Shown: one piece after another, positions 1 to 64,000 of the stretch
Layout of the letters: each line of letters starts with the position of its first letter
How positions within the stretch are numbered: the first letter of the stretch is position 1
Assembly (NCBI GenBank): GCA_963801935.1
Contig: CAWDHA010000035.1
Coordinates: 8,852 to 72,851, forward strand
Length of the DNA: 64,000 nt
Reading direction: 5' to 3'
Source: an uncultured delta proteobacterium
GTDB lineage: Bacteria; Desulfobacterota; Binatia; UBA9968
The notes under the pieces: model-generated
Told to the model about the DNA's origin: nothing
Database searches by the model: none
What the model saw: only the letters and a program-made list of their open reading frames with translations
Translations under genes and position numbers: made by a program

Positions 1-56
1 CAAATGCGCCGCAACTCGGATAACCTTGATGAAGGCGCTTAGCGCGCTCATGCGGA

Positions 57-71
57 GCAAGGACGGTGCCA
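57..71 (-). promoter_or_regulatory. candidate sigma54 (-24/-12) promoter firing leftwards out of the window
   Basis: The minus strand reads TGGCAC-CGTCC-TTGCT, an exact match to TGGCAC-N5-TTGCW. The target gene lies outside the window. Confidence 0.35.
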
Positions 72-87
72 CGGACTCTTGCAGAGC

Positions 88-252
88 GAAACGCGCATAG
101 CGCTAGGCGAAAAGCGCACGCGCCCAGATTTGCAGGCTGCTCAAAAAGATCCAGAGGCGAGGCGCGAGAAAGCGCATGGCGCAGAGAGCAAGGCGCATAG
201 CGTCAGGAGCTAAAACGCTTTGCGCTTAGCGCTTGGCGCTTTGCCAGACAGT
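88..252. repeat. GCGC-rich oligo-repeat hairpin element, copy 1 (family shared with 13226-13300)
   Basis: Runs of GCGCAT(A/G)GCG units are followed by the complementary CGCTTTGCGC units. It shares the exact 13-mer AGCGCATGGCGCA (171-183) and GGCGCATAG (192-200) with the copy at 13.2 kb. Confidence 0.6.
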
Positions 253-318
253 ACGTTGACGCGATATCGATCGAGCGCAACCAAGCCTATGGGTCTTTTT
301 CAGCAGCCTGCCAGCCTG

Positions 319-1176
319 TTAAAACTCGAAGGCAACATCGAGCTTGGCATCCGGCGACGCCAGATGAACACAAACGACCTCTCTGGCTTGGAAGGCGTAC
401 GGCTTGCAGATCGTCTCGTAGACTTCCGGCGGTTCTATGGAGAATTCTAAGCCATTCGTCGACAGCCGCGTGCAAGCGTTACCATTGGCAATGTTGACGA
501 ATTCTTTGCTGGCCTCGAGAGCCAGTTCGTCCGCTACGCTTACGGTTTCATCCAGCATCGTAGAAGCCATCTGCAACATTACCTTGGCAGGCACAGAAAG
601 CAGGCAGTTAAATTCGCCGGCGGCAGCACCGATCTTTTGTGAGAATAGCCAGCGAAACAACCGAACCTTCTCCTTGCCGACTTCGCACTGCTCGATTTTG
701 AGCTCCTGCTTGGCAAAGCGCGTAAACATAATCATCATCAAGTCTGTAAAGGTCTTGACGAGGTCTTTGTTGCGCACTTGATCGAATGCGGCAGCAAGTT
801 CGTAGGCAGCCTTTTTCTCGTCTTTATCGTATTGCTTGAACTCTTTTTCCAAGGTCTCAAGAGTTAAATAGCCCTTTGCCACGAGCACTTCCCCAAGCCA
901 GACGCGATGGCTTAGATCCTGCTGTCTGAGCAATTCATCGACTTGAGCTTGCGTGAGCAGGCCTGAACTAACCGCCAGCTCGCCGAAGCGATAGTTGGTT
1001 TTCTTTTGCAACTCGAGAACTCGTTCGATCTGCCCCGAAGTCAGCCAATTTCTTTCAAGCGCGAGAATTCCCAGCGGTGCTCTCAACGTTTTCTGACTAT
1101 CGAGTCCGGTGAAAAGCTGCTGCGAGGTAATCCTGCCGTTTTCCAAAAGATATTGGCCGAAGAATTTCGAGGTCAT
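319..1176 (-). CDS. MshEN-like (x2) / CheX-domain fusion protein, a putative c-di-GMP-responsive CheY-P phosphatase
   Basis: 285-aa ORF. The N-terminal half holds four tandem 24-residue units with the spacing xxGxxLLxxGxIxxxxLxxxLxxQ: FFGQYLLENGRITSQQLFTGLDSQ, PLGILALERNWLTSGQIERVLELQ, RFGELAVSSGLLTQAQVDELLRQQ and WLGEVLVAKGYLTLETLEKEFKQY. Spacers are 5-6 residues. The C-terminal half has a CheC/CheX-type ExxN motif (EASKEFVNIANGN). Confidence 0.6.
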   Translation of the reverse strand: MTSKFFGQYLLENGRITSQQLFTGLDSQKTLRAPLGILALERNWLTSGQIERVLELQKKTNYRFGELAVSSGLLTQAQVDELLRQQDLSHRVWLGEVLVAKGYLTLETLEKEFKQYDKDEKKAAYELAAAFDQVRNKDLVKTFTDLMMIMFTRFAKQELKIEQCEVGKEKVRLFRWLFSQKIGAAAGEFNCLLSVPAKVMLQMASTMLDETVSVADELALEASKEFVNIANGNACTRLSTNGLEFSIEPPEVYETICKPYAFQAREVVCVHLASPDAKLDVAFEF

Positions 1177-1293
1177 AGAGTCACCCCCGCTTGCTGGCAG
1201 ACGTTGTGCAGTATGGCTAACATTGGATTTTTGGCGAGCGGCTTCCGCAGAAAGCTCTCGTCACTTTTTTTCAAGCAAAGCGACGGCAAAGGG

Positions 1294-1309
1294 TGCAATA
1301 AGCCTGCCA
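1294..1309 (-). promoter_or_regulatory. candidate sigma54 promoter for the MshEN-CheX gene
   Basis: The minus strand reads TGGCAG-GCTTA-TTGCA (GG-N10-GC), about 118 nt upstream of the start at 1176. Confidence 0.45.
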
Positions 1310-1710
1310 TTCAAAGGCGGGCGCCGGCGGCAGCATGGAAGCTCCCTGACAACAGAGAATTTCTTGAATCAACGATAGCGGTTAAAATTTTACGGCAAGT
1401 TGGCCGCCAGAGGGGGGTCCAAATCGGCGGCGCATCGTTCAAATGCCGCGAAAGTCGCGCATCGGCCCGCCGCGCAACTGCAAAAACAAATGCGGAGTCA
1501 CTGTGAGCTGGACGAGAAATTTACAGCATCCTGCCATTTCTTTGACGACAGCCTCGCCGATTGAGACTGCCGCCATGCGGCATTTTAAAATACCGGCCAA
1601 GTTTTGCCGCCTGACAAATTCCATCTATTTATTCTAATAGGGGCCGCTAACTTATAATTTATGGCGTGCCATCTCATTCGCGATTTGGCTTCCCGCCAAG
1701 AGTTTAGCGC

Positions 1711-1726
1711 TGGCACGAGTTTGGCT
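1711..1726 (+). promoter_or_regulatory. candidate sigma54 promoter for the coiled-coil/KaiC-like/CBS operon
   Basis: CTGGCACGAGTTTGGCT matches YTGGCACGrNNNTTGCW at all positions but one, with GG-N10-GC spacing kept. It lies about 70 nt upstream of the TTG start at 1795, which is preceded by GGAG. Confidence 0.5.
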
Positions 1727-1794
1727 TTCTACAATCCGCGATTCCAGGGCAGCGCCCGTGCGCAAATGAAATTTCTCGAACAGGAGTCATCGGA

Positions 1795-4311
1795 TTGTTT
1801 GATCAAACAGACGACCTGGTAGCCAAGCGCGACGACCAGATGCTCGGCGAGAGCAGTGACAACTTGTTCGAACGTCTGGTAACCAGGGCTGAAGCCGACC
1901 TCAGAGTTGCCCAGGCGCTCGCCGCCCGCGAATCACAAAGGGCCGATCAGATCAAACGCTTGGAAACGACCTTGATCGGTCACATCAATAGGCTGCAGCA
2001 GCAAATCCTGGAGAGCCGCGAGGCAGAGCTCAAGAATCTTCGGTCCGAGATCTCGGTCTGTGCCGAGCGCATAACAGGGTTTGAAGGTACGCACAGTACG
2101 GCTGCCGTGAGAAAAGAAATGGCTGAGGAGTTGGGCGATTTGCGAGTGCGATTGACCGAGCGCCAATCTCAACTTGAAAACCGCCATTCGGGATTTGTCC
2201 AGCTGGGCGAATCTTTGAACGCTCATGTGCGCGCATTGGAAGATGAGTTACACGACGAGCTCGATGGCATCCGGACCGCCCAGGCTGAAATGGGCCAGTT
2301 CAAGTTGGCGACCCAGTCGTTGTCGGAGCGGGTTGCGCACGCCGAATCCTCGAGCTCGCGCGGGCGCGCACTGGCGTCTTACAATATCCAGCAACTCGAA
2401 CAGACCAGCAAGAGTCTGAGGAGTGAAATGAGCGCGCTCAACGCGCTGATTATCGAGCTCAATGACAAACAGGCCGAGCGCCGTTTGCCCGACACGTTAC
2501 TCCAGGAAGTGACGCATAATTTCGGCGCCAAGATTGAAGAATTTGAGCATTGGCTACAACAGGAACAACACATTCAACTGGGCCGCGATAGCCGTCTCGG
2601 TGAGCTCGATGCCGGGCTGGCGCTGCTCGCCGAGCGCGTGACAAAAACAGAGTCGCTGGCCCACGAAAGCCATGCGGCCGCTCTGGCCCAGTTAAATTCA
2701 GCGGCGGAGTTGCGCCAATCAACCGGCCGAGAACTAGCGGCTCTGGAAGCGAAACTCAACGACTTATCCTATCCGACGGCGGTCGATAAACTCGCCGAGT
2801 CGCTTGGTGCCCGGGCCGAGGAATGGCAATCCCAAGCAGAGCAAAAGTTCCTGCTGCTCGATAGCCGTGACCTCGAACGGGAAAGAAACGCCCGGGAACT
2901 CGCAGCGAATCTCGCCGCTAAACAGCTGGAACAAGAGGCGCGTACCGACGAAAAGCTCCAAGCCCTGACAAGGAATCATGAGGAACTGGCCGCTCTGCGC
3001 GCGGAAATCGAGCCACTCGCCGAGCGCATCGCCGTGAGCGAGTCTGCGGCACAGAGTGTTCGGGCGCAAACCGACTCGGCCGCCACGCAAACCGAACAAC
3101 TGGAAGATCGCCTAAAGAGCGCTCTGGCCGCGCTCAGCACCGAAGTCGCCCAACTTACCGAGCAACAGCAGGCTCTTAGTCTGGCGCAAGTTGAGCGGCG
3201 TGAGAACGGAACTAAACTCGCCATCGACTTGCTCGAAATACAGCGCCAAATGGCGCGCGAGCGCGATGCTTTCCAGCACTGGGGAAAGGGACTCAGCGAA
3301 TCTCTTGGCGCCGAGCTGAGCTCGACCGGGGCACAGCTTGGCGAGCGCCAAAGCGCGCTCGAAGATCGTTACGCAGGATTGGAACGTAGCCAGGAAACGT
3401 TCAAAGCAAACCTTGATGCGTTAGCAAGCCAACTTAAAGAGCAGCCCGCGCCAGAGCCCGAAGATCGTGAACTCTGGGACAAAATCCGCTCGGAATTGGC
3501 CGCACTCGGCGAGCGCATGAGCGGGCTCGAATCTCGAGTGCGCGAAGCAGATGACCGGGCTAATTTAATGAGCCGAGATACCGAGCACCAGGTCGGCGCA
3601 TTGCGCGGCGATTTGAGCGCGCTGGCAACATCATTTGATCAAAGGCCTCCCCCTTATGAATCGATCATTCACGGCATGGCGGACAAACTCGGTGCTAGAC
3701 TACAAGAACTTGAAGATCAGCTCACCAGGCAATTCAGCCTTTATGAGAAGCGCGACGGCGAACGAGACCAACGAACCGAACAGATGATCGCAACATTCAA
3801 GAGTGAAATCACCGCGCTTAGCGGCAAGCTTATGCAGCAACCGAGCGCCATCGCGCCCGACGATGCGGCGCTCAGCGCCGTAGCGGAGAGCCTGAGCGCG
3901 AAGATCGAAGAGCTGCGCCGGCAAACGGCAGAAAAATTCAACGCGCTCGCGAGCCGCGCCGCCGAAGCTCAAGCATTGACGGAAAGATCAGAGCCGGCGC
4001 GCGAGCGCCTGGCGCATTTAAGCGCCGCTCCCGAGTCATCCGGCGAGATCGCGATTTTCTCCGGTCAACCCGGCGCCGCGCCCGCCGACCTGAGCACGCG
4101 CCCGGTAGCAGCAGCGAAAGGAGCCGGCGACAGCGCCGCCGACGTTCACGGCCAGAGCGAGAAAGAACAGCTGATCAAGCTTGAGGAACGAATGTCCTCG
4201 GAAATCGAGCGCGTGCGGGCAGAGCTCAAGGCGCGGAGCGGTCGCTGGAAAGTCCGGCAAAGCGCAACCCTGAAGCGCTCCGGGCGTTTTTCCCTCGACC
4301 CGGAACTCTAG
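1795..4311 (+). CDS. 838-aa repeat-built coiled-coil protein, function unknown
   Basis: Long ORF with a TTG start and a GGAG RBS. It is E/L/A/Q/R-rich, with no hydrophobic segment. It contains at least 6 copies of a two-part module: xE(S/K)LGA+hEE (AEELGDLRVRL, THNFGAKIEEF, AESLGARAEEW, SESLGAELSS, ADKLGARLQEL, AESLSAKIEEL) followed by LxER+xxxES (LSERVAHAES, LAERVTKTES, LAERIAVSES, LGERMSGLES). Confidence 0.75.
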   Translation: MFDQTDDLVAKRDDQMLGESSDNLFERLVTRAEADLRVAQALAARESQRADQIKRLETTLIGHINRLQQQILESREAELKNLRSEISVCAERITGFEGTHSTAAVRKEMAEELGDLRVRLTERQSQLENRHSGFVQLGESLNAHVRALEDELHDELDGIRTAQAEMGQFKLATQSLSERVAHAESSSSRGRALASYNIQQLEQTSKSLRSEMSALNALIIELNDKQAERRLPDTLLQEVTHNFGAKIEEFEHWLQQEQHIQLGRDSRLGELDAGLALLAERVTKTESLAHESHAAALAQLNSAAELRQSTGRELAALEAKLNDLSYPTAVDKLAESLGARAEEWQSQAEQKFLLLDSRDLERERNARELAANLAAKQLEQEARTDEKLQALTRNHEELAALRAEIEPLAERIAVSESAAQSVRAQTDSAATQTEQLEDRLKSALAALSTEVAQLTEQQQALSLAQVERRENGTKLAIDLLEIQRQMARERDAFQHWGKGLSESLGAELSSTGAQLGERQSALEDRYAGLERSQETFKANLDALASQLKEQPAPEPEDRELWDKIRSELAALGERMSGLESRVREADDRANLMSRDTEHQVGALRGDLSALATSFDQRPPPYESIIHGMADKLGARLQELEDQLTRQFSLYEKRDGERDQRTEQMIATFKSEITALSGKLMQQPSAIAPDDAALSAVAESLSAKIEELRRQTAEKFNALASRAAEAQALTERSEPARERLAHLSAAPESSGEIAIFSGQPGAAPADLSTRPVAAAKGAGDSAADVHGQSEKEQLIKLEERMSSEIERVRAELKARSGRWKVRQSATLKRSGRFSLDPEL

Positions 4312-4314
4312 CAG

Positions 4315-5031
4315 ATGAACGAGACGCGCATACCCACTGGAATTCCCGAATTGGACGCTGTGCTCGGCGGCGGCTTTAGGCGCGGCAAAATTTATTTAGT
4401 CTTGGGCGAGCCCGGCACCGGCAAGACGATTTTCGCTCTGCAATTTCTCTATCAAGCGTTGCAGGACGGAGAAAAAGCGCTCTACGTTGCCATCGACGAA
4501 AAGCCCGCCGATTTAGTAGAACAGGCAAGCTCTCTAGGCTGGAACTTGACCCCGCATATCGAGCGCAAGAGTTTGTTGATCCTCGACGCCTCCGCTCTGA
4601 TCATAGCCCGGGTAAGCGATGTCAGCGCCAAAAACGACCTGCAAAAAACTATCGTCGAACTTAACAACCATATTATCAAAAGCGGTGCGACGCGCGTGGT
4701 GATCGATCCGGTGGGGCCGCTGCTATACGCCGCCGATTCGCCGTCCAAGGCGCAGGATCAGGCGCGCATGCTCATCGCTGCGCTGCAGAAGAACCCGGAA
4801 ACCACGACTCTGGTCACCTCCCAATCACTGGGGCGCAGCAGCCGGGGGATTGAGGAGTATCTGGTCGCGGGTACGATTGTTTTGGAACTAGAACTGGCCA
4901 GCAGCCGTTTCCTGCGCACCTTAACCGTTGAAAAAATGCGCAGCACGCCGCTCAATCCGGCGCAGTATCTGTTTACCATCATTGCCACAAAAGGCATCAC
5001 GATGCAGCTCAGTGGCGAGATTCTGGCATAG
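4315..5031 (+). CDS. single-domain KaiC/RadA/ArlH-like (COG0467-type) RecA-superfamily ATPase
   Basis: The N-terminus IPTGIPELDAVLGGGFRRGKIYLVLGEPGTGKTIFALQF carries a Walker A motif, and RVVIDPV is Walker B-like. The start lies 3 nt after the stop of the coiled-coil gene. Confidence 0.75.
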   Translation: MNETRIPTGIPELDAVLGGGFRRGKIYLVLGEPGTGKTIFALQFLYQALQDGEKALYVAIDEKPADLVEQASSLGWNLTPHIERKSLLILDASALIIARVSDVSAKNDLQKTIVELNNHIIKSGATRVVIDPVGPLLYAADSPSKAQDQARMLIAALQKNPETTTLVTSQSLGRSSRGIEEYLVAGTIVLELELASSRFLRTLTVEKMRSTPLNPAQYLFTIIATKGITMQLSGEILA

Positions 5032-5129
5032 CCGTCCTGACCGAAGGCTGCAAACGATGCTCCGATCTTAGGAACTTCGGTTTGCTGCCGATAGCAACAA
5101 GTAGAAAGCAATCATCGAAAGGGAAACTC

Positions 5130-5602
5130 ATGACAGAAGCGCAACCGGAACATTGTGGAGCTCAAAGGTCGGTGGCGAGTCTACCTGCCAATTTCGCTGA
5201 GGCGCCGCGCTCTGTGGCCGAGCTGATGACGATCGACGTCGTGACCTTGTACGCGCACAGCCTGTTCCGCGACGCGCTCGATCTGTTGGCGCGTAACCCG
5301 TTCCACCATCTGCTCGTCACAGAGATCGACGGCGGTCTGGCGGGGGTGATTTCCGATCGCGATGTGCTGCGCGCCGCCGACACCTATGATGCCGAGACCA
5401 CCCTGGTGGCGGACATTATGACTCCCGAGCCGATGACCCTCAGCGCCGATACACCGCTATCGGCTGCCATTACGATGACTCTCGACTATCACATCAATGC
5501 TTGCCGGTTGTCGATCATGCGGGGAGGGTGCGCGGTATTCTGACGACCACCGACTTGCTGAAGGCGTTCCAAGAGCTGCAACTAGCACTTGAACAACTTT
5601 AG
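5130..5602 (+). CDS. CBS-pair domain protein (apparent frameshift near 5500)
   Basis: CBS-like blocks are present (MTIDVVTL..., GVISDRDVL, IMTPEPMTLSADTPL). After HINA the frame changes: LPVVDHAGRVRGILTTTDLLKAFQELQLALEQL* reads in the +1 frame and ends at TAG 5600-5602. The track ORF is 5082..5543. The ATG at 5130 has an AAGGGAAA RBS. Confidence 0.65.
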
Positions 5603-5624
5603 ATGCCGTCTATTGACGACAGCA

Positions 5625-5657
5625 GACCGAAGACGGACGACCGATCGGTCTTCGGTC
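5625..5657. terminator. hairpin between convergent genes (candidate bidirectional terminator)
   Basis: GACCGAAGAC (5625-5634) and GTCTTCGGTC (5648-5657) form a perfect 10-bp stem between the CBS gene stop (5602) and the kinase stop (5664). No clear U-tract follows. Confidence 0.45.
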
Positions 5658-5663
5658 CGGTCA

Positions 5664-8600
5664 TCAGCCATCGGAACATGATAACCAACGCTGCAAGACT
5701 GCGTGTAGATCCTTTCGGCCGATCGGTTTCGTCACGTAATCGTCCATGCCAGCCGCCAGGCAGCGCTCGCGATCGCCTTGCATGGCGTTGGCGGTCATCG
5801 CGATGATCGGGATGCGGGTGCCGGATTTTTGCTCGCGCTTGCGCACTTCTTGGGTCGCTTGGAAACCGTCCATCTCAGGCATATCGCAGTCCATCAGAAT
5901 GACATCATAGGAAGTCCAAGCGATCGCTTCGAGTGCTTCGACGCCGTTGATCGCGACATCCAACGAATAGCCCAACTTCTCCAGCAGCAGGCTCGCCACC
6001 ATTTGATTGGCCATATTGTCTTCGACCACCAGCACGTGGCCGGCGCGATTATTTTCAGCCGCCGGCGCGGCGCCGGCCGGGTCTTCGCGGCTGGGCGCGG
6101 CCACGCGCTCGGCAGAGCGCCGCATCGCTATGGTAAACCAGAAAACGCTGCCTCTGCCCTCTGTGCTCTCGAGGTCGATCTTGCCACCCATCAGTTCTAT
6201 CATCCGTTTACAGATCGACAGACCCAGTCCCGTGCCACCGAAGCGTCGCGTCGTCGTCGCATCGCCCTGCGTGAACGGCTGAAAAAGTTGCGCTTTGGCA
6301 TCCGCCGATATGCCGATACCGCTGTCTCGGACGGTAAAACGCAGCGCCGATTCTTCACCTTTTTTTTCCTCAACCGCGACCTCGAGCGTGACTTCCCCTT
6401 TCTCGGTAAACTTCACCGCATTGCTCAAAAGATTCAATAAGATTTGTCTGAGCCGGCCGGCATCGCCGACAATGAAGTCCGGCACTTGGGCGGCGACGTT
6501 GAGAGCTATCAGCAGCTTTTTGTTGTGAATCTGAGGCGTCATGATATCGATGACGTCGCGCAGCAGCTCACTCAGTTTGAATTCCGTCGCTTCGATCTCC
6601 AGCTTGTTCGCCTCGATTTTGGAGAAATCCAGTATGTCATTGACAATCGTCAGCAGGCCGGCGCCGGATTGTTTGACCACCTCTACGAGCTTACGCTGAT
6701 GTTCCGATAGATCGTCGTCCAGCAAGGCCCGGGTCAAGCCGATAATACCGTTAAGCGGCGTGCGAATCTCATGGCTCATTGTCGCCAAAAACCGCGACTT
6801 TGCCTCTGCGGCAGCTTCTATTTCCCGGGCCTTTTCCAGGGCCGCATGCTGCTCGCGGATATCCTGGAAGAGTTGAGCATTGTTGATCACCATCGCAGCC
6901 TGCCCGGCGAGCAGGCCGACGAAGTCGGTCTCATCTTTGGTAAACTCCCGCCTGTGGCGCGCCGCGATCATAAGAGTGCCGAGGATGTTGCCCTTCATGA
7001 CGAGCGGCACAATCAGCAGCGATGCCAACTGATTGCGCCGGTAAAAGTCTCGATCAGCACAATCGGGATGGTTGGGCGCGTCGGCTATGATAACCAGTTC
7101 TTTCTTTTCCAGGGTTATGTCAGCGAACGAAGGCTTGCCATTCTCACACAAGGCCGTGAGCTCGCTCCAGGGGATACCCCGACTCACGGCGGGCTCCAGC
7201 CGCCCACTGGCTTTGTTTAACAAGCGAATCACCAGCGCGGTCGAGTAAGGCAAAGCTTGTTCGGTTTTTTCGGCGAGCAACTCCAGGACTTTTTGCAGTT
7301 CAAGGGTCGAGCTCAACGAAAGATTTATATCGTAGAGCGCCTCGATGCGGTTTAAGTTATTTTTCGTCTGCGAGAGCAAAAGCGCCTTCTGAATACCGAC
7401 GCCGATCTGCTGCGCGACGGTTTCCAAAAGCTCTATAATCGACTCGCCAATTTCGGTTTCGCTGCGGCTGGCGAGCTGCAGGAAGCCCAGGACATGCTCG
7501 CCGTCAACGATCGGCACGGACACCGAAGTCTCGGCCCCTTCGTGCTTTAAACTACGGAGCCTATCGCCCTCCTGAATATGGCTGTGGACCACGGTCTTAC
7601 GGCGCTCCATGACGTGAAGATGGCGCTCTTTACCGGCCCTGTCGCCGCGCGCTTTTCTTTCGAGGTTGCGCCCATCGTTATAGCCCCAGGAAGCGATCGG
7701 CGCTAGCCGGTCGGCGGCGGCGGTCGAAAGCAGGATCGTGCCCAGGTCAAATTTGCAGCGCTCGATGCAACAGCGCAAAATCTCGGTCAAGCAGCTTTCC
7801 GGATCCTCGGCGCTCAAGATCACCCGATTGACGTCTTGTAAGAAAATCAGGTTCGCCAAGCTAGCGCGCAGCGCGTCCTCGACCTGTTTGCGCGAGGTAA
7901 TGTCGATTTTGATTCCTCGCAAACCGATGTTAACGCCTTTATCGTTTTTGATAATGCGCACCATATCCCGCAGCCACAAAATCCGGCCGTCGGCGGCCCG
8001 GACTCGGTATTCGAGCGCATAATCGATGCCCAGTTCGGTCATTTTTCTGGATTCACGCAGCACCCGCGCCCGGTCCTCGGTGTGAATCATATTGCTCCAA
8101 AAATGCGGCTCGTTATACCAGCGGCGCAACGGATATCCGAGGATCGCTTCAGCGCCGTGGCTGACAAACGAAAATTTCCAGGAAAAGGCGTTGGTCTCCC
8201 AGATGATCGCCTCCAGAGACTCGACCAGCTCGCGCTGTCTTTGTTCCGCGAGGGCTCGATCCGCCTCCGCCGCCGCCCGCACCGTGAGCTCACGGCCGAG
8301 TTGGGCGTTGGCCGTTTCGAGCTGGCTGGTGCGCTGCGACACTTTGTCTTCAAGTTCCTTGTTGAGCAGCCGCACGCGCGCCTCGGCGAGCTGGGTCTCG
8401 CGCTGGCTATTCTGCAATGCCGCGGCCATCCGATTGATCTCTTGCCCCAGGGCGCCCAACTCATCGTAGCGGTTCTCTGCTACCCGCACGTTCAGGTCGC
8501 CGGCGCCAAGGCGGCGCGCCACATCCACGATATGAATGATCGGCCGGATAAAACTTCGCGCCAGAAGAAATGACAGCAAAGCGCCGGCGCTCAGAGAAAT

Positions 8601-9116
8601 CATGGTCATGTAAAGGATACCGCGCTGTCCGTCGCTGATGATCGCTTGAATGTGACTGAGAGAAAATCGGACATGCAAGTAGCCTATGGCCTTCTCGCCA
8701 CCCAAGCGGATGGGTCCGCCGACGTCCAGGTTGGCGCCGTGCATGGTACTAATCCACGCATCGCCTGCGGCAAGCATGGCGCGCTTGAACGAGACCCTTT
8801 GCGCGCTCGCGATTTCGCTGTCTCCCGGACCGCTAACCAGACTCTCGCCATGGGCGTCGCTGATGTTGATGTATTCGATATTCGGATTGCCGCGCGCGCT
8901 TTCCAGCGAGCGCTTGAGTTGCACCATGTCGAGAAAATAGATGGGATTGACCAGGGACTCGGCGAATAACTTGCCCGCTTGTAACGACTCTTTTGAAAAC
9001 TCGGCCTCCAAATACTGTTTTTGATGGTACACGGAATAGGCCGCGATGCTGCCGGCGACTAACAACGCCAGACTGAAAGTAAACAGCAGAAGTTTTAAGC
9101 GGATGCTGAATTTCAT
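5664..9116 (-). CDS. hybrid sensor histidine kinase (TM-sensor-TM, HAMP, PAS, 2x GAF, HisKA, HATPase_c, REC)
   Basis: 1150-aa ORF. H-box [15 protein letters not shown] boxes [10 protein letters not shown] and [12 protein letters not shown]-terminal receiver VLVVEDN...[12 protein letters not shown]...VTKPI. HAMP-like [10 protein letters not shown]...[12 protein letters not shown]. Confidence 0.9.
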
Positions 9117-9212
9117 AGGATTGATGGCGCCAACTTGAGCCGGCGCATCGACCGATTAGCCGGCGCGCTCGGCCCGCTGCCCGCAATAACAGGCGAGCTC
9201 CCGGGCTGCGCT

Positions 9213-9605
9213 TCAGCTTGGCTCGCCGTCCATCGAAAGAAGTTCGGCGACGGATTTGGCTCTCAGTTTTGCCAATACCGCGTTGACGGATTTGAAATCG
9301 TTTTCCAGTTGCCCCACCTGCTGGCCGAGCTCCATCATCCGTCCGGCGCGCGATTCGAGCTCGAGCTTTTTTGCCAGATTGGAAAACGCCGTGGCGCCCA
9401 GATTGGCGCTGCTTGACTTGAGGGTGTGGGCGGCGCGCGTGAAGTCAGCCTGGTTGCCGATCTCGAACGCCAGGCGGAGCGTCGCCAGGCAACGGCACGC
9501 TTCGGCGCAGTAGACATCGACCAGTCTTAAAAAAAAATCAGCGCCGCCTTCGCGTACCCAGTGCCGGGCTTTTTCCATGATTTCTTCTCGGCTCGCTTCA
9601 GACAC
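9213..9605 (-). CDS. Hpt (histidine phosphotransfer) domain protein
   Basis: 130-aa ORF with AAHTLKSSSANLGA, the phospho-accepting His context of Hpt domains. It lies directly upstream of the hybrid kinase. Confidence 0.8.
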   Translation of the reverse strand: MSEASREEIMEKARHWVREGGADFFLRLVDVYCAEACRCLATLRLAFEIGNQADFTRAAHTLKSSSANLGATAFSNLAKKLELESRAGRMMELGQQVGQLENDFKSVNAVLAKLRAKSVAELLSMDGEPS

Positions 9606-9638
9606 AGGGTGAACCTCCGGTCTTTTCTCCTACGCCGG

Positions 9639-11117
9639 TCAAATTTGCACAGATTCAAATACTTCGATTTCAGCGAGTCTGAGCCTGTGAAAATCGTTTA
9701 TCATCTCGGCGTCTATGCGCCGCCCTCGACTCATCGGCACGGCTGCGCCGCAGTCAAGGGCGCGGGCGAGCACCATCCCTTCACAAATATCCGCGATCGC
9801 GACATTGCGGACCGGCAGACCGTCGGTGCGCACAGCCACGGAAAAGTAGATCCCCTCACCGAAGGAGAAGGTCATCTCGAAGTCCTGGCGCAGTTCCACA
9901 GAGCCGTCGAGACCGGTTCTGTCTTCGACGCAAGGAAGTCCGAGGATGAACTCCTTGCCTTCGTCACCGAGACTCTCGTTGACGCGGCCGCCGATGATAT
10001 TGAGCGCTTCCGCCAGGGTGCTCCGAACAAGGTCCATGCTGGTTGCCGCTTGATGTTCATCCATTTGCAGCATCAGCATAGCCATCGCGACAACGCAGGC
10101 CCGATCGCAGCGAAATTCGATTTTGATCCGTTTGCTTTCCTTGAATCCGAGAAGCGCGATCGCCGCGCAGGTGCTCGGTTTTGCGGCAGCGAGCTCCGCT
10201 GGCTGCGGCTCGAGCGAAACTTCAGTGGACATCATCATGCTGAATACCTGCTCGGTGGCGCAGATCAGAGGTTGGCGCAGGCTTTCTGAATTATCGAACG
10301 GCGCCCTATCGGCGATGATTCCGCCCAGGCAGCGCTCAAACGACTCGGCAAAAATTTGTGGAACAAACGTGCGTTTCACGCGGCCGTCGTACAACGACTC
10401 CTCGGCTGCGTTTGCTTCATCATCCGCATCTACGGCATATATCTTGATTGCCGCGAGGCTGGGAATAGTGCGCAGCTTGGCAACCATGCGATCGCGGCCA
10501 AACAAACCGATCTCTGAGCCTGCGAGGAGAACCTGAGGAGAGTGCTTTATGCTCGCGGCGATAGCCTGAGCGCCATTGGTCGCCTCCAACACATTAAATC
10601 GCGCTGCCAATGTCGTTGCTAGGAAGTGGCGAAAGTTAGCATCGCCGTCGACCACCAGAATAACCTCTCGACCGGGTTCAACAACGGCGTCCTGCCCGGA
10701 GATTAGCACGCTCGCTGGGACGAACAGGCGCGACTTGAGTTCTCCGAGCTTGCTGGCTAAGCGCTTGACCAACCGATTCGCATTGTAAGGTTTGATAATG
10801 TAGTCAAATATTTTCAGTTCCAGCAGAGATCGGATGGTATCGGAGTCGGTATTCGCTGAAATGATGATGACCGGCAGTTGCGCGGTTTTGGACCATTGGC
10901 GAATTTCAGCTAGCACCTCGATGCCGCTTAGAAACGGCATCATGACATCGAGAAAGAGCAAATCGAAATTGCCGTCGGTGAGTCTATTTAGCCCGTCGAG
11001 ACCGTCGGTGGCGATTTCGACATCGCAACCGAGCTTTCTTATAAGTAAGTAAGCGAGCGTCTCGCCGTCCGTTTGACAGTCATCGATCACCAGCGTTTTA
11101 AGTGCGTTATCCTTCAT
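9639..11117 (-). CDS. multidomain response regulator: REC, degenerate REC-like, CheX-like phosphatase domain and a C-terminal extension
   Basis: N-terminal receiver (LVIDDCQ...LLFLDVMMPFLSG...IKPY). A second REC-like segment follows (ILVVDGDANFRHF...). The CheC/CheX active-site consensus S-x3-E-x2-N is present (STLAEALNIIGG). Confidence 0.75.
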   Translation of the reverse strand: MKDNALKTLVIDDCQTDGETLAYLLIRKLGCDVEIATDGLDGLNRLTDGNFDLLFLDVMMPFLSGIEVLAEIRQWSKTAQLPVIIISANTDSDTIRSLLELKIFDYIIKPYNANRLVKRLASKLGELKSRLFVPASVLISGQDAVVEPGREVILVVDGDANFRHFLATTLAARFNVLEATNGAQAIAASIKHSPQVLLAGSEIGLFGRDRMVAKLRTIPSLAAIKIYAVDADDEANAAEESLYDGRVKRTFVPQIFAESFERCLGGIIADRAPFDNSESLRQPLICATEQVFSMMMSTEVSLEPQPAELAAAKPSTCAAIALLGFKESKRIKIEFRCDRACVVAMAMLMLQMDEHQAATSMDLVRSTLAEALNIIGGRVNESLGDEGKEFILGLPCVEDRTGLDGSVELRQDFEMTFSFGEGIYFSVAVRTDGLPVRNVAIADICEGMVLARALDCGAAVPMSRGRRIDAEMINDFHRLRLAEIEVFESVQI

Positions 11118-11141
11118 GGCCTCGGGCCTCTACACCAACTG

Positions 11142-11168
11142 AATCGGCGAGCTTTTATCGAGGCTTAA
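11142..11168 (-). promoter_or_regulatory. possible sigma28 (FliA)-type promoter upstream of the REC-REC-CheX gene
   Basis: The minus strand reads TAAG-N15-GCCGATTC (consensus TAAA-N15-GCCGATAA). The -10 element ends 23 nt before the ATG at 11117. Confidence 0.25.
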
Positions 11169-11259
11169 TCCGGATCAGCTCTGACCGCGCACCCCAGCGC
11201 CAATATCATGAACTATAAGAACCGGCTTTGCAGCCGATTCTTCAATAAGACTGACTCCG

Positions 11260-12036
11260 GTGACGTTTATGATGATCACGGCAACGATTGTAATCATTGC
11301 GAGCGCCCTGGCCACGTTCTTGGTTCTGCTGCGGCGCCGATGGCGCGGGCCTGCTCCCGCCAAAAATAGTGAGCCTTCAATCCTGCCGAGAGTGGGGGTT
11401 ACGCTTGCCGGCGGCTTCATCCGCGGCCAGGACTACATTCCGGTTTTCTTTCAGGTAGAGGAGCGCAAGGGCGCGAAGCTGATGCTGCAGATTTTGTCAG
11501 AGTTTGGCGCGAGCCCGCTGTTGGGCATCGGCCCCGGAACCAGCGGCCGGCTGGAGGTCGGAACCCATTATTTTCCGATAGAGGTCGTACAGCCGAGTTT
11601 GCCATGGGTTCAAGTCCAGGCTTTTCCGCACCAGGCAAAGAAAGTGCATCGAGATTCTGTCCGCATCCCCGTTTCGTTGCCGGTGCGCTTCCGTGAGCTG
11701 GGATCGGCGCGGCCCTGGCAGGCCGGCAAGTGCGTCAACATCAGCGCCGGCGGCCTGTCCCTTTTGTCGGATTGTCCTGCACCGCCGTTGGTCGGTCGCT
11801 ATTATCAAGTTGAGATCGCGCTTACGGCCGCTCGTCAGGCCGGGGAAAAGCTTGCGCTCGCGGGCGCGGTGCGCTGGACTCAACCTATCAGAGGCGGCAC
11901 AATCGCCGGGCTTCACGTCGCCGAGCCGGCGTCGCAGCGCGAGCTCACAAAATTGGTTTCTCAACTGCAGCGTCAAATGGCGCGCCACCAGCAGGATTAT
12001 CTCTTAGAAACCAGCGCCAGGCCCAATCTCCAGTAG
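11260..12036 (+). CDS. membrane-anchored YcgR-like PilZ-domain protein (c-di-GMP receptor)
   Basis: PilZ signature RxxxR (RDSVR) plus (D/N)xSxxG (NISAGG). N-terminal hydrophobic segment ITATIVIIASALATFLVLL. The start may be GTG 11260 or ATG 11269. Confidence 0.75.
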   Translation: MTFMMITATIVIIASALATFLVLLRRRWRGPAPAKNSEPSILPRVGVTLAGGFIRGQDYIPVFFQVEERKGAKLMLQILSEFGASPLLGIGPGTSGRLEVGTHYFPIEVVQPSLPWVQVQAFPHQAKKVHRDSVRIPVSLPVRFRELGSARPWQAGKCVNISAGGLSLLSDCPAPPLVGRYYQVEIALTAARQAGEKLALAGAVRWTQPIRGGTIAGLHVAEPASQRELTKLVSQLQRQMARHQQDYLLETSARPNLQ

Positions 12037-12141
12037 CCGGAAGGGCGCGCCGTCACATCGTAAGAGATCGACGCCGTCTGGGGTTACTGCTACCGCGAGG
12101 TGTTTAAGGGACAGTTTTACCTCTTGGCGCGGGTTATCGGG

Positions 12142-12635
12142 CTACGCGGCGCTGCTTACGGCTCGCTTTGCCATGCGCGATTCGAGCTTGTCTTCGCCGA
12201 GGAGCATGACGACCAACGGTTGGTCACGGTAAGAAAACGCCGCCTCGCTGAGCAGCACGTGGCGCGGAAACATCAGCTTGAAGTCCTGACCTTTGATCAG
12301 GGTCGGCAGCGACAGGTGGGTCGAGCCGTTGAGCGCGCCCTTGACGTTGTCGCTGATAATATTCACGAGCTCGCACATGGCGTCATGGACATCTTCAAGC
12401 GGCGCCTCGGTCGACGCGATATCGAACATGATCTTTGCGGCAAGGCGCGCGGTTGCCATCGAGCAGTAGATCACCACCGCAAGTGCCAGTCGCCGCTGAT
12501 TTGGGCGCAGGCGGCGATCAGATCTTCGATGTTCTCTACGCCCACCGGCGCCGGCGCGGGCTCGAGATCTTCGCCGAGAACCAAGCGCCAGGTTTCTTCG
12601 GTGATTTGCCGTAGTTCGGTCTCTGCGAATTTCAT
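12142..12635 (-). CDS. CheX-like CheY-P phosphatase (apparent frameshift near 12480)
   Basis: The C-terminal 111-aa ORF carries D-x3-E-x2-N (DAMCELVNIISDN). The N-terminal part MKFAETELRQITEETWRLVLGEDLEP...ISGDWHL reads in another frame from ATG 12635, which is preceded by GGAGAGG. Confidence 0.65.
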
Positions 12636-13200
12636 CAGCCTCTCCTATGCCGCCGTGGCTTTGATGTAATATGAGCTTTTGTCCAGCGCGACCCGTTTAA
12701 GGCGTCGTCGACTCCCATGGGCGTCTCGGCGCCGCCCAGGAAGAGACATCCGTCGGGTTTCATGAGCTTGTGAACTCGCGTGAAAATCGCCTTTTTGGTT
12801 TCGGTGTCGAAATAGATCAGCACGTTGCGCATAAAGATAATGTCCATCGGTGCCAGCGCCGGCCAGGGTTGGGCCAGGTTGAGCTCCTTGAATTCGATCA
12901 TGCGGGGCAAATCATCTTTGATTTTCCATTCGGTGCCGACTTTCCGGAAATATTTTGATTGCCAGCGGCGCCGGCAAACCGCGATTGATCTCGAGCTGCG
13001 AATAGCAGCCTTCGCCGCAGCGCCCGAGCATCTCCTTGGACACAATTGTCAGGAAACCTCCGTCCTCGTATTTCCGGGGCTGCGCACACACGGGTAAAAT
13101 TTGCCGTTTGCATTTTTGCGTCACTGAGCAACCAACAATCATGCCAGAGATCGTGTGAGGAAAGCTCGGCAGAGCGCTCGCAAGAACCGCCGGTTATTTG
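12635..13200 (-). pseudogene. cheR: CheR-type MCP methyltransferase, fragmented or degenerate (several frame changes, N-terminus not recoverable)
   Basis: CheR-like blocks lie in different frames: GEGCYSQLEINRGLPAPLAIK, then YFRKVGTEWKIKDDLPRMIEFKELNL...DIIFMRNVLIYFD...KPDGCLFLGG. A more CheR-like C-terminus (LKRVALDKSSYYIKATAA*) reads in yet another frame and stops at 12645-12647. Confidence 0.5.
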
Positions 13201-13225
13201 ACAATGATCTGAAGGCCGGCGCACC

Positions 13226-13300
13226 GAGCGCATGGCGCAAAGCGCATGGCGCATAGGATTCTCGCTTTGCGCTTTGCACTTTGCGCTCTGCGCTTTTCCT
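13226..13300. repeat. GCGC-rich oligo-repeat hairpin element, copy 2
   Basis: GCGCAAAGCGCA (13235-13246) pairs with TGCGCTTTGCAC (13268-13279) at 11 of 12 positions. It shares AGCGCATGGCGCA and GGCGCATAG with 171-200. Confidence 0.6.
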
Positions 13301-14504
13301 ACTCCGTCACCTGCAAAGCCAGAATGGCCTGGTCATCGCGCTGCCGTTCGCCGCCGAGAAACCGATCAACTTGGCAAAACAGATCTTCCACCATTTGCTC
13401 AATCGGCAATTTGGCCGAGCGCGCGCAAGCATCGGCAAGACCCTGCTCGCCAAACATCATATTGCGCGCGTCCATCGCCTCAATGATGCCGTCGGTGTAG
13501 CACACGATCCTTTGGCCGGGGCTGAGCTGAACAGCGGCGCCGGGAAAATCAGCGTCTGGCATTATGCCAACGATCCCCGGGGTTACGTACAGGCGTTCTA
13601 ATGACGGCCGGTCCGGCCCGAGCAGTAAAGCGGGGGGATGACCCGCGCCGGCATAGGAAAAAGTACTGCTCTTGCTGTTCCATAGCCCGACGAACCCGGT
13701 CAAGAACTCCCCGGTGGCAAGATACCCGTAAATCTGGCGGTTGAGCCAGCCTAAAAGTTTAGCCGGCTCATGGCATTGTTCGATGCCGGTGCGAAACAAA
13801 ACCTTGGCAACACTGGTAATCAGCGCTGCGGCCAGACCATGGCCCGAAACGTCCGCAATTATGATCGCCACTTCATGTTCCCCCACCGCCGCAACATCGA
13901 ACATGTCGCCGCCGACGACATGGCTCGGCCGGTAGCGGTGGCCAAAGGCCAATCTACGCCCTTGCGGGAAAACGTTGGTCAGGAAACGCTGCTGTACGCA
14001 CCGCGCCTGCTCCAGTTCGAATTCAGTTTCCGCTTCGCGCCGGCGGTCTTCCTCCAACTGGCGCGACTGTTCTTTCACGACGCTGCGCAACTGAGTGAGC
14101 GGCCGGTAAGAACGAATACGCGCCTGAATGCGCGCCACCAGTTCAGTGGCGTTGACCGGCCAGCTTATAAAGTCCTCTCCGCCCAACTCTAAACCTTCGA
14201 CAACGTGCTGATCGGGATCTAGAACCGAGACGAAAAGCACCGGAATCTCTGCGCTGCGCGGGTCGGCCTTCATCCTGCGACAAACTTCGAAACCGCCGAT
14301 TTCCGGCATCAAGACATCGAGCAGCACGACATCGGGCAAGGTTCGGCTGACAAGCGCCAACGCGCTCAAGCTGTTATCGGCTTCGAGTACGGTGAAAGTC
14401 TGGTCGAGAATCCGGCGCAGGAGAAAACGTTTGTCGTCGTTGTCGTCAACCACCAGCACAACGGGGGTGGCAGCGGCGATATCAGGCTGCTGAGAAAGAT
14501 TCAC
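13299..14504 (-). CDS. response regulator with PP2C/SpoIIE-type phosphatase output (RsbU-like)
   Basis: Receiver VVLVVDDNDD...VLLDVLMPEIGG. PP2C motifs VGGDMFDV and IADVSGHGLAAAL, followed by the C-terminal QRDDQAILALQV. Confidence 0.85.
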   Translation of the reverse strand: MNLSQQPDIAAATPVVLVVDDNDDKRFLLRRILDQTFTVLEADNSLSALALVSRTLPDVVLLDVLMPEIGGFEVCRRMKADPRSAEIPVLFVSVLDPDQHVVEGLELGGEDFISWPVNATELVARIQARIRSYRPLTQLRSVVKEQSRQLEEDRRREAETEFELEQARCVQQRFLTNVFPQGRRLAFGHRYRPSHVVGGDMFDVAAVGEHEVAIIIADVSGHGLAAALITSVAKVLFRTGIEQCHEPAKLLGWLNRQIYGYLATGEFLTGFVGLWNSKSSTFSYAGAGHPPALLLGPDRPSLERLYVTPGIVGIMPDADFPGAAVQLSPGQRIVCYTDGIIEAMDARNMMFGEQGLADACARSAKLPIEQMVEDLFCQVDRFLGGERQRDDQAILALQVTE

Positions 14505-14615
14505 TGGCCGTTATCCGCCGCTTTGGATCTATAGTACTGGAGTGATGAAGTATTGGAGATTTCCGGACCCATCATTGCACCACTCCATTACTCCAACACT
14601 CGATTTTGTTCGATC

Positions 14616-14921
14616 CTAGCGCGTCACCCGAAAAAGCTGATCGAAATGACAAAGCCTTAAAACTTTGTCGACGTACTCCTGGGGCTTGTCGAGCACCACC
14701 ACACCGCCGGCTTTTTCGCAGCTCTCGCGGGTCAAAAGCAGCATGCCGAGAGCGGAGCTATCAATAAAACTCACCTCTGCCAAATCGAGGGTCAAGGACG
14801 AACGCCCCGAGCGCAATAAACCGTCAACGGTTCTGCGGAACTCCTGGTGCGCTTGAAAATCAAAACGCCCTTTGAGCGTGACGGTGGTATTGCTGGTTTC
14901 TTCTGAGATGTTGATTTCCAT
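14616..14921 (-). CDS. STAS-domain anti-sigma-factor antagonist (SpoIIAA/RsbV-like)
   Basis: LDLAEVSFIDSSALGMLLL is the conserved phospho-Ser context. The track ORF extends to 14966. The ATG at 14921 lies 4 nt after the upstream gene's stop. Confidence 0.75.
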   Translation of the reverse strand: MEINISEETSNTTVTLKGRFDFQAHQEFRRTVDGLLRSGRSSLTLDLAEVSFIDSSALGMLLLTRESCEKAGGVVVLDKPQEYVDKVLRLCHFDQLFRVTR

Positions 14922-14925
14922 AACA

Positions 14926-15372
14926 TCACTCCTTGTTAAGCGACATGATAATCCGCGTGCCGTCACCGTGAACCGATACGGAATTCATAAGTTGACGGAT
15001 CAAGTACAATCCTCGCCCACCGGCGGCGCCGCCCAGAGGAAGACCGAGCTCAGGGCGCATTTGGTAGCCTTTCCCCTGATCCTGAACGTCCATTTCAACC
15101 TTCCCCGGCGCAAGCCGGCAACCGACCCGAATCTCGCGGCCGGCGTCAGCCTGATTACCGTGAAAATAGGCGTTGAGCAGCGCCTCCTGCAAACACAGCT
15201 CGGCGCGGAAAACCCAATCCGGTTCAAATGCCATCCATTCCATAGCAGTTCGGACCATGCGCACGGCTGCCGTCAAGGCCGCTGGACTCGAGGGTATAGT
15301 GAAGCGAAACTCAGCCAGTGCCCTCAGGGGAGAACCCGCGCCGCGCTCCAGAGCCGAGACCGGCGCGCTCAC
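14926..15372 (-). CDS. anti-sigma regulatory factor / serine kinase (SpoIIAB/RsbW-like HATPase)
   Basis: 148 aa with EALLNAYFHGN (N-box) and GRGLYLIRQLM (G-box). GTG start. It lies directly upstream of the STAS gene. Confidence 0.7.
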   Translation of the reverse strand: MSAPVSALERGAGSPLRALAEFRFTIPSSPAALTAAVRMVRTAMEWMAFEPDWVFRAELCLQEALLNAYFHGNQADAGREIRVGCRLAPGKVEMDVQDQGKGYQMRPELGLPLGGAAGGRGLYLIRQLMNSVSVHGDGTRIIMSLNKE

Positions 15373-15513
15373 CTAAGCCCTCGCCGTCGGCGCAAGAATC
15401 GTGGGCAGCTCCCGACACGCAACTGCTGGTGGCAAGATTGCGGGAATAACAGGAGGGCTGAGGTCAGCGCTGAGATCATGACGATGATCCCGAAGAGAGG
15501 CGGGCGCGCGCCA

Positions 15514-15616
15514 TTACGGGAAAATCTTGTTGAGCTTTTCCTGGAGCGTCTGAGCGTTGAAGGGTTTGACAATATAGTTGTTGACGCCGGCTTGCACGGC
15601 TTCGACGATATTAGCT
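15514..15616 (-). pseudogene. CheY-like receiver C-terminal remnant (about 33 codons)
   Basis: [33 protein letters not shown] reads on the minus strand. It matches the alpha4-beta5-alpha5 end of CheY-type receivers. An in-frame stop lies immediately upstream, and no N-terminal receiver part could be found in any frame. Confidence 0.5.
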
Positions 15617-16258
15617 CGGCGCCGTCGCCTTCCTTAATAATCTTCTCGTGGCTTTTCACTTTGAACTTAATAGACAAATCGAGGGTCTTTTCTTCGATCT
15701 TAGCTATGATGCATTGCACTTTTTCCAGGCGCTGGCGCAGCACGTCTTGAAACGACAGATAACTCATCAAAGCCAGCAAGCTCTGGTGGTTCCTATCAAT
15801 GATCTCTTGAAGCTGGGAGACACTGGCGTCATTCAGCGCCGCCGCCCCCGAGTTCAGGAGCCGGCGCGCCTGGATTGATCCGATTGCATCTCTTAAATTA
15901 CTTTCCAGACCGAGTTAAACTCGCTTTCGGCTTCTCGGTTAATCTCGGCAACGCCATCGGCGGCTTTCGGAATGAAATCCTTGGAGCCGTCGGCCGTCGA
16001 CGACAATGAATGAAGGGTCTTGCGCACCGCCTCTAGATAGGCCGCCAACTGGCCCAGTTCGCCTTGGAAATGCTGTTGAAATTGTTGCTCGAACTCTCCT
16101 TCCGAGAGCGCTTTTGCCATCTCAACCAATTCACCTACTGAACAAGTCACGTTGTGCTCCTTTCCCAGGATGATGCCCTTGGGCCGGCCTGAGCTGACGA
16201 CGTCGCCAATCACCGCCACGTTTAACCTATCGGAAAAGCCTGTACCTGCTTTAGGCAA
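15617..16258 (-). CDS. CheZ-like CheY-P phosphatase (apparent frameshift near 15895)
   Basis: The N-terminal ORF (15893..16258, TTG start) continues in another frame as [10 protein letters not shown]...[31 protein letters not shown]. The FQDxxxQ+xxKV block has the catalytic D-x3-Q spacing of CheZ. Confidence 0.5.
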
Positions 16259-16344
16259 TTTATCCTGTGCCGGAGCGAAACGGCGCGGCGGAAATGCATT
16301 TCGCGATAGCGAGACTGCGATGGGTTCAAGCGTCAGCAGAACGC

Positions 16345-16377
16345 AAACCGGTCAAGGGCGATTCCCTTGACCGGTTT
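16345..16377 (-). terminator. strong hairpin downstream of flgE (candidate terminator)
   Basis: AAACCGGTCAAGGG-cgatt-CCCTTGACCGGTTT forms a perfect 14-bp stem, 28 nt after the flgE stop. Confidence 0.55.
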
Positions 16378-16404
16378 ACCAAAGGAGCGGTCAATAGCGG
16401 CGCA

Positions 16405-17694
16405 TTACCGCTTCAGGTTCGATACCTCTTCCAAAAGCGTGTCGGTGACCGTGATCGTGCGCGACGACGCCTGGAAGGCCCTCTGAGTTGTAACCATTTT
16501 GACGAACTCCGTGGCCAAGTCTACCGTCGAGAGTTCAAGCGAGCCGGATAACACGGTGCCGAAGCTGCCGTTGGCCGGCGTTCCCGCTAAACGCTGCCCC
16601 GACTCGGGAGACTCGACAAAGAGCGAATTACCCACATGCGTAAGGCCTTCAGGGCTGGCGAAGTCGGCGAGCGCGACTCTGAAAAGCGGCTGAGTGCCGC
16701 CGGTGGTGAACTGACCCGTAATGATGCCATCGGTGCCGATGTTGATGCCGCGCAGAACACCCGATGGCGAGCCATTCTGGTTCAATACACTGACCGATGA
16801 TGCCTGGGCGTACTGGGTAGTGCCAAGAAAGTTTTGATTCGCGGCCGTGATCGTTTGCGCGCTGGCGCCATTGCCCCAGGCGACGGCGCCGATGTTGTTT
16901 ATGGTCGTCGCACCCGTATTCAAGGTGCCGTCGGCATTAAATCCGAGCGTGCCGTTACTGACCTGCTGCAACTGGCCTGCCGTGCCACCGGTAATCTCCC
17001 CGCCGTCGGCGACGACACGATAATCCCAAGTGTTCGCCGCGGTCTTACGAAAGAGATAGGTCAGATCATGTCCCTGACCGAGGGAGTCGAAGACCGTTGC
17101 CACAGTGGAAAAATTAGCGCCGGCGAACCATGCAGCAGGTAAGCCCGTTGGGGGAACACCTCCAGGAAACGTCGGTGTCGGTGCCGTGGATGTCGCATCT
17201 AGATTTGCCGCCAAGGTGGTAACGCTGGTGGCAGTCGGCGAGACCACCGCCTGGCTGATGATGACGTCCACCAGGCCGGTGTTGATAGTCCCGGTGCTGT
17301 TGAGACCAAAGCCCTGAACGCGTAGACCGGCGGGGTTGACGAGATTACCCTCGTCATCAAGTGTGAATTGCCCGGCCCGGCTATAAAAACTCGCTTGCGC
17401 CGAAGCTGCGTCTCTAAGCATGAAAAGCCCGCGGCCCTGGATCGCCATATCCGTCGGGCTGTTGGTGGTTTCGACGCCGCCCTGAACGAATGCCCGGTGC
17501 GCGTCGGCGAGGCGCGAGCCCAGACCCACCTTGGTGCCGCCGATGTCCGCGCTCAAAAGGTCGAAAAACACCGCCCGGCTCGACTTGAAGCCGATGGTGT
17601 TCACGTTGGCGATGTTATCGCCGATGATGTTCATGGCGTTGCCGTTAGCGTTGATGCCGCTAACGCCCGCGAAAAGTGCTCCTGTCAGTGCCAT
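16405..17694 (-). CDS. flgE: flagellar hook protein FlgE (paralog 1)
   Basis: The N-terminus GVSGINANGNAMNIIGDNIANVNTIGFK and the C-terminus LELSTVDLATEFVKMVTTQRAFQASSR are the conserved rod/hook termini. 429 aa. Confidence 0.85.
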   Translation of the reverse strand: MALTGALFAGVSGINANGNAMNIIGDNIANVNTIGFKSSRAVFFDLLSADIGGTKVGLGSRLADAHRAFVQGGVETTNSPTDMAIQGRGLFMLRDAASAQASFYSRAGQFTLDDEGNLVNPAGLRVQGFGLNSTGTINTGLVDVIISQAVVSPTATSVTTLAANLDATSTAPTPTFPGGVPPTGLPAAWFAGANFSTVATVFDSLGQGHDLTYLFRKTAANTWDYRVVADGGEITGGTAGQLQQVSNGTLGFNADGTLNTGATTINNIGAVAWGNGASAQTITAANQNFLGTTQYAQASSVSVLNQNGSPSGVLRGINIGTDGIITGQFTTGGTQPLFRVALADFASPEGLTHVGNSLFVESPESGQRLAGTPANGSFGTVLSGSLELSTVDLATEFVKMVTTQRAFQASSRTITVTDTLLEEVSNLKR

Positions 17695-17699
17695 CTACC

Positions 17700-17790
17700 C
17701 TCCTGGTTTCTTTAGTACGTTTCTCGTTTCTGGTTTCTGGTTTCTGGTTGAACTTCTTCCTTCTGCCTATTGCCTGTTACCTGTTGCCTG
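17700..17790. repeat. low-complexity oligo-repeat spacer between the two flgE paralogs
   Basis: (GTTTCTG)n-like run gtttctcgtttctggtttctggtttctgg, then ctgcctattgcctgttacctgttgcctgg. The CTGCCTGTTGCC unit recurs at 36866-36895. Confidence 0.5.
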
Positions 17791-17793
17791 GCT

Positions 17794-19053
17794 TCACGCC
17801 TTCAACTGCGCCGCCACGCTATACATCTCATCTGCCGTCGTGATCACCCGGGAGTTCATCTGAAAGGCGCGTTGTGACATCAGCATCGTGACGAATTCCG
17901 CGGCGAGATCTACCGTCGATAGCTCCAAGGTTCCGGACACGATGTCGCCACGGCCACCGCTCCCCGCCAGCCCCAACTGGGCCGCGCCCGATTCGGCGCT
18001 GGCTAAAAAAAGCGTATCGCCGAACGGCTCGAGCCCATCGGCACTTGTGAAACGCGCTAACTGGACGGTGTCGATGAGCTGCGAGTTGCCATTGCTGTAA
18101 AATCCTCGCAGGTTGCCCCTGCCATCGATATCGATGGATATCAAGTCGCCCGGCGCCCGGCCATTTTGCACCAGGCTGTTGAGCGTTGACGCCCCGGCAT
18201 ACTGCGTGGAGTTAGTGAAGCCCGGCGTCACGCTCTGACTTGCCGGGACGGCGCCCTGAGCGTTGGCTGACCAGGCGATAGGACCAACAGTGTTGATGAT
18301 TGAAGATCCGGTATTCAGCTTGCCGGCATTGGAAAAATCGAGCAAACCGTTACCGACCTCTTGCAAATCCCCCGCCGTACCCCCGACCTCCGCGCCATTG
18401 GCAACAACACGATATTCCCATAGGCCCGGATTGGCGGCAGTGGGCGTCCTGCGGAACAGATAAGTCAGATCATGGCCCTGGCCAAGAGAATCGAATACCG
18501 TCGCGACGGTGGAAAAATTGGCGGCGCCGGACCACGTTGCCGGCAGGGCCGAACCGCCTGGAAACCCTGTAGCAGGGGTTGTCGAAGCAGCATCCAAATT
18601 GACTGCCTGGCCGAGTGTCGTCGTCGCCTGCGCCGGCTGGGTTTGTTGTCCCGCCAGCGAAATATTTCCCGCCGCCCCCTGGAGAAAATAGCCCGCAGGA
18701 TTAACCAGGTTACTGGCCTCGTCGGGGTTAAACTCGCCGGCGCGGCTGTAGTAGCTCGCGCCTGCGCCGTCGCTCAGAACAAAAAAACCGTTGCCGCCGA
18801 TGGCGAGATCGGTCGCATTGGTCGTCGATTCCAACGCGCCCTGGGTGAAGACCGGGTCCGAATCGACCACAAACACGCCATGGCCGGTTTCGATCTCGCC
18901 ATACGCAGTTGTCATGAGATCCGCAAAATCGACGCGCGACGCTTTGAAACCGGCGGTGTTGAGATTGGCGATATTGTGCCCCACCGTTGCCATCGAAACA
19001 CCAAAGGCGTCCAATGCTGTGCTTGCCGTATACATGGATCCAGTGATTGACAT
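17794..19053 (-). CDS. flgE: flagellar hook protein FlgE (paralog 2)
   Basis: The N-terminus VGHNIANLNTAGFKASR and the C-terminus LELSTVDLAAEFVTMLMSQRAFQMNSR match hook termini. It shares the identical 24-aa block ANFSTVATVFDSLGQGHDLTYLFR with paralog 1. Confidence 0.8.
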   Translation of the reverse strand: MSITGSMYTASTALDAFGVSMATVGHNIANLNTAGFKASRVDFADLMTTAYGEIETGHGVFVVDSDPVFTQGALESTTNATDLAIGGNGFFVLSDGAGASYYSRAGEFNPDEASNLVNPAGYFLQGAAGNISLAGQQTQPAQATTTLGQAVNLDAASTTPATGFPGGSALPATWSGAANFSTVATVFDSLGQGHDLTYLFRRTPTAANPGLWEYRVVANGAEVGGTAGDLQEVGNGLLDFSNAGKLNTGSSIINTVGPIAWSANAQGAVPASQSVTPGFTNSTQYAGASTLNSLVQNGRAPGDLISIDIDGRGNLRGFYSNGNSQLIDTVQLARFTSADGLEPFGDTLFLASAESGAAQLGLAGSGGRGDIVSGTLELSTVDLAAEFVTMLMSQRAFQMNSRVITTADEMYSVAAQLKA

Positions 19054-19066
19054 GGCAACTCCTCTA

Positions 19067-19726
19067 TCAGTGAATCGCGGTTACCGCGCTCAACGAAATT
19101 CTCAGTTGGCCGATTTCCAAAACCGGTTCGGGTCCTTCCAGATTGACGCCGGTGACCACGCCGCGCACGTGCTTGGTCACCGGCACGGCGCTGCCGGAAC
19201 CATCCGCAGCGGTAACCTCGAAACTGTAGACACCGGGCGGCATTCTCTGGCCGAGATTGTTTTCACCGTCCCATGTCATATTCTGCGCTCCAGCGTTCTG
19301 GCTGCCGGCTTCCAGCTGGCGCACGACTGCGCCGCCGCTATTCAACACCTTCACGGTAACCTTGGCCGCGTTGCCCGCCAGTTCATAATAGAAGCCGGCG
19401 TCGCCGCTCGCACCAAGATTCACCTCGTTGCCTTTGCCGACCACCTGTTTGCCGATCAGCGCAGCGCTATTCAACTGACTGGCAAGCCCCTGCTGGCTCG
19501 CGAAACTCTCGAGCTTTTCATTCATACCGACAAGCTGTTCCAAACTATTGAACGTCGCCAACTGCACCGCGAACTCCTGGTTGTCCATCGGGCTCAAAGG
19601 GTCCTGGTTCTGCAACTGGGCGATCAATAATTTCATGAAATCGTCGCGGCTGATTTCCCCCCCGGCTTTAGCTGGCGCCGCCTGCGCCGCAGGCGCCAGA
19701 GCGCCGCCGATATTTTGAATCGCCAT
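19067..19726 (-). CDS. flgD: flagellar hook assembly/capping protein FlgD
   Basis: DDFMKLLIAQLQNQDPLSPMDNQEFAVQLATFNSLEQL is the FlgD signature. The position upstream of flgE fits. Confidence 0.9.
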   Translation of the reverse strand: MAIQNIGGALAPAAQAAPAKAGGEISRDDFMKLLIAQLQNQDPLSPMDNQEFAVQLATFNSLEQLVGMNEKLESFASQQGLASQLNSAALIGKQVVGKGNEVNLGASGDAGFYYELAGNAAKVTVKVLNSGGAVVRQLEAGSQNAGAQNMTWDGENNLGQRMPPGVYSFEVTAADGSGSAVPVTKHVRGVVTGVNLEGPEPVLEIGQLRISLSAVTAIH

Positions 19727-19798
19727 TAGAATTTTACCTCGCGCCCTGCCTGGTTAAGAATTCGGAACTTTGATACAAAGCGCACAAAGGCATGAACT

Positions 19799-19847
19799 AG
19801 AAAATTTCGCATTTGCGAATTGCTGAGTTGCCATTGCGAAATTTTCT
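19799..19847. repeat. AT-rich perfect 13-bp inverted repeat in the fliK-flgD gap
   Basis: AGAAAATTTCGCA (19799-19811) and TGCGAAATTTTCT (19835-19847) pair perfectly. The repeat shares the 11-mer ATTGCGAAATT with the core of the MITE-1 copies. Confidence 0.6.
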
Positions 19848-19948
19848 TTGTGACCTTGTGCTTCTGTGCGCTAAATTTCTTCCCTTATTCTTGCTTGCGG
19901 ATTTTGCCGCTCTCGGCTCTCTGCCGCTGGATTCTTTGCTGCTCCATT

Positions 19949-21655
19949 TTACGCCCACATGCTTACCGTTCCCGCCTGCAGTCGGTTGGCGGGACTTTGT
20001 CTGGGCTCGGGCTCTGGCGCATTACCTTTGCCCGGTGAATTAAACTCGTCGGCCGTCTGGCGCCCGCGATCGGATTGCTGCCCGGCTTCTTGCCCAACGC
20101 CGCCAAAGCCCGTCCAGGCGCCGCTGTCGACGCGCACATCGACCAGCTCAACCCGGCTCTCGCCGAGCGCCTGGCGCAGCTCGGGTAGATGCATTTCGAT
20201 CAGCGCCCGCGATTCCTGGGTTTCGGTGACAATCCGCGCCGCCAACTTATCGCCGTCCATAACCAGGTCGATTTGCAACTTGCCGAGTTCGGGCGGATCG
20301 AGCTGCAGCACCGCTTGCTGTTTGCCGATGCGGATTTGACCGCTGATTTCACCGATCACCTGATCGATGATAGGGCGCCAATGACCCGCCTGGGTTTCAG
20401 GTCGCATCGCTGCCGGCAGTTTGCCTGTGCTATTTTCGAGCTCAAAATGGAGCGCCTCGCGCGCAAGATTTTCCGCCGTAGTCGTGGCAGCGCTTGGCGC
20501 TGATGCAGGCAAAAATTCCTCCCGATCATGCTCATGGAAGTCATGTTCTTCGGCGCCGCTCTCGAACTCGCGCATTTGACGGATGCTGCTATCGAGCGCC
20601 GCCGAGAGCGCGCCATGCGGCTCGCTGTCACTCCGCGCTTCTGATGAATCGACCGGTGCCGCTCGGCCATCACCGGCGCTTGAGTGTTCGCCGTGGGGCG
20701 CTCCGAACGGCGCAAACAAATCACCTGCCGCGGGGACTGCCTGAGCGCTGGTGTTATTCGCTACGCCGGTAACTCGTGATTCAGCGGCGCTTGCCAATAT
20801 CAGTTGATCCAAAGCTTCAGTCGCGCTCGCCGCAGAGTTACCGACATCGGCAGGCGCTTGAACGGGTTCCATCGGAACTGCGGCGCGCATGTCTTCGGCG
20901 CCGCGCCGCAGTCCGGCTTGCACTTGCTGATTGTCGCTACCCTTGCCGGGAAAATTGATCGCGTCCGAACCCACCGGTAGAGCGTTCGCGCTGAGCAATG
21001 CTTTCGCTCCGCCAACCGCGTCCGCTGGTCGCGCGATCATCGTCGCGCTTGAGTTGCTTACGTCGAACCGTGAACTCTCCGGCGAGATCCACGGCGACTC
21101 TGCCACTGTGGCCGAGTCCTCTGTGTCCTGTTTGTCGGCGTCGCCCGCATGGGGCAGTTTCTCGCTGCCGTCGAGCGCCGCCGCTTGAGCGTAGGGTGAC
21201 ATTCTTTGCGGGAAAGATAGCTCTGCGCTAACTGCTACCGCGGCGCCTGCCGCGCTCGGCTCGGCGCGGCCCGCGCTCCGGTAGCCATCGCTCATCAATG
21301 ATCCAGCCATGGGCTCGGTTGTGACCGCATCGAAAGCTTCGGCCGTTCCCCCAGCTTCGGCGCGAGCCGTGGTTATCGATGATTCGGCAGTCTCCAGCCC
21401 GGGCGTGTTCGGCGCAAGCGGCGCAAGCAACAAAAACAGCAGCGCGGCGAAATCAGCGGTTTGAGCGCCGCCCGGATCGATGGCGGCGCTGCCAGTCGGC
21501 GCCTCGCCAGCGATCTCACCGGATGAAGAAATGGTCCTGGTACTCATGCGCTCGCAGAAGGGAGCAAGGCGGATGCCAGCGCGCTCGACCGCTCTCTCTG
21601 GCGCGACCACGGACAATCTCACCCGAGCCCGAGGCTCGGAAGAGATTGCTGGCAT
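19949..21655 (-). CDS. fliK: flagellar hook-length control protein FliK (start uncertain)
   Basis: C-terminal block LQLDPPELGKLQIDLVMDGDKLAARIVTETQESRALIEMHLPELRQAL. The N-terminal two thirds are A/S/P-rich low complexity. It lies between fliJ and flgD. Confidence 0.75.
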   Translation of the reverse strand: MPAISSEPRARVRLSVVAPERAVERAGIRLAPFCERMSTRTISSSGEIAGEAPTGSAAIDPGGAQTADFAALLFLLLAPLAPNTPGLETAESSITTARAEAGGTAEAFDAVTTEPMAGSLMSDGYRSAGRAEPSAAGAAVAVSAELSFPQRMSPYAQAAALDGSEKLPHAGDADKQDTEDSATVAESPWISPESSRFDVSNSSATMIARPADAVGGAKALLSANALPVGSDAINFPGKGSDNQQVQAGLRRGAEDMRAAVPMEPVQAPADVGNSAASATEALDQLILASAAESRVTGVANNTSAQAVPAAGDLFAPFGAPHGEHSSAGDGRAAPVDSSEARSDSEPHGALSAALDSSIRQMREFESGAEEHDFHEHDREEFLPASAPSAATTTAENLAREALHFELENSTGKLPAAMRPETQAGHWRPIIDQVIGEISGQIRIGKQQAVLQLDPPELGKLQIDLVMDGDKLAARIVTETQESRALIEMHLPELRQALGESRVELVDVRVDSGAWTGFGGVGQEAGQQSDRGRQTADEFNSPGKGNAPEPEPRQSPANRLQAGTVSMWA

Positions 21656-21735
21656 TGGTGGGAAATCTGGTTTAAGAGAACGTCTTCGTCATCCAGACCA
21701 CGGGAGCCCAGAGCGCAGGCGAGATGGAGTTACAT

Positions 21736-22194
21736 TCAGCCCGGAATTTTCTTCCGCTGCTCCGGCTGCACATATTTCCGCTGGGCGATTTCGTCGTTAA
21801 AGCGCTGCTCGGCGCCGTTTTGCGCCCGCCAATAACGCTCTTCATGGCGTTGGCGCAGTTGCTCCAAGGACTTGATCGCGCGCATCGCTTCGACCAACTG
21901 AGCGCGTTTCTCGGCAATCGTTTCATCGAAGCGGGCGACGGCAGCGCGTTTGGCTTTGATGCGCTTAGCCAGCGACAGGTCATGTTCAGCGAGCAGCTTG
22001 AGCTCGTGGGCCGTGAAGATTTGCCGTTCGCCGATCATCGCGCTGCTGCCCAGCAGTTGTTTTTCCAGGTCGTCGATTTCAACCAGCAATTGTTGCCGGG
22101 TGTCGTATAAGGCACGGAGCTCCCACTGCTTCTGGTTTTTCATATGCTCGCGCAGACGGAGCACGGCGGCCAGGGGAAATTTGAATGAAGCCAT
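21736..22194 (-). CDS. fliJ: flagellar export chaperone FliJ
   Basis: 152-aa coiled-coil ORF starting MASFKFPLAAVLRLREH, immediately downstream of fliI. Confidence 0.7.
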   Translation of the reverse strand: MASFKFPLAAVLRLREHMKNQKQWELRALYDTRQQLLVEIDDLEKQLLGSSAMIGERQIFTAHELKLLAEHDLSLAKRIKAKRAAVARFDETIAEKRAQLVEAMRAIKSLEQLRQRHEERYWRAQNGAEQRFNDEIAQRKYVQPEQRKKIPG

Positions 22195-22206
22195 CGCCTT
22201 TAAGCT

Positions 22207-23520
22207 TCAGGCAAGCAAATCGCCGAGCGCCCGCACGCTCTCATCGACCGTGGCATCGTCATGTTGATCTTGGCGCAAAAAACTGCGGATGCGCGGCAGC
22301 AGCGCTAGCGCGCGATCGACATCGGCATTGGCGCCTTTGCTGTAGGCGCCGATCTGAATCAGATCTTCGGCATCGCGATACGCAGCCATCAGCCGGGTGA
22401 GTTCGGCCGCCAGCCCCTGATGCTCTCTACTGGTGACGCGGCTGCGTATGCGACTCACCGATGACAGGATATCGATGGCGGGAAAATGGCCTTGCTCGGC
22501 AAGCCGCCGGGAGAGATGAATATGGCCGTCGGTCAGGGAACGAACGGCATCGGCGATCGGCTCGTAGGGATCATCGCCTTCCATGAGCACAGTGTACAGG
22601 CCGGTGATACTGCCCATCTTTTTCCAGCTGCCGGCGCGTTCGAGGAGCCTCGGCAGGAGCGCGAAAACCGACGGTGTATAGCCTTTGGTCGAGGGCGGTT
22701 CGCCGGCCGCGAGCCCCACCTCCCTTTGTGCCATGGCGAATCGGCTCAGCGAATCCATCAGCAACAAAACATCCTGACCCGAATCGCGAAAGTATTCGGC
22801 AATGGCGGTGGCGATAAAAGCGCCGCGCACGCGCAGCAAAGGCGGCGTTTCCGACGTTGCTGCAACGACCACCATCCGTTCACGTTCGTTGGCCGGCAAA
22901 GTTCGGGCGACGAACTCTTCCACCTCTCTGCCGCGCTCGCCGATTAATGCGATAATTTTAACGTCGGCGCGGGTGTTGCGGGCAATCATCGCCAGCAGGG
23001 TGCTTTTGCCAACGCCGGCCCCTGCCATGATTGCCATCCGTTGCCCCTTGCCACAGGTAATCATCGCGTTGACTGCGCGGATTCCCGTATCTAATGGTTC
23101 GTGAATCTCTTGGCGGTCGAGGGGGTTTGAAGACGCCCGGTAGACCGGATAAGTGCGGGCAGCGATAAAGCCTCTGCCGTCCATCGGCCGGCCGAGCCCG
23201 TCAATAATGCGCCCCAGCAGCTCCGGTCCAACCGGGTAGTGCGCTTCTTTCGCCAAAGCCACGACCCGGCAACCTGGCCCGACACCGCGCAAATCCGCCA
23301 GCGGCATCATCAGAGTTTGCTCGCCGCGGAAACCTACGACTTCCGCCGGCACCGGTGTGCCACCGCCGACCGGCTCGAGATGGCAAGATCCACCTATAGG
23401 AAGCCAGGGACCGCGGCTTGCGACCAGCAGCCCGGTGATTTCACTCACCGTGCCCGATATTCGAAACGGCGAAACGGTTTTCAGCCGCTCGCGATACGGT
23501 TCTAACAACGGTTCTTTCAT
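22207..23520 (-). CDS. fliI: flagellum-specific ATP synthase FliI
   Basis: Walker A GAGVGKST. T3SS-ATPase blocks LLMDSLSRFAMAQREVGLAAGEPP and ITGLYTVLMEGDD. Confidence 0.95.
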   Translation of the reverse strand: MKEPLLEPYRERLKTVSPFRISGTVSEITGLLVASRGPWLPIGGSCHLEPVGGGTPVPAEVVGFRGEQTLMMPLADLRGVGPGCRVVALAKEAHYPVGPELLGRIIDGLGRPMDGRGFIAARTYPVYRASSNPLDRQEIHEPLDTGIRAVNAMITCGKGQRMAIMAGAGVGKSTLLAMIARNTRADVKIIALIGERGREVEEFVARTLPANERERMVVVAATSETPPLLRVRGAFIATAIAEYFRDSGQDVLLLMDSLSRFAMAQREVGLAAGEPPSTKGYTPSVFALLPRLLERAGSWKKMGSITGLYTVLMEGDDPYEPIADAVRSLTDGHIHLSRRLAEQGHFPAIDILSSVSRIRSRVTSREHQGLAAELTRLMAAYRDAEDLIQIGAYSKGANADVDRALALLPRIRSFLRQDQHDDATVDESVRALGDLLA

Positions 23521-23545
23521 GGGTCGTGGCTCGTATAACTGCTTC

Positions 23546-23631
23546 GTTCAAGGTTCAAGGTTTTGAAATTGAACCCGAGATTTCTCGTCCGAGTCTTAAA
23601 TCTTTGAACCTTGAACTTTGAACTTTGAACC
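23546..23631. repeat. TTGAAC-repeat hairpin element, copy 1 (fliI-fliH gap)
   Basis: GTTCAAGGTTCAAGG (23546-23560) pairs with CTTTGAACCTTGAAC (23602-23616) with one mismatch. Flanking TTGAAC units are tandemly reiterated. Confidence 0.6.
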
Positions 23632-24413
23632 TATAGTTCCCGGCTGACTCCCGCGCCTGGGGCGGTGCTCGGCAATAAATCCGCAATGTGCGTCTCGCTC
23701 TCCCCGTCCAAGAGTTGGCGACGAAGCTCAGCCAACTGGGTTGGAACGGTGGCGTCAACCACGCCAATCTCGGTCTCCAGTCGGCAGCCGCCGCGGCTCA
23801 AGTCGCGATCGGCGACGACCTCTATGGCGCGCCCGCCGTCATGCTTCATGGTTAACAGATCGGGACGCATTTGGGCGAGCAGCTGGTGATCTGCGGCATT
23901 GAGATGAACCCGAATCCGGCGCGCGTCTGTGACTTCTTGGCGCGCCCGCTCGAACACCGCGGCGACAATTTCCGGTTCCGCCGTTAACGTCTTATCGACG
24001 ATCTTTTCGGCGATCTCGAGCGCCAATCGCACCATTTCCGGCGTGTAGCGCGCCACCATCTGTTCTTCGAAGACGATCAGCGCCTGGCCGGCATTAGCAA
24101 AAGCCACGGCCGCCGCCAGCGTTTCCTGCTTGGCCTCCTCGCGCCCCTCAAGAGCGCCCTCAGAACGCGACTGTTCACGGATCTTATCCGCTGCCGCTTG
24201 GGCTTCCCTGACCAGATCGGCGGCGCTTTCCTGCGCGTCTAACAATAGCAAGTACGGTCCGAGCTTGACTAAATCTAGAGACGCCAGTTCGACGGATTGA
24301 TCGGCGGGCGGATCTGGTATAGCGCTCCGCTCGCCATCGGCAATCTGCGGACCTGAGTCATAGGGCTGGATATCACCAGCGTGCAAGCGGTCCCGTGACA
24401 ATCTTCTAGACAA
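23631..24413 (-). CDS. fliH: flagellar assembly protein FliH
   Basis: 260 aa, between fliG and fliI, overlapping the fliG stop by 8 nt. A central charged/Ala-rich helix is followed by a C-terminal FliH/V-ATPase-E-like region (RIRVHLNAADHQLL...GGCRLETEIGVVDAT). Confidence 0.75.
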   Translation of the reverse strand: MSRRLSRDRLHAGDIQPYDSGPQIADGERSAIPDPPADQSVELASLDLVKLGPYLLLLDAQESAADLVREAQAAADKIREQSRSEGALEGREEAKQETLAAAVAFANAGQALIVFEEQMVARYTPEMVRLALEIAEKIVDKTLTAEPEIVAAVFERARQEVTDARRIRVHLNAADHQLLAQMRPDLLTMKHDGGRAIEVVADRDLSRGGCRLETEIGVVDATVPTQLAELRRQLLDGESETHIADLLPSTAPGAGVSREL

Positions 24414-25437
24414 GCACGTCCTCCTTGTTCCTGCCGGCGCTCAAGACGACCTTCCCTTCGCTTTCCAGCCGCCGCACCAGATCGATGACTTCCCTCTGAG
24501 CCACTTCGACGTCACGCAGGCGCACCGGTCCGAGCGACTCAATTTCTTCCTTGAGCAACGCGCCCGCGCGCTCTGACATGTTGCTGAAAATCTTCTTTTT
24601 CAAGTTCGGGCTGGCGGTGCGCATACTCATCACCCACTTGTCTTTTTCAACTTCGCGCACCAGCACCTGCATACTCTGATCATCAATCTTGCCCAGGTCT
24701 TCGAAGGTAAACATCAGCTGGCGAATACTATTCGAGAGTTCAGGCTCGTATTCGGTCAGTCCCTCCATAACTCGGGTTTCGGTGGCGTTGTCGACGAAGT
24801 TGAGAATCTCGGCCACCGGCTTAACGCCGCCGACCTGCTTCCCCTGCACCTGACGAATCTCGTTTCTGAGGACCTTGCTCACCTCTTCGATCGCGCCGGG
24901 TGAGGTGCTGCCGAGCCGGGTGATGCGATAAGCCACTTCGGTTTGTTTGTCATCCGGTATCAGCGCAAATACTTCACCCGCATGAGCCGGGTAAAGATGG
25001 GCAAGAATGAACGCGACCGTCTGGGGATGCTCGTCTTTTAGAAACTGCGCCATGGTTTTCGCGTCCATCTCGTGGAGCGCATCGACGCCGTAGTTGTCGT
25101 CGCCGCTGTCTTCCTGAAAGATACGGCTGAGCACGGCATTGGCTTTTTCCGGTCCCATGGCTTTGGTTAGCACCCGCTGCAGATAATCATTGGTGCCTTC
25201 AGCAAAAATATTGGCTTTTTTTAAATGCCGGCACGCGTCCTCGAAAACTTCGTCTATATCTTCCGGAGTGATCTGCGACATGCGGTGCACGCCCTGGCGC
25301 AGCATGATCAACTCTTTTTCCTGGAGCTCGCCGCAGAGCGAGGTCGCGAGTTCTTCGCCGACCAGGGCTATGAAGATTGCGGCTTTCTCCGGACCGGTCA
25401 ATGTCGATGCGGTTCTTTTCTTCGGTTCTTCACTCAT
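24406..25437 (-). CDS. fliG: flagellar motor switch protein FliG
   Basis: LTGPEKAAIFIALVGEE at the N-terminus, MFTFEDL, and the C-terminal torque-helix region MSERAGALLKEEIESLGPVRLRDVEVAQREV. Confidence 0.95.
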   Translation of the reverse strand: MSEEPKKRTASTLTGPEKAAIFIALVGEELATSLCGELQEKELIMLRQGVHRMSQITPEDIDEVFEDACRHLKKANIFAEGTNDYLQRVLTKAMGPEKANAVLSRIFQEDSGDDNYGVDALHEMDAKTMAQFLKDEHPQTVAFILAHLYPAHAGEVFALIPDDKQTEVAYRITRLGSTSPGAIEEVSKVLRNEIRQVQGKQVGGVKPVAEILNFVDNATETRVMEGLTEYEPELSNSIRQLMFTFEDLGKIDDQSMQVLVREVEKDKWVMSMRTASPNLKKKIFSNMSERAGALLKEEIESLGPVRLRDVEVAQREVIDLVRRLESEGKVVLSAGRNKEDVLV

Positions 25438-25520
25438 CGCTATTGCCTCCGAGGCGAGCGCCGTTGCCGGCAGTCAAGCTGCAGCTCGGCCGCGCTCAAG
25501 CGCCGGCGCTCGCACCCTTG

Positions 25521-26375
25521 CTAGCGGCCGCCCGCCGCCGCCGCCTGCGCCCGCGCCTTGTTGGCATCTTCCTGCAGCCACCCGCGAATGATACGCGTGG
25601 TGGCATCGTGATAGTCTCGGGCGATCTGGGTGAGCTGCTCTTTGCGCGGGTCTTCCACCATGATGACTTTTTGCGCCACTACCGCGACCTCTTCCTGCAC
25701 CTGGGCGCTCGTCGCCGTCGTTATCGCCGTTTCGCTGACCGGCGTTGATTGCGCCACCGCTGGCTTCGAGCGGCGTTTCATCAACAGAAAAATCACGACG
25801 CCAACGATCAGCACCGCGCCGGCGGCGACGCCGAGGCCGATCGGAGTCCGGACCATGTCTTTGAGATTGGGCGGCGCAATAGGCGGCGCCGGCAGCGCCG
25901 GTTGAATTTTGAACGGCACATTGGCGACTTCGATCTGATCGCCCCGCGCCGCGTCAAAGCCGACGGCGCGTTTGACCATACCTGTGATGACTTCGATCTC
26001 GTCTTTGGCGCGCGCGATATACTTATCTTTCTGATAAGTGCCGTCAACCAGCACGGCGACGGAAAGCTTCTGCACCTGACCGCGTGGTTCCATGACGCGG
26101 CTCGTGGTCCGGCCGACTTCGTAGGTCACCATTTCGCTGCTGCGTTTAGTAGCCGTCTCAGCGGCCGTTCGCCCGGCCTCGCCGCCGGGAATGTTAGACT
26201 GGACGCCCGGCACGCCGCCGCCTTTAAGACCGGAGTCATCCAGCGCCTGGCGCTGGCTGCGCACGACCCGGTTCTGCGGGTCGAATTGCTCCTTGGTCAT
26301 TTGCGTCTCTTGCGGATTGATCTGGACATTGGCGCGCACCACGACTTTGCCCGTTCCTAACACCGGGTCGAGCAT
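25521..26375 (-). CDS. fliF: flagellar M-ring protein FliF, C-terminal fragment (gene split by a frameshift near 26376-26410; full span 25521..27141)
   Basis: MLDPVLGTGKVVVRANVQI... plus a C-terminal TM segment and the FliG-binding tail. The same frame upstream reads EQEIERRIET, joining the upstream fragment. Confidence 0.85.
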   Translation of the reverse strand: MLDPVLGTGKVVVRANVQINPQETQMTKEQFDPQNRVVRSQRQALDDSGLKGGGVPGVQSNIPGGEAGRTAAETATKRSSEMVTYEVGRTTSRVMEPRGQVQKLSVAVLVDGTYQKDKYIARAKDEIEVITGMVKRAVGFDAARGDQIEVANVPFKIQPALPAPPIAPPNLKDMVRTPIGLGVAAGAVLIVGVVIFLLMKRRSKPAVAQSTPVSETAITTATSAQVQEEVAVVAQKVIMVEDPRKEQLTQIARDYHDATTRIIRGWLQEDANKARAQAAAAGGR

Positions 26376-26403
26376 GGTTTCGATGCGCCGTTCGATTTCC
26401 TGT

Positions 26404-27141
26404 TCATGCTTTGAGCTTCAGTTGATTGAGCTTTTCCGCCTCGCTGCCCGCCGCCGCCGCGACAATCTCTTTCAGCGGCCGGCCGGAGCTGTCGATCACC
26501 GTGACCTTGTCGGCGCTCAGTTTCGCGACCGAGCTGGCGACCAGATTGACGATGCCCTGCACCTGGTCGGGACTGAGATGGTACCCAGGCCTCAAGTCCA
26601 CCACCACCGACGCCGAAGGCTTCTCTTCCTGTCCGAGAAAATTGGTTCGCGCCGGCAGCGCCAGATGGACGCGACTCGACTGCACCGCTGAAAGCGAATT
26701 GATGGTGCGCGACAGTTCGCCCTGGAGCGCGCGCAGATAGTTTACCTGTTGCGTGAATTCGCTGACTCCGAAGGGGGTTTTCTCAAAAATTTCGAAGCCG
26801 ATGCCGCTTCCGGCAGGGATGCCCTTGCCGGCGAGTTTCAAGCGCGTCGAATAGACGATTGCGCCCGGCACTTCGATCGCGGTGCCGCCGGCCGAAAGAA
26901 TGTAAGGAATTTTTGCCGCTTCCAACTCCTTGACGATCGCCGCGCCATCCTGCGATGACAGGTTGGAAAAAAGCGGCGCATAGCTGATGCGGTCATAAGC
27001 GCGATGGCCGGCGTAGGCGAGGCATAGAAAGAGCGGCACGCCAATGAACAACAAACGTTTTTGGCGCGGTGAAAGAAACTCAAGGAGACGCCTGAGCGTT
27101 TCCTTGAGGTCGTTAAAAAAATGGACCAGTTGTTCAGGCAC
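26404..27141 (-). CDS. fliF: flagellar M-ring protein FliF, N-terminal fragment
   Basis: N-terminal TM segment, then YAPLFSNLSSQDGAAIVKELEAAKIPY...VYSTRLKLAGKGIP...YLRALQGELSRTI, typical of the FliF/YscJ fold. GTG start. Confidence 0.85.
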   Translation of the reverse strand: MPEQLVHFFNDLKETLRRLLEFLSPRQKRLLFIGVPLFLCLAYAGHRAYDRISYAPLFSNLSSQDGAAIVKELEAAKIPYILSAGGTAIEVPGAIVYSTRLKLAGKGIPAGSGIGFEIFEKTPFGVSEFTQQVNYLRALQGELSRTINSLSAVQSSRVHLALPARTNFLGQEEKPSASVVVDLRPGYHLSPDQVQGIVNLVASSVAKLSADKVTVIDSSGRPLKEIVAAAAGSEAEKLNQLKLKA

Positions 27142-27204
27142 GTTTTAACTTGCTAAGGACCTGGAGTTGGTTGCTGATTCTCGGGGCTCGGCGTCGATGC
27201 GATC

Positions 27205-27501
27205 TTAAACCTGCATGCGCATGATTTCCTGATAAGCTTCCAAGACTTTATTGCGAATCTGCATCATCAGACGAAACGAAACGTCTGCTTTTTCCAGCGC
27301 CACCATGGTATCTTGCAGGTCGCCCTTGCCTTCTCCAACCAGCTGTTGGATCGCCTGATCCGCCTTTTGTTGCAACTCGTTGACTTCGCCGAGCGCCTTG
27401 TTCAGATGGGCGCCAAAGTCGCCGGTTGCGCCTTCCTTGGCCGGCGCTTGCGCCGGCGGCCCGTTCAGGTTCAGCAGTTCGACGCCTTTGATAGTGTTCA
27501 T
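27205..27501 (-). CDS. fliE: flagellar hook-basal body complex protein FliE
   Basis: 98 aa from ATG 27501 (GGGAG RBS). C-terminus DLQDTMVALEKADVSFRLMMQIRNKVLEAYQEIMRMQV. The track ORF 27205..27729 runs through the intergenic MITE fragment into the flgC 3' end. Confidence 0.8.
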   Translation of the reverse strand: MNTIKGVELLNLNGPPAQAPAKEGATGDFGAHLNKALGEVNELQQKADQAIQQLVGEGKGDLQDTMVALEKADVSFRLMMQIRNKVLEAYQEIMRMQV

Positions 27502-27534
27502 CTCTTGGATACTCCCTGTAACAGCATCAACGAT

Positions 27535-27621
27535 AGGTTCCCGGCCGTGAGCTTGGTCGAACGGTCGAACCGCGACCGGAGAGACTTTCTCCTCGGCCGT
27601 AATCTCGTGAATAATGCAGGC
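27535..27621. mobile_element. MITE-1-related terminal fragment in the flgC-fliE intergenic gap
   Basis: The sequence ...ggccgtgagcttggtcgaacggtcgaaccgcgaccggagagactttctcctcggccgtaatctcgtgaataatgcaggc|TA aligns with 56421-56509 and with the right end of the 44781-44981 copy. It ends in CTAG, which overlaps the flgC TAG stop. Confidence 0.6.
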
Positions 27622-28076
27622 TAGGCATTGCGGCCGATTTCCAACAGTCTTCGGACCAGATCCTTTGGTCGCGTTGTATGCGGTCAAATTCGCTTCATAA
27701 CTGCGTACCGCCGACATCAGGTCGACCATTTCTTCGATGACGTTGATGTCCGGAAGCGAAACATAACCGGCGCTGTCGGCATCCGGATGATTGGCATCAA
27801 AAATTTGCCGCGGCGCCCGGCTCGACTTGGCGAATGCCCGCCACTTCGACGGACAATAAACCTTCGCGAACGATCGAAAAAATCCTCGGCCAGCAAATCA
27901 CCGAACTCAGCGCCCGTTGGCACCGCTCTAAACAGGATATCGCGGCGCCGGTAAGGTCCGCCTTCCGGCGTCCGGGTGGTTTCGGTGTTGGCCAGATTGC
28001 CGCTGATGACGCTCATGCGCTCGCGTTGCGCCGCCATTCCGGCGCCGCTGATAGCAAACATTTTAAAAAGATTCAT
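27621..28076 (-). CDS. flgC: flagellar basal-body rod protein FlgC (at least 3 apparent frameshifts)
   Basis: N-terminus MNLFKMFAISGAGMAAQRERMSVISGNLANTETTRTPEGGPY. The reading then passes through SVEVAGIRQVEPGA and APRQIFDANHPDADSAGYVSLPDINVIEEMVDLMSAVRSYEANLTAYNATK in other frames. The inferred end KDLVRRLLEIGRNA* stops at 27621-27623. Confidence 0.75.
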
Positions 28077-28082
28077 AGTCGT

Positions 28083-28491
28083 TTAGCTCCTGCCGTCGCT
28101 GATGACGTAGCGCAACTTGGCGAGCGCCCGTGAAAACAAGGTCAAATTGGCTTCATAGGACAAGCGCGTTTTCGTTGAACAGCGCGATTTGCCGGTCAAG
28201 GCTCACGCGATTACCATCGAGCCGTTCCTCGCCATGGCGCGCGCCATCGGTGACGGGCTCATAGACTGCTGCATCGATGCTTAGCGGTGCCGCAAGTATT
28301 TCATCCATCTGTCGCTGCCGCGAAATCGGACGATCATCGAGTTCCATGGCGGTTTGCATGATCGATTGAAAATCCAAGTCGCGGGGACGAAAGCCGGGCG
28401 TGTCGGCGTTGGCAATGTTGGCGCTCAGCACCTCATGGCGCGCGCCGCGCGCGCGCATCGACAGCTCGAGCAATTGCCCCGTGAAACCCAA
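28083..28491 (-). CDS. flgB: flagellar basal-body rod protein FlgB (apparent frameshift near 28155)
   Basis: RHEVLSANIANADTPGFRPRD. The C-terminal SYEANLTLFSRALAKLRYVISDGRS* reads in another frame and stops at 28083-28085, followed by the AGGAG RBS of flgC. TTG start at 28491 (uncertain). Confidence 0.75.
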
Positions 28492-28509
28492 CAGGCTTGA
28501 AGCCGGCCA

Positions 28510-29881
28510 TTATAATTCTCCCTGGTACTGTTTCTCGCGGTATTGCTTGAGCTTGTTGCGCAGGGTGCGCACGCTGATGCCCAACAGCTTGGCGGCTTGA
28601 GTGCGGTTATCGTCGACTTGCCTGAGCGTCTTAAAAATCAATTGCTCCTCCATCGCGCGCACCGAGACCATGCTGTCCGGCTTGGCTGGCGGCGCTGGAT
28701 CGCTGCTGTTCTGAGCGTCGGCGCGCTTGGCTGCGCGCCGATAAAATCTTGATCTGATCCCAAGCCTTCTTCGAGCAGCAGATGCGCCGGTTCGATGATG
28801 CCGCCGTCAGCGACGATCGCCGCGCGCTCTAGCACATTGAATAATTCGCGGACATTGCCGCGCCACGGATTGCTCTTGAGCTGGCTCAGCGCCGCGGCCG
28901 TGAGCTCTGCCCGCGGATAACCGTGTTTCGCAAAAAAAGCTCGCGCCAGCGGCGCGATGTCTTCGCTGCGCTCGCGCAGCGGGAAAAGCCTGACCGGCAC
29001 GACGTTCAGTCGATAGAAAAGATCTTCGCGGAAAGTTCCCGAGCGGATCATCTCGCGGAGATCGCGGTTGGTCGTGGAGATCACCCGAATATCGATCGGC
29101 AACGGTTTTTTTCCACCGACGCGATCGACCTCGCGTTCCTGCAAGACCCGCAGAAGTTTAGCCTGAAGCGCCATCGGCATCTCGCTGATTTCGTCGAGTA
29201 AAATAGTGCCCGCGTCGGCGAGCTCGAACTTGCCCGGCTTGTTGCTAACGGCGCCCGTGAAGGCGCCGCGTTCGTGACCGAATAATTCTGATTCCAGGAG
29301 GCCGTCGGGCAAGGCGGCGCAGTTGACCGCGACAAACGGGCCGGAGCTCCGGCGGCTGTGTCCGTGGATGTCGCGCGCCAGCAGTTCTTTACCCGTGCCG
29401 CTCTCGCCTTGAATCAAGATCGAAGCGTGGGATTTGGCCACGTGGCGGACAAAATCGAGCAGCGCGAGCATGCGCGGATGCGCGCTGACGATGTCGCCGT
29501 CAGGTACGGCGCCGGCTTCGTCGCGGCCGGCCCGCGATAACGCCGATTCAACCAAGCGCTATCAGCTCGCGGTACGAAAAAGGCTTGACGACGAAGTCAT
29601 AAGCGCCGATTTTCATGGCCTCGACCGCTTCGGGCACGGTAGCAAACCCGCTGATCATGATAAAAGGAATGCTGGGTAAACTGCTTGAGCAGCTCCAGGC
29701 CGCCGAGTTCCGGCATGCGGATATCGCTGATGACCAGATCGGCGCCGTAGCGGCGCAGATGCTGCTCGGCTTCGCCGCCGTGGCAGAAAACTTCCGCGTT
29801 ATAGCCGGCCGTGCGGAGCGCCTCGCCCAGGGCCGAACGCATGGTTGGATCATCGTCCGCGATCACGACTCGGTTGTGCAT
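28510..29881 (-). CDS. sigma54-dependent response regulator, NtrC/FlrC/FleR-like (REC + AAA+ + Fis-type HTH; at least 3 apparent frameshifts)
   Basis: REC: MHNRVVIADDDPTMRSAL...LVISDIRMPELGG, then IPFIMISGFATVPEAVEAMKIGAYDFVVKPF in a second frame. AAA+: [19 protein letters not shown]...ESELFGHERGAFTGA. HTH: NRTQAAKLLGISVRTLRNKLKQY in a third frame, with a stop at 28510-28512. Confidence 0.8.
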
Positions 29882-29885
29882 GGGT

Positions 29886-31107
29886 CTATAACTCCTCAGC
29901 CGCGGGTAAAAACACCGAGAACCTGGTTCCCCGTTCGCTCGCCGCGGCGATTTCGATCGAGCCGCCATGGGCGCTGATGATCTTGTGAGTGAACGCCAGC
30001 CCAAGGCCTGTGCCTTGGGCTTTCGTCGTAAAAAACGGATCGAAGATGCGCTCGCGGTTTTCCGGCGAGATGCCGGTTCCCTGGTCGCTGACCCTGACTT
30101 CGATCGCCTTATGGATCTGGCCGTTGATCGCTGAGAACGGCGACAGTTGCGCGCGCACAGCGACTGCGCCCGCCGTCAGGCATGGCTTCCTTGGCATTGA
30201 CGATCAAATTGAGCAGCGCCTGGGCCAACAAGCCGCGATCGCCCCATACCGGCTGGAGCCCGGTTTCGCAGCTGAAAAGAACCCGCCAGCGCGAATCGTT
30301 AAACAGCGGCTGTGAATCCGCTTGTAAATCCTCCATCAGCGACTCGACCGCCAGCACATCGCCGGCCATCGTTGGCTCGGATGCAAAAGACAGGAGATGG
30401 GAAAGGGTTGTATAGAGTCGCTGTACGGCGCTCAAAATCTCGCCTGCCAGACGCTGCGGATCGCCCGTGGACTTTTCTTTGAGCAGCGAAGCGTAGAGCT
30501 CTATGCCGCCCAGCGGGCTCCGTACCTGATGCGCGATCTCCGAAGCCATGATGCCGAGCGACGCCAGACGGCGGGTCCGCGCTGTTTCCGCTTCGAGGCG
30601 TTTGAGCGTCGTGATATCTTGAAATACCAACACGTATTCATTGTCGCGCTGCCCGGTGGCCACCGCGGAAAGCACGAAGTGCACCGGCGTCATGACGCCA
30701 CCGGGGCCCTGCACGACCTTCTCGCATTCCAGAGGCAAAAAATTTTCTTCGCCGCGCTGCAAGCTGGCGGCGATTTTAGCGCCGAGCAGTTGCACGGCGC
30801 GTTCAGCGTTAACCTGTCCTAGCAGCTCGGTAACGCGGCGGTTGACAAAAGTCGGCTGAAGTTTCCGATCGAGGACGAGCACACCGGCTTTGAGGCTCTC
30901 GAGCACCGACAGCAGGTAGGCGCGCGCCTCTTCGCGTTCGCGCAGGCTCGCCTCCAGCTCTCTGTGCTTGGAGTCGAGTTCACCTTTGAGGTAGGCGGCA
31001 CGTTGCGTCGAGCCGGCGATACTCCTCGATGAGCTCGACACTGCTCTGGTTAAACCAGCCGATGAGCCCGGTGAGGGCTTGAACATTTTCCTGCGGCTGA
31101 TTGAGCG
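29886..31107 (-). CDS. PAS sensor histidine kinase, FlrB/FleS-like (at least 2 apparent frameshifts)
   Basis: ATG 31107 is preceded by GAGGAGG. H-box MASEIAHQVRSPLGGI. N-box LLNLIVNAKEAMP. In a second frame: VSDQGTGISPENRERIFDPFFTTKAQGTGLGLAF. The stop lies 2 nt before the response-regulator ATG. Confidence 0.8.
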
Positions 31108-31150
31108 GCAACGGCATTTTTTGCCTCCTCGATTCCCGGAGTAAGCTTCG

Positions 31151-32352
<1,202 letters not shown>

Positions 32353-32404
32353 AGGCGCTCCTTTACTGATTTCGATTTCCAAGAAATTGATCGTTTGCCG
32401 TTTT

Positions 32405-32420
32405 AGCACGCTCCATGCCA
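32405..32420 (-). promoter_or_regulatory. candidate sigma54 promoter upstream of the receiver-less activator gene
   Basis: The minus strand reads TGGCAT-GGAGC-GTGCT (GG-N10-GC), about 55-70 nt upstream of ATG 32352. Confidence 0.4.
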
Positions 32421-32809
32421 TTGGTTTCCCACCCGCCAAACCGGCTTTAACTAACCGGCAAGTAAGGCATTTTCTGGCACGAACAGCACCGGGGAAATTG
32501 TTTCCTAGCGGCAATAAATTAACGCGTCGGAGTTGCGCCGTTAAAACATTGCCGTCAACGAGCCGCGCAATGGATGAAAATCGGGGTCCGGAATTCACTG
32601 AGGATGGAGGCGTGGTGCAGCCGGCGGAGCTGAGTTTTTCTGGCGAGGTGAGCCGAAACTCGCGGTCCGCCGCGAGCGCGAAAGTATTTTTAGGTAACGA
32701 GCAGCGTGCCAAACCTGCGCACCAAGGGAGAGCGAAGGGGCAAGAAATGGGAATCAGCGGCGGCGCAGCAACGCAATCGATCAAGTAGCAGCGCGGGCTG
32801 CTGAACCTG

Positions 32810-34126
32810 TCATTGCTTTATTTTACTCTGATTGCCGACGATCACGGTGATCAGTTTCTCGGGCTGCAGATAACGCTTGGCGACCCGCAGCACGTCTTCT
32901 CGGCTCACTGCTCCGATCAAACCTGCATAACGATCGGGATAATCCAAACCAAGCTCAAAAAATTCCACCTGCGCGAGGAAACTCGCAACCTTTCGGTTAG
33001 TGTCCAAACGCAGCGGAAAACTGCCGGTCAAGAAGTCTTCGGCGTCGTTTAATTCCTGCGCACTCACCGGTTCGTTGCGGATGCGATCGATCTCCTCGCG
33101 GGCAATGCGCAGCGCCGCGCCGGCGCTGTCATTTTCGGTCTGCATGACGAACTGAAAACTGCCATGGCTTTTGTCCGCGTTGAAATGGCTGTAGACCGAA
33201 TACGCCAGGCCGCGCTGGTTGCGCACCGACTCCATCGCCCGGGATGAAAAACCGCCGCCGCCTAAAATATTGTTCATAACTTGAATAGCGTAGTAATCCG
33301 GATCGCCGCGCGTCACGCCTCCATGTCCCATGATAATGTTCGCTTGAGTCAAATCTTTGTTTACGCGAATCAAAGCCGGTGCGCCGCTGACGGGCACGGG
33401 CGGCTTGCTGCCGGGCTCGCCTCTTTTCCAAGGACGGAACGCTTCGCTCAAAGCCGTTGCCATCTCATCAGCGCTAATGTCGCCGACGACAGCCATAATC
33501 GTCCGGTTGGGCCGGTAGTTCTGATTGTAAAAGTCGCGCAGGTGTAGCTGTTCAATCGCCGCCAGCGACGACTCCGAGCCCTCGACCGGACGGCCATAGG
33601 GACTGCTCGGGAAGAGCGCCGCGGCGAATCGCCGTTCGGCGATATCGCCGGGGTCTTCTTCGCGCGCTCTGAGAGACGCGACGATCGCCCCCTTCTGGCG
33701 TTCAATCTCCGCTGGCGGGAACACCGACTCGGTCAGCACTTCGGTCAGGAGCGACAGCCCTGCCGCCAGATCTTTTTTGAGTATGGTCATACTCACGTTG
33801 GCAAGGTTGTCGTCGCAGCCGGTGGCGAGACTGGCGCCCAGGAAATCAAGAGCCTCGCTGATTTCCAATGCTGAGCGCCATTCAGTGCCGTAGGTCAGGA
33901 GCCGCGCCGCCAGATGAGCGAGACCTTCTTGGCCGGCGCCGTCGTAGCGCGAACCCGCGTCGATCAGAAGCTCAATCGAAACCATCGGCAGTGCCCGCTG
34001 TTCCGAAACCAGCAGGACAATGCCGTTCTCGAGCACGATCCTTTTCGGCGTCATTGCCGCTGCCCCAGGCGGGAGCGCCGCGAGCGCGCCGAGCGCGGAC
34101 AATAATACCAGAGCGGTTTTTTTCAT
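32810..34126 (-). CDS. M16-family peptidase, non-catalytic partner subunit (secreted)
   Basis: It has a signal-peptide-like N-terminus and M16 fold blocks, but the position of the zinc motif reads HLAAR instead of HxxEH. It overlaps the upstream M16 gene by 4 nt. Confidence 0.75.
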   Translation of the reverse strand: MKKTALVLLSALGALAALPPGAAAMTPKRIVLENGIVLLVSEQRALPMVSIELLIDAGSRYDGAGQEGLAHLAARLLTYGTEWRSALEISEALDFLGASLATGCDDNLANVSMTILKKDLAAGLSLLTEVLTESVFPPAEIERQKGAIVASLRAREEDPGDIAERRFAAALFPSSPYGRPVEGSESSLAAIEQLHLRDFYNQNYRPNRTIMAVVGDISADEMATALSEAFRPWKRGEPGSKPPVPVSGAPALIRVNKDLTQANIIMGHGGVTRGDPDYYAIQVMNNILGGGGFSSRAMESVRNQRGLAYSVYSHFNADKSHGSFQFVMQTENDSAGAALRIAREEIDRIRNEPVSAQELNDAEDFLTGSFPLRLDTNRKVASFLAQVEFFELGLDYPDRYAGLIGAVSREDVLRVAKRYLQPEKLITVIVGNQSKIKQ

Positions 34127-35469
34127 TGCGCCTTTGCTTTAATTGGCATCAGAGTTCCAACGGTTCTCTTGTCGCGGTCCAAATATTGCCGCGCGACGCG
34201 CCGGATATCTTCACGAGTGACTGCGCGAATGCCATCAATATATGAGTCCATTCGCCGCCAGTCGCCGGTAACTTCATAATAACCGATCTTCATGGCTTGG
34301 CCGAAAATAGAATCCTGGGAGAAGATAAAGCTGGCTTCGATTTGATTCTTCGCCTTCTGCAGCTCCCGATCACTGATCAAATTTTCTTTGAGCGAATCGA
34401 GCGCGCGCTCGATCTCGAGCTCGACCTCGGCGGGCTCTTTGCCGGGCATCAATTGCGCGCTGATAGTCAGTCCCGATGGATCGATCGACACGCTGCTGTA
34501 GTCGGCGTCGATATTGCGCGTCAGCCGTTTTTGATAAACCAGATCGTGGTAAAGACGCGAGCTGCGCCCGGCAGCGAGCACAACCGTCAACAGATCCAAG
34601 GCAAAGTTATCGGGGTGGCTAAGGTTCGGCGCATGATAGAACATCAGAAGAAAAGGTAACTCGGCCTCCTTCTTGACGATCACCCGGCGCTCGCCATTTT
34701 GCGCCGGCTCTTCTACCCTGACCTTCGGCGGCACCGGCCCGCGCGCGATCTTACCATAGGCCGCTTTGATCTTCGGCAGCAGCTCTTCGGTGGAGAAATC
34801 GCCGGTTACCACGATGAAAGCGTTGTTGGGCGAGTAATACTGCCGGTAAAAATCGACCATGTCCTGGCGCGTTAGATTCTGGATATCATCCATCCAACCG
34901 ATGATCGGCCGGCGGTAGGGGTGCACGGTGTAGGCGATCGCATTGGCGACTTCGGCAAGCGCCGCTATCGGATTGTCCTCGGTGCGCAAACGGCGTTCTT
35001 CCTGGATCACTTTCTTTTCAGGTTCGAAATAAAGCTCACCCAGCAGGGCGTGGGTCATGCGTTCCGCTTCCAAGTCGAGCTGGATGCCGATCTTTTCCCG
35101 GCTCATGGTGGCGAAGTATGCGGTCACGTCGGTAGTGGTAAAGGCATTGGAGCGCCCGCCGTTCTTGGCAATGATGCGCGAATATTCTTCCGGTTCAGTC
35201 TCCGGCGTGCCTTTAAACATCATGTGTTCGAGAAAGTGCGCCATGCCGCTCTTGCCGTCTTTTTCGTTGCGCGAGCCAACTCGATACCAGACTTGAAAAG
35301 TCACCGCCGGACTCTTGTGATCTTCCAGTAACAGCACCTTCAAGCCGTTATCGAGCACGAACTCGCCAACGTTGGTCGCGTGCGCCGGGCTGGACGCCAA
35401 CCCGGTCCCCAGGAGCAGAGCCATCGAGCTAAAAAATGATCGGACCATAGTCACTTCAAGGTAAATCAC
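34123..35469 (-). CDS. M16-family zinc metallopeptidase (pitrilysin-like, catalytic subunit)
   Basis: An inverted zinc motif HFLEH is present in GMAHFLEHMMFKG. The N-terminus looks like a signal peptide. Confidence 0.85.
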   Translation of the reverse strand: MIYLEVTMVRSFFSSMALLLGTGLASSPAHATNVGEFVLDNGLKVLLLEDHKSPAVTFQVWYRVGSRNEKDGKSGMAHFLEHMMFKGTPETEPEEYSRIIAKNGGRSNAFTTTDVTAYFATMSREKIGIQLDLEAERMTHALLGELYFEPEKKVIQEERRLRTEDNPIAALAEVANAIAYTVHPYRRPIIGWMDDIQNLTRQDMVDFYRQYYSPNNAFIVVTGDFSTEELLPKIKAAYGKIARGPVPPKVRVEEPAQNGERRVIVKKEAELPFLLMFYHAPNLSHPDNFALDLLTVVLAAGRSSRLYHDLVYQKRLTRNIDADYSSVSIDPSGLTISAQLMPGKEPAEVELEIERALDSLKENLISDRELQKAKNQIEASFIFSQDSIFGQAMKIGYYEVTGDWRRMDSYIDGIRAVTREDIRRVARQYLDRDKRTVGTLMPIKAKAQ

Positions 35470-35619
35470 GCGGAGTCAAAGTCAAGGCGAGGTTGGCCGC
35501 GCAGGCGCGCGCCACCCAGAGCCGCGCCGCCGGCTACGCGCAGGCGGCGGGCAAAGCAGTGCGCGGCTTCAAAAAACTAGGTAGACCGATCCGCAAGACC
35601 GAAGCGATTTGCCCGGTCG

Positions 35620-36807
35620 TTACCGGTGTAGTGCCAGGAAGGCGAAGACCTTGGCTGCGTTAAAAACGTTATTGAGCGAAACCAGATCGTGATCGGTATG
35701 TTGAAAGCGGATATCGCGGGCGCCGTAATTAATTGCCTGAATGCCGCGAAAGTTAAATAGACCGGTATCGTTGGCAGCCGTTGAAAAACTAAACTGCGGC
35801 TCATAACCGAGCATCGTCCGAATCCCCTGCTCCAAGGCCTGCACCACCTCGGCCTCCTTGGGCACTTCGCTGGGATACATGAAGTCGCGCGGCTCGATGG
35901 TGATCTCAAATGGCTCAATTTCTCCGATGCTGTCTCTCATCTGCTGGATCGCCTTGGCCGGATCGTCGCCCGGCAATAGACGGCGGTCGAACATCATCCG
36001 GCATTCGCTTTGAATGGTGTGAGTCGCTTTGGGAAAGCTTTCGATGGCATTAGCCGCCAAGCTGACTTTGCCAAGCTCGGGGTGCGTTCTGCTTTCCGGG
36101 TAGGGCATCAACGCCTCGAGTTTCGCCAACGCCTTCATCGCGCCGTCGATGGCATTTAATCCCTCCCAGGGACGGCTGCTGTGCGCCTGCTTGCCCTTTA
36201 CGGTGACGAGCACATCCACGCGTCCCTTGTTGCCGAGCTGAATCTCGGGCGGCCCATCGATAATGCACCAGTCGGCATCGACATTGCCGCCGTCCAACAC
36301 ATGGGCCAAAGAATTATGGCGACCGGTCTCACCGGCGGTGCTGACGACGAAAAACAGATCGCTTGGCAGCTCAGCCCCGGTAACACCGATGAAACGGAGC
36401 GCCGTCATCATCGCCGCCAGGCTGCCCTTCTGTTCGCAGGCGCCGCGGCCCCAGACGCATTCGCCGTGAAGCTTATACGGCGCGCCATCGACGACTTCGC
36501 CCGAATAAGGATTGGCCATCGTGCTTGGCGCCGCGTTCATGGCGTAGCCCACCAGGATAAGCCTGCCGCTCGGCTCGCGGCCTTTGATGCGCAGCACGAG
36601 ATTGCCGAGCTTATCAATCGCTGGATGCAAACCCGCCAGCTCGAGTTCGGGTTGGATCACGCCGGTGATCAGCGCAAGCACCTGCGGCTCGGATTCGAGC
36701 GCAGCCGTCTGCGGGCTTGGATGCTGAAGCAGTTTTATCGCCAGCCGTTTGACCTCGTCATAGTAGAGACCTTTTTCGATCAGTTTTTTGGCTATCTGTG
36801 CTTCCAT
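35620..36807 (-). CDS. M20-family metallohydrolase (ArgE/DapE/carboxypeptidase-like)
   Basis: 395 aa. GRGACEQKGSLAAMM, HSSRPWEGLNAI and a C-terminal RFQHTDHD block are typical of M20 enzymes. Confidence 0.7.
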   Translation of the reverse strand: MEAQIAKKLIEKGLYYDEVKRLAIKLLQHPSPQTAALESEPQVLALITGVIQPELELAGLHPAIDKLGNLVLRIKGREPSGRLILVGYAMNAAPSTMANPYSGEVVDGAPYKLHGECVWGRGACEQKGSLAAMMTALRFIGVTGAELPSDLFFVVSTAGETGRHNSLAHVLDGGNVDADWCIIDGPPEIQLGNKGRVDVLVTVKGKQAHSSRPWEGLNAIDGAMKALAKLEALMPYPESRTHPELGKVSLAANAIESFPKATHTIQSECRMMFDRRLLPGDDPAKAIQQMRDSIGEIEPFEITIEPRDFMYPSEVPKEAEVVQALEQGIRTMLGYEPQFSFSTAANDTGLFNFRGIQAINYGARDIRFQHTDHDLVSLNNVFNAAKVFAFLALHR

Positions 36808-36896
36808 AAAACAAAACGCCCTTCCTATTTTACTTTAAGCAACGGGCACAGCCTGCTGCGCTGCTACTGCCTGTTGCCGCTCGCCTCTGCCTGCCT

Positions 36897-38609
36897 TCAG
36901 ACTTCTCCGCCGGCGTGGCCGAGGCGCCGCACCAGAATGATCAGGCTGATGCAAACCACGCTGACAATCAGCGCCAGGGAACACATCGGGCCGAGATTGC
37001 CGTCAACGTAAAAATGATAGAGCAACGGCCCCAAAGGCTCGGCGCCCGGCGAATAGAGAAATACCGACATGCTGAACTCACGCAGATAGATCGTCGCCAG
37101 TATGATCCAACCGGCGATAAACCCGGGCCGCAGCAGCGGCAGTAAGATGCGCCGGAAAGTCGTCAGGAAGCTGGCGCCGCAAACCGTCGAGGCCTGTTGC
37201 AGATCGTCATGGAGCTGAACGATCGTGCTGGTCATGGTGCGCAGACCATAAGGCAGAAAGCGGGTGATATAGCCGATCAGCAAAATCCACAGCGTACCGT
37301 AAATCGGCAACGGCATGTAAACATAGGTCCATAGGAGCCCAATGGCCAGCGCCGTTCCCGGAAAAGCCCACGGAATAAAGGTCAGCGCTTCGATCACGCC
37401 GCTGCCGGCTGCTTTGCTTTTGGTCGTCACCCACGCGCTGAGCGCGGCAATCAGCATGCACAAGGTCGCGCCGCCGACGCTGAGCAGCAGGCTGTTCTTC
37501 AAAGCGCGAAAGGTGCGCGCGTCGCTCAAGTTGGCGCGATAGTTTTCCAGGGTCAGAAGCTCCCAGGTCTTCGCGCCCGGCACATGGACGTAAGTGATAA
37601 AGGAAACATAAATCATCACCACAAATGGCAAAACCACAATCAGCGAAAGGATCGAACCGGCGAGCGCCGATGCGGCGTAGCGCCAGCTTCCCAGGTCGAT
37701 GATCGTCGGCCGGTAGCCGCGCCCGGAAACGGTGACGTAGCGCTCGGCGCGCGCCGTCAGGCGCCGGTAGAAATAAACGAACACCATGGTAATCACGAGC
37801 AGCGACACCGCGTAGGCAGCGGCGAGGTTCTGATTGGGCGGAAACGCGCCGATGGCTTCGCGGTAGATCTTGGTCGTAAACACTTCGATGCGCGCCGGCA
37901 GCGCGATGATCGCCGGGGTATCGAAACTTTCGATGGCGCGAACGAAATTAAGCATCGCCGAGGCCAGCAGCGCCGGGCGTATGATCGGCAAAGTAATCCG
38001 CCGGGCGATCTGAAAGTTCGCTCGAGCCGGCAACCCGCGCGGATTCCTCGAGAGCAGGGTCCATCGAGTAGAGCGCCGCCGAAATCAGCAGAAACGCCAG
38101 AGGCGCGGTGATCAATGCTTCGACAAAGATCATTCCCGGGATCGAATAGATGTTGAGCGGCGCTTCGGCAAAGCCGAACAATTCGATGAGCGCGCGGTTT
38201 ATCGAGCCCGGTGCGCGGGCTCAGGAGCACCGTCCACGAAACCGCCAGCATGACCGGCGGAAAGATATTGGGAACGATGGCGGTGAGCTCGAAGAGTTTT
38301 CTGAACGGCGCGTTGGTGCGAATCGAAATCCACGCCAGGGTCGCCGCCAGTACCGTCGCCAGCAGCGCTGAACCGGCGGCAAACAGAAATGAGTTGAAAA
38401 GCAGTTCGTAGGTCAGCCGGTCGCTGTAGGCGTTGATATAGTGGACCAGCGAGAACTCGCCGGGCACGCCGAGCGGCTTGCTCACGAAAGCTGCCGTAGA
38501 AAAGCATGAGGGTCGGCGACAGGCTCAGGTAAGCGATAATAACGCCGGCGAACAGCACCACCGACAACTGGGGATCGCGCTTAAACATCGCCACTGCGCG
38601 ATTTAACAT
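36897..38609 (-). CDS. fused two-module ABC transporter permease, Fe3+/polyamine (FbpB/AfuB-like) type (3 apparent frameshifts)
   Basis: Four frame segments join into one roughly 570-aa, 12-TM permease: MLNRAVAMFKRDPQLSVVLFAGV..., then ...LATVLAATLAWISIRTNAPFRKLFE..., then ...MDPALEESARVAG..., then the 378-aa ORF 36897..38033 containing LHDDLQQASTVCGAS. Both halves carry the EAA-type loop. Confidence 0.75.
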
Positions 38610-38734
38610 GGCCGCCTCGATTTCATCTCAAACGGTTGATCACAAACAATGATCGATAGACAACTACAGAACGACGAAGGCCGGCGCAAGGCCGGCCCTC
38701 TCATCAAGTCGCGCGAGTTTACTCCCGGCTAGAG

Positions 38735-39790
38735 CTACTTGGCATAAAAGATTTCGCGGAACGTTCCGCTCATCAATTTCTTGAATTCCTCAGCCGAAGG
38801 GTTGTCCATTAGAACAATGTTCGGCTGAACTTTTTCCGCATCCTTGATCGGCGGCAGCACACCCGGCGCAAAGACGAACTCGCCGTCCTCGGCGATATGT
38901 TTCTGTCCTTCCACCGAACAGGCATAGTCGACGTAAAGCTTGGCGGCGTTGGGATTGGCCGCCTTGATCCCGACCGACATGTAATTGGGATCGGCCAGGT
39001 ATTTGTCCATGAGCACGTAATGCACCGGACCCTTGTACTGCTTGACGTACTTGATGTAGGTGATGCCGACGGCGGCTTCGCCCTTGATGACCGAGGTCGT
39101 AACCGGCGCCAGCGAATCCACCAGCACGGGCTTTTGCTTCGCCAGGCCGCGAACCAAATCGAGCCAGTTGTCTTTTTTAAACTTGCTCAGGTTCCACAGG
39201 AACTGCGCGGTGGTCGTGTGCCGCGTCGGATCGGGCATCGAGATCTTGTTTGTCCATTTAGGCTGCAACAGATCGTCGTAAGACTTCGGCAGCTCGGCCG
39301 GCTTGACCATATCGGTGTTGTAAATAATGCTGATCGGCAATACCCGCCAGGGCGTAATCAAGCCGTCTTTTTCGATGACTTGCGCGGGGAATTTTTCCGC
39401 GGCCGGCGGCAGGAACTTGGTGAACAAACCCTCCGACTTCATGATCAGTTGCACGCCGCGGTTGCCCTCGACGACGTCGAAGCCGGGCTTACCGGCGCGC
39501 CACTCGGTCAGCGCGCGTTCAGAAACTTTGGTTGAGTCGCCGCGCCAGTACTCGACTTTGATGCCGTACTTGGACTCGAATCCTTTATTGAAATCCTCCA
39601 TCGCCTGGGGTACGACCGAGCCATAGACGACCACTCTGCCTTCCTTCTTTGCTTGATCGACATTGACGGTTTGGGCCGTGCCGTTAACTGGAGCGAAGAT
39701 CGCCGCGCACAAGACGGCCAGGCCGAGGCGCAGCACCGCATGTAATCCTTTCACAAACACCTCCTGAAGATAAATTGCCAGATGACGCAT
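38735..39790 (-). CDS. ABC transporter periplasmic substrate-binding protein (Fe3+/family-1 type), paralog 1
   Basis: Signal-peptide-like N-terminus. EGRVVVYGSVVPQAMEDFNKGFESKYGIKVEYWRGDS is typical of FbpA/AfuA-like binding proteins. Confidence 0.75.
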   Translation of the reverse strand: MRHLAIYLQEVFVKGLHAVLRLGLAVLCAAIFAPVNGTAQTVNVDQAKKEGRVVVYGSVVPQAMEDFNKGFESKYGIKVEYWRGDSTKVSERALTEWRAGKPGFDVVEGNRGVQLIMKSEGLFTKFLPPAAEKFPAQVIEKDGLITPWRVLPISIIYNTDMVKPAELPKSYDDLLQPKWTNKISMPDPTRHTTTAQFLWNLSKFKKDNWLDLVRGLAKQKPVLVDSLAPVTTSVIKGEAAVGITYIKYVKQYKGPVHYVLMDKYLADPNYMSVGIKAANPNAAKLYVDYACSVEGQKHIAEDGEFVFAPGVLPPIKDAEKVQPNIVLMDNPSAEEFKKLMSGTFREIFYAK

Positions 39791-39852
39791 CGCTTTCTAC
39801 CGGCTAAGTCAGAATTAACTTGATTTCTCCGAGCATTTCAAATTGCGCTATC

Positions 39853-40060
39853 TAGCCGCATTATTCATGGCATCACGCCCGAGGAGCAAGCCTCTCCGAG
39901 CGCGGCCAATAGGGTACTACCTTGAGGAGACCTCTTGAAATTTCGAAATTCGAATTTCGCAATTCGAAATGTGATAGTCTGTGTCCGCTCTCTACGAGGC
40001 TCACTCCTCGGACTTACACTCTGCCGCGCATTTCCCACGCGCCATGAATAATGCGGGATA
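39853..40060. mobile_element. MITE-1, copy A (208 bp, TA-flanked, 16-bp perfect TIR)
   Basis: TA|GCCGCATTATTCATGGC ... GCCATGAATAATGCGGGA|TA. It has an AT-rich palindromic core (gaaatttcgaaattcgaatttcgcaattcgaaat). It is a reverse-orientation homolog of 44781-44981. Confidence 0.75.
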
Positions 40061-40222
40061 GCAGCCCGTGGTGAAAGTCTGACTGCATTCGACTTGTGAT
40101 CGATCCCCGTTGGCTGCGTTGCTCCTCCCCTCAAATATTCCGCGATATTCTCGGTCGTCGCGCCTTGCCATCAGGGCGCCTCGCCCATCTCGGTGCGACG
40201 CCACACTTTCACCACGGGCCGC
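40061..40222. mobile_element. MITE-2, copy A (162 bp, TA-flanked), abutting MITE-1
   Basis: TA|GCAGCCCGTGGTGAAAGT ... ACTTTCACCACGGGCCGC|TA. It is near-identical in direct orientation to 49550-49710. Its last base (C 40222) plus the right flanking TA (40223-40224) read as the TAG stop of the adjacent binding-protein gene on the minus strand. Confidence 0.75.
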
Positions 40223-40839
40223 TAAGGGGCGAACAACTGGCGAAAAGCGCTTTGCAGCTTCTGTAGCTGCTCGGCGCTGGGATCTTCCAGCAAACGGATA
40301 TCGGCGATGATTTTGTCAGCGTCCTTGATCGGCGGGAAAACGCCGGGCGATAACACAAACTCGTTAAACTCGCTAACCTTCTTTTGTCCTTCTGGCGAGC
40401 AGAGATAATCGATCAGAAATTTTGCCGCGTTCGGGTTGGCGGCTTTGGCGCTCAGGCCGGCGTCGCTGGGATCGGCAAAGACCTGATTGATAGATGCAAA
40501 ACTGATGGGGCCTTTGGTTTGGCCAACGTACTGAATGTAACTGATGCCGAGCGCTGCCTCGCCGCGGACAATGGCCGTCGGCACTGAAGAGTAAGCCTCC
40601 ACGAACAAGGGTCGCTGCTTGGCCAGGGCGCGCACAAAATCGAGCCATTTGTCGCCTTTGATTTGCTGCAAGTTCCATAGATAGCTAGCCGTGCTCGCGT
40701 GGCGCGATGGATCGGGCATGCTGATCTTGCCTGTCCACTTGGGATCGAGCAGATCGTCGAGCGACTTGGGCACCTCGGCGGGCTTCACCAGCTCGGTGTT
40801 GTAGAGAAGACCCACCGGGGTAATGCGCCAGGCGGTCAA
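40222..40839 (-). CDS. ABC substrate-binding protein paralog 2, C-terminal fragment (gene split by a frameshift near 40840-40860; full span 40222..41225)
   Basis: It aligns by eye with the paralog 1 C-terminus (LLYNTELVKPAEVPKSLDDLLDPKWTGKISMPDPSRH versus IIYNTDMVKPAELPKSYDDLLQPKWTNKISMPDPTRH). Confidence 0.75.
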   Translation of the reverse strand: MTAWRITPVGLLYNTELVKPAEVPKSLDDLLDPKWTGKISMPDPSRHASTASYLWNLQQIKGDKWLDFVRALAKQRPLFVEAYSSVPTAIVRGEAALGISYIQYVGQTKGPISFASINQVFADPSDAGLSAKAANPNAAKFLIDYLCSPEGQKKVSEFNEFVLSPGVFPPIKDADKIIADIRLLEDPSAEQLQKLQSAFRQLFAP

Positions 40840-41225
40840 ATGGCCGTCCTTATCCTTGAACTTGGCGGGAAAACGGCCGCGCTGGCGGGCGTAAACTTGG
40901 CATAGACGCCGTCAGCCTTTGCCAGAGTGAGCGGTCCGCGGGCGCCGATGACCATATCGAAGCCCGGTTTACCGGCGCGCCATTCGGTGAGCACGCGGTC
41001 GATGAGCTTGGTCGCATCACCGCGCCAGTATTCGATGTCGATGCCATATTTCGCCTCGAAGCCTTTCTCAATCTGGCTCATCACCTGCGGGATAATGGTG
41101 CCGTAGACAAAAACTTTGCCTTCCTTCTTGGCCGCTTCCAAGCTCACCGCTTGCGCCCAGGCCTCAACCGAAGCGCTCGCCAATAGCATGAAAACGAGCT
41201 TAACCAGCGCTTGAGAAGGACCCAT
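40836..41225 (-). CDS. ABC substrate-binding protein paralog 2, N-terminal fragment
   Basis: Signal peptide plus EGKVFVYGTIIPQVMSQIEKGFEAKYGIDIEYWRGDA, parallel to paralog 1. Confidence 0.75.
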   Translation of the reverse strand: MGPSQALVKLVFMLLASASVEAWAQAVSLEAAKKEGKVFVYGTIIPQVMSQIEKGFEAKYGIDIEYWRGDATKLIDRVLTEWRAGKPGFDMVIGARGPLTLAKADGVYAKFTPASAAVFPPSSRIRTAI

Positions 41226-41293
41226 CGAGTTACTCCTTCGTAGACCTAGTTCAGTTATTACAATTGCTTGCTAGCAATAAACGAAGTCGTTTC

Positions 41294-42274
41294 TTACACA
41301 AGGCCGCGGCCCATTTCGATGACGCGGCGGCGTGCCTCCTGGGTTCCGGTGGGCAACAGAATGGGCAAATTGAGGCCGCCGTCAATGAACGACGCCAACT
41401 GCTCGCGGCACTCGGCCGGCGTGCCCGCAACGGAGTGAGCGAGCACGACCTCATCGCTGATTAACTTCTTCGCCGCCTCCCAGTCGCGCTTCTTAACCGC
41501 CGCAGCGAGCCCCTCTTGATCCACCGTGCCGCCGCCGAGTCTGATATTCTCGGCGTGGTGCAGGTTGCGAAATATGTAGGCGAGAAACAATTTGTTCGCT
41601 TCCATCGCCGCGCGCTTATCCGGCGCAACCGAGGCGGTGACGAAGCCGGCGATATCGCAGTGCGCCATCCCCTTGCCGGCTTTTGCCGCGCCCTGTTTGA
41701 TCTCGCCGACGCACTCGGCGATATAACCCGGCGAGCAGCCACCGGACAGCAGCACGCCATCGCCAATGGCGCCCCCGAGGCGCAACATCTGCGGCCGCAC
41801 CGCCGTCAGATACATAGGAACCGTTGCTTGAGGAGTGAAACCCATCTTGGCGCCGTTGATATGAAACATCTCACCCTCGAAATTGACCGTCTGGCCGCTT
41901 AGATAAGCGCGCAAGATGGCGACGTACTCGCGCATGGTCTTCAGCGGGTGCGGTGACTCGATCCCGGCTTCCTTTAAAGCTGCGGCGTTGCCTGTCCCCG
42001 GACTGGCAATCACCCGGCCAGGGGCGTACTCCTCCATGGTCGCAATCGCCATCGCGGTGATTATCGGGTTGCGCGAATAAGGGCTCATGGGTGCGGCCGC
42101 GACCTTGATCTTTTTGGTTGAGCCGAGGAGCGCCATCGAGGTGACCAGCGAATCGCGAAAGCACAGATGGTCCGACATCCAGAGTGAATCCAGCCCGGCG
42201 CCGTCCGCCAATTGAGCCAACTCGATCATTTCCTGGATCGAATAAAAGCCATCGAAGCAAAGTCCGACACGCAT
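41294..42274 (-). CDS. LLM-class (luciferase-like) flavin/F420-dependent oxidoreductase
   Basis: MRVGLCFDG...LAQLADGAGLDSLWMSDHL is the typical luciferase-like monooxygenase N-terminus. 326 aa. Confidence 0.7.
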   Translation of the reverse strand: MRVGLCFDGFYSIQEMIELAQLADGAGLDSLWMSDHLCFRDSLVTSMALLGSTKKIKVAAAPMSPYSRNPIITAMAIATMEEYAPGRVIASPGTGNAAALKEAGIESPHPLKTMREYVAILRAYLSGQTVNFEGEMFHINGAKMGFTPQATVPMYLTAVRPQMLRLGGAIGDGVLLSGGCSPGYIAECVGEIKQGAAKAGKGMAHCDIAGFVTASVAPDKRAAMEANKLFLAYIFRNLHHAENIRLGGGTVDQEGLAAAVKKRDWEAAKKLISDEVVLAHSVAGTPAECREQLASFIDGGLNLPILLPTGTQEARRRVIEMGRGLV

Positions 42275-42350
42275 GCTAGTCCTCGCTATCAGTCATTTCG
42301 CACTGCCGACCGGCTGCATTCAAACAACCTGAGCTGGCTCTTTGCGCCGC

Positions 42351-43502
42351 CTACGAAGAGTCTGCGGCAAGCCCAAAGCCGTTGTCCAAAATGTCTTGTA
42401 ATTGTTTGGGTTCTATCTCGCTCAGTCCCATTTTATCTAAGGTTAGGCCGGCGCTCAGAAAGTCAATGCCGAGCGCTGTCGAGGCCAGGGTGATCAACGC
42501 ATCGATGACCGGAGTCTTGACCCCGAACAGGCGACCGATCTCGGCCATCGGCACTAAGCCAAAGCCGACATCTTCTTTGATATAGCGGTGATCCAAGGAC
42601 GGCGGCGACTTAATGGAACGGTTCGGCTCACTCTCATGAATCGCCCGGTAAACCGACCCGCTGGCGCGGGCGTCGTCGGAGGTAAGGCCCGAACGGTGGA
42701 AAATATCGACGAAGCGCAGCGGCTTGAGGTTGAGACACCGGACGATCTCCAACCTTTCCCGATCCAGCGCTTCGATCCATGCGGCGATCGCAGGGGTGAT
42801 ACCTTCACGATAATAGAGAAAGTCGCCGGCGGTTTTTTCAATCCAGCCGGCGTTGCCGATGATGCCCGCCGGATGCATGATCGCGTTGATATTCGAGAAA
42901 CCCGTGGCCATAACGTTTGCCGCGGCGACGATGTTGGGAAAGACCGCGCTGACAGCACCGACCAGCTCCGCTGTATGCTTCGCCGGAAACGCAGCGGAAC
43001 TGAGATCGGTTGTGCGCCGGTAAATTTCCACCCGGGCAGGTTCAGGCATGCGGCAAATATAGGTCAACGTGACCGTCTCGCAAAGCTTGAAATCGACTGC
43101 GCAACCGAAGGAGCGCAACAGATGCGCGAAGTGCAGCGAGCCGCCGGTGTGTCCCGGATTTAAAAGAATGATCTGGCCATCGCGCAAGTGAGGCGCGACG
43201 CTTTTGGCGAGGTACTCGTGGGCAAGCGCGGGCGCGGCGACCACAATCAAGTCGGCGCCGTTGACGACCGGTATGATCAACGGGCTGGCGAAGTAAATCC
43301 CGGCGAAACGCTCAGCGCCCCCTTCGACGAGCGTGATCCCGCCGCGCTTCATGATCGGCAGCAAGGTTCTGTCCGAGCGCGAAAATAGCCGCACCTCAAA
43401 GCCACGCAAGGTTAAATCGGCCGCCGCCGCCGAGCCGCCGTTGCCGGCGCCGAGAACTGCGATCTTTTTTATTGCCACAGCCAATCGCTCAGCACGCGTC
43501 AA
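42351..43502 (-). CDS. NAD(P)-dependent octopine/nopaline (opine) dehydrogenase family protein
   Basis: Rossmann N-terminus KIAVLGAGNGGSAAAADLTLRGFEVRLF. The length and C-terminal helical domain are typical of the family. Confidence 0.65.
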   Translation of the reverse strand: MTRAERLAVAIKKIAVLGAGNGGSAAAADLTLRGFEVRLFSRSDRTLLPIMKRGGITLVEGGAERFAGIYFASPLIIPVVNGADLIVVAAPALAHEYLAKSVAPHLRDGQIILLNPGHTGGSLHFAHLLRSFGCAVDFKLCETVTLTYICRMPEPARVEIYRRTTDLSSAAFPAKHTAELVGAVSAVFPNIVAAANVMATGFSNINAIMHPAGIIGNAGWIEKTAGDFLYYREGITPAIAAWIEALDRERLEIVRCLNLKPLRFVDIFHRSGLTSDDARASGSVYRAIHESEPNRSIKSPPSLDHRYIKEDVGFGLVPMAEIGRLFGVKTPVIDALITLASTALGIDFLSAGLTLDKMGLSEIEPKQLQDILDNGFGLAADSS

Positions 43503-43512
43503 CTAGATCAAG

Positions 43513-43597
43513 TAGTTCAAGACGTTCAAATCGTTCAAGCCGTTGTCCGCTCCGAAACTCGTTTTGAACGATTTGAACGGTTTGAACGTTTTGAACT
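43513..43597. repeat. TTGAAC-repeat hairpin element, copy 2
   Basis: CGTTCAAATCGTTCAA (43523-43538) pairs perfectly with TTGAACGATTTGAACG (43564-43579). Both arms are tandem 9-mers of NNGTTCAAN. Confidence 0.65.
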
Positions 43598-43607
43598 CTT
43601 TCTTTTT

Positions 43608-44763
43608 CTAATCGATCCGGTAGTGCTTTAGCTTGTCTTCGTCGAGCTCAACCCCTAGACCCGGCTTGGCTGAGACCATTACGTCGCCGTCGCGATACTC
43701 GAACGGCTCCGTGATGATGTCATCGGAGTAATAGATGCCGGCAATGCCGCCGGGCGCTTTTTCTTTCGGAGTCGAAACCGGCACGACAGAACCGTAGGTC
43801 ACCACAGCGGTTGACGCGGCGAGGTGAATGTTGGCCGCATTACCGACTCCGGTCTCAACTGAACCGTTGACATTGCAGGCTAATCCCGCCGCTTGCGCAA
43901 CGGCTGCAACTTGTTTGGCTTTGAACAGGCCGCCGGGCTTGGTCGTATAGAGTGAAATCATGTCCGCGGCGTTTTTTTGCGCGATCTCTAACACGTCGCG
44001 CGCGCTCCAAGCGGACTCATCGGCCATCACCGGCGTATTCACCCGGCGCGTAACCTCGGCCATGCGATCGATGCCTTCCACCGGTTGTTCCATATAGAGG
44101 AGATTATATTCGGCCATGGCATTAGTGACTTGCACGGCAAGCTTTACTGAGTGATACCCTTGGTTGGCATCGACGCAAATCTTTATATCGGCGCCGACGG
44201 CGGCACGAACGCGCTCGACAAGCTCGAGATCGCGCCGCGGCTCGACGCCGCCTTTAAGCTTGATCGTCTTCACGCCTTCGGCGGTCGCTTGCCGCGCTTC
44301 TTCGACGGCTTTGTCGATCTCCATCAAACCGAGACTATGGGCGATGGCGATGCGCTCGCGAAACAGACCGCCCAGCAACTGATACACCGGCAGGTTCAAT
44401 GCCTTGCCGGCGACGTCATATAACGCCGCATCGACGGCCGCCTTACAGTAAGGATAACCTTTCACGGCTTTGTCCATGAGCGCGTGCGCGGCTTCAAAGC
44501 GCATCGGGTCCTGGTCCCTCAACGCCTGGCGCCAAGATATCGTTGATCATGTGCACCGTGGTCTGGGGCGTCTCGCCGAAGTATCTGCCGTAATCGCCGC
44601 CCCAGTCTTTGAGCACCGGCGCTTCACCCCACCCGACCAGCCCCTGATCCGTATGCAGTTTGAGGATGACATAGACGCCGATCGGCGTCGTCAAACTGGC
44701 CCACTGATGCATGCGCCGCGTCGGCAAGCGGATCGGAATAGTTTCGATGTTGGTAATCTTCAT
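43608..44763 (-). CDS. enolase-superfamily enzyme (mandelate racemase / muconate lactonizing enzyme family; apparent frameshift near 44500-44522)
   Basis: N-terminal fragment: MKITNIETIPIRLPTRR...GLVGWGEA. Main ORF: metal-ligand blocks KLKGG, VDANQGY, MEQPV and MADES. Confidence 0.8.
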
Positions 44764-44780
44764 TTTGAGCCAGGGAACTA

Positions 44781-44981
44781 TCCCGCATTATTCATGGCAG
44801 CTCGGAAAACTCCAGCACAGTGTAAGGCCGAGGAGTAAGTCTCATAGAGAGCGGGCACAGAACTTTCACATTTCGAATTGCGAAATTCGAATTTCGAAAT
44901 TTCAAAGGTCTCCTCAAGGTACAGGCCCATTGGCCGACCGGAGAGACTTTCTCTCGGCGGTAGTCTCATGATAATGCGGGC
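44781..44981. mobile_element. MITE-1, copy B (201 bp, TA-flanked)
   Basis: TA|TCCCGCATTATTCATGGC ... TCATGATAATGCGGGC|TA. It is roughly 85% identical by eye to the reverse complement of copy A. It begins 18 nt upstream of the enolase-family start codon. Confidence 0.75.
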
Positions 44982-45070
44982 TATTGCCTCATCTTATTTT
45001 TTCGCGAGTGAGCGAGCGCGCATCTCTTAACCCTCTCCCGTCTCGGGAGAGGAAAGGGTGAGGGCCAATC

Positions 45071-46183
45071 TCAGCCAACCCTCAGCAGCTGATCGGTCGG
45101 TGTCACGTCAGAAAGGAGTTCGCAACCTGATTGCGATACCGCGAACATGTCCTTATTCTGCATGCCGAAGCGTCCGGGAATATAAACCAGCGGCTCGAAG
45201 GCGCCGACCATGCCGGCTTCAACGATCGCGTTGCCGTAACGGCCCATGTACGGCTCTTCATGGAGATTGAGGCCAATGCCATGGGCGACGAAGCTGATCG
45301 GCTCCAAGCCGAGCTCCTTGAACTTATCGAGAAACTTGCGATAGATCTCGGCACAGCTCGCGCCCGGTTTAATCAGATCCATCACGAGATGCTTGCACTG
45401 GATCAAGTTTGACCAGATTTTTTCCTGTTCCGCGGTCGGCTCACCCACGACCGCGGTGCGGCAGACGCCGGCCAGATAACCGTCTTTCTGGCCGAATATC
45501 TCCATGCGGATAATGTCGCCGTATTCGAGCTTGCGCTCGGTTGGCCCGACATTAGGAAACTGGCTGCGCTCGCCAGAGGCGATGATCATGAGCTTGTAGC
45601 TTTGGGCGCCGCCGCCGAATAACGAACTCAGCAAGGCGCCGGCAAGCTCCATCTCGCTCATGCCTACGCGCGCGGACCGGAGCGCATCGCCGAGCGCTTT
45701 GTCGGTAAGCTTGCTGAGGGCGCGCAACAAAGCTATTTCAGCCCCGGTCTTGATCAGCCGCGCCTTATTAAAAATCGCATCGGCAGCGATCCAATGAACG
45801 GCGGGCAGTTCTTTTTCGAGCGTCGCAAAATCCCGGGCCGGCAGGAAATCCAATTCGATGGCGATTTTGCCGCGATCTAACTTGAGATCGCTGAGCGCCT
45901 CGGCCAGCTTGTCCATCGGATCATCGGTGAACTCGCGGTAAATCCGGATGTCGGCGATGTCCGCGTGCGCCTTCACCGTGGTTGCTTCCATGTCGATGGC
46001 AACCATGGCAACTCGGCCCTCGGCTGTGACGATGCAAGCCGCATGGCGCCAGCGCATCAGCGCTTGCGACGGCACGACCAAGCCGGAGACGTAAGTTACG
46101 TTCTCAGGGGAAATCGCGATAATCGCATCGAGACTTTCGCCGGCAAGGCGCTCTCGCAAGCCTCTGATGATTTTTTGATCCAT
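45071..46183 (-). CDS. M24-family metallopeptidase (Xaa-Pro aminopeptidase / creatinase-like)
   Basis: Creatinase-like N-domain plus a pita-bread domain (YGDIIRMEIFGQKDGYLAGVCRT, HGIGLNLHEEP, GMVGAFEP). The track ORF starts at 46273. MDQKIIRGL at 46183 is the more likely start. Confidence 0.75.
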   Translation of the reverse strand: MDQKIIRGLRERLAGESLDAIIAISPENVTYVSGLVVPSQALMRWRHAACIVTAEGRVAMVAIDMEATTVKAHADIADIRIYREFTDDPMDKLAEALSDLKLDRGKIAIELDFLPARDFATLEKELPAVHWIAADAIFNKARLIKTGAEIALLRALSKLTDKALGDALRSARVGMSEMELAGALLSSLFGGGAQSYKLMIIASGERSQFPNVGPTERKLEYGDIIRMEIFGQKDGYLAGVCRTAVVGEPTAEQEKIWSNLIQCKHLVMDLIKPGASCAEIYRKFLDKFKELGLEPISFVAHGIGLNLHEEPYMGRYGNAIVEAGMVGAFEPLVYIPGRFGMQNKDMFAVSQSGCELLSDVTPTDQLLRVG

Positions 46184-46315
46184 TAACTGCGGGTCGTTTC
46201 TATCAACAATTACGCTCAACGCGCGGCAAAGCGCAACCGGCGGCACTCGATAAAAAACGCGCCGACACTTCACCCGGTCGGGCTATCTCTGCGCCGCGTA
46301 TCACAGGTGGTCGGG

Positions 46316-46855
46316 TCACGGCGATGCTTCTTGCTTTCGCATCACGAACTCGATCGGCGCGCCGCCCTTGTCATCCTGCATACGAAAGCTAATCTCGGCG
46401 CCGGAAAGTTTCCCCCGGTAACGGTTCAGCCGATTGCTGCCGCTGTCGCCTGATACCTCCTGATAACGAACGCCGAAGGACAAGCCATCGCCGTCGACCT
46501 TGCCGTCTTCGATGCCGCGTTTATGTCCAAGAAACGATGCGGTGCCGAAGAGCCGGGGCGGTTCAGGTTCGAAGAAAAATTGCTCGTGGTACTTTGCCCC
46601 CCAGCTATACGTGACCTCCCCTTGCCAAACGCCGGACAGCGATCGAGCCAGTTTGCTGATCTCTGGGGTTACGGCCTCGGACCGGGGCTCTGCCAATTTT
46701 TCCTGGCGCAACTGCCACCACACGGCGAAACTCATGAGCAGAATGATTAGCGGCACTTTCCACCATAGCCGTTTCAACAAGCGCTCACGGCGCTCGCGAA
46801 ACGCCGCCTGCTGCGCTGTCTCCGGTTTCTTCCGGAGAGCCGGAAGCTCTGCCAA
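46316..46855 (-). CDS. hypothetical membrane-anchored protein
   Basis: 179-aa ORF with one TM segment (WWKVPLIILLMSFAVWW). I recognise no motif. Confidence 0.45.
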   Translation of the reverse strand: MAELPALRKKPETAQQAAFRERRERLLKRLWWKVPLIILLMSFAVWWQLRQEKLAEPRSEAVTPEISKLARSLSGVWQGEVTYSWGAKYHEQFFFEPEPPRLFGTASFLGHKRGIEDGKVDGDGLSFGVRYQEVSGDSGSNRLNRYRGKLSGAEISFRMQDDKGGAPIEFVMRKQEASP

Positions 46856-46909
46856 CGCCTTGATTCCTTTCCTTTAACAGTTTCGGGTTCGGCTTGCCGA
46901 TGAATGCAG

Positions 46910-47878
46910 TCAGCGCCCCAGGCGATCCATGGTGGCGACGTAGTCGCGCACGCCGTCTTCGACCGAGTAGGCCGGCTCGTAGCCGATGTGGCGCTCGGCC
47001 GCGGCGATGTCGAAGATACAGTAACTCTGTTTGCTCCGGCCGAGCTTGCTCGGACCGGGCCCGAGCTCGATCCGATGATTGGGAAACAGTTTCGCCGCCG
47101 CATGCAGAAAATCACGCGGCGTCACCGCCTTGCCTGTGCCGATATTGAAGGTCCAGACGCGCGGCGCCGGCGCTTTGAGCGCCAGATAGATAGACCGGCC
47201 GACGTCGCCGACGTAAACCGCGTCATTTTTTTGATCTCCCCCCTCGGCAATCACCCACTTCACCCCCGCGCGCGCTTTCTCGATCAACTGGCCGTAAAAA
47301 GAAAGCGGGCCGTGGCGCGCTTCTTTGCCGGGACCGTAAATCGACACGAAGCGCAGCGCGATGAACTCGACGTTGTAGGTGTTGCGATAATAGCGCCCCA
47401 GTTCCTCCGAACAGACTTTGATAGAGCCGTATAAGTCCGCGGGAACTTTGCGGTAGTCTTCGCGCACCGGCCGGTAATCCGGCGCTCCCTCGGCGCCATT
47501 GATCTCGCCGTATACCGCTTTGGAGCTGGTGAAGACCACGCGCTTGATATTTTTCGCGCGCGCGACTTCCAAAATATTGATGGTTCCTTCGGCGCCGACG
47601 CGGATGCCAAGGCGTGGATTGGTCTCCGCCGGCTCGGGCATCAGCGCCGCCAGATGGGCGATACAGTCAATCTGATAATCATCGACCACCTGAGTGAGAA
47701 ACTTGGCATCGCAAACATCGCCGATGACGCAATCGACCTGATCTTTAATGTCCTGCATCAAAATGAAATCCTCGCGGTTGTCGAGCAAGACCGGCCGCAA
47801 GCCGTCGCGCACCATCAAACGTGCGGTTACGGCGCCGTTCACGCCCATGCCGCCGGTAATCAGGACTTTCATGAGCAC
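46910..47878 (-). CDS. NAD-dependent epimerase/dehydratase (extended SDR)
   Basis: MKVLITGGMGVNG (GxxGxxG). The YxxxK context YGSIKVCSE. 322 aa. Confidence 0.8.
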   Translation of the reverse strand: MLMKVLITGGMGVNGAVTARLMVRDGLRPVLLDNREDFILMQDIKDQVDCVIGDVCDAKFLTQVVDDYQIDCIAHLAALMPEPAETNPRLGIRVGAEGTINILEVARAKNIKRVVFTSSKAVYGEINGAEGAPDYRPVREDYRKVPADLYGSIKVCSEELGRYYRNTYNVEFIALRFVSIYGPGKEARHGPLSFYGQLIEKARAGVKWVIAEGGDQKNDAVYVGDVGRSIYLALKAPAPRVWTFNIGTGKAVTPRDFLHAAAKLFPNHRIELGPGPSKLGRSKQSYCIFDIAAAERHIGYEPAYSVEDGVRDYVATMDRLGR

Positions 47879-48138
47879 CCCTCCATCGTTTATGGCCCAA
47901 ACCTATTACAACAGCCGTTGGCGCATCAACCTTTATGTTTGTGTTCACGAGTGTTGACTGGAATTGATCATACGAGTTAAGCCATTTAAGAAGGCTGATA
48001 GGGAAATACTTAGTCTCTGGCAACAAAGTAGCACCTTCCATTATTCCCCCCGTCTTGAGGAAGGATGGAGCTGGGGAAGGAAGAAGACCGGCTCCTTGTC
48101 AAAGACAGCGCGATTAAAAACTTTGAAGGAGAAGAATC

Positions 48139-49500
48139 ATGGGTTCAACAAACAAGTGGCAACCACCGGAATTTGTCACGCGCGAGCAATGCATTAAAGA
48201 TACCGAAGAGGTGCTGGGCATCTCCGATATTCCGATCAAGAGCACGGAGGATATTTTTCGCATCAAGGTACTCGGCCTGGATTGGGACCTCGGCATGGTG
48301 GTGCATGAGCCTGTGGATGCGGCGCGCATACCGAACGGCGCCGACGGCAAGAAAGCCGGTTTCTTTTTGCTGCATGGCGGCTCCAGCGACTTCAAAGGCA
48401 TCGAGCGCCACGCTAAATTGCTCGCCAGCAAATTCGGCTTTCGGGTGGTCGCCGGAACATTTCCGGGCCGGTTCTACTTTCCCGACCCCAGCCGCGACTG
48501 GCCCGGCGATACCATCCATGCCGACGGCACCGTGCGCACGCCGGTCTGGAAGCAAGGAGAGCTGATCACACGGGATCAGTACGACGTGGTCAAAGACACC
48601 TCCATGCGCGACCGTTACGGCACGCGCACTCTGGCGCGCGCAAAGCCCGATACCAATTTCTGCTATCGCATGGCGGCTTGGCCCGCGGCTTTCGAAGAAG
48701 GCATGATCGAGGCCAACCGGCGTCATTTTCCGGAGCAGGAATTCTCCGTCTACGGCCAGGGCCACTCCACCGGCGGGCCGTTTGTCTGCATGCTGTCGCA
48801 GCGCATTCCCAATATGGCCGGTGTCTGCGCCACAGAGCATTCGCCGTTCGGCTACCTTAGCATGGGGCGCGACGAGTGGGGCGGCGATATGGGAAAGATC
48901 ACAGGCTTCGAAAAAATCGAAACCATAGGGAAGGCACGCACCGATCCCTTCAACGAGTTATACATTCGCACGTGGCGCGATCTGGCGCGCTATCAAGGAC
49001 CGGAAGCGCTCGGCCAGGAGGGACCCACCGCGCTCATGCGGCTACCGGCGATCATGGAAGACATCCTTGAAGCATGGGAACGCGCAAAGAATCGGCCGCA
49101 GTTCAAAGCCGAGTATATCGTCACCCATGCCATTAGCGCTTCGCTCGCCGAAGGCGCGCGGGTCAGCGCCGCGCGCTTGAAGATGAACAAAGATGAGACC
49201 GCAGCGTTGATCGAGCGCTTCATCGGCTACACGCGCGAGCTTTCAGGCGCCGGCGTGAAGCCCGTGCCGCCGTTTCTTTTTGAGATCTCGAAAGACAGCC
49301 GCGATCATAGCCCGGAAGTTTACGACCAGGTCATCCTGCCTGGTTTTCGCGCTATGAAGCCCGCGCCCAAAGTCGCCATCACTCGCTTTGGCGCCGGCGT
49401 CCATAGTTTTTGGAAAGCGGAAAAAGACCTACCGGCGGGGATCGTGCCGTCCGTCGTGAAAAGTTGGCGGGAAGCAGTAACGGGCGGATACTTTTCTTGA
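48139..49500 (+). CDS. uncharacterised alpha/beta-hydrolase-like protein
   Basis: 453-aa ORF with GGAG before the ATG. It has an HGG-type oxyanion motif (FLLHGGSSD) and a GxSxG nucleophile elbow (GQGHSTGGP). I recognise no closer family. Confidence 0.5.
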   Translation: MGSTNKWQPPEFVTREQCIKDTEEVLGISDIPIKSTEDIFRIKVLGLDWDLGMVVHEPVDAARIPNGADGKKAGFFLLHGGSSDFKGIERHAKLLASKFGFRVVAGTFPGRFYFPDPSRDWPGDTIHADGTVRTPVWKQGELITRDQYDVVKDTSMRDRYGTRTLARAKPDTNFCYRMAAWPAAFEEGMIEANRRHFPEQEFSVYGQGHSTGGPFVCMLSQRIPNMAGVCATEHSPFGYLSMGRDEWGGDMGKITGFEKIETIGKARTDPFNELYIRTWRDLARYQGPEALGQEGPTALMRLPAIMEDILEAWERAKNRPQFKAEYIVTHAISASLAEGARVSAARLKMNKDETAALIERFIGYTRELSGAGVKPVPPFLFEISKDSRDHSPEVYDQVILPGFRAMKPAPKVAITRFGAGVHSFWKAEKDLPAGIVPSVVKSWREAVTGGYFS

Positions 49501-49549
49501 GGGGCGACAGCGCGCCGCCCCTCAAGATTCAACGAGGATCGATCGTTTA

Positions 49550-49710
49550 GCAGCCCGTGGTGAAAGTCTGACTGCATTCGACGGGCAACGCATCCCCGTT
49601 GGCCGCGTTGCTCCTCCCTCAAATATTCCCCGATATTCTCGGTCGTCGCGCCTTGCCATCAGGGCGCCTCGCCCGTCTCGGTGCGACGCCACACTTTCAC
49701 GACGGGCTGC
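49550..49710. mobile_element. MITE-2, copy B (161 bp, TA-flanked)
   Basis: TA|GCAGCCCGTGGTGAAAGT ... ACTTTCACGACGGGCTGC|TA. Its last base (C 49710) plus the right flanking TA (49711-49712) read as the TAG stop of the membrane-protein gene on the minus strand. Confidence 0.75.
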
Positions 49711-50411
49711 TAACGCAAAATCAGTAAAAAAAGCACATAAAACACCGCCGTCAGGATAAAGCCGCTCCAGAGGGCACCGGCGACGGAATCCAGCGGCTTC
49801 TTCGTCGGACCTTGCGCGCCGGTCAGAGCGTTGTACTCAACGGCGGCAAGAATGACGAAACACAAAAGCCAAAAAATACCGTGGCCGCGCGATTGCGGAT
49901 TCACCAAAGCCGGCGAATGCCGCGCCGCGCCCATAAAAAATAACATCGGAATCGAGAACACGACATTGGTTCGAGATGTTAATGCCGCGCGCCGGCCCGC
50001 CGCTGCGGCGTCCGGCAGCGCCTGGCCGCCGCCGGCTACTTGATTGGTAGAGGCCATGACAATTTGTTGTTTGGGCCAAATCACGAGCCAGACGTTCAAG
50101 AACATTATCGTCCCGATCAAAGCGCCGAGAGATATAACAACACCGTAATGGCCGCTAAAAAAAACGCTCGTTCCGACCGGGGTCCATTCCATTAAATAAA
50201 TGAGCAGCCCGGCAAGAAACGTAACCATGGCGGCCCAACGAAACCACCAGAGCGCGCGCGGCACCAGTTTTTGAATCGCGCCGACCCTGACCGGAGCCTC
50301 GGTTTCCGCGAAGAACGGCGTCTGCACGAAATTGAAATAGTAAAGAATGCCGATCCACGTGATACCTGCCAAAAAATGAATCCAGCGCAGAAAAAATTTT
50401 GCTTCTTCCAT
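49710..50411 (-). CDS. polytopic membrane protein (possibly PuuD-like N-terminal membrane domain family)
   Basis: ATG 50411 is preceded by GGAGGGG. The protein starts MEEAKFFLRWIHFLAGITWIGILYYFNFVQ and has 5-6 TM segments. The track ORF's extra 87 N-terminal codons overlap the divergent MFS gene and look non-coding. Confidence 0.45.
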   Translation of the reverse strand: MEEAKFFLRWIHFLAGITWIGILYYFNFVQTPFFAETEAPVRVGAIQKLVPRALWWFRWAAMVTFLAGLLIYLMEWTPVGTSVFFSGHYGVVISLGALIGTIMFLNVWLVIWPKQQIVMASTNQVAGGGQALPDAAAAGRRAALTSRTNVVFSIPMLFFMGAARHSPALVNPQSRGHGIFWLLCFVILAAVEYNALTGAQGPTKKPLDSVAGALWSGFILTAVFYVLFLLILR

Positions 50412-50608
50412 GATATTCCCCTCCATCCGCCGAGCCTTGCCACGGGCTGACCCCATCGATTGGTACTCATATATTAGTGGATGCGGAATTTTGTCAAGTG
50501 AAAACTTGCTGCGGAACTGCATAGCCGCCGCGACGGCGCTTTGACGTTGACGGCCGCGGCGCCAACCGCTACATTGCGATTCATAGCGCAATCCACCTTC
50601 ACCTCTCC

Positions 50609-51865
50609 GTGGCAGATCACAAAGACAATCCATCCAGCAGCGAACCGGCGATTCGCATTCGCCCCTGGTCATCGCTGCTGCTGCGCGACTATCGCCTGAT
50701 CTTTATCGTTATTCTCTGTGGCGGCACGGCAAACCACATGCGCAATGTGGCAAGCCTTTATCAGGTCTACGAGCTATCGGGGTCCTCGATGCAGCTCGGG
50801 CTCGCCGGATTTTTTCAGGCGCTGCCGGCGATCGTACTGGGATTATTCGGCGGCGTGTTGGCCGATAGCGTGAATCGCAAAAAACTGATTGCCATCACCC
50901 ACAGCTTGAACGTGTTGCCGGGATTGGCCTTGTGGTTTTTAACCGAAACCGGACGGATCGAGGTCTGGCACGTGAACACATTGAGCGTCATCGCCGGCGC
51001 GCTGCAGACTCTCGGCGGACCGGCGCGCCAGGCGATCATACCGGGTCTAATTCCACAGACACATCTGCTCAATGCGGTGACTTTGACAACCTTGATGATG
51101 CAGGGAACCCAGCTCACCGCGCCGGTGATCGCCGGCTTTTTGATCGACGGATTCGGCGTCAAAGCGGCGTATTTAACCGATGCGTTTTTTCTGATTCCGT
51201 CGGTAATCGCCGTTCTGCTCGTCCATGCCTCGGGCCGGCCCCAGGGGCAGCGCCGCCGGATCAGTTGGCGCAGCCTGGTCGACGGTTTTGAATTTCTCTG
51301 GCACACCCGTATCATTCTCTCGCTCTTTTTGCTTGACTTTTTCGCGGTGCTCTTCGGCTTCTATCGCCCGATCCTGCCGATTTTCGCCGAAGAGATTTTT
51401 CAGGTTGGGCCGCGCGGCCTGGGAGCGCTCTATGCCGCGCCCGCCATCGGCGCGCTAATTGGCTCCGGCATGCTCCTCGCCGTCGGCGACATCGAACGCA
51501 AAGGCGCCGTCGCGGTCATCGTCACCTTGCTTTTCGCTCTGAGTCTGGGATTTCTCGGCTTGGCGCAAACTTTCTGGGTTGGCTTGATCGCCGTCGGCCT
51601 GCTCGGCGTCAGCGATGCCATCAGCGTCGCCATCCGGCGCACGGTGGTGCAGATTCTCGCGCCGGACAATATGCGCGGGCGCGCCACCAGTTTTCTGAGT
51701 GTCTTCGCCCAGACCACCAACGGCCTGGGCGCTGTGATTGCCGGCGCCGGCGCCGCGCTCCTCGGCGCGCCCAACGCCGCGCTGCTCGGGTCGGTGCTGT
51801 GCGCGCTCACGGTTTTGGCAACCTGCTGGGCAATCCCCCAGTTGTGGCGATACCGGCCGGATTAG
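50609..51865 (+). CDS. MFS transporter (EntS/MFS_3-like exporter)
   Basis: 418 aa and about 12 TM segments. It has the GGVLADSVNRKKL loop typical of this MFS subgroup. Confidence 0.75.
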   Translation: MADHKDNPSSSEPAIRIRPWSSLLLRDYRLIFIVILCGGTANHMRNVASLYQVYELSGSSMQLGLAGFFQALPAIVLGLFGGVLADSVNRKKLIAITHSLNVLPGLALWFLTETGRIEVWHVNTLSVIAGALQTLGGPARQAIIPGLIPQTHLLNAVTLTTLMMQGTQLTAPVIAGFLIDGFGVKAAYLTDAFFLIPSVIAVLLVHASGRPQGQRRRISWRSLVDGFEFLWHTRIILSLFLLDFFAVLFGFYRPILPIFAEEIFQVGPRGLGALYAAPAIGALIGSGMLLAVGDIERKGAVAVIVTLLFALSLGFLGLAQTFWVGLIAVGLLGVSDAISVAIRRTVVQILAPDNMRGRATSFLSVFAQTTNGLGAVIAGAGAALLGAPNAALLGSVLCALTVLATCWAIPQLWRYRPD

Positions 51866-51870
51866 TGTTA

Positions 51871-51937
51871 GTTCAAAGTTCAAGGTTTAAGGTTCAAAGC
51901 CCCTCACCCACCTTGAACTTTGAACGTGAACTTGAAC
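51871..51937. repeat. TTGAAC-repeat hairpin element, copy 3 (between convergent genes)
   Basis: GTTCAAAGTTCAAGGT (51871-51886) pairs perfectly with ACCTTGAACTTTGAAC (51910-51925). Confidence 0.65.
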
Positions 51938-51952
51938 CGCGTTCCTGACGCG

Positions 51953-53209
51953 TTATCGAACCAGCAGCGCGGCTGTTTCGACCTGCTCGGTTTGCGGGAA
52001 CATATCGAAGGATTGAAGACGTGCCACCTGATAGCCCTGGCCAACCAGGTGATCGAGATCGCGGGCAAGACTCGCCGGTTCGCAAGACACATAAACAAGG
52101 CGCGGCGCCTGCAGTTGAACGAGCGCGGTGAGCGCCGCCGGCTGAATGCCTTTTCGCGGCGGATTTACGACCACGCAGTCGACCCGTTCGAGACCGTTTT
52201 TTGCGCTGGCGATGCCCCCGGCAACTTCGCCGCAGAAAAAGCGGCAGTTGCCGACGCCGTTTCTGCGCGCATTTTGTTTGGCGGCGGCGATCGCCAGCGA
52301 ACTATCGTCGATACCCCAGACCAGGCGCGAGCTCTGCGCCAGGATCAGAGAGATCGGCCCGGCGCCGCAGTAGAGATCCAGCGCGCTATGCGCTCCCGTC
52401 AGGGCAGCCATTTCGGCTACCGCGTCATAGAGATTTTTCGCCGTAGCCGGATTGGCCTGAGAAAAAACTCCCGCCGGAAACGCCAGGGTCAATGCGCCAA
52501 CTTTTTCAAGTAAGGTGTCGCGGCCGGCGAGCGCTCGATAGCTGTCGCCCCAGATGACGTTGCCGCGTTGCTCGTTGACGTTCTGGATCACGCCGATCAC
52601 CCATGAAAACTTGCGCATGAGAGCCCGTGCCAGTGGGCCGCCCTGGGGGAACTCGCGATGGCGCGTCACCAGGATGACGCTGACTTCGCGACGCGCAAAG
52701 CTGTAGCGTAAATCGATAAAACGAAGTTCGCCGCTATCCACCCGCTCGTCGTAGGGAATGACGTTCAGTTCAAGGCATTTTTTTTTAAGGTAGCGCACCA
52801 CCTGGTTTATCGGCCGCGGATGGACCGCGCACGACGATATATCCATGACCCGGTGGGTTCCCGGCACATAGAGGCCGGCGGCGATATCGCCGCTGGTGGC
52901 GCGCACGACCAATTTTACCCGCGTGCGATAGCCCAGGCGATGCGGCGCGGCGCCCACTGGGGGCGCGTCAAGAGCCGCTAACGAGGGATAGCCCGATAAG
53001 GCGCGCGCGACAATTTCACGTTTACGGATCAACTGCTCAGCATAAGGAACATCAATTAACGGACAGCCGATGCAGTGCGGAAAGTGCGCGCAAGGATGCT
53101 GGCCGGCGGCGCGTTCATCCGGCTCCGCGTCCCGCCGCGCCGTTTGTCGGGGACGACGGCTCGGCCTTCTTTCCAACCTCGGGTTCATTAAGAGACCATA
53201 ACGGCCCAC
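51953..53209 (-). CDS. RumA/TrmA-family SAM-dependent RNA (uracil-5-)-methyltransferase
   Basis: Cys cluster CAHFPHCIGCP. SAM motif LDLYCGAGPISL. Catalytic blocks VVNPPRKG and YVSCEPASLARDL. Confidence 0.8.
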   Translation of the reverse strand: MGRYGLLMNPRLERRPSRRPRQTARRDAEPDERAAGQHPCAHFPHCIGCPLIDVPYAEQLIRKREIVARALSGYPSLAALDAPPVGAAPHRLGYRTRVKLVVRATSGDIAAGLYVPGTHRVMDISSCAVHPRPINQVVRYLKKKCLELNVIPYDERVDSGELRFIDLRYSFARREVSVILVTRHREFPQGGPLARALMRKFSWVIGVIQNVNEQRGNVIWGDSYRALAGRDTLLEKVGALTLAFPAGVFSQANPATAKNLYDAVAEMAALTGAHSALDLYCGAGPISLILAQSSRLVWGIDDSSLAIAAAKQNARRNGVGNCRFFCGEVAGGIASAKNGLERVDCVVVNPPRKGIQPAALTALVQLQAPRLVYVSCEPASLARDLDHLVGQGYQVARLQSFDMFPQTEQVETAALLVR

Positions 53210-53382
53210 GACAGGCGAATCAATTCGCCGCTCCGCTGATCCTGGTTTTTTTTGGTTGGATTGAATTCGCCCTTAAAAAACGGGGATTAAAGGGGATTGA
53301 GCGTAACTTGGCGAGCTCCTATTTATGGCGCGCAATTGCGAAGTATTGCGCCGTAAGCTAATGGAATAACCGGAGGCTCGCC

Positions 53383-54267
53383 ATGGCACAATCGGATGTC
53401 GATCTTTTCCGCGTCACGTTACTTGGCAGCGGCGCGCCGCCGCCGCTAGTGGACCGCTTCGGACCAAGCACATTAGTCGAAGCGGGAGAACAGAAATTTA
53501 TTTTTGATGCGGGACGCGGCGCCATGCAGCGCCTGCACCAGCTCGCTATTCCCTTCTCCGACATCACCGGCGTGTTTTTGACGCACCATCACTCCGATCA
53601 CGTCGTCGGCTTTGTCGATCTGTGGCTCACCGGCTGGATCGGCCGTCCCTGGGGTATGCGCAAAACCCCGCTCAAGGTTTGGGGACCTGCGGGGACAAAG
53701 CAAATGATGGAGCATTTGCCCCAGGCATTTCATGTCGATATTCGCGTGCGCAGCCACAGCTATCCGGCCGACGGCGTGAAGCTCGAAACGGACGGCGTCA
53801 ACCAAGGCATGGTTTACGATCGCGGCGGCGTCAGGGTGATGGCCTTCGAAGTCGATCACGGCGGCGAGCATTTGCCGGCTTTCGGCTACCGCATCAATTA
53901 TCGCGGGCACTCGGTCGTGCTGTCGGGCGACACCACTTTCAACGAAAACCTTATCCGCCATGCTCAGGGAACCGATCTGCTGGTCCATGAAGTCACCGCT
54001 GCCTCCGGCAGCGCCGCTGAAAACGCCGCACAGCTTAAGCGCATAGCCGAGAACCACACGACACCCGCGCAAGCCGCAGAGGTTTTTACCCGGGTTGAGC
54101 CGCGATTGGCGGTCTATAATCACCTGTTATTGTTCGGCGACGCCAAACCAGAGGATCTGATCCCCATGACTAGACCGGGCTATAGTGGCGCTCTGGAAGT
54201 GGGCGAAGATTTAATGCGCATCGACATCGGCAGTCAAGTCAGCGCCGAGCGCTTCGCCGGCCGGTAG
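53383..54267 (+). CDS. MBL-fold metallo-hydrolase (RNase Z/BN-like)
   Basis: LTHHHSDHVVG (HxHxDH). Later VDHGG and LVHE metal ligands. Confidence 0.75.
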   Translation: MAQSDVDLFRVTLLGSGAPPPLVDRFGPSTLVEAGEQKFIFDAGRGAMQRLHQLAIPFSDITGVFLTHHHSDHVVGFVDLWLTGWIGRPWGMRKTPLKVWGPAGTKQMMEHLPQAFHVDIRVRSHSYPADGVKLETDGVNQGMVYDRGGVRVMAFEVDHGGEHLPAFGYRINYRGHSVVLSGDTTFNENLIRHAQGTDLLVHEVTAASGSAAENAAQLKRIAENHTTPAQAAEVFTRVEPRLAVYNHLLLFGDAKPEDLIPMTRPGYSGALEVGEDLMRIDIGSQVSAERFAGR

Positions 54268-54361
54268 TAATCATTCCCCCAAGTGCATCGGCAGTCATAA
54301 ATTTATAAATTGTGAGTTTTTCAGTTAGCGGTTTTTCGAACATCGGGCAACAAACTGAAAC

Positions 54362-54397
54362 AGTCTCCCCGGACGTAATCCCGTGGATAATTCGCAC
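54362..54397. mobile_element. solo MITE-1-type terminus
   Basis: agtctccccggacgtaatcccgtggataattcgcac|TAG resembles the right terminus at 56476-56509 and ends in CTAG. Confidence 0.35.
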
Positions 54398-54449
54398 TAG
54401 CGCCTGAGCGGTGGACAATAGCTCAACTAATTAGGCATACTCCAACTCT

Positions 54450-55604
54450 ATGGCGGGAAAGCGCTGGATCGGTGCCCTCTCACTGCTATGCCTCACGGCT
54501 TGGACGCCAAGTGAAATTCTCCGCGCCCAGACAACGCCGCGCGCCATTGTCATCGCTTGGGATGGGGCGCTGCCCTCATTCGTGCACGAAATGCTCCGCG
54601 AGGGGAAACTTCCCAACCTCGCCAGACTGATTGCCGGCGGCGCCTTTGCTGACGATGTCGAGTCGGTTTATCCCTCCAAAACAGCGCCCGGTTTCGCAGC
54701 GCTTTGGACCGGCGCGCCGCCGCGAATAACCGGCATCAGCGGCAATCGCCAACCGCGAGCGCCGGCGCATCAATATACGATTCTGGAAAATCATGTCTCG
54801 TTCCTGAGCGCGCCGCTGCGCGCCGAACCGATCTGGACGGTGGCACTGCGCGCCGGGCGCAAAGCCGTGCTCGCGCATGTGCCGCTCGGCCGCGAGCTCT
54901 CTGACGGCGCAACCAAACTGCTCGGCTACGATAGCTATAGCGGGCGCGACGGTGTCATCGACAGCCGCACTGTGAAGCCGCAACCCGCAACTTCATGGCG
55001 GAACCTCCCGGCCAGCGCCAAAGCGCCCATGGAAATTCAATTTGTCCTGGGCATTTCGCCGTTTTTCGGCCTCTTCATCGATGATCCAGCAAAACCGGCA
55101 AATGGTTATGACACCTTGCTGGTGACCAGCGCGCGCGACGGCGCGAGCATCACGGCAAAATTGACAACCAACACGATTGCCCCCGAACAAAGCCTGTGGA
55201 GCGAGCCGCTCGACGTCAAAACCGCCGGCAACGAGGACGCGCGAGTCTATTTGCGGCTCTTCGAGCTCAGAGCCGACAGCGGCGAGTTTCTGCTGTACCA
55301 TACGCGGCCCGCGCGCACCATGATTTTTCCCGCCGAGCTTGCAGCCGATCATGCGGCAGCCGCCGGCGCATTCATAGGTAACGGAGCGAACTTTATTGTA
55401 TCAAGACGGCGCCCTGGGACTTACTTTAGCGAGCGGCGGCCAGGGTCTTGCGGAAGCGCGCTACATGGAGACTGCGGCAATGGCGCAACGCCAGCTCACG
55501 CGCACGGCCTTGTGGGCGATCGGCGCCGTGCCCTGGGATCTGCTGCTGCTTTACACGCCTTTTCCGGACGAGGGCGAACACCTGTGGCGCGGTCATGCGG
55601 ATGA
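54450..55604 (+). CDS. alkaline-phosphatase-superfamily nucleotide pyrophosphatase/phosphodiesterase, N-terminal fragment (gene split near 55385-55400; full span 54450..56337)
   Basis: Signal peptide plus VIAWDGALPSF...VYPSKTAPGFAALWTG (Thr nucleophile context). After about 55390 the ORF text turns Arg/Ala-rich and non-homologous. Confidence 0.7.
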   Translation: MAGKRWIGALSLLCLTAWTPSEILRAQTTPRAIVIAWDGALPSFVHEMLREGKLPNLARLIAGGAFADDVESVYPSKTAPGFAALWTGAPPRITGISGNRQPRAPAHQYTILENHVSFLSAPLRAEPIWTVALRAGRKAVLAHVPLGRELSDGATKLLGYDSYSGRDGVIDSRTVKPQPATSWRNLPASAKAPMEIQFVLGISPFFGLFIDDPAKPANGYDTLLVTSARDGASITAKLTTNTIAPEQSLWSEPLDVKTAGNEDARVYLRLFELRADSGEFLLYHTRPARTMIFPAELAADHAAAAGAFIGNGANFIVSRRRPGTYFSERRPGSCGSALHGDCGNGATPAHAHGLVGDRRRALGSAAALHAFSGRGRTPVARSCG

Positions 55605-56337
55605 CTCTCAGAACCCCGGCAGTAAGGCGCTCCGCCGGCTGTTGGCGGAGATCTATAGCACATCGGACACTCTGCTCGGCGAACTGCTGGCAAAACGCCC
55701 GGACAATACTCTGGTTGCCGTGGTATCGGACCACGGCATGGAAGCGGTTAATAAATCGCTGGCGATCAACCGGGTGTTGGAGCGCGCCGGATTGTTGGTG
55801 TTGAACAATAAAGGACAACCTGATTTGACCCGGACCAAGGCCTTCTATCCATCGGTCAACAATGGCTACCTGCTGCTCAACACAACCGGCCGAAAAAACG
55901 GCATCGTTACTCAGGAAGAGCGGGCGGGCGTCGTTAAACGGCTCCGCGCCGCGCTTGAAGATGTCCGTGATAACGGCAAGACCGTGGTGACGGCGCTCTA
56001 CGACGCCCAGAGCGACGGCAGCAAGATGGGCATCGGCGGCGATGCCGGCGGAGATATCTACCTGGACCTGCTGCCGGGTTATGACTTCGAGCCGGGCACC
56101 GGCCCGGGAGAAATCATCACAGCAAAGGCGCCCCACGGCATGCACGGCTTTACCCCGGCGCGCCCCTCGATGCGCACGATTATGGTGCTCAATGGCCCCG
56201 GCGTTTTGCAGGGAAAGCGACTGGAAGGCGTCCGGCTCATCGACTTCGCGCCGACCCTGGCGAAACTCTTGAACTTGCCGGCGCCAAAAGACTCTAGCGG
56301 TCGGGTGCTGCGAGAAGCGCTCCGCGAACCGCATTGA
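55396..56337 (+). CDS. alkaline-phosphatase-superfamily phosphodiesterase, C-terminal fragment
   Basis: LLLLYTPFPDEGEHLWRGH, VAVVSDHGM and HGMHGF are metal-ligand blocks of the family. Confidence 0.7.
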   Translation: MYQDGALGLTLASGGQGLAEARYMETAAMAQRQLTRTALWAIGAVPWDLLLLYTPFPDEGEHLWRGHADDSQNPGSKALRRLLAEIYSTSDTLLGELLAKRPDNTLVAVVSDHGMEAVNKSLAINRVLERAGLLVLNNKGQPDLTRTKAFYPSVNNGYLLLNTTGRKNGIVTQEERAGVVKRLRAALEDVRDNGKTVVTALYDAQSDGSKMGIGGDAGGDIYLDLLPGYDFEPGTGPGEIITAKAPHGMHGFTPARPSMRTIMVLNGPGVLQGKRLEGVRLIDFAPTLAKLLNLPAPKDSSGRVLREALREPH

Positions 56338-56354
56338 CCGCGGCTGCCGTTGCC

Positions 56355-56509
56355 GGTCTCCTCAAGTTATAGACCCATTGGCCGCCCTTCGATGGACTCA
56401 GGGTGGTGAGCCTGCCCTTCGAGAACCTCAGGGCCGTGAGCTTTGTCGAACGGTCGAACCACGGCCGAGAAGCTTGCTCCTTGGACGTAATCTCGTGAAT
56501 AATCCGATC
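56355..56509. mobile_element. MITE-1-related half element with an internal duplicated unit
   Basis: It shares ggtctcctcaag..cccattggccg and the ...cgtaatctcgtgaataat... terminus with MITE-1. It contains two tandem units, cccttcga..ctcaggg..gtgagc. It ends in CTAG. Confidence 0.55.
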
Positions 56510-56567
56510 TAGAGACCAATGCATTTGGAATCTCGAAATTTTCTTTGACAGTGGAGGGTATTGCGCT

Positions 56568-57104
56568 ATGAGCGATTCAACTCATTTGATTCTAACCGCC
56601 GTCGGACCGGACCGCGTCGGGCTGGTGCAGAAGATTTCCGAGTTTATCTCGCGTCATGGCTGCAATATCGAAGACAGCAAGATGGCGGTTTTCTGCGGCG
56701 AGTTTGCATTGATTGTGCTGATCGCCGGCGAAGGCAATAAATTACTCAAGGTGGCAAACGATTATCGCGAAATCGAAAGCGCCACGGGCCTCACCATTGC
56801 CCTTAAAACACCGGCTGCCCGAACCGGCGCCGGCGCGTTCTTGCCCTACAGACTTACCGCCTCCTCGATGGATCATCCCGGTATTGTCTATCGGATCAGC
56901 GCCCTGTTGAGCGGGTTAGGCATCAACATCGAGTCGATGGAGACCGAAACTTATGCGGCGCCGGTCAGCGGCACGCCGATTTTTCGCCTCGACGCCGAGA
57001 TTTCTATTCCCGCCATCACTAATATCGCCGCACTACGCCAGCGCTTCGGCGAAATGCAGAAAGAAGAAAATATCGATATCGAACTTGCGGCGCTGCGCAG
57101 CTGA
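56568..57104 (+). CDS. gcvR: GcvR-like tandem-ACT-domain regulatory protein
   Basis: LILTAVGPDRVGLVQKISEFISRHGCNIEDSKM and a second ACT domain (SMDHPGIVYRISALLSGLGINIES). Confidence 0.7.
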   Translation: MSDSTHLILTAVGPDRVGLVQKISEFISRHGCNIEDSKMAVFCGEFALIVLIAGEGNKLLKVANDYREIESATGLTIALKTPAARTGAGAFLPYRLTASSMDHPGIVYRISALLSGLGINIESMETETYAAPVSGTPIFRLDAEISIPAITNIAALRQRFGEMQKEENIDIELAALRS

Positions 57105-57121
57105 GCCGCGTCAAAACTTAC

Positions 57122-58096
57122 TTACTCAGAGAGCGTTATCAGTTTTCGTCGGTCGAGCGCGCCGGCGCAACTTTCCAGATGTCGCGTTTGATCGCGCGCG
57201 GCAAAGCGCAGCACCACCGTGCGCGCGCCGGCGTCCCGGTACGCTTCGATCTTGTCGATCACTTCATCCCAGGAGCCGCTGACGCAGAGCATTGAATTCG
57301 CCACCGCCTCATAAGGCCGGTTGTAATACTGCGCGAGAAACGCCATGCCCTCCTCAGCATCGGTTTTGCTGCCGCCGGCAACGGTCATGTAGATCGACGG
57401 GTGGATCGCGCGCGGCTCGCGGCCGGCGGCGGCCGCGTAGCTCTGGATCTTGTCCCAAGACTCTCGGTAAGCTTCAGCGCTCTTGATATTGTTGATCCAG
57501 GCGTCGCCCAGCCGCGCTACTCTTTTTAAACCGGGCTCGACTTCATTAGCGGCAAGCCAGATCGGAATGCCGCCGCTCTGCACCGGTTTCGGCGCCAATG
57601 TCACGCGCTCGAAGCGGCAAAAAGCGCCGTCGTAACTCACGTCGTTTTCGCGCCACAGGCGGCGCAGCACCGTGACGATCTCTTCGCTGCGCTGGATGCG
57701 CTTTTCCGCGGTGATGCCGACGTGGCGGTACTCTAACTCGTGCGCCGGATCGTTGGGCCGGCCATAACCGATGCCGAGGTCCAGCCGACCACCGGTAAGC
57801 CAATCGATACTGCCAAGTTGATAGGCAAGCATGACCGGCTGTCTAAGCGCCGCCAAAAATATCGACGTGCCGAGGCGCACGCGTTTGGTGCGCGCGCCGA
57901 CAGCGGCCAGGGTCGCGAGCGCTTCCACCCGCGGCCGCGCCGTGAGACTGTCGCCGACCCAGACGGAGTGAAAGTTCAACTCTTCGGCGCGCTCGGCGAC
58001 CCGGTAGATTTCCACCGGCTCGCGCCAGCCCGACATCACCGCTTCGCGCGTCGGCAAGAGCACGCCGAATTGCAGGCTTGAGTTTTCAGCAGTCAT
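57122..58096 (-). CDS. LLM-class flavin/F420-dependent oxidoreductase
   Basis: The start MTAENSSLQFGVLLP at 58096 overlaps the MaoC stop by 4 nt (the track ORF starts at 58189). It contains ELNFHSVWVGDSL. Confidence 0.7.
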   Translation of the reverse strand: MTAENSSLQFGVLLPTREAVMSGWREPVEIYRVAERAEELNFHSVWVGDSLTARPRVEALATLAAVGARTKRVRLGTSIFLAALRQPVMLAYQLGSIDWLTGGRLDLGIGYGRPNDPAHELEYRHVGITAEKRIQRSEEIVTVLRRLWRENDVSYDGAFCRFERVTLAPKPVQSGGIPIWLAANEVEPGLKRVARLGDAWINNIKSAEAYRESWDKIQSYAAAAGREPRAIHPSIYMTVAGGSKTDAEEGMAFLAQYYNRPYEAVANSMLCVSGSWDEVIDKIEAYRDAGARTVVLRFAARDQTRHLESCAGALDRRKLITLSE

Positions 58097-58566
58097 TGTG
58101 GGGGACTCATCCTTTCCCATCTTGCGCCGCGGATCAACCGCGCGACGTCGTACTCCATGATGGTCTCGCCGCGCTGATTCTTCACCCACTGGCGGTAACG
58201 CACGATGCCGCCGCCGCGCTGCGGCACCGGCTTGGTGTCGAGGACTTCGATCTCGACTCCGATCGTGTCAGCCACTTTCACGGGAGCAAAAAGCCGCATG
58301 CGGTCGAGGCCGGCAAAAGCGAGGCCGGTGCCATGAATGATACCGGTCTGTACGGTGAGCCCTTCGGCCACGGCGAAAGTCAAGCTTCCCGGCGCAATGC
58401 GCTCGCCGTAGAGACTTTCCTTGGTGATATATTCGAGATCCAAAAAAAGCGGTTCGGTGAGCCCGACCAGGGTGACAAACTGCAAAATGTCATGTTCGGT
58501 AATGGTCCGCCGGCCGGTCACGAAGCGCTCACCCGCGTGAAAATTTTCGAATAACCTGCCCGTCAT
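58093..58566 (-). CDS. MaoC-like (R)-specific enoyl-CoA hydratase/dehydratase
   Basis: The hot-dog fold N-terminus FHAGERFVTGRRTITEHDILQFVTLVG is typical of MaoC dehydratases. Confidence 0.75.
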   Translation of the reverse strand: MTGRLFENFHAGERFVTGRRTITEHDILQFVTLVGLTEPLFLDLEYITKESLYGERIAPGSLTFAVAEGLTVQTGIIHGTGLAFAGLDRMRLFAPVKVADTIGVEIEVLDTKPVPQRGGGIVRYRQWVKNQRGETIMEYDVARLIRGARWERMSPPQ

Positions 58567-59762
58567 AAGATTCCCTTCTCGGTTAATTTTGCGAGCTCGG
58601 TTTCAGCCATACCCAACCAGTCTTGCAGCACGTCTTTGCTGTGCTCGCCGAGCCGCGGCGGCGCCAGGCGCAGAGTCGCGGGGGTGGCGGAAAACTTGAC
58701 GGGAAGCCCCGCCATCTTTATCTTTCCGGCGCTCGGATGATCCATTTCGGCGAGCATGCCTCGGTGAATGACCTGGGCATCGTTAAAAACTTGATCGATG
58801 GTTTGCACCGGCGCGCACGGTACCTCGGCCTCTGCCAGGATCTCGGACCAGGTTCTGGAATCGCGGCGCCGGAAAATCTCCGGGAGGATTTTTAGCAGCT
58901 CGTCCCGGTGCGCGACGCGCTCGGCGTTCCTGCTAAAGCGCGGGTCGCCGGCCAGATCGGCTCTGCCGATGGCCGGGCAAAAACGCTTCCAGATGGTTTC
59001 GCTGGCGACGCCGACCACGAGATAACCATCGGCGGTCTGGAAACTCTGATACGGCACGATGCTCGGATGGGCGTTACCACAACGCCCGGGAATCTCGCCG
59101 CCGATGAGATAATTGCTGCCGGCGTTGACCAGGCAAGCGACTTGCGCTTCCAATAGCGAGGTGTCGAGTTTTTGTCCGGCGCCGAGTTGCGCGCGCGCGT
59201 AGAGCGCCGCGCAAATAGCGTTGCCGAGCATCAAACCGGCGATCACATCGATGATCGCCACACCGACTTTGGTCGGCTCGCCGCCGGGCATACCGGTGAT
59301 GCTCATCAAGCCGCCCCAGGCCTGCACGATCAGATCGTAACCCGGCAGCGCGCTCATCGGCCCGTCGGCGCCGAAGGCCGACAGCGAGGCATAGATCAAG
59401 CGCGGATTCGCGGCGCGCAGCTCTTGATCGCCAAGGCCCAAGCGCGCCATCGTGCCGGGGCGGAAGTTTTCGACCAGCACGTCGGCTTTGCGCGCCAGCC
59501 GCCGGAGCAGGTCCTTGCCCTCGGGCGATTTTAAATCGAGCGCCAAACTTTTTTTGTTGCGATTGACCGCGAGAAAATAAGCGCTCTCGCCGCCAATAAA
59601 AGGCGGCCCCCAGCCGCGCGTGTCGTCGCCGGCTCCGGGCTGTTCTATCTTCACCACCTCCGCGCCGAGATCGCCGAGAAACATCGTGCAATACGGCCCC
59701 GCCAAAACCCGGCTGAGATCCAGGACCCGGATGCCGTGCAGCGCGCCGGCGGCCTCAGTCAT
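58563..59762 (-). CDS. family III CoA-transferase (CaiB/BaiF/Frc-like)
   Basis: IRVLDLSRVLAGPYCTMFLGDLGAEVVKIE and ENFRPG are family III signatures. Confidence 0.85.
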   Translation of the reverse strand: MTEAAGALHGIRVLDLSRVLAGPYCTMFLGDLGAEVVKIEQPGAGDDTRGWGPPFIGGESAYFLAVNRNKKSLALDLKSPEGKDLLRRLARKADVLVENFRPGTMARLGLGDQELRAANPRLIYASLSAFGADGPMSALPGYDLIVQAWGGLMSITGMPGGEPTKVGVAIIDVIAGLMLGNAICAALYARAQLGAGQKLDTSLLEAQVACLVNAGSNYLIGGEIPGRCGNAHPSIVPYQSFQTADGYLVVGVASETIWKRFCPAIGRADLAGDPRFSRNAERVAHRDELLKILPEIFRRRDSRTWSEILAEAEVPCAPVQTIDQVFNDAQVIHRGMLAEMDHPSAGKIKMAGLPVKFSATPATLRLAPPRLGEHSKDVLQDWLGMAETELAKLTEKGIL

Positions 59763-60133
59763 TTGAGTTCGATCCGCTTCTCTTTGAGGATTTCATGAAG
59801 GGTCTCGACGCCGAGCCAGAGTCCGGGCATGCCGCCGGGGATCGCCGCCACTTCGATCGCTTCGAGGACTTCCCGGGGAACGGCGCCGAGCGCCAGGGCG
59901 CGCTCCGTGTGCAGCCGCACACCGCGCGGCCGCCCAAGCGCACAGGTAATGGCCACCATGATCAATTCCTTGGTCTTGCGCGGCAGCGCACCTTCACGCC
60001 CAAAGGTCGCGTCTACGTAAATTCCTTTGAGCTTTTCAAAATACTCCGGATCCATCTCGGCAATTAAATCATAGGCGCGGTTTTGCGCGCCCAGGGAAGT
60101 TTTTTCGAAAGCTTGTTTAGCGTCTTCGCTCAT
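59759..60133 (-). CDS. carboxymuconolactone decarboxylase (AhpD-like) family protein
   Basis: 124 aa. DPEYFEKLKGIYVD...LPRKTKELIMVAI is typical of the CMD family. Confidence 0.7.
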   Translation of the reverse strand: MSEDAKQAFEKTSLGAQNRAYDLIAEMDPEYFEKLKGIYVDATFGREGALPRKTKELIMVAITCALGRPRGVRLHTERALALGAVPREVLEAIEVAAIPGGMPGLWLGVETLHEILKEKRIELK

Positions 60134-60270
60134 CGCTCCTCCTGATTATCGGACAACGTTCCTCGGTAATTATCACTTCGATAAAAGCTCTGCCACTCAC
60201 GCCAGAGCACGGTGACCTGAGAAAGGTGCAAAAGACGGCGCCGGTTGAATAACTAAGGGAAGATTCGCGT

Positions 60271-60813
60271 TTACCCAACTTGCATGCGCACCAGGACAAT
60301 CGGCGCATCGCCTCTCGGTCCTTTGCCGGCACTCTTGAGTAAGGGTGACGCCAGATTTGCATCGAGTTTTTTAAGAGCGAGCCATTCGCGCTCGGTCATA
60401 ATCACGTAGGCGTCGGCGTTTTTGCCGCCCTCCCCGCTCGTGCTTGGCGCCGGGCTGAGCGTTGCGGGCGGTGCGCCTCGATAGAAAACCACCTGGTCGC
60501 TATTAAACGAATCGCGGTATAGATAAAGCCGATCACCGAATCCGACAAGCTGATTGACTTGAAGCATAAAGGGGCGGTAACTCTTTGTCTCGGCAAGCTT
60601 CGGTATCACCCAGCCGTAAGCCACGAAAGAAAAAAGCAGGGCGATCATGATCAGGCGTGGCGCCGCAGCGAGCAAGCGCTGCGACCAGAGGCAGCGCGCC
60701 AGCGAAATCCACAGTAGCGCCGAGGCGAGCAGCGCCCCGGTGAAGCGCCAGCCATGGGCCTTTAACTCGCTCTGCACCAGTAAAAAGTTGGCGCGGTCCG
60801 TGGGCTTTAGCAA
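60271..60813 (-). CDS. ArnT/PMT-like (GT39/GT83) glycosyltransferase, C-terminal fragment (gene disrupted between 60813 and 60964; full span 60271..62001)
   Basis: A TM segment is followed by a periplasmic C-terminal domain. It lies in the same orientation, directly after the N-terminal fragment. Confidence 0.55.
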   Translation of the reverse strand: MLKPTDRANFLLVQSELKAHGWRFTGALLASALLWISLARCLWSQRLLAAAPRLIMIALLFSFVAYGWVIPKLAETKSYRPFMLQVNQLVGFGDRLYLYRDSFNSDQVVFYRGAPPATLSPAPSTSGEGGKNADAYVIMTEREWLALKKLDANLASPLLKSAGKGPRGDAPIVLVRMQVG

Positions 60814-60963
60814 AGATTCGATGGGGCTAAACAGCAGCGTCGGGTTGTGGTCCCATAACTCGCCGATTACTACCGAGCAGCATTAGCGCGCCTGTGAGCC
60901 CGGCGAAAACAGCCACGCCGCGGCAATAGTAATGGCCGCACCCCATTGATAGCGCCGTCGTAT

Positions 60964-62001
60964 TTAATCGAGCCAGAGCGCCGTCAAGATTGCCAGCGCG
61001 GGATAAACCGGCAATAGATACACCGGCCGTTTACCGAGCGAGAGCGAAAAAAATACCAGCATGACCGCGAACCAAACTTTGAAAAACAAGCTGTCATCAT
61101 CGCCGATCGATCCCTTCTTAAAAGCATCCCACAAGACGACCGGTAGGAACATTGCCCAGGGCAAGCCCTGCGCAAAAAGATATGGGATATAATAATAAAC
61201 AGGATGGCTGTGGCCCGAAGTGCCGGTAAAACGATACAAGTTCTCCTCAATGATTTGCCGATCGAAGAATCCTTCGCCGCCGCGCGTGACCGCGACCACG
61301 TACCAGCCTGCGGCGAGGATCAACATCAACACGACACCGGGGTGGAGACAGAATTTTTGCAATAGCTGCCAGCGCCGCTTGAGCACGATCAAGACGCCGG
61401 CGCCCAAAGCCGGCAGCAAGATGCCCAGCGGACCCTTGGCCAGAGTGGCGATTCCGGTGACGGCAAAGAAACCGTAATACCAGGCCGGATGGCAGAGGAT
61501 GGCGCTATAGAGAGAATAGAAAAGCACCAGGCTGAGCATGACAAAAAAGCACAAGGTCATGTCGACGCGCGCGTCCAGCGCCTGGTCCTGATAAATCATC
61601 GTGGTCGCGAGAATCGCGCCGGCGAGCAGCCCGACGTCAGCACTAAACAGCCGGCGCCCAAGAAAGTAGAGCAGCAACACTCCGGCGCTGGCGTAGAGCG
61701 CCGAGGGAAAACGCACGGTGGCTTCATTGAGGGTGGCGCTAACCTGATAAACCGCGGCTGCGGACCAGTGAAACAACGGCGGTTTGGAGGGCACGTCGGT
61801 GGCGCGCTTGAGCGGCACCAACCATTCACCGCGGCGCACGATGTCCTGTACCGCCAGCGCTTCGCGCGCCTCACCCTTGTTGAAAAACGGCGCGCTGCCG
61901 AGATAGGGGAAATACAGCAGGCCGCACAAGAGCAACAGTGACGCCGCATCGATCAAGCAGCGGTAACGCGCGAGCATACTTGAGATAGATAACCTTTCCA
62001 A
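60964..62001 (-). CDS. ArnT/PMT-like glycosyltransferase, N-terminal polytopic fragment
   Basis: PFFNKGEAREALAVQDIVRRGEWLVPL...PSKPPLFHW, followed by about 9 TM segments. Confidence 0.7.
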   Translation of the reverse strand: MERLSISSMLARYRCLIDAASLLLLCGLLYFPYLGSAPFFNKGEAREALAVQDIVRRGEWLVPLKRATDVPSKPPLFHWSAAAVYQVSATLNEATVRFPSALYASAGVLLLYFLGRRLFSADVGLLAGAILATTMIYQDQALDARVDMTLCFFVMLSLVLFYSLYSAILCHPAWYYGFFAVTGIATLAKGPLGILLPALGAGVLIVLKRRWQLLQKFCLHPGVVLMLILAAGWYVVAVTRGGEGFFDRQIIEENLYRFTGTSGHSHPVYYYIPYLFAQGLPWAMFLPVVLWDAFKKGSIGDDDSLFFKVWFAVMLVFFSLSLGKRPVYLLPVYPALAILTALWLD

Positions 62002-62118
62002 GCCATTTCATAAAGGGATGCGCGGCTTCGGTTTTTGCGAGTGGAGTATCGCTTCGGCGGCCCGGCTGCTTGCAGAGCGGAATTATCACGGCTATCCTGG
62101 CGTCAATCGGCTACTCAA

Positions 62119-62592
62119 ATGAATCTCAAGGAACGTACCTATCTCTGGTATATTGTGATCCTCAGGGTTTACATCGGATACTATCTGCTGCTACAAGGTA
62201 TCAGAAAATTTCAGCGCAACTTCGCCCAGGGCGACTGGATCGGCCGGCAGATCGGCGATTTGAGGACACTCGATCTCTACCCGTGGTACAAAACTTTTCT
62301 CCAGAATGTCGTCGTGCCGCACAGCGAGCTGTTCGGTTACCTGGTCGTGGCCGGCGAGATTCTCGTCGGCGCCGGTCTGGTGCTCGGTTTGCTCACCCGC
62401 TTTAGCGCCTTTGTCGGCTTGTTCCTGATGATTAACTACATCCTCGGTCCCGGTATGGCGCGCGGCGGCGCGCCGTTGGCGCAACAACAGACTTTTATTG
62501 TTGCGCTGATCATCATCGCGCTTGCCGATCCCGGCAGAACCCTGGGCCTGGACGGTCTAATCTTTCGCGGTCGCGGCAAAGGAGGCAAGTGA
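62119..62592 (+). CDS. DoxX-family membrane protein
   Basis: MNLKERTYLWYIVILRVYIGYYLLLQGIRKF... with four TM segments. The track ORF starts at 62035. Confidence 0.65.
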   Translation: MNLKERTYLWYIVILRVYIGYYLLLQGIRKFQRNFAQGDWIGRQIGDLRTLDLYPWYKTFLQNVVVPHSELFGYLVVAGEILVGAGLVLGLLTRFSAFVGLFLMINYILGPGMARGGAPLAQQQTFIVALIIIALADPGRTLGLDGLIFRGRGKGGK

Positions 62593-63751
62593 AGCTGCCG
62601 GGATACGCGACCACCGAGGGCACCGAGCGCTATCGCAAGCGCTTCGAAGGACGGGTGGCGCCGGAGCATTTTCGCCAATCACAGAGTCTGTGGATGTCAT
62701 CTATCGGCATCGGCACTTATCTCGGCAATTACGACCCTGAGACCGATAGACTTTATCACGACGCAATCGTCCGCGCGGTCGATCCGGCTGCAATGTGATC
62801 GACAGCGCGATTAACTACCGGCTGCAACGTAGCGAAAGGTCGGTGGGCACGGCGCTCAAAGAACTCGCCGCCAAGGGATACAACCGCGACGAGATCGTGA
62901 TCGCTACCAAGGGCGGCTTTATTCCTTACGATGGCGAGCCGCCAAAAGACCCGCGGCGCTACTTCGAGGAAACTTTTAGCGAGCCGGGCATCGCACAACT
63001 CACCGACTTGGTCGCCAATTGCCACTGCATTTTGCCCGATTATTTGATCAATCAACTGGCGTCGAGCCTGAGCAATCTCGATGTCGAATGCGTCGATGTT
63101 TACTACGTTCACAACCCGGAAACCCAACTGGGGAAAGTCCCAGAGATGAATTCGATCGGCGTCTGCTGAAAGCGTTCGCAGGGCTCGAAGCGGCCGTGGC
63201 TGCCGGAAAAATCCGGGTCTACGGAACCGCAACCTGGAACGGCTACCGCAATGAGACCTCGGCAAGCGATTATTTGTCGCTCGCCGGGATCAGCGCCATG
63301 GCCGAAAAGGCCGGCGGCCATCGAGCATCGTTTCAGGGCAGTCCAGTTGCCGCTCAATTTAGGGATGACCGAAGCGCTGACTCTGAAAGATCGAGCAGTT
63401 GGAGGGAAAACAATTTACCACCCTGGAAGCGGCGCAAGCGCTCGGCCTGACGGTCATGTGCAGCGCATCCGTGCTCCAGGGCCAACTTACGCGTAATCTT
63501 CCGGACATCATCGACGAGACGTTCGGCGGCTTGGCGACCGACGGCCAGACGCGCCCTGCAGGTTCGTGCGCTCGACGCCCGGCGTGACCACCGCGTTAGT
63601 CGGCATGGAGCAGCCTGCTCACGTCGATGAGAATTTACAAACAGCGAAACTGCCACCCGCCTCGTCGGAGCAATACTCCAGGCTGTTTCAAAGCGAACCC
63701 CGCCGGCAAAAGATCTACAGACATGACCGTATCTATCGCGGTCTCGATTGA
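62589..63751 (+). pseudogene. aldo/keto reductase, at least 4 frame changes
   Basis: AKR blocks appear in successive frames: SIGIGTYLG; VIDSAINYRLQRSERSVG...IVIATKGG; VDVYYVHNPE; AGKIRVYGTATW; AVQLPLNL; LTVMCSASVLQG; ALQFVRSTPGVTTALVGM. The GTG start overlaps the DoxX stop (GTGA). Confidence 0.7.
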
Positions 63752-63767
63752 ACGGAGAGAAGCAACC

Positions 63768-64000
63768 ATGACCTACTGTGTAGGCATCATGCTCGACGCC
63801 GGACTGATTTTTGCGTCGGATTCGCGCACCCATGCGGAGGTCGACAATTTTGCGTGTTTCTGCAAGATGACCGTGTTCGAACGCGCCGGTGACCGGGTCA
63901 TCGTTCTGTTGAGTTCGGGCAACCTGGCCGGGACACAGGCCGTCATCAGCCTGCTGAAGCAGCGGGGAAACGCCAAGGACGGGGTGCCCAATCTATGGAG
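63768..64000 (+). CDS. proteasome-type protease (Anbu / COG3484-like), 5' partial
   Basis: It is not in the ORF track because there is no stop within the window. GGAGAGA RBS, then MTYCVGIMLDAGLIFASDSRTHAEVDNF... with Thr2 as the candidate N-terminal nucleophile. It runs off the contig end. Confidence 0.6.
   Translation, partial: MTYCVGIMLDAGLIFASDSRTHAEVDNFACFCKMTVFERAGDRVIVLLSSGNLAGTQAVISLLKQRGNAKDGVPNLW

Follow-up and report, generated by a model that had tools for sequence, protein, structure and literature searches.

The window analysed here, a stretch of 64,000 nucleotides from an uncultured delta proteobacterium of the Binatia, carries near its start a minus-strand gene whose product consists of four MshEN_N-type motifs joined by a linker helix to a CheX domain. 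A preliminary description of the same DNA had proposed a fusion between two modules of MshEN type and a phosphatase of CheX type, and profile searches, a structure model and a fold search all agree with this. It had also placed four 24-residue units at residues 5-134; the units were recovered, but the array stops at residue 116, and residues 117-134 form a linker helix. Conservation counts given below refer to 130 aligned sequences of the plain (MshEN)2-CheX architecture. The features of the locus are as follows.

56..71, minus strand: second sigma-54-type element, TGGCACCGTCCTTGCT, downstream of the target gene
319..1176, minus strand: target open reading frame, four MshEN_N-type motifs, linker helix and CheX domain; intact, 285 amino acids plus stop
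322..774, minus strand: CheX-fold domain, residues 135-285, by Pfam and Foldseek
493..516, minus strand: active-site motif E221-x3-E225-x2-N228; E225 is Glu in 128 of 130 sequences, N228 is Asn in 126 of 130
775..828, minus strand: linker, residues 117-134, prolonging the helix of residues 106-132 that leads out of unit 4 to the CheX domain
829..900, minus strand: unit 4, residues 93-116, WLGEVLVAKGYLTLETLEKEFKQY; closing Gln replaced by Tyr; preceded by a 6-residue spacer
919..990, minus strand: unit 3, residues 63-86, RFGELAVSSGLLTQAQVDELLRQQ; sole unit that passes the published relaxed MshEN motif
1006..1077, minus strand: unit 2, residues 34-57, PLGILALERNWLTSGQIERVLELQ; Pro at position 1; turn Gly replaced by Asn (Gly in most relatives)
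1093..1164, minus strand: unit 1, residues 5-28, FFGQYLLENGRITSQQLFTGLDSQ; position 1 aromatic, not Arg; Arg at position 11
1173..1277, minus strand: remnant of cheY, last 34 codons, 65% identical to residues 95-128 of the CheY of a related locus (L005); its stop overlaps the target ATG
1294..1309, minus strand: sigma-54-type -24/-12 element, TGGCAGGCTTATTGCA, with GG-N10-GC spacing; matches by position the che-operon site of a related locus (L004)
1795..4311, plus strand: divergent 838-aa gene bordering the missing che operon on its far side; its L004 homologue faces the che operon there

A G-rich stretch lies upstream of the target ATG. No Rfam family was matched in the surrounding 2 kb (1-2000), where a snoRNA model gave a single sub-threshold chance match.

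The reading of 1294-1309 as a sigma54-type promoter is reasonable in view of its GG-N10-GC spacing and of the frequency of such sites: the window contains four copies of TGGCA-N6-TTGCW where 0.30 would be expected, a count that none of 100 shuffles reached, and all four sites lie on the minus strand, which is the strand of the flagellar genes. The downstream element (71..56) is the longest conserved block in an alignment of the target-fliM intergenic region with five relatives. Two sigma-54 activator genes are found in the flagellar cluster.

The CheX domain and the MshEN_N-type array

Profile searches and the structure model show a predicted CheX fold in the C-terminal half, with the catalytic pair E225/N228 intact. 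The protein scored 34.9 bits against the Pfam CheX model PF13690 (GA 27) and 24.1 bits against CheC, PF04509 (GA 22). When the C-terminal 150 residues of the model were searched with Foldseek, the best match was 3h2d (TMt 0.79, E 6.5e-10), one of a set of CheX structures (3h2d, 3iic, 6vpw, 1squ, 3hm4, 1xko and 3hzh; TMt 0.64-0.79) that outranked CheC, FliY and FliM. The CheC/CheX-type E-x3-E-x2-N motif pointed out in the preliminary description is present as E221, E225 and N228; the last two line up with the E-x2-N of CheX from Shewanella, Vibrio and Borrelia and, in the Borrelia protein (3HZH), with the E and N of its TEVGN segment. The first position of the motif is E221 in the window and D in 104 of 130 family sequences. 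The CheX-class active-site motif is reportedly (D/S)-x3-E-x2-N, in which the Glu and the Asn are catalytic (Park et al. 2004; Pazy et al. 2010).

AF2 modelling from a 20-sequence alignment gave one confident model of the protein out of five (mean pLDDT 76.5), the remaining four standing near 50. In this model, each N-terminal unit has a short helix that is followed, after a turn, by a longer one, and the helix formed by residues 106-132 starts in unit 4 and enters the linker, the length of which varies across the family. Pfam matches to FumaraseC_C, DUF4388, DUF512 and Abp2 fell under their cutoffs and recurred on the helical repeats of relatives; they were set aside as side effects of the repeats.

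The units were read against the published MshEN motif, RLGxx(L)(V/I)xxG(I/F)(L/V)xxxxLxxxLxxQ (PMC5013675), an MshEN_N being defined as two 24-residue motifs and a 5-residue spacer, 53 residues in total (Wang et al., 2016). The NCBIfam model NF053729 ('c-di-GMP_motif, MshE-related'), a cyclic di-GMP-binding domain model of 53 positions, scored 81.1 bits on the whole protein (cutoff 38, E 3.6e-23) and matched three stretches, the best at residues 34-86. On isolated pairs it gave 42.7 bits for units 1-2, 45.3 for units 2-3 and 37.4 for units 3-4. Because every adjacent pair matches the model by itself, the array is best seen as uniform and not as two clearly separate modules; scores of the three pairing registers are close, and spacer lengths are equally fixed at all junctions. 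The spacers are, in order, KTLRA, KKTNY (5 residues each) and DLSHRV (6 residues). KTLRA and KKTNY had been taken for MshEN-type spacers between paired units, which is correct as to length, but KKTNY joins units 2 and 3 and would be internal to a module only if these two units pair with each other.

Pfam T2SSE_N did not match the protein even at E 10. Because this model covers the larger MshEN domain, of which the MshEN_C part is absent here, the miss was expected and is not evidence against the motifs. The profile comparison suggested at the outset was thus borne out for CheX and failed for T2SSE_N, though NF053729 far exceeded its cutoff. A phmmer search aligned residues 31-86 with residues 6-61 of V. 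cholerae MshE, known as a c-di-GMP complex (5HTL), at 37% identity, and the N-terminal part also with the GSPII domains of Thermus PilF; G36 and G65 correspond to G11 and G40 of MshE. Foldseek superposed the motif-pair fold over 57 columns on 5HTL_A (1.4 A rmsd) and 8PFA_A (1.8 A rmsd) with a probability of 1.00 and with weak E-values (0.26-0.35), owing to the short aligned stretch.

All four units of the window protein have Gly at position 3 and hydrophobic residues at positions 17 and 21, three of the four have the turn Gly, and three have Gln at position 24. The Arg that opens the motif occurs in unit 3 only, as had been observed before, position 1 being aromatic in unit 1 and Pro in unit 2. 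When the relaxed PHI-BLAST motif of the genome counts by Wang et al. is applied, unit 3 alone passes, so that no full pair does, and 64 of the 130 family sequences contain no passing unit. The Arg of unit 1 sits at motif position 11, the same position as the change I19R listed for XpsE, a non-binder (PMC5013675).

Across the family, Gly at position 3 is found in 109-125 of 130 sequences, depending on the unit, and Gln at position 24 in 106-120 of 130 for units 1-3, with F or Y in unit 4. Position 2 is hydrophobic. Position 1 differs between the units: unit 1 has F/Y, unit 2 K/P/R, unit 3 R/K and unit 4 Y/F/L. At position 21 of unit 2, most relatives have N or H. Family units follow each other at exactly 29 residues at all three junctions. 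The third junction is 24+5 in 129 of 130 sequences and 24+6 in the window, the subfamily of which has one extra residue in the third spacer. This fixed spacing speaks for selection on the array, and the aligned sequences show the MshEN_N-type array to be under purifying selection.

Family, gene order and the missing che operon

A word-indexed search returned 249 relatives and no sequence identical to the window protein. The best 120 of these are nearly all 283-285 amino acids long and 60-83% identical to it; where named they are called CheX, a name routinely used by annotation pipelines, and their source MAGs carry labels such as Binatia, Deltaproteobacteria and Methylomirabilota. Within species-representative genomes, the close family belongs mainly to Candidatus Binatia and to soil MAGs labelled 'uncultured delta proteobacterium'. 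When 1.84 billion cluster representatives were searched exhaustively with HMMER, 2604 matched at E 1e-3 and 790 at E 1e-10; the best 150 are mostly 275-300 amino acids long and align over both halves. The layout is common to at least 129 clusters at 50% identity, and the most distant members reach Candidatus Sericytochromatia. Three variant architectures were also encountered: REC-(MshEN)2-CheX (425-435 aa), (MshEN)2-CheX-REC (417-426 aa) and (MshEN)2-CheX-PAS-histidine kinase (700 aa).

The suggestion that this domain combination is novel does not hold. '(MshEN_N)2 - CheX' is listed for Deltaproteobacteria and Firmicutes, with Geobacter lovleyi Glov_2742 as the example, in Supplementary Table 4 of Wang et al. 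(2016, Nat Commun 7:12481; PMC5013675), and the four motifs of Glov_2742 (ACD96455) are printed in Supplementary Fig. 3c of the same paper. BLASTP against the printed N-terminus (133 residues) gave a colinear alignment, 31% identical over 120 aa with one gap (E 3e-18). By sequence, the window protein is a Binatia-type member of this architecture, which is itself not new: it is common, and it was catalogued and predicted in 2016. The preliminary description had allowed for a common, already characterised family; common and catalogued it is, but no experimental study of an MshEN-CheX protein, whether of ligand binding or of phosphatase activity, was found in the literature searched. The ITC table of Wang et al. 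contains no CheX-fused protein among those tested; it includes, as a precedent from another chemotaxis protein, the MshEN_N of Aeromonas veronii CheA, which binds c-di-GMP with a KD of 2.6 uM (PMC5013675, Supplementary Table 6).

The metagenome loci have the gene order cheA-cheW-MCP-cheR-cheB-cheY, followed by the target orthologue, and gene coordinates at L001-L006 place a 4-bp overlap between the cheY stop and the start of the orthologue. Similarly, cheB-cheY lies directly upstream in 17 of 22 genome loci. Downstream of the orthologue are fliM-fliN, motAB and flagellar export genes or, in another group, unrelated genes. To judge from this gene order, the orthologue of relatives closes the che operon, in translational coupling with cheY and just before fliMN. 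Taken together, gene order and the REC fusions point to CheY-P as the likely substrate of the fused CheX, and the connection to CheY-P dephosphorylation made in the preliminary description draws support from the cheY overlap and the receiver-domain fusions alike.

In the window, the association with cheY and the che operon is absent apart from the 34-codon cheY remnant. A tblastn search for cheY upstream of the target gene recovered only these last 34 codons (1277..1176, E 8e-10), whose stop overlaps the target ATG exactly as in relatives, and DNA homology with all che-operon loci compared ends at about position 1278. The sigma-54-type element (1309..1294) lies 17 nt past this breakpoint and 486 nt from the divergent gene; the TGGCA-N6-TTGCG before the L004 che operon lies 473 nt from its own divergent gene, and the two sites align. 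The divergent gene of the window, the product of which looks like a coiled-coil protein from its sequence, is 36% identical over 498 aa to its 963-aa L004 counterpart. Since both sides are homologous with L004, both flanks are syntenic, and the cheY remnant argues for a deletion here rather than an insertion elsewhere. Such a deletion, probably of roughly 8 kb (the size of the L004 stretch), would have taken the che operon and about three quarters of cheY. Because the window and L004 sites correspond, the deletion appears to have put the target gene under the control of the former che promoter: the gene lies about 120 nt downstream of the site that was apparently the original sigma-54 promoter of the che operon.

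Two further loci resemble the window in this respect. At L021 the orthologue, intact-looking and cut at the contig end, lacks a che operon and has the same kaiC-like neighbour, and at L025 an orthologue cut at its 5' end adjoins a homologue of the 838-aa gene. Several genes of the window are split (fliF, two sigma-54 activators and a solute-binding protein), and cheR and HAMP fragments are present. Pfam searches of the other large open reading frames of the window (about 60 of the 63 called) revealed no GGDEF, EAL or HD-GYP gene; one PilZ protein was found in the same set.

Possible roles of the array and of the window gene

The best explanation for these observations, and one that appears somewhat probable, is that the protein is a CheX-class CheY-P phosphatase with an MshEN_N array that senses c-di-GMP, and that it survived the deletion of the che operon. 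The four helix-turn-helix motifs of MshEN_N type would be enough for two four-helix modules. The N-terminal array would bind c-di-GMP, the long helix would relay the signal to the catalytic or dimer interface, and hydrolysis of the CheY-P aspartyl-phosphate would fall to the CheX domain with its E225/N228 pair, so that c-di-GMP would set the lifetime of CheY-P and, through it, the frequency of flagellar switching. As judged from the motifs, binding of c-di-GMP by the array is plausible, not assured. It may be guessed, weakly and by analogy, that ligand binding activates the phosphatase. c-di-GMP turns on MshE and NfrB, and YcgR and MapZ are c-di-GMP effectors that lower switching.

The main rival, itself unlikely, is that the array is a degenerate MshEN relic that binds no nucleotide and serves as a rigid scaffold for dimerisation or for docking to CheY, the switch complex or the receptor array, which would make the protein a constitutive CheX with a targeting domain. 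Passage of the relaxed motif by unit 3 only, and by no unit in half of the family, is in line with such a relic, as are the aromatic residues in place of Arg at position 1 of units 1 and 4, the lost closing Gln of unit 4 and the polar residues at a hydrophobic-cluster position of unit 2. Wang et al. describe many MshEN domains with changes that are likely to abolish binding (PMC5013675), and the strict 29-residue periodicity would suit a structural solenoid equally well. However, Gly 3 and the hydrophobic position 2, which count most in MshE, are kept in all four units despite divergence of the family to about 30% identity, and each of the three unit pairs reaches or comes close to the curated cutoff of NF053729. 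In MshE, the backbone of Gly 3 contacts guanine and Arg acts by stacking, not by hydrogen bonding, which suggests that an aromatic residue could substitute for it. The closing Gln persists only in units 1-3.

The other two alternatives are less likely than the scaffold. One of them, rather improbable, concerns this genome alone: the gene would be a non-functional leftover of the che operon, or its junction an assembly artefact. The truncated cheY directly upstream, the many split genes in the window and the 5'-truncated L025 orthologue beside the same neighbour gene all fit with this. Furthermore, at columns that are at least 95% conserved, the window protein departs at 6 of 112, compared with a median of 1 among 118 relatives. 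The truncated cheY, the six departures and the split neighbours suggest that this copy may be under relaxed constraint or that the assembly may be error-prone. On the other hand, the 285-codon frame is intact, the catalytic residues, the four units and all invariant subfamily residues are kept, the six substitutions, few in number, mostly exchange similar residues, a good sigma-54 site precedes the gene, and the stand-alone arrangement recurs at L021, which also lacks the che operon. Finally, it is very improbable that a different ligand (3'3'-cGAMP, c-di-AMP or a linear dinucleotide) gates the phosphatase. In favour of this reading, the departures from the motif are conserved and not random (an aromatic residue opens units 1 and 4, and unit 2 has N/H at position 21), and Geobacter, the genus of the published example, uses cGAMP signalling; but none of the analyses points to such a ligand, and the best profile and structure matches are the c-di-GMP-bound MshE and PilF.

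A more specific form of regulated phosphatase may be put forward tentatively, namely that the array of 4 x 29 residues is a distinct MshEN derivative that would bind a cyclic dinucleotide in a non-canonical manner, by aromatic stacking, and would switch CheX directly. If this is true, the protein would be the first demonstrated case of a CheY-P phosphatase that a second messenger gates with no adaptor protein in between, and its outliving of the che operon in this genome would suggest that it acts on CheY proteins encoded elsewhere.

The route from c-di-GMP to chemotaxis is known mainly through separate adaptors such as PilZ proteins, and two Vibrio studies from 2026 place CheX downstream of PilZ adaptors (PMC12799141; PMC12887009). 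No wiring could be more direct than that of a CheX carrying its own MshEN-type sensor. This wiring was predicted from sequence in 2016, and the family lends itself to testing, as it is large and highly conserved and the protein is small (285 aa). To this the window adds a well-conserved subfamily from soil bacteria (Binatia), evidence from gene order and gene fusion for CheY as the partner and, as a curiosity, what appears to be a natural case of the gene outliving deletion of the che operon.

Comparison with known systems

Glov_2742 of G. lovleyi and the window protein share four consecutive 24-residue motifs, which begin at residue 4-5 with KFFGQ(F/Y)L, and a CheX domain that follows; members of the wider family (275-300 aa) are of similar total length. 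The window subfamily differs from it in the extra residue of the third spacer and in the Arg at position 11 of unit 1, and the window itself in the lack of an upstream che operon.

The C-terminal 150 aa have the same fold as CheX of Thermotoga maritima (1XKO/1SQU) and of Borrelia burgdorferi (3HZH, a CheY3-BeF3 complex), with TMt values of 0.64-0.76, and carry the same single E-x2-N on a long helix. The stand-alone CheX proteins, in contrast, comprise about 150 aa without a sensor domain and are 16-21% identical to the window protein, in which the motif begins with E221 rather than with the D of most relatives.

On the sensor side, V. cholerae MshE (5HTL) and the GSPII-B domain of Thermus PilF (8PFA) are built, like the window protein, from pairs of 24-residue motifs with a 5-residue spacer, each unit folding as a helix-turn-helix. 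The window protein differs from both in having neither an MshEN_C subdomain nor an ATPase, in carrying four strictly periodic motifs and not two, and in retaining the position-1 Arg in unit 3 only.

The closest functional parallels are PlzC of V. cholerae (PMC12799141), for which control of motility was reported to be separable from c-di-GMP binding, and the suppressors of PlzD in V. vulnificus (PMC12887009), both of which tie c-di-GMP signalling to CheX and to the frequency of flagellar switching. In these Vibrio systems the sensor is a separate PilZ protein, whereas in the window protein the putative sensor is fused to CheX.

Probable loss of the che operon at the target locus

In relatives, the target gene (319-1176, minus strand), which encodes four MshEN_N-type units and a CheX domain, usually ends a che operon, directly after cheB and cheY. 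Upstream of the gene in the window this operon is missing, only the interval 1173-1794 being present as compared with 1521-9900 of L004, an operon-bearing relative, and cheY is reduced to its last 34 codons within that interval. Because this cheY remnant persists and both flanks of the gap are syntenic with L004, the interval looks like the scar of a deletion of approximately 8 kb that removed the che operon. On its far side lies a divergent operon:

1795-5543, plus strand: operon for an 838-aa protein, a KaiC-like ATPase and a CBS protein

The 838-aa protein appears by eye to be coiled-coil, and at least one gene of this operon has a homologue at the corresponding position in L004 (1-1520) and in two further related loci, L021 (972-2439) and L025 (57-1793). 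The orthologue of the target gene in L021 (3001-3834) stands alone, without a che operon. That in L025 (1974-2990) adjoins the same neighbor gene as in the window, and at this junction it lacks unit 1 together with most of unit 2. From these sequence comparisons, the che operon seems to have been lost repeatedly at this position.

Sigma-54 element downstream of the target gene, and intergenic motif clusters

A near-perfect sigma-54 element lies downstream of the target gene:

56-71, minus strand: sigma-54 element, TGGCACCGTCCTTGCT

As this element is the longest conserved block in the intergenic region preceding fliM in five relatives, fliM probably starts just outside the window, past its left edge. 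In two intergenic regions (35-245 and 13228-13293), a GCGC-N3-GCGC motif recurs in clusters with a period of 7 nt, e.g., GCGCATAGCGC, and the first cluster is bracketed by a 34-nt inverted repeat (arms 125-158 and 285-318). The clusters may serve as sites where activators bind upstream of the fliM promoter; alternatively, they may represent a small repeat element.

Apparently interrupted genes and the flagellar cluster

Several genes of the window appear split or truncated, reflecting either assembly indel errors or pseudogenes in the region:

12635-13045: CheR fragment, 136 aa
15893-16258: HAMP fragment
25521-27141: fliF, split over two frames
28638-30004 and 31151-32784: two sigma-54 activators, detached from receiver or HTH parts
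40222-41225: solute-binding protein, broken into two ORFs
43608-44522: racemase without most of its N-domain

A tandem pair of flgE-like hook genes (429 and 419 aa; 16405-19053, minus strand) opens a flagellar cluster that extends to approximately 32.8 kb.

Other CheX-domain proteins

A second CheX-domain gene is present in the window, together with adjoining genes:

5664-9116, minus strand: large hybrid histidine kinase
9213-9605, minus strand: Hpt protein
9639-11117, minus strand: second CheX-domain protein, 492 aa, with an N-terminal receiver and an E-A-L-N motif
11260-12036, plus strand: PilZ-domain protein

By eye, the 492-aa protein also seems to have a second receiver-like segment; MshEN units are absent from it. 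Together, these four genes possibly constitute another c-di-GMP/CheY-P node in the region of the target gene. Among relatives, natural fusions join the (MshEN)2-CheX architecture itself to a receiver domain, placed N- or C-terminally, or to a PAS-histidine kinase (P0125, P0139, P0159, P0193, P0200, P0218, and P0185).

Follow-up and report, generated by a model that had tools for sequence, protein, structure and literature searches.

In the archaellum motor, which receives chemotaxis input, the KaiC-like ATPase ArlH (FlaH) is combined with a coiled-coil scaffold, ArlX/ArlCDE. Both ArlH and the CII domain of KaiC autophosphorylate. ParC/ParP in Vibrio and PpfA/TlpT in Rhodobacter each comprise an ATPase and an adaptor that are encoded with a che operon and position chemoreceptor arrays. 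FrzS and AglZ in Myxococcus and HmpF in Nostoc are long coiled-coil outputs of chemosensory systems, tied to che-like clusters; we know of none of these three that is paired with a KaiC-like ATPase.

Here we describe a conserved bicistronic operon (positions 1711-5031 of the window, the whole 64,000-nucleotide stretch of DNA that was analysed) from Candidatus Binatia-type bacteria, with a conserved sigma-54-type promoter in front. Candidatus Binatia is an uncultured lineage found in soil. The first gene encodes a segmented coiled-coil protein (the partner) and the second a single-domain ATPase. Neither the Pfam and NCBIfam profiles nor a literature search for a unit of coiled-coil protein and KaiC-like ATPase returned a match to such a unit; as the original prediction from the sequence had supposed, it matches no described system or motility component. 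The reading we favour, at a probability of roughly 0.45, is that the pair would act as a sigma-54-controlled slow ATPase switch, linked by a rod adaptor to the chemosensory/flagellar apparatus.

Results

The conserved unit comprises two genes

The operon and its surroundings contain the following features:

1533..1546, + strand: candidate upstream activator site GCCATTTCTTTGAC of the GTCA-N6-TGAC type, 178 nt 5' of the -24 box
1710-1726 (1711..1726), + strand: sigma-54-type -24/-12 promoter CTGGCACGAGTTTGGCT / TGGCACGAGTTTGGCT, with GG-N10-GC spacing
1783..1786, + strand: GGAG ribosome-binding site, 8 nt before the TTG start
1795..4311, + strand: partner gene, encoding an 838-aa segmented coiled-coil protein; the TTG at 1795 is the first start codon of the ORF
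1864..1974 (aa 24-60), + strand: conserved N-terminal head LFERLVTRAEADLRVAQALAARESQRADQIKRLE, from (near-)invariant columns of partner alignment A2
2185..3987, + strand: six-module repeat region, defined by the repeat HMM
4159..4257 (aa 789-821), + strand: conserved C-terminal tail helix and basic end EKEQLIKLEERMSSEIERVRAELKARSGRWKVR, from invariant columns of A2
4315..5031, + strand: single-domain KaiC-CI-like RecA-superfamily ATPase, 238 aa, 3 nt past the partner stop
5130..5603, + strand: CBS-pair gene, a window-specific neighbour outside the conserved unit
5625..5657, no strand: hairpin with a perfect 10-bp stem between convergent genes, no U tract

All of the elements named in the original prediction are present where it placed them or close by, and it had read them as a tightly coupled trio of coiled-coil, ATPase and CBS-pair genes. 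We surveyed ~95 related loci, nearly all from uncultured MAGs or metagenome contigs whose taxonomy labels are noisy. The partner lies immediately 5' of the ATPase gene in 64 of the 83 assessable ATPase loci, and the ATPase is encoded in all contexts retrieved via the coiled-coil protein (8/8). The tight coupling did not generalise: the 3-nt intergenic gap is confined to the window's subclade, and the gap is 42-263 nt in the other loci.

The CBS-pair gene and the hairpin are both found 3' of the ATPase gene, and the CBS gene is frameshifted by 1 nt near 5499-5501. Its second CBS domain runs on in another frame to a TAG at 5601-5603, matching the end coordinate originally given. A tblastn search across the other loci found no copy of this gene, and nucleotide colinearity with an 89%-identical relative (L004) ends at 5059, just past the ATPase stop. 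Judged on these alignments, the CBS gene is an incidental neighbour and the conserved unit is two genes, coiled-coil and ATPase, not three. The hairpin has a dG of -29 kcal/mol (z = -2.2) and was not reported by a simple terminator scan.

The partner is a segmented rod with a conserved head and tail

The predicted 838-aa, TTG-started ORF without a hydrophobic segment is indeed present; its maximum 19-residue Kyte-Doolittle mean is 0.72, indicating no membrane segment. Its coiled-coil nature is borne out by heptad periodicity (z = 11 above shuffles) and by an AF2 model that is almost all helix, with nine long helices and short breaks between them. A Pfam and NCBIfam profile search of the partner matched no family, in keeping with its suspected novelty, and 22 homologues were found; by its sequence, the partner is a new coiled-coil repeat family. 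Automatic JGI annotations name it 'chromosome segregation ATPase' or 'SbcCD'. Its similarity to SMC/Rad50 profiles is weak and limited to the coiled-coil region, and assignment as an SMC-type protein was rejected, with scores of 21-30 bits against cut-offs of 300-729 and the Walker A/B head domains absent; the SMC-type hits scored 27-30 bits, where 300-567 would be required. On this profile comparison, the automatic names are coiled-coil artefacts.

The partner is a soluble rod that runs from a conserved head through the repeat modules and a disordered linker to a conserved tail helix, which ends in GRWKVR. The modules, with a core of ~36 residues and the family consensus IKGLEESLGAKIEELQQQLAQKLSLLESRDAELEEL, number 2-13 per protein depending on the lineage, and total length ranges from 295 to 1169 aa. 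In the window protein they occupy aa 131-171, 233-273, 327-367, 494-535, 622-663 and 690-731, every one starting directly after a helix break predicted by AF2. At least six two-part repeats had been predicted; an HMM made from the window's six copies recovers 6/6 (starts at aa 131, 233, 327, 494, 622 and 690), and the second motif, LxER+xxxES, is seen in the translation after four of them (LSERVAHAES, LAERVTKTES, LAERIAVSES and LGERMSGLES). The same HMM finds at least 8 copies in homologues of ~960 aa, some without a counterpart in the window protein, and gave 1 match among 220 shuffled sequences.

The same head is found in partners whose ATPases share only 56-60% identity. In 64 loci, the tail helix (AF2 pLDDT ~85) sits at the very C-terminal end of the ORF immediately 5' of the ATPase; when 1.84 billion representatives were searched exhaustively, only 27 proteins had it, C-terminal in all. 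Where a partner variant has a different head, the tail and the ATPase gene after it are still there; among partner features, only the tail helix accompanies the ATPase without exception.

Some loci retain the ATPase without the partner

In 19 loci, the promoter and the ATPase are kept and the partner and che genes are both absent. These orphan loci share one housekeeping synteny (S4/Hsp15, SurE and CinA, often 3' of nth, or enolase-nth). Because they retain promoter and ATPase, the ATPase is not strictly dependent on the scaffold; because it is conserved there as in partnered loci, with no partner-specific residues standing out, its core role may be independent of motility. The ATPase could then be a housekeeping, stress or nucleic-acid-related enzyme under sigma-54 control, not a motility component, and the che and coiled-coil genes a mobile or insertable module between promoter and ATPase; the joint gain and loss of che and partner while the ATPase stays would fit. 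We regard this as unlikely, though it is the alternative that survives best. The partner always lies directly between promoter and ATPase, whether in a che operon, flagellar cluster or pilMNOP context, the ATPase is present in all partner contexts examined, and the tail is extremely conserved, as expected of a fixed binding partner.

The operon is linked to chemotaxis and flagellar genes

The proposed linkage to che and flagellar genes proved real and conserved in related loci. Upstream DNA of 1.2 kb or more was available for 33 partner loci. In 32 of them, a divergent cheY and further che genes are found, as a cheY-cheD-cheA-cheW-mcp operon, and the nearest divergent gene is a single-domain cheY (32/33). 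The window and L004 have no che operon, and the operon is embedded in a flagellar cluster instead: FlgE, FlgD, FliK, FliJ, FliI, FliH, FliG, FliF and FliE are encoded at 16-33 kb of the window, along with two Sigma54_activat proteins and one HisKA kinase, and MotAB, FliMN and FliOPQR/FlhBA lie upstream in L004. Many of the loci with che linkage have flgE and flgD close by as well, and one outlier (L010) adjoins pilMNOP (type IV pilus).

The directly divergent cheY and the pilMNOP neighbour could also mean that the adjacent che operon is an alternative-function pathway with the coiled-coil protein and ATPase as its dedicated output; CheY~P would bind the head, and type IV pili, polarity or development would be controlled, not flagellar rotation. 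FrzS, AglZ and HmpF provide precedents for chemosensory coiled-coil outputs. This is doubtful, and somewhat less likely than a housekeeping role: the window and L004 lack a che operon and lie among fliMN, motAB and flgE, flgE and flgD occur near many che-linked loci, and a profile search of the partner recognised no receiver or CheY-binding domain.

A sigma-54-type promoter is conserved across loci

The -24 box is perfect, and the -12 box reads TGGC in place of TTGC. A single match to the canonical consensus is not unusual: allowing up to 2 mismatches, there are 12 sites in the window versus 12.75 expected. The variant TGGCAY-N5-TGGCW, matched exactly, occurs only once in the window (0.12 expected), and TGGCAY-N5-TGGC[TA] has 59 matches in 1.49 Mb of locus DNA, 58 of which occur one per locus, on the same strand, 5' of the partner or ATPase. 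The promoter owes its significance to conservation of the element across loci, and phylogenetic footprinting over 58 loci backs the sigma-54 promoter originally claimed. Conservation does not extend to the flanking sequence, and across loci the start codon comes 84-90 nt after the element. The GGAG ribosome-binding site (1783-1786) precedes the TTG start at 1795 as predicted, and AGGAG is conserved at the equivalent position in homologous loci. No rpoN gene was seen in the window.

Could the conserved 16-mer be the operator of a lineage-specific transcription factor? Its -12 box, TGGC where the window's other sigma-54-like sites have TTGC, and its form as a direct repeat, TGGC-N7-TGGC, would allow this, but we consider it improbable given the exact GG-N10-GC spacing and perfect -24 TGGCAC/T in 58 loci, the fixed distance to the start codon, and the sigma-54 activator genes in the same flagellar region.

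Further upstream, GTCA/GCCA-N6-TGAC occurs at -178 to -195 in 9/9 loci of the window's clade and in 13/57 loci overall, the background rate being 0.021 per 400 nt. The half-sites of this candidate activator site resemble the FleQ consensus proposed for P. aeruginosa, GTCaNTAAAtTGAC as quoted in PMC6120874, a likeness that we offer as a lead only.

The ATPase resembles KaiC CI

The ATPase matches PF06745 (KaiC) with E = 2.5e-59 and has both Walker motifs (Walker A, GEPGTGKT; Walker B, RVVIDPV), confirming a KaiC/COG0467-type enzyme 3 nt downstream of the partner. It is neither a RadA/Sms protein nor ArlH, scoring 58 bits on the NCBIfam ArlH model against a cut-off of 215. Its best solved relative is KaiC CI: Foldseek gives a TM-score of 0.75-0.79 across the full domain, and the ATPase has the catalytic residues of CI. 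The protein is highly conserved; K37/T38, D61/E62, D131, E180/E181, R198, R201, K207 and R209 are among its invariant residues. The E180/E181 pair aligns to E197/E198 of KaiC CI, which correspond in structure to the CII phosphosites S431/T432 (PMC2777353). The T426-equivalent position is variable (S/T/V/A in ATPase alignment A1). The phosphorylation gating originally proposed, a KaiC-like autokinase/autophosphatase cycle acting as a timer on the scaffold, has in its favour membership of the KaiC family and the autophosphorylation of KaiC CII and ArlH, and is very improbable given the invariant Glu-Glu at the phosphosite positions, which mimics CI, a domain incapable of autophosphorylation, the unconserved T426-equivalent, the single domain, and the absence of kaiA or kaiB from every locus.

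Discussion

As a whole, the original interpretation holds for the promoter, the coiled-coil novelty, the ATPase class and the che/flagellar link, and fails for the trio, the coupling and the phospho-gating. In the ATPase switch with a rod adaptor that we favour, the ATPase is predicted to form a KaiC-CI-like hexamer and would switch slowly with its nucleotide state, without working as an autokinase timer. Docking of the rod to the ATPase is probably the task of the tail helix, and the head probably contacts a chemosensory or flagellar component. The pair would be expressed together with the sigma-54 tier of the flagellar regulon and would serve as an ATP-gated adaptor or tether, organising or regulating the chemotaxis/flagellar machinery. 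The 19 orphan loci without partner and che, the -12 TGGC and the lack of rpoN in the window count against the favoured view.

By sequence too, KaiC CI is the best match, with phmmer E-values against full-length KaiC as low as 1.8e-47. It shares Walker A/B, an acidic catalytic pair (D61/E62 here, E77/E78 in KaiC), basic residues around the trans-acting fingers and Glu-Glu at the E197/E198 position. Unlike KaiC, the ATPase here is one 238-aa domain without the CII ring or phosphosites, scores 138.6 bits against the KaiC equivalog cut-off of 408, and has a sigma-54-type promoter and che/flagellar linkage. The archaeal proteins PH0284, PH0186 and SSO2452 have the same one-domain architecture (E ~1e-23 to 1e-25, TM 0.74), whereas their roles are unknown or stress-related and they are not known to have a coiled-coil partner or che/flagellar linkage.

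ParC/ParP and PpfA/TlpT offer an analogy, placing an ATPase and an adaptor alongside a che operon, but their ATPases are ParA/MinD-type, not RecA/KaiC-type, and their adaptors carry CheW-like/MCP domains, which a profile search did not find in the partner. FrzS, AglZ and HmpF are comparable in being long coiled-coil proteins with a genetic tie to a che-like cluster; no sequence relation to the partner was detected, and FrzS and AglZ carry receiver domains. ArlH is remote in sequence (FlaH 4wia matches over 110 residues with E = 1e-6). The locus has bacterial flagellar genes as neighbours and contains no arlI, arlJ or archaellin genes, and ArlX is membrane-anchored whereas the rod here has no membrane segment. 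In concept, the pair may nonetheless parallel ArlH: a single-domain KaiC-like ATPase with a coiled-coil scaffold in a chemotaxis-fed motility machine.

The conserved unit is a promoter followed by two genes

The original prediction placed three genes, encoding a coiled-coil protein, a KaiC-like ATPase, and a CBS-pair protein, in one sigma-54-promoted unit closed by a hairpin. The first two genes hold up: the ORF of the 838-aa coiled-coil partner runs from TTG 1795, its first start codon, to 4311, with a GGAG at 1783-1786, and the ATPase (4315-5031) starts 3 nt past the partner stop and contains a full-length PF06745 (KaiC) domain (E = 2.5e-59). As a conserved trio, the arrangement fails; none of the other 94 loci that we compared with the window has the CBS gene. 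Likewise, in all eight genomic contexts found via the partner protein the ATPase lies immediately downstream, and the CBS gene is in none. The window is colinear with L004, an 89%-identical relative, from 251 to 5059, ending just past the ATPase stop. Given that colinearity stops there and that no CBS gene occurs elsewhere, the conserved unit is the promoter plus two genes (1711-5031), and the CBS gene next to it is incidental and possibly damaged.

A CBS-pair gene does follow the ATPase (PF00571, E = 2.6e-17, in two stretches), with its second domain frameshifted: the remainder of this domain, with the canonical ending LPVVDHAGRVRGILTTTDLLKAFQELQLALEQL before the stop, runs from 5501 in another frame to the TAG at 5601-5603. 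The likely origin of the frameshift is a T run called one base short (gcttg instead of the expected gctttg). Several other genes are split into ORFs that match complementary parts of one Pfam model, which suggests assembly indel errors or pseudogenes in the contig and makes indel errors the likely cause of the CBS frameshift as well.

Interrupted genes in the window
5130-5603, CBS gene, second CBS domain with a 1-nt frameshift near 5499-5501; frame 1 stops at 5543
25521-26375 and 26404-27141, FliF, two ORFs
38735-39790 and 40222-40839, solute-binding protein, two ORFs
54450-55604 and 55396-56337, type I phosphodiesterase, two ORFs

The hairpin is also present: a perfect 10-bp stem without a U tract separates convergent genes at 5625-5657. 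A simple scan for terminators gave no convincing candidate behind either the ATPase or the CBS gene.

The ATPase resembles the CI domain of KaiC

The ATPase scores 200.9 bits against PF06745 (cut-off 26.6), its residues 6-230 covering profile positions 1-226 of 231. Across 18 diverse orthologues, the Walker A motif G(E/Q)PGTGKT, the Walker B residue D131, and the catalytic acidic pair D61/E62 are invariant or nearly so, and they align to the corresponding motifs of KaiC CI; the acidic pair, which follows beta-2, is the counterpart of the CI EE. The invariant residues include K37/T38 in Walker A, D61/E62, D131, R198, R201, K207, and R209. An AlphaFold2 (AF2) model of the protein (pLDDT 75.8, pTM 0.77) gave Foldseek TM scores of 0.75-0.79 to KaiC CI and 0.74 to PH0284. 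Among solved structures, the best relatives are KaiC, via its CI domain, and single-domain KaiC-like proteins of archaea; RadA and FlaH are only distantly related, with FlaH (PDB 4wia) matching only the N-terminal part (E = 1e-6).

The segment I179-E180-E181-Y182 aligns with V196-E197-E198-F199 of KaiC CI, and E180/E181 are invariant. E197/E198 of CI are the counterparts of the CII phosphosites S431/T432, the stated reason that CI cannot autophosphorylate (PMC2777353). In addition, the position equivalent to KaiC T426 is variable in the ATPase. With Glu-Glu as in CI and a variable T426 position, the protein looks, from its residues, like an active slow CI-type ATPase rather than an autokinase clock element.

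The ATPase falls below every curated NCBIfam cut-off for KaiC, ArlH, RadA, and RadB. Circadian KaiC consists of two tandem domains, CI and CII, of about 500 aa in total; the 238-aa ATPase has one domain and reaches 138.6 of 408 bits against NF006799 and 102.8 of 546 bits against TIGR02655, it carries E180/E181 in place of the S431/T432 autophosphorylation sites, and there are no kaiA or kaiB Pfam families among the called genes of any locus or the scanned ORFs of the window. The automatic label "circadian clock protein KaiC" is thus corrected. ArlH/FlaH is rejected at 58.1 versus 215 bits (NF052589), and the neighbours are bacterial che and flagellar genes. RadA/Sms proteins have an N-terminal zinc finger, a RecA-like domain, and a C-terminal Lon-like domain; because the ATPase is only 238 aa long, there is no room for the flanking domains, and the TIGR00416 match (42.5 versus 403 bits) is limited to residues 2-90. 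Membership of a RadA/Sms repair clade, which would have spoken against the original prediction, is therefore rejected.

The partner is a segmented coiled-coil rod with conserved ends

The heptad periodicity of the partner lies 11 SD above shuffled sequences, and it has no membrane segment (maximal 19-residue hydropathy 0.72), in line with the predicted lack of a hydrophobic stretch. AF2 predicts nine long helices with short breaks between them, disorder at 744-781, and a C-terminal helix of high confidence. The model as a whole has low confidence (pTM 0.19), as expected because it shows a rod as a monomer, and we used its secondary structure alone. A 42-residue HMM built from the six repeats described initially recovers all six (1 match in 220 shuffled sequences). 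It also finds at least eight copies in homologues of about 960 aa, some without a counterpart in the window protein.

The family is small, with 22 matches, of which one bears the label Candidatus Binatia. Complete partners are 295-1169 aa long, with 2-13 detectable modules, and share a conserved head, KD-LFGWLVGRAAADLGLAQALAASEAQR-EQIKRLE. At the C-terminus, the ORF directly upstream of the ATPase carries the tail motif L-(Q/H)-E-R-(M/I)-S-x-(E/D)-I-E-R-(V/A)-R-A-E-L-(K/R)-E-(K/R)-S-G-R-W-K-V-R in 64/95 loci. When 1.84 billion representative proteins were searched exhaustively with the 55-residue tail, only 27 emerged, all carrying the motif at the extreme C-terminus and a few having a different head. 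One of the latter, P0185, is followed by the ATPase and then by a response-regulator (RR)-SpoIIE/STAS/anti-sigma module and flgE. One subclade (L072, L074, L081, L087, L089, L092, L093, L095) ends in ...IERVRAELRKRAGV(S/G)R rather than ...KERSGRWKVR, keeping the helix and losing the Trp-containing basic end.

Homology of the partner to SMC-like proteins or MCPs was named at the outset as an observation that would count against the original prediction; profile searches revealed none. NCBIfam matches to SMC/Rad50 occur in coiled-coil stretches alone, at 21-30 bits versus cut-offs of 300-729, Pfam finds no P-loop domain, and MCPsignal (PF00015) is absent at E up to 0.01. The automatic labels "chromosome segregation ATPase" and "SbcCD" are corrected accordingly.

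The pair is linked to che genes, and the ATPase also occurs without either

ATPase identity within the window's clade is 77-96%, and many orthologues of about 239 aa, at 55-68% identity, occur in soil metagenomes; their NCBI labels, partly noisy, are mostly Candidatus Binatia. According to the Binatota paper (PMC8262859), flagellar genes are missing from three orders. A scan of genome contigs with a single ATPase returned only three close Binatia MAGs and one irrelevant weak match; a metagenome scan added 80 loci, for 95 analysed altogether. The partner lies directly upstream of the ATPase in 64, is missing in 19, and 9 loci are too short.

The anticipated linkage to fla/che genes in relatives was found. 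Of the 33 partner loci whose upstream DNA extends at least 1.2 kb further, 32 have a divergent cheY that leads into cheD-cheA-cheW-mcp, in some cases with cheR and cheB as well. Only the window, together with L004, departs from this arrangement: here the divergent neighbours are a CheX/DUF4388-like gene, fliMN, motAB, and flagellar export genes. On the downstream side of the operon are the genes for hook, rod, and switch as well as two sigma-54 activators. An outlier, L010, adjoins pilMNOP; its partner is really 362 aa long with the head present (ORF 5786-6874, from ATG 5786), the gene call, at 178 aa, being too short.

The block downstream of the unit in the window (5664-12036) consists of signalling genes.

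Signalling genes downstream of the unit
5664-9116, minus, HAMP-PAS-GAF-GAF hybrid histidine kinase
9213-9605, minus, Hpt protein
9639-11117, minus, receiver-CheX protein
11260-12036, plus, PilZ protein

An RR-SpoIIE phosphatase is found repeatedly between the ATPase operon and flgE/flgD, in most cases accompanied by STAS and HATPase_c_2 partner-switching genes (window 13299-14504, minus; L005 11836-13686; L006, L016, and further contexts including that of P0185). This set could be a regulatory module of the flagellar cluster.

The 19 loci without the partner also lack che genes. These orphan loci keep their downstream synteny (a TctC-like gene, S4/Hsp15, SurE, and CinA), often with enolase-nth upstream, and carry a TGGCAC-N5-TTGGCT element directly in front of the ATPase. 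The 16-mer, the same as in partnered loci and seen in L014, L053, L055, L060, L063, L064, L068, L075, L077-L080, L084, L086, L088, L090, and L094, lies at -73 to -78 in one clade and farther off in another. In a neighbour-joining tree the orphan loci form about two clades nested among the partnered loci; their ATPases are as conserved as partnered ones, and a search for partner-specific ATPase residues between the two kinds of clade returned only E83, which is uninformative. By this pattern, the che genes and the partner behave as one gain-or-loss unit, with the promoter and ATPase as the stable core.

A putative variant sigma-54 promoter is conserved across loci

The sigma-54 (RpoN) consensus is TGGCAC-N5-TTGC with GG-N10-GC spacing. 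The near-consensus -24/-12 element that had been proposed is there, CTGGCACGAGTTTGGCT at 1710-1726, with a perfect -24 box and exact spacing; in all loci the -12 box is TGGC, not TTGC (T-14 to G). Canonical sigma-54 sites are not enriched in the window and a single match is unremarkable, so the significance of the promoter had to rest on conservation across loci. Of 59 matches to TGGCAY-N5-TGGC(T/A) on both strands of 1.49 Mb of locus DNA, 58 come from as many loci, each with one copy upstream of the partner or ATPase and in the orientation of the ATPase. The motif is unique in the window (0.12 expected), its flanks are not conserved across loci, and a start codon preceded by AGGAG follows 84-90 nt past it. 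L010 lacks the exact variant; by eye, a sigma-54-like CCGGCGCCTAATTGCA with GG-N9-GC spacing lies about 85 nt upstream of ATG 5786.

There is no rpoN gene within the 64-kb window. Neither sigma-54 activator ORF has a receiver or HTH domain at E <= 1e-4; both are short and may be frameshift-truncated or atypical.

Sigma-54-related features in the window
28638-29555, minus, Sigma54_activat protein, 305 aa
31591-32784, minus, Sigma54_activat protein, 397 aa
1533-1546, candidate upstream box GTCA-N6-TGAC, at -178 to -195 in 9/9 loci of the window's clade
56-71, 1294-1309, and 31165-31180, all minus, one-mismatch sigma-54-like sites with a TTGC -12 box

The upstream box has a background of 0.02 per 400 nt, and its half-sites are similar to the consensus that has been proposed for FleQ in P. 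aeruginosa (PMC6120874), a similarity that we treat as a lead only. A second conserved block in the window's clade, TGACAGTTTTCCGTC...CGTCCAATTACGACC, lies at about -105 to -65 (about 1600-1650). Both blocks, seen in the upstream regions of the window and of L001, L002, L005-L008, and L019, may be activator or IHF sites, judging by sequence. One of the TTGC sites, which L004 shares, is located 118 nt upstream of the divergent CheX/DUF4388-like gene (319-1176); another is at the 5' end of a HisKA kinase ORF between the two activator genes. At the divergent che operon, the patterns that we used found sigma-54-like motifs in 2/33 loci and sigma-28-like motifs in 0/33.

Discussion

These data define an ATPase with its own conserved promoter and a dedicated partner family, with near-obligate linkage to che operons in dozens of independent metagenomic loci from a widespread uncultured soil phylum. 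With its conserved ends and variable middle, the partner would suit the role of an adaptor or tether. Because the tail is the sole feature that always co-occurs with the ATPase, docking is likely to occur there; it would dock the rod onto the ATPase, the head would contact a che or flagellar component, and a nucleotide-dependent switch would come from the ATPase ring. Under sigma-54 control, the operon would belong to the early or middle tier of flagellar expression. We give this adaptor mechanism a probability of roughly 0.45.

A more specific proposal, which we offer tentatively, is that the pair is an unrecognised flagellar or chemotaxis accessory module, in which a KaiC-CI-like hexamer would hold a tail-docked coiled-coil "ruler" whose head binds the chemosensory array or the flagellar switch. 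The repeat number would then set the length of the rod, tuning the array-motor or array-pole distance; the variable number of repeats across loci is a natural experiment on length.

The strongest competing explanation, still an unlikely one, is that the role of the ATPase is independent of motility and that a che-plus-partner module merely inserts beside it; the orphan loci, with promoter and ATPase kept, speak for this explanation, and the tail motif that accompanies the ATPase even under a different head speaks against it. It is rather improbable that the pair serves an alternative-function chemosensory pathway as its output. FrzS, AglZ, and HmpF are coiled-coil outputs of chemosensory pathways and have no such ATPase. 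The phosphorylation-gated timer of the original prediction is very improbable, given the invariant E180/E181 at the phosphosite positions and the variable T426 equivalent.

The adaptor mechanism has no described counterpart: neither the curated families nor the literature that we searched describes the partner-ATPase pair, and for KaiC-like ATPases in bacterial flagella or chemotaxis the only relevant literature concerned archaeal ArlH and the archaella that Chloroflexota acquired by transfer. To our knowledge, the described bacterial flagellar and chemotaxis machinery contains no KaiC/RecA-type ATPase. The ATPases of ParC/ParP-type array-positioning systems are of the ParA type. New here are the partner family of this KaiC-superfamily ATPase and the linkage, so far undescribed, of the ATPase to che and flagellar genes of bacteria; as a candidate for a new accessory system of motility or chemotaxis, the pair is concrete and testable. 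Conceptually, archaeal ArlH and its coiled-coil scaffold ArlX come closest, although the ATPase of the window fails membership of that family. If the ruler proposal is true, the pair would be a functional analogue of ArlH-ArlX and would bring the first RecA/KaiC-type ATPase into bacterial flagellar motility.

Follow-up and report, generated by a model that had tools for sequence, protein, structure and literature searches.

Two families of mobile, non-autonomous inverted-repeat elements with inferred YTAR targets in an uncultured delta proteobacterium

Repeat elements at the locus

We analyzed a window of 64,000 nucleotides from an uncultured delta proteobacterium. It contains two complete copies each of two short repeats, MITE-1 and MITE-2, as well as several partial elements. 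The features are as follows.

27543..27624, plus strand: MITE-1-type end module between flgC and fliE, ending in ..AATAATGCAGG followed by CTAG; repeat families D4 and D13
39855..40058, minus strand: MITE-1 copy a, about 204 bp, core CCGCATT..AATGCGGG at 39856-40057; flanks CTAG and ATAG
40061..40222, plus strand: MITE-2 copy a, 162 bp, TIRs GCAGCCCGTGGTGAAAGT and ACTTTCACCACGGGCCGC, TA at 40059-60 and 40223-24; flanks ATAG and CTAA
40222..40839, minus strand: solute-binding-protein ORF, TAG stop formed by C40222 of MITE-2 plus TA
44782..44980, plus strand: MITE-1 copy b, core 199 bp; flanks CTAT (44778-81) and CTAT (44981-84)
49550..49710, plus strand: MITE-2 copy b, 161 bp, TA at 49548-49 and 49711-12; flanks TTAG and CTAA
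49710..50672, minus strand: ORF, TAG stop formed by C49710 of MITE-2 plus TA
54355..54400, plus strand: diverged MITE-1-type end module, ending in ..GGATAATTCGCA followed by CTAG; repeat family D4
56355..56512, plus strand: MITE-1 variant consisting of the MITE-1 right half, a nested insert and ..AATAATCCGAT followed by CTAG; D4, D13, D14 and I6

The initial annotation described two oppositely oriented, TIR-bounded MITE-1 copies at 39853-40060 and 44781-44981, and their positions, orientation and AT-rich core were confirmed: the 44-nt core is 98% complementary between the copies. Copy a lies between TA dinucleotides at 39853-54 and 40059-60, the latter shared with MITE-2 copy a. A short-read contig from run X1 has an extra C after 39855, which makes G-CCCGCATT the true left end of this copy and points to a homopolymer error in the window sequence. 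The MITE-1 end CCGCATTATTCATGGC occurs exactly three times in the window, and the fourth end, at 44965-44980, differs from it by a 1-nt gap and mismatches.

The directly oriented MITE-2 pair at 40061-40222 and 49550-49710 also proved to be as annotated, including its TIRs. Aligned together with about 16 nt of flank per side, the two copies have 91% mean column identity; their identity begins with GCAG directly after TA and ends with GC directly before TA. At one mismatch or less, the TIR GCAGCCCGTGGTGAAAGT occurs four times in the window, compared to 0.05 occurrences expected by chance.

Three additional MITE-1-type ends (27543-27620, 54355-54396 and 56355-56508), each followed by CTAG, had been overlooked. 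The 54355 module is possibly what remains at the right of a decayed element of roughly 130 bp, whose left boundary would lie just past the TAG stop at 54265-67. The variant at 56355 carries a nested 82-nt insert at 56386-56467, which is missing from a contig of run X2, and CCGCATTGACCGCGGC at 56328-43 is possibly its decayed left TIR.

Both repeats are mobile and non-autonomous

With lengths of 161-204 bp, TIRs of 16-18 nt and no similarity to transposases, both repeats have the anatomy of MITEs. A tblastn search of the 64-kb window for IS1380, IS5/IS1182-like and IS630 transposases found none (best E-value 0.3), in agreement with the earlier statement that the window has no transposase gene and that the elements are non-autonomous.

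A comparison of occupied and empty sites, as the initial annotation had proposed, was possible for the MITE-1 copy at 44782. A 634-nt contig from source-metagenome run X1, with four ambiguous letters, joins 44777 to 44981 and skips 203 nt. It reads GGGAA-CTAT-TGCC, with a single CTAT. The 44782-44980 copy is thus polymorphic for presence and absence in the source population. Both types of TIR were also found in numerous public genomes and metagenome contigs besides the source. Three Acidobacteriota MAG loci (L084, L092 and L079) contain full-length copies that are 87% identical to MITE-2 copy a and 89-91% identical to copy b, and the MITE-2 sequence reaches 10-100 times the depth of its flanks in two soil-type runs. 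Both repeats are real, mobile, TIR-bounded non-autonomous elements.

Partner transposases

Scanning metagenome contigs with the MITE-1 TIR yielded 44 TIR-bounded pairs, which included MITEs of 187-254 bp and full-length elements of 1477-1715 bp. Five full-length elements carried this TIR, and all four distinct transposases scanned belong to the IS1380 family (NF033539, 313-397 bits versus a cutoff of 180; PF13701, E-values between 1e-113 and 5e-152). They share 53% identity with the transposase of ISAzs3, an IS1380 element of Azospirillum sp. B510 whose ends, CCGGGAAAATTCATGAGG, resemble those of the MITE-1 type, CCCGCATTATTCATGGCG. IS1380 elements are expected to combine ends starting with CC and direct repeats of 4-5 bp; the MITE-1 core starts with CCCGC, and its family shows mixed 2-bp and 4-bp flank signatures. 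Compared to IS1380 insertion sequences, MITE-1 in the window is a non-coding derivative of about 200 bp that has only the terminal ~17 nt in common with the sampled ISs, and its interior had no match in 120 metagenome loci.

The MITE-2 TIR was found in at least 116 loci of species-representative genomes from Acidobacteriota, Planctomycetota, Gemmatimonadota, Myxococcota and others. The matches listed included 70 complete elements, of which 38 were 159-163 bp long and 15 were full-length at 1444-1537 bp. Of these 15, the 14 that are distinct all encode homologous DUF772+DDE_Tnp_1 transposases of about 450 aa that are 54-92% identical. Both domains scored above their cutoffs (PF05598, 2.7e-17; PF01609, 4.1e-07), and the arrangement of an N-terminal DUF772 and a catalytic DDE_Tnp_1 domain is that of the IS5 superfamily. 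The best NCBIfam matches, IS1182 (8e-46) and IS5_4, fell below the curated cutoffs (NF033551, the IS1182 model, 156.9 bits versus 270; IS5_4, 89 versus 140), placing these proteins outside curated IS1182 membership. We therefore treat the MITE-2 partner as a separate clade, filed only as IS5/IS1182-like. The IS5 group targets YTAR. The partner element resembles the IS5/IS1182 families in its size of 1.44-1.54 kb and its YTAR target, while differing in an 18-nt terminus that is conserved exactly across several phyla. A plasmid homologue with 50% identity carries the annotation of IS5 family transposase, and a relative on a Sphingobium plasmid likewise has CTA..TAG flanks.

The copies and the autonomous partners with matching TIRs that the initial annotation suggested looking for thus exist in public genomes and metagenome contigs outside the source, although their family is not IS630. 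The MITEs are identical in their TIRs to these transposase-bearing elements, which also have the same CTA..TAG flanks. We consider it very likely that both repeats are MITEs moved in trans by TIR-recognizing DDE transposases, IS1380 for MITE-1 and IS5/IS1182-like for MITE-2, into YTAR targets. Such transposases, acting in trans, would recognize the terminal inverted repeats: the MITE-1 terminus (G)CCCGCATTATTCATGGC would be that of an IS1380-family clade, and the MITE-2 terminus GCAGCCCGTGGTGAAAGT that of a clade of IS5/IS1182-like ISs of ~1.45-1.54 kb. Since the sampled full-length elements match the MITEs only in their ~17-20-nt termini, trans-mobilization rests on TIR identity and identical flanks. 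A partner IS is presumably present in the source organism, or once was.

Fold conservation

Both families are predicted to fold along their whole length. MITE-1 copy a forms a rod of -97.8 kcal/mol (z -7.4) and MITE-2 copy a a fold of -84.3 kcal/mol (z -7.0). Across 28 copies of the ~160-bp MITE-2 family, taken from different MAGs, paired cells made up 93.4% versus 82.7% in shuffles, and 141 cells showed double changes versus 49. The covariation score was 0.284 versus 0.106, a level reached by none of 500 shuffles, and slid controls scored about 0.05. In the IS1380-type MITE family, 19 of 63 pairs had double changes. Both families keep their rod-like fold through compensatory changes. Element size is also constant at 159-163 bp in MITE-2 subfamilies of different phyla, among the matches listed.

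These observations (compensatory changes in both families, constant size and z-scores of about -7 for both window elements) are what would be expected if the repeats were structured elements used by the host, such as 3'-UTR hairpins, RNA stabilizers, terminators or protein-binding sites, that are kept for their fold and for which mobility is merely a means of spread. We regard this as quite unlikely. Orientation relative to flanking genes is unbiased, with 10 sense and 9 antisense read-in configurations; the elements have no Rfam match even at E ≤1, and neither a consensus terminator nor a promoter turned up in them. The locus appears in none of the RNA runs, and the 44782 copy is missing from part of the source population with no visible consequence. 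Moreover, the needs of transposition or fold-back-templated repair could maintain arm complementarity without any host function. The elements may affect transcripts.

The window MITEs are an ordinary kind of element. They resemble the hairpin-forming intergenic repeats of bacteria, including Correia elements, ERIC/IRU and RUP (reviewed in PMC2229807), in their length of 100-200 bp, their whole-element stem-loop and their intergenic location, often at gene ends. They differ in having autonomous partners with identical termini, identified here in public genomes and metagenome contigs outside the source, and in that their fold is backed by explicit covariation counts.

Target site and duplication length

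Mobilization by IS1380 and IS5/IS1182-like transposases predicts insertion at YTAR, chiefly CTAG, with duplication of the central TA and probably of both outer bases. As the initial annotation had reported, all four complete window copies have TA on both sides, and its preference for CTAG-like sites extends to the wider families. Inferred targets were YTAR in 20 of 24 MITE-1-family cases, 10 of them CTAG, and in 41 of 46 MITE-2-family cases among the matches listed, 31 of them CTAG, the MITE-2 statistics being biased by a terminal G in the scan pattern. CTAG makes up only ~7.5% of tolerated TA sites in MITE-2-family loci among the matches listed. In this same set, TA preceded 96 of 125 MITE-2-family ends and CTA preceded 74 of 125. 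Unbiased MITE-2 ends showed a 4-bp signature, a retained G and another signature in a ratio of 5:4:1.

The length of the duplication is less uniform. The 44782 copy lies between two CTAT copies versus one in its empty allele, while the other three window copies fit a 2-bp TA reading only. The four ISAzs3 copies have perfect 4-bp duplications (CTAG/CTAG, TTAG/TTAG, TTAG/TTAG and CTAA/CTAA), and their targets resemble the mostly YTAR targets of the MITE-1 family. Unlike ISAzs3, many old MITE-1-family copies have G/C fixed beside the element and non-matching outer bases. In old copies generally, the base beside the element is nearly always G/C, and the outer base is variable and often unequal between sides. 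Flanking 4-mers were unequal in 13 of the 24 sampled MITE-1-family elements, and a 2-bp model was violated five times in this family versus 14 times for a 4-bp model. Nine non-CTAG site pairs had identical 4-mers on either side. Direct repeats of 4-5 bp are described for the IS1380 family (5 bp for IS1247), and of 4 bp for ISPse1 of the IS1182 family (PMC3281130, Table 2). What reads as a TA duplication is probably the invariant centre of a duplicated 4-bp YTAR, as is usual in the IS1380 and IS5/IS1182-like families. Mixed 2-bp and 4-bp flank signatures occur in older copies, and the length of the staggered cut is inferred.

The initial annotation had assigned the elements to IS630/Tc1-mariner, whose transposase would insert at CTAG and duplicate TA only. 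MITEs derived from this group in bacteria are likewise small TIR elements, TA-flanked and often in CTAG. The TA flanks of all complete window copies, three of which fit only a 2-bp duplication, are consistent with this assignment, as is the near-constant G on the left and C on the right with variable outer bases in large samples, which can be read as TA duplication with an element-borne G...C. An IS630 transposase also adjoins tandem IS copies in locus L035, but this gene lies outside the TIR-bounded elements, and none of the distinct full-length elements scanned, with GCAGCCCGTGG.. / CCCGCATTATTC.. termini, encodes one. An IS630-type partner (DDE_3 + HTH) is not supported, as the partners among the matches listed encode DUF772+DDE_Tnp_1 (14 of 14) or IS1380 (4 of 4 scanned) transposases. 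Considering also the clean duplications in ISAzs3 and the identical 4-mers at nine non-CTAG sites, an IS630 origin is highly improbable.

The chance that the similarity instead reflects segmental duplication or recombination within the genome is negligible: the window has just two full copies per family, two of which abut at 40059-40061, but similarity breaks off exactly at the TIR ends, the flanks of the window copies are unrelated to each other, one copy has a precise empty site, and near-identical elements occupy unrelated contexts in other MAG loci and across dozens of other genomes.

Insertion at stop codons

The TAG stops annotated on element ends at 40222-40224, 49710-49712 and 27621-23 are present. 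The empty site of MITE-2 copy b was presumably TTAA, in which case the stop would have read TAA. At 27621-27623, CTA is the minus-strand TAG that ends a typical FlgC C-terminus (..KDLVRRLLEIGRNA and stop). The FlgC frame is broken upstream of this stop by flgC frameshifts in this assembly.

Outside the window, 16 of 69 elements lie on a predicted stop-codon TA (MITE-2 family 8/44, among the matches listed; MITE-1 family 8/25), as called with a home-made gene model that is weak on metagenome loci and called only 60% of the sequence coding. The 8/44 of the MITE-2 family equals the stop-codon share of tolerated CTAG sites (17%, among the matches listed), so there is no excess over expectation. 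Insertion at stop codons had been proposed as a colonization strategy; it is better seen as a by-product of the target. Elements often lie exactly on gene ends because their target, C/T-TA-A/G, includes TAA or TAG on both strands, a stop codon that is regenerated upon insertion. Under mobilization by the two transposase families, the stop would be restored by the duplication or by the element's own terminal G...C, leaving the gene intact. In a gene-dense genome rich in GC, a large part of the targets that do no harm would be of this kind, and surviving copies would therefore accumulate at gene ends.

A broader reading, to which we give a rather low probability, is that the MITEs have been selected for harmlessness, and perhaps use, at gene ends: their length stays near 160 bp across phyla, and since compensatory substitutions hold the whole-length rod fold, MITEs could serve as portable 3'-end hairpins. 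As a separate point, the mixed 2-bp and 4-bp signatures could reflect an undescribed trait in the chemistry of IS1380 and IS5-like elements. Each end might, for instance, take along one flanking base from the donor, and the resulting heteroduplex at the innermost position of the duplication could then be resolved in either direction. Together, G...C tips and a YTAR target always rebuild TAG or TAA.

Two MITE families in the window

The repeats are real MITEs, rightly spotted in the initial annotation and placed there in the wrong transposon family. Sequence reading and a repeat search bore out both families at their places in the window, together with further ends of the MITE-1 type (slashes mark element boundaries here and below).

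39853-40060, MITE-1 copy
44781-44981, MITE-1 copy, opposite in orientation to 39853-40060
40061-40222, MITE-2 copy
49550-49710, MITE-2 copy
27543-27624, MITE-1-type end module, ends .../CTAG
54355-54400, MITE-1-type end module, ends .../CTAG
56355-56512, MITE-1-type end module, ends .../CTAG, with a putatively nested 82-nt insert

Aligned together with about 16 nt of flank per side, the two MITE-2 copies have a mean column identity of 91%. Their likeness starts at TA/GCAG and stops at GC/TA, and at no more than one mismatch the window contains four matches to their 18-nt terminal inverted repeat (TIR), against 0.05 expected. The MITE-1 copies have in common a 44-nt AT-rich core and the TIR CCGCATTATTCATGGC, which is exact at three ends. 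As first reported, no transposase gene was found in the 64-kb window, the search covering the IS1380, IS5/IS1182-like and IS630 kinds. A tRNA and tmRNA search likewise found none.

The 82-nt segment at 56386-56467, which contains GGCCGTGAGCTTKGTCGAACGGTCGAACC, lies inside the 56355 copy and is partly common to the 27543 copy (27543-27578). A related copy in X2, one of two soil-type sequencing runs, lacks it, so the segment may be a small insertion nested there or may mark a modular variant. Two of the modules also have possible left ends, in decayed form. That of the 56355 copy, CCGCATTGACCGCGGC at 56328-56343, matches the TIR at 11 of 16 positions and overlaps the last codons and TGA stop of the ORF 55396..56337. 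That of the 54355 copy lies at 54264-54290, and the module may belong to an element of about 130 bp beginning directly after the TAG stop at 54265-54267. If both are true, two more MITE-1 copies touch gene ends.

The window appears to come from a long-read assembly containing homopolymer indels, because flgC (27621-28076) is frameshifted, at least two frame changes being needed for a normal FlgC, and because short-read contigs of X1, a run of the source metagenome, differ from it. One adds a C after 39855, making the end G-CCCGCATT as at other MITE-1 ends, and a 2-nt deletion separates contig and window at 45014. Apparent 1-nt gaps in the TIRs may be assembly errors.

MITE-2 shares its ends with IS5/IS1182-like elements

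A scan of one genome per species with the pattern GCRGCCCGTSGTGAAAGT found MITE-2 TIRs at 116 or more loci in Acidobacteriota (many Vicinamibacterales), Planctomycetota, Gemmatimonadota, Myxococcota, Rokubacteria-type and other MAGs. Paired ends defined at least 70 complete elements, including at least 38 of 159-163 bp, at least five of about 272-286 bp and at least 15 of 1444-1537 bp. Among the matches listed, each of the 14 distinct long elements encodes a transposase, and these are homologous, with identities of 54-92%. In 12 of them the ORF is intact (about 440-470 aa); in the other two it is shorter, at 254 and 300 aa. The transposase at one genome locus, L035, has DUF772 and DDE_Tnp_1 domains; among NCBIfam models it matches IS1182 and IS5_4 best, in both cases under the cutoff of the model. 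A homologue on a Sphingobium plasmid is 50% identical and has related TIRs and CTA..TAG flanks. The window copies themselves are 87-91% identical over their full length to copies in three Acidobacteriota MAGs (L084, L092 and L079). This identity would suggest an Acidobacteriota-like source; an exact search of public assemblies for the protein of one window ORF gave no match.

Elements with these TIRs hold 159-163 bp even with unrelated interiors, as in Planctomycetota loci L051, L063, L076, L077 and L081 compared with Acidobacteriota copies, and a further size class is that of about 272 bp (L072, L082, L088 and L100). At L035 (1429-4709), two identical 1537-bp IS5/IS1182-like elements form a tandem with 207 bp between them, and both occupy CTAG sites. 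A scan of viral contigs with the 15-mer CCGCATTATTCATGG gave 37 matches; none of the 14 loci checked had an inverted mate, so these matches are chance or unrelated. The same contigs contained no match to ATTATTCACGAGATTACG.

MITE-1 shares its ends with IS1380 elements

For MITE-1, the TIR 17-mer CCCGCATTATTCATGGC was found at no fewer than 120 loci in metagenome contigs. Roughly half of these match only by chance, within conserved coding sequences, among them one repeated group that may be dxs. The others are element ends, nearly always with TAG or TAA just before them. At least 44 TIR-bounded pairs were recovered, including MITEs of 187-254 bp and full-length elements of 1477-1715 bp. The transposases of the latter pass the IS1380 model (313-397 bits, cutoff 180), with PF13701 matches down to 5e-152. 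None of the metagenome loci listed matches the interior of the window MITE-1. What links it to IS1380 elements is therefore the 17-nt terminus, together with flanks of identical pattern. None of the 116 genome loci of the MITE-2 scan contains the MITE-1 TIR.

The MITEs are IS1380-derived and IS5/IS1182-like-derived, both known kinds of element, which corrects the original IS630/Tc1-mariner assignment. The annotation had proposed searching for an autonomous IS630-family partner with matching TIRs; autonomous partners were found in other genomes and contigs, but they are not IS630. An IS630-family transposase gene does lie directly after the tandem elements of L035 (4738-5847, opposite strand), outside their TIRs. 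Literature searches on the TIR strings, and on IS1380 or IS1182 with CTAG, found nothing relevant.

For annotation of soil MAGs from Acidobacteriota and neighbouring groups, these results define two widespread repeat families, with termini (C)TA/GCAGCCCGTGGTGAAAGT and (C)TA/GCCCGCATTATTCATGG and typical sizes of about 160 bp and 188-254 bp. Both break short-read assemblies and can displace called gene ends. The general picture of bacterial MITEs is unchanged. To IS specialists, an 18-nt terminus exactly conserved across phyla is modestly new, as are rod structures supported by covariation. Only the cross-phylum termini, constant size, covariation and ambiguous duplication length merit specialist follow-up.

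Mobility and copy number

Run X1 contains two thirds of the words sampled from 39000-46000. One of its contigs, 634 nt long, joins 44777 straight to 44981, skipping 203 nt, with four letters (CTAT) that fit either side. This contig is an empty allele of the MITE-1 copy at 44782-44980. Empty sites of the other window copies were not seen in X1, because it covers the source only patchily. In X1 and X2, contigs over MITE-2 are 10 to 100 times as deep as the flanks and have numerous different loose ends, so the family is highly repeated in these communities.

Target site and duplication length

Flanks in both families read xTAG/core/CTAx. Inferred targets were YTAR (C/T-TA-A/G) for 41 of 46 MITE-2-family and 20 of 24 MITE-1-family elements, and CTAG for 31 and 10 of these, respectively. 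CTAG makes up only about 7.5% of tolerated TA sites at MITE-2-family loci.

The initial annotation had described a TA target duplication. Three of the four window copies fit TA only. Next to the core stands a G or C in nearly every case; the outer base is variable, and the two sides often disagree in it. Other evidence points to 4 bp. The fourth window copy is flanked by CTAT on both sides, with a single CTAT in its empty allele, and nine non-CTAG elements carry identical 4-mers (four CTAA, three TTAG, one CTAC and one TCAG). ISAzs3 of Azospirillum sp. B510, the closest named IS1380 element (53% identical), has four copies flanked by CTAG/CTAG, TTAG/TTAG, TTAG/TTAG and CTAA/CTAA. The MITE-2 scan pattern included the terminal G and so biased the sample; unbiased MITE-2-family ends gave signatures of 5 (4-bp) to 4 (G kept) to 1 (other). 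In published trap-plasmid data, members of IS1182 and IS1380 have repeats of 4-5 bp, and the IS427 group has repeats of 2 bp (PMC3281130, Table 2). The non-CTAG pairs, the correction for the G and the ISAzs3 copies speak against a strictly TA duplication. We infer a 4-bp YTAR duplication. With time its innermost bases would drift or be converted towards the consensus of the family; alternatively, part of them would come from the donor.

Coincidence with stop codons

Two stop codons described as formed at element ends, at 40222-40224 and 49710-49712, are as claimed; at 49710 an inferred original TAA became TAG. A third, at 27621-27623, does close a typical FlgC C-terminus (..KDLVRRLLEIGRNA and stop), but with flgC frameshifted it does so only in the last 20 or so codons. 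We used empty-site reconstructions together with a home-made codon-usage gene model. Predicted stop codons supplied the TA site of 8 of 44 MITE-2-family and 8 of 25 MITE-1-family elements, an enrichment over all tolerated TA sites (null rates 7.5% and 3.2%, respectively). Against CTAG sites only, the MITE-2 family has no excess (null 17%), and the MITE-1 family stands at 8/25 versus a null of 9.5%, with a poor gene model.

The basis of the link is trivial and mechanical, a simple reason for the repeats to coincide with stop codons. On either strand YTAR carries a TAA or TAG, and a stop is restored by the duplication or by the G...C tips of the element, so that such insertions are neutral. Insertion at stop codons, proposed as a way to colonise a gene-dense genome, is more readily seen as a by-product of the target.

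Conserved rod folds

Both window elements fold into rods (z about -7). In the MITE-2 family of about 160 bp (alignment A3, 28 copies), compensatory changes keep the rod, with double changes in 20 of 50 pairs, 141 double-change cells against 49 in shuffles, and a covariation score of 0.284 against 0.106 in shuffles and about 0.05 in slid controls. The rod is likewise kept in IS1380-type MITEs (alignment A4, 17 copies; double changes in 19 of 63 pairs). Of the 28 copies in A3, 25-27 keep two G.U pairs (columns 29-137 and 30-136).

As a check on a strand-specific RNA role, orientation relative to neighbouring genes was examined and proved unbiased. Rfam gave no match at gathering thresholds in the whole window or at E<=1 in 39750-40300, and consensus promoter and terminator scans of 39600-40400 found none. 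With neither orientation bias, Rfam match nor consensus terminator, the fold more likely reflects the biology of the element itself, as a requirement or a by-product of it, than an RNA function in the host. A search for RNA runs with the locus found none.

Other repeats in the window

Intergenic inverted arrays of GTTCAA plus 2-3 nt units occur at 43505-43597, 23545-23640 and 51870-51945, for example as 3-4 tandem units facing 3-4 complementary TTGAAC units across a loop of about 25 nt. These form a third class of repeat, distinct from both MITE families. The same architecture recurs with another unit at 85-250 and 13227-13300, where the inverted arrays consist of 8-9-nt units built on GCGCA (e.g. 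AGCGCATGGCGCAAAGCGCATGGCGCATAG facing CTTTGCGCTTTGCACTTTGCGCTCTGCGC). Two minus-strand ORFs 2794 nt apart, 28638-29555 and 31591-32784, are paralogous genes with stretches of 71-77% nucleotide identity in common; similar genes occur in loci L002, L085, L263 and L268.
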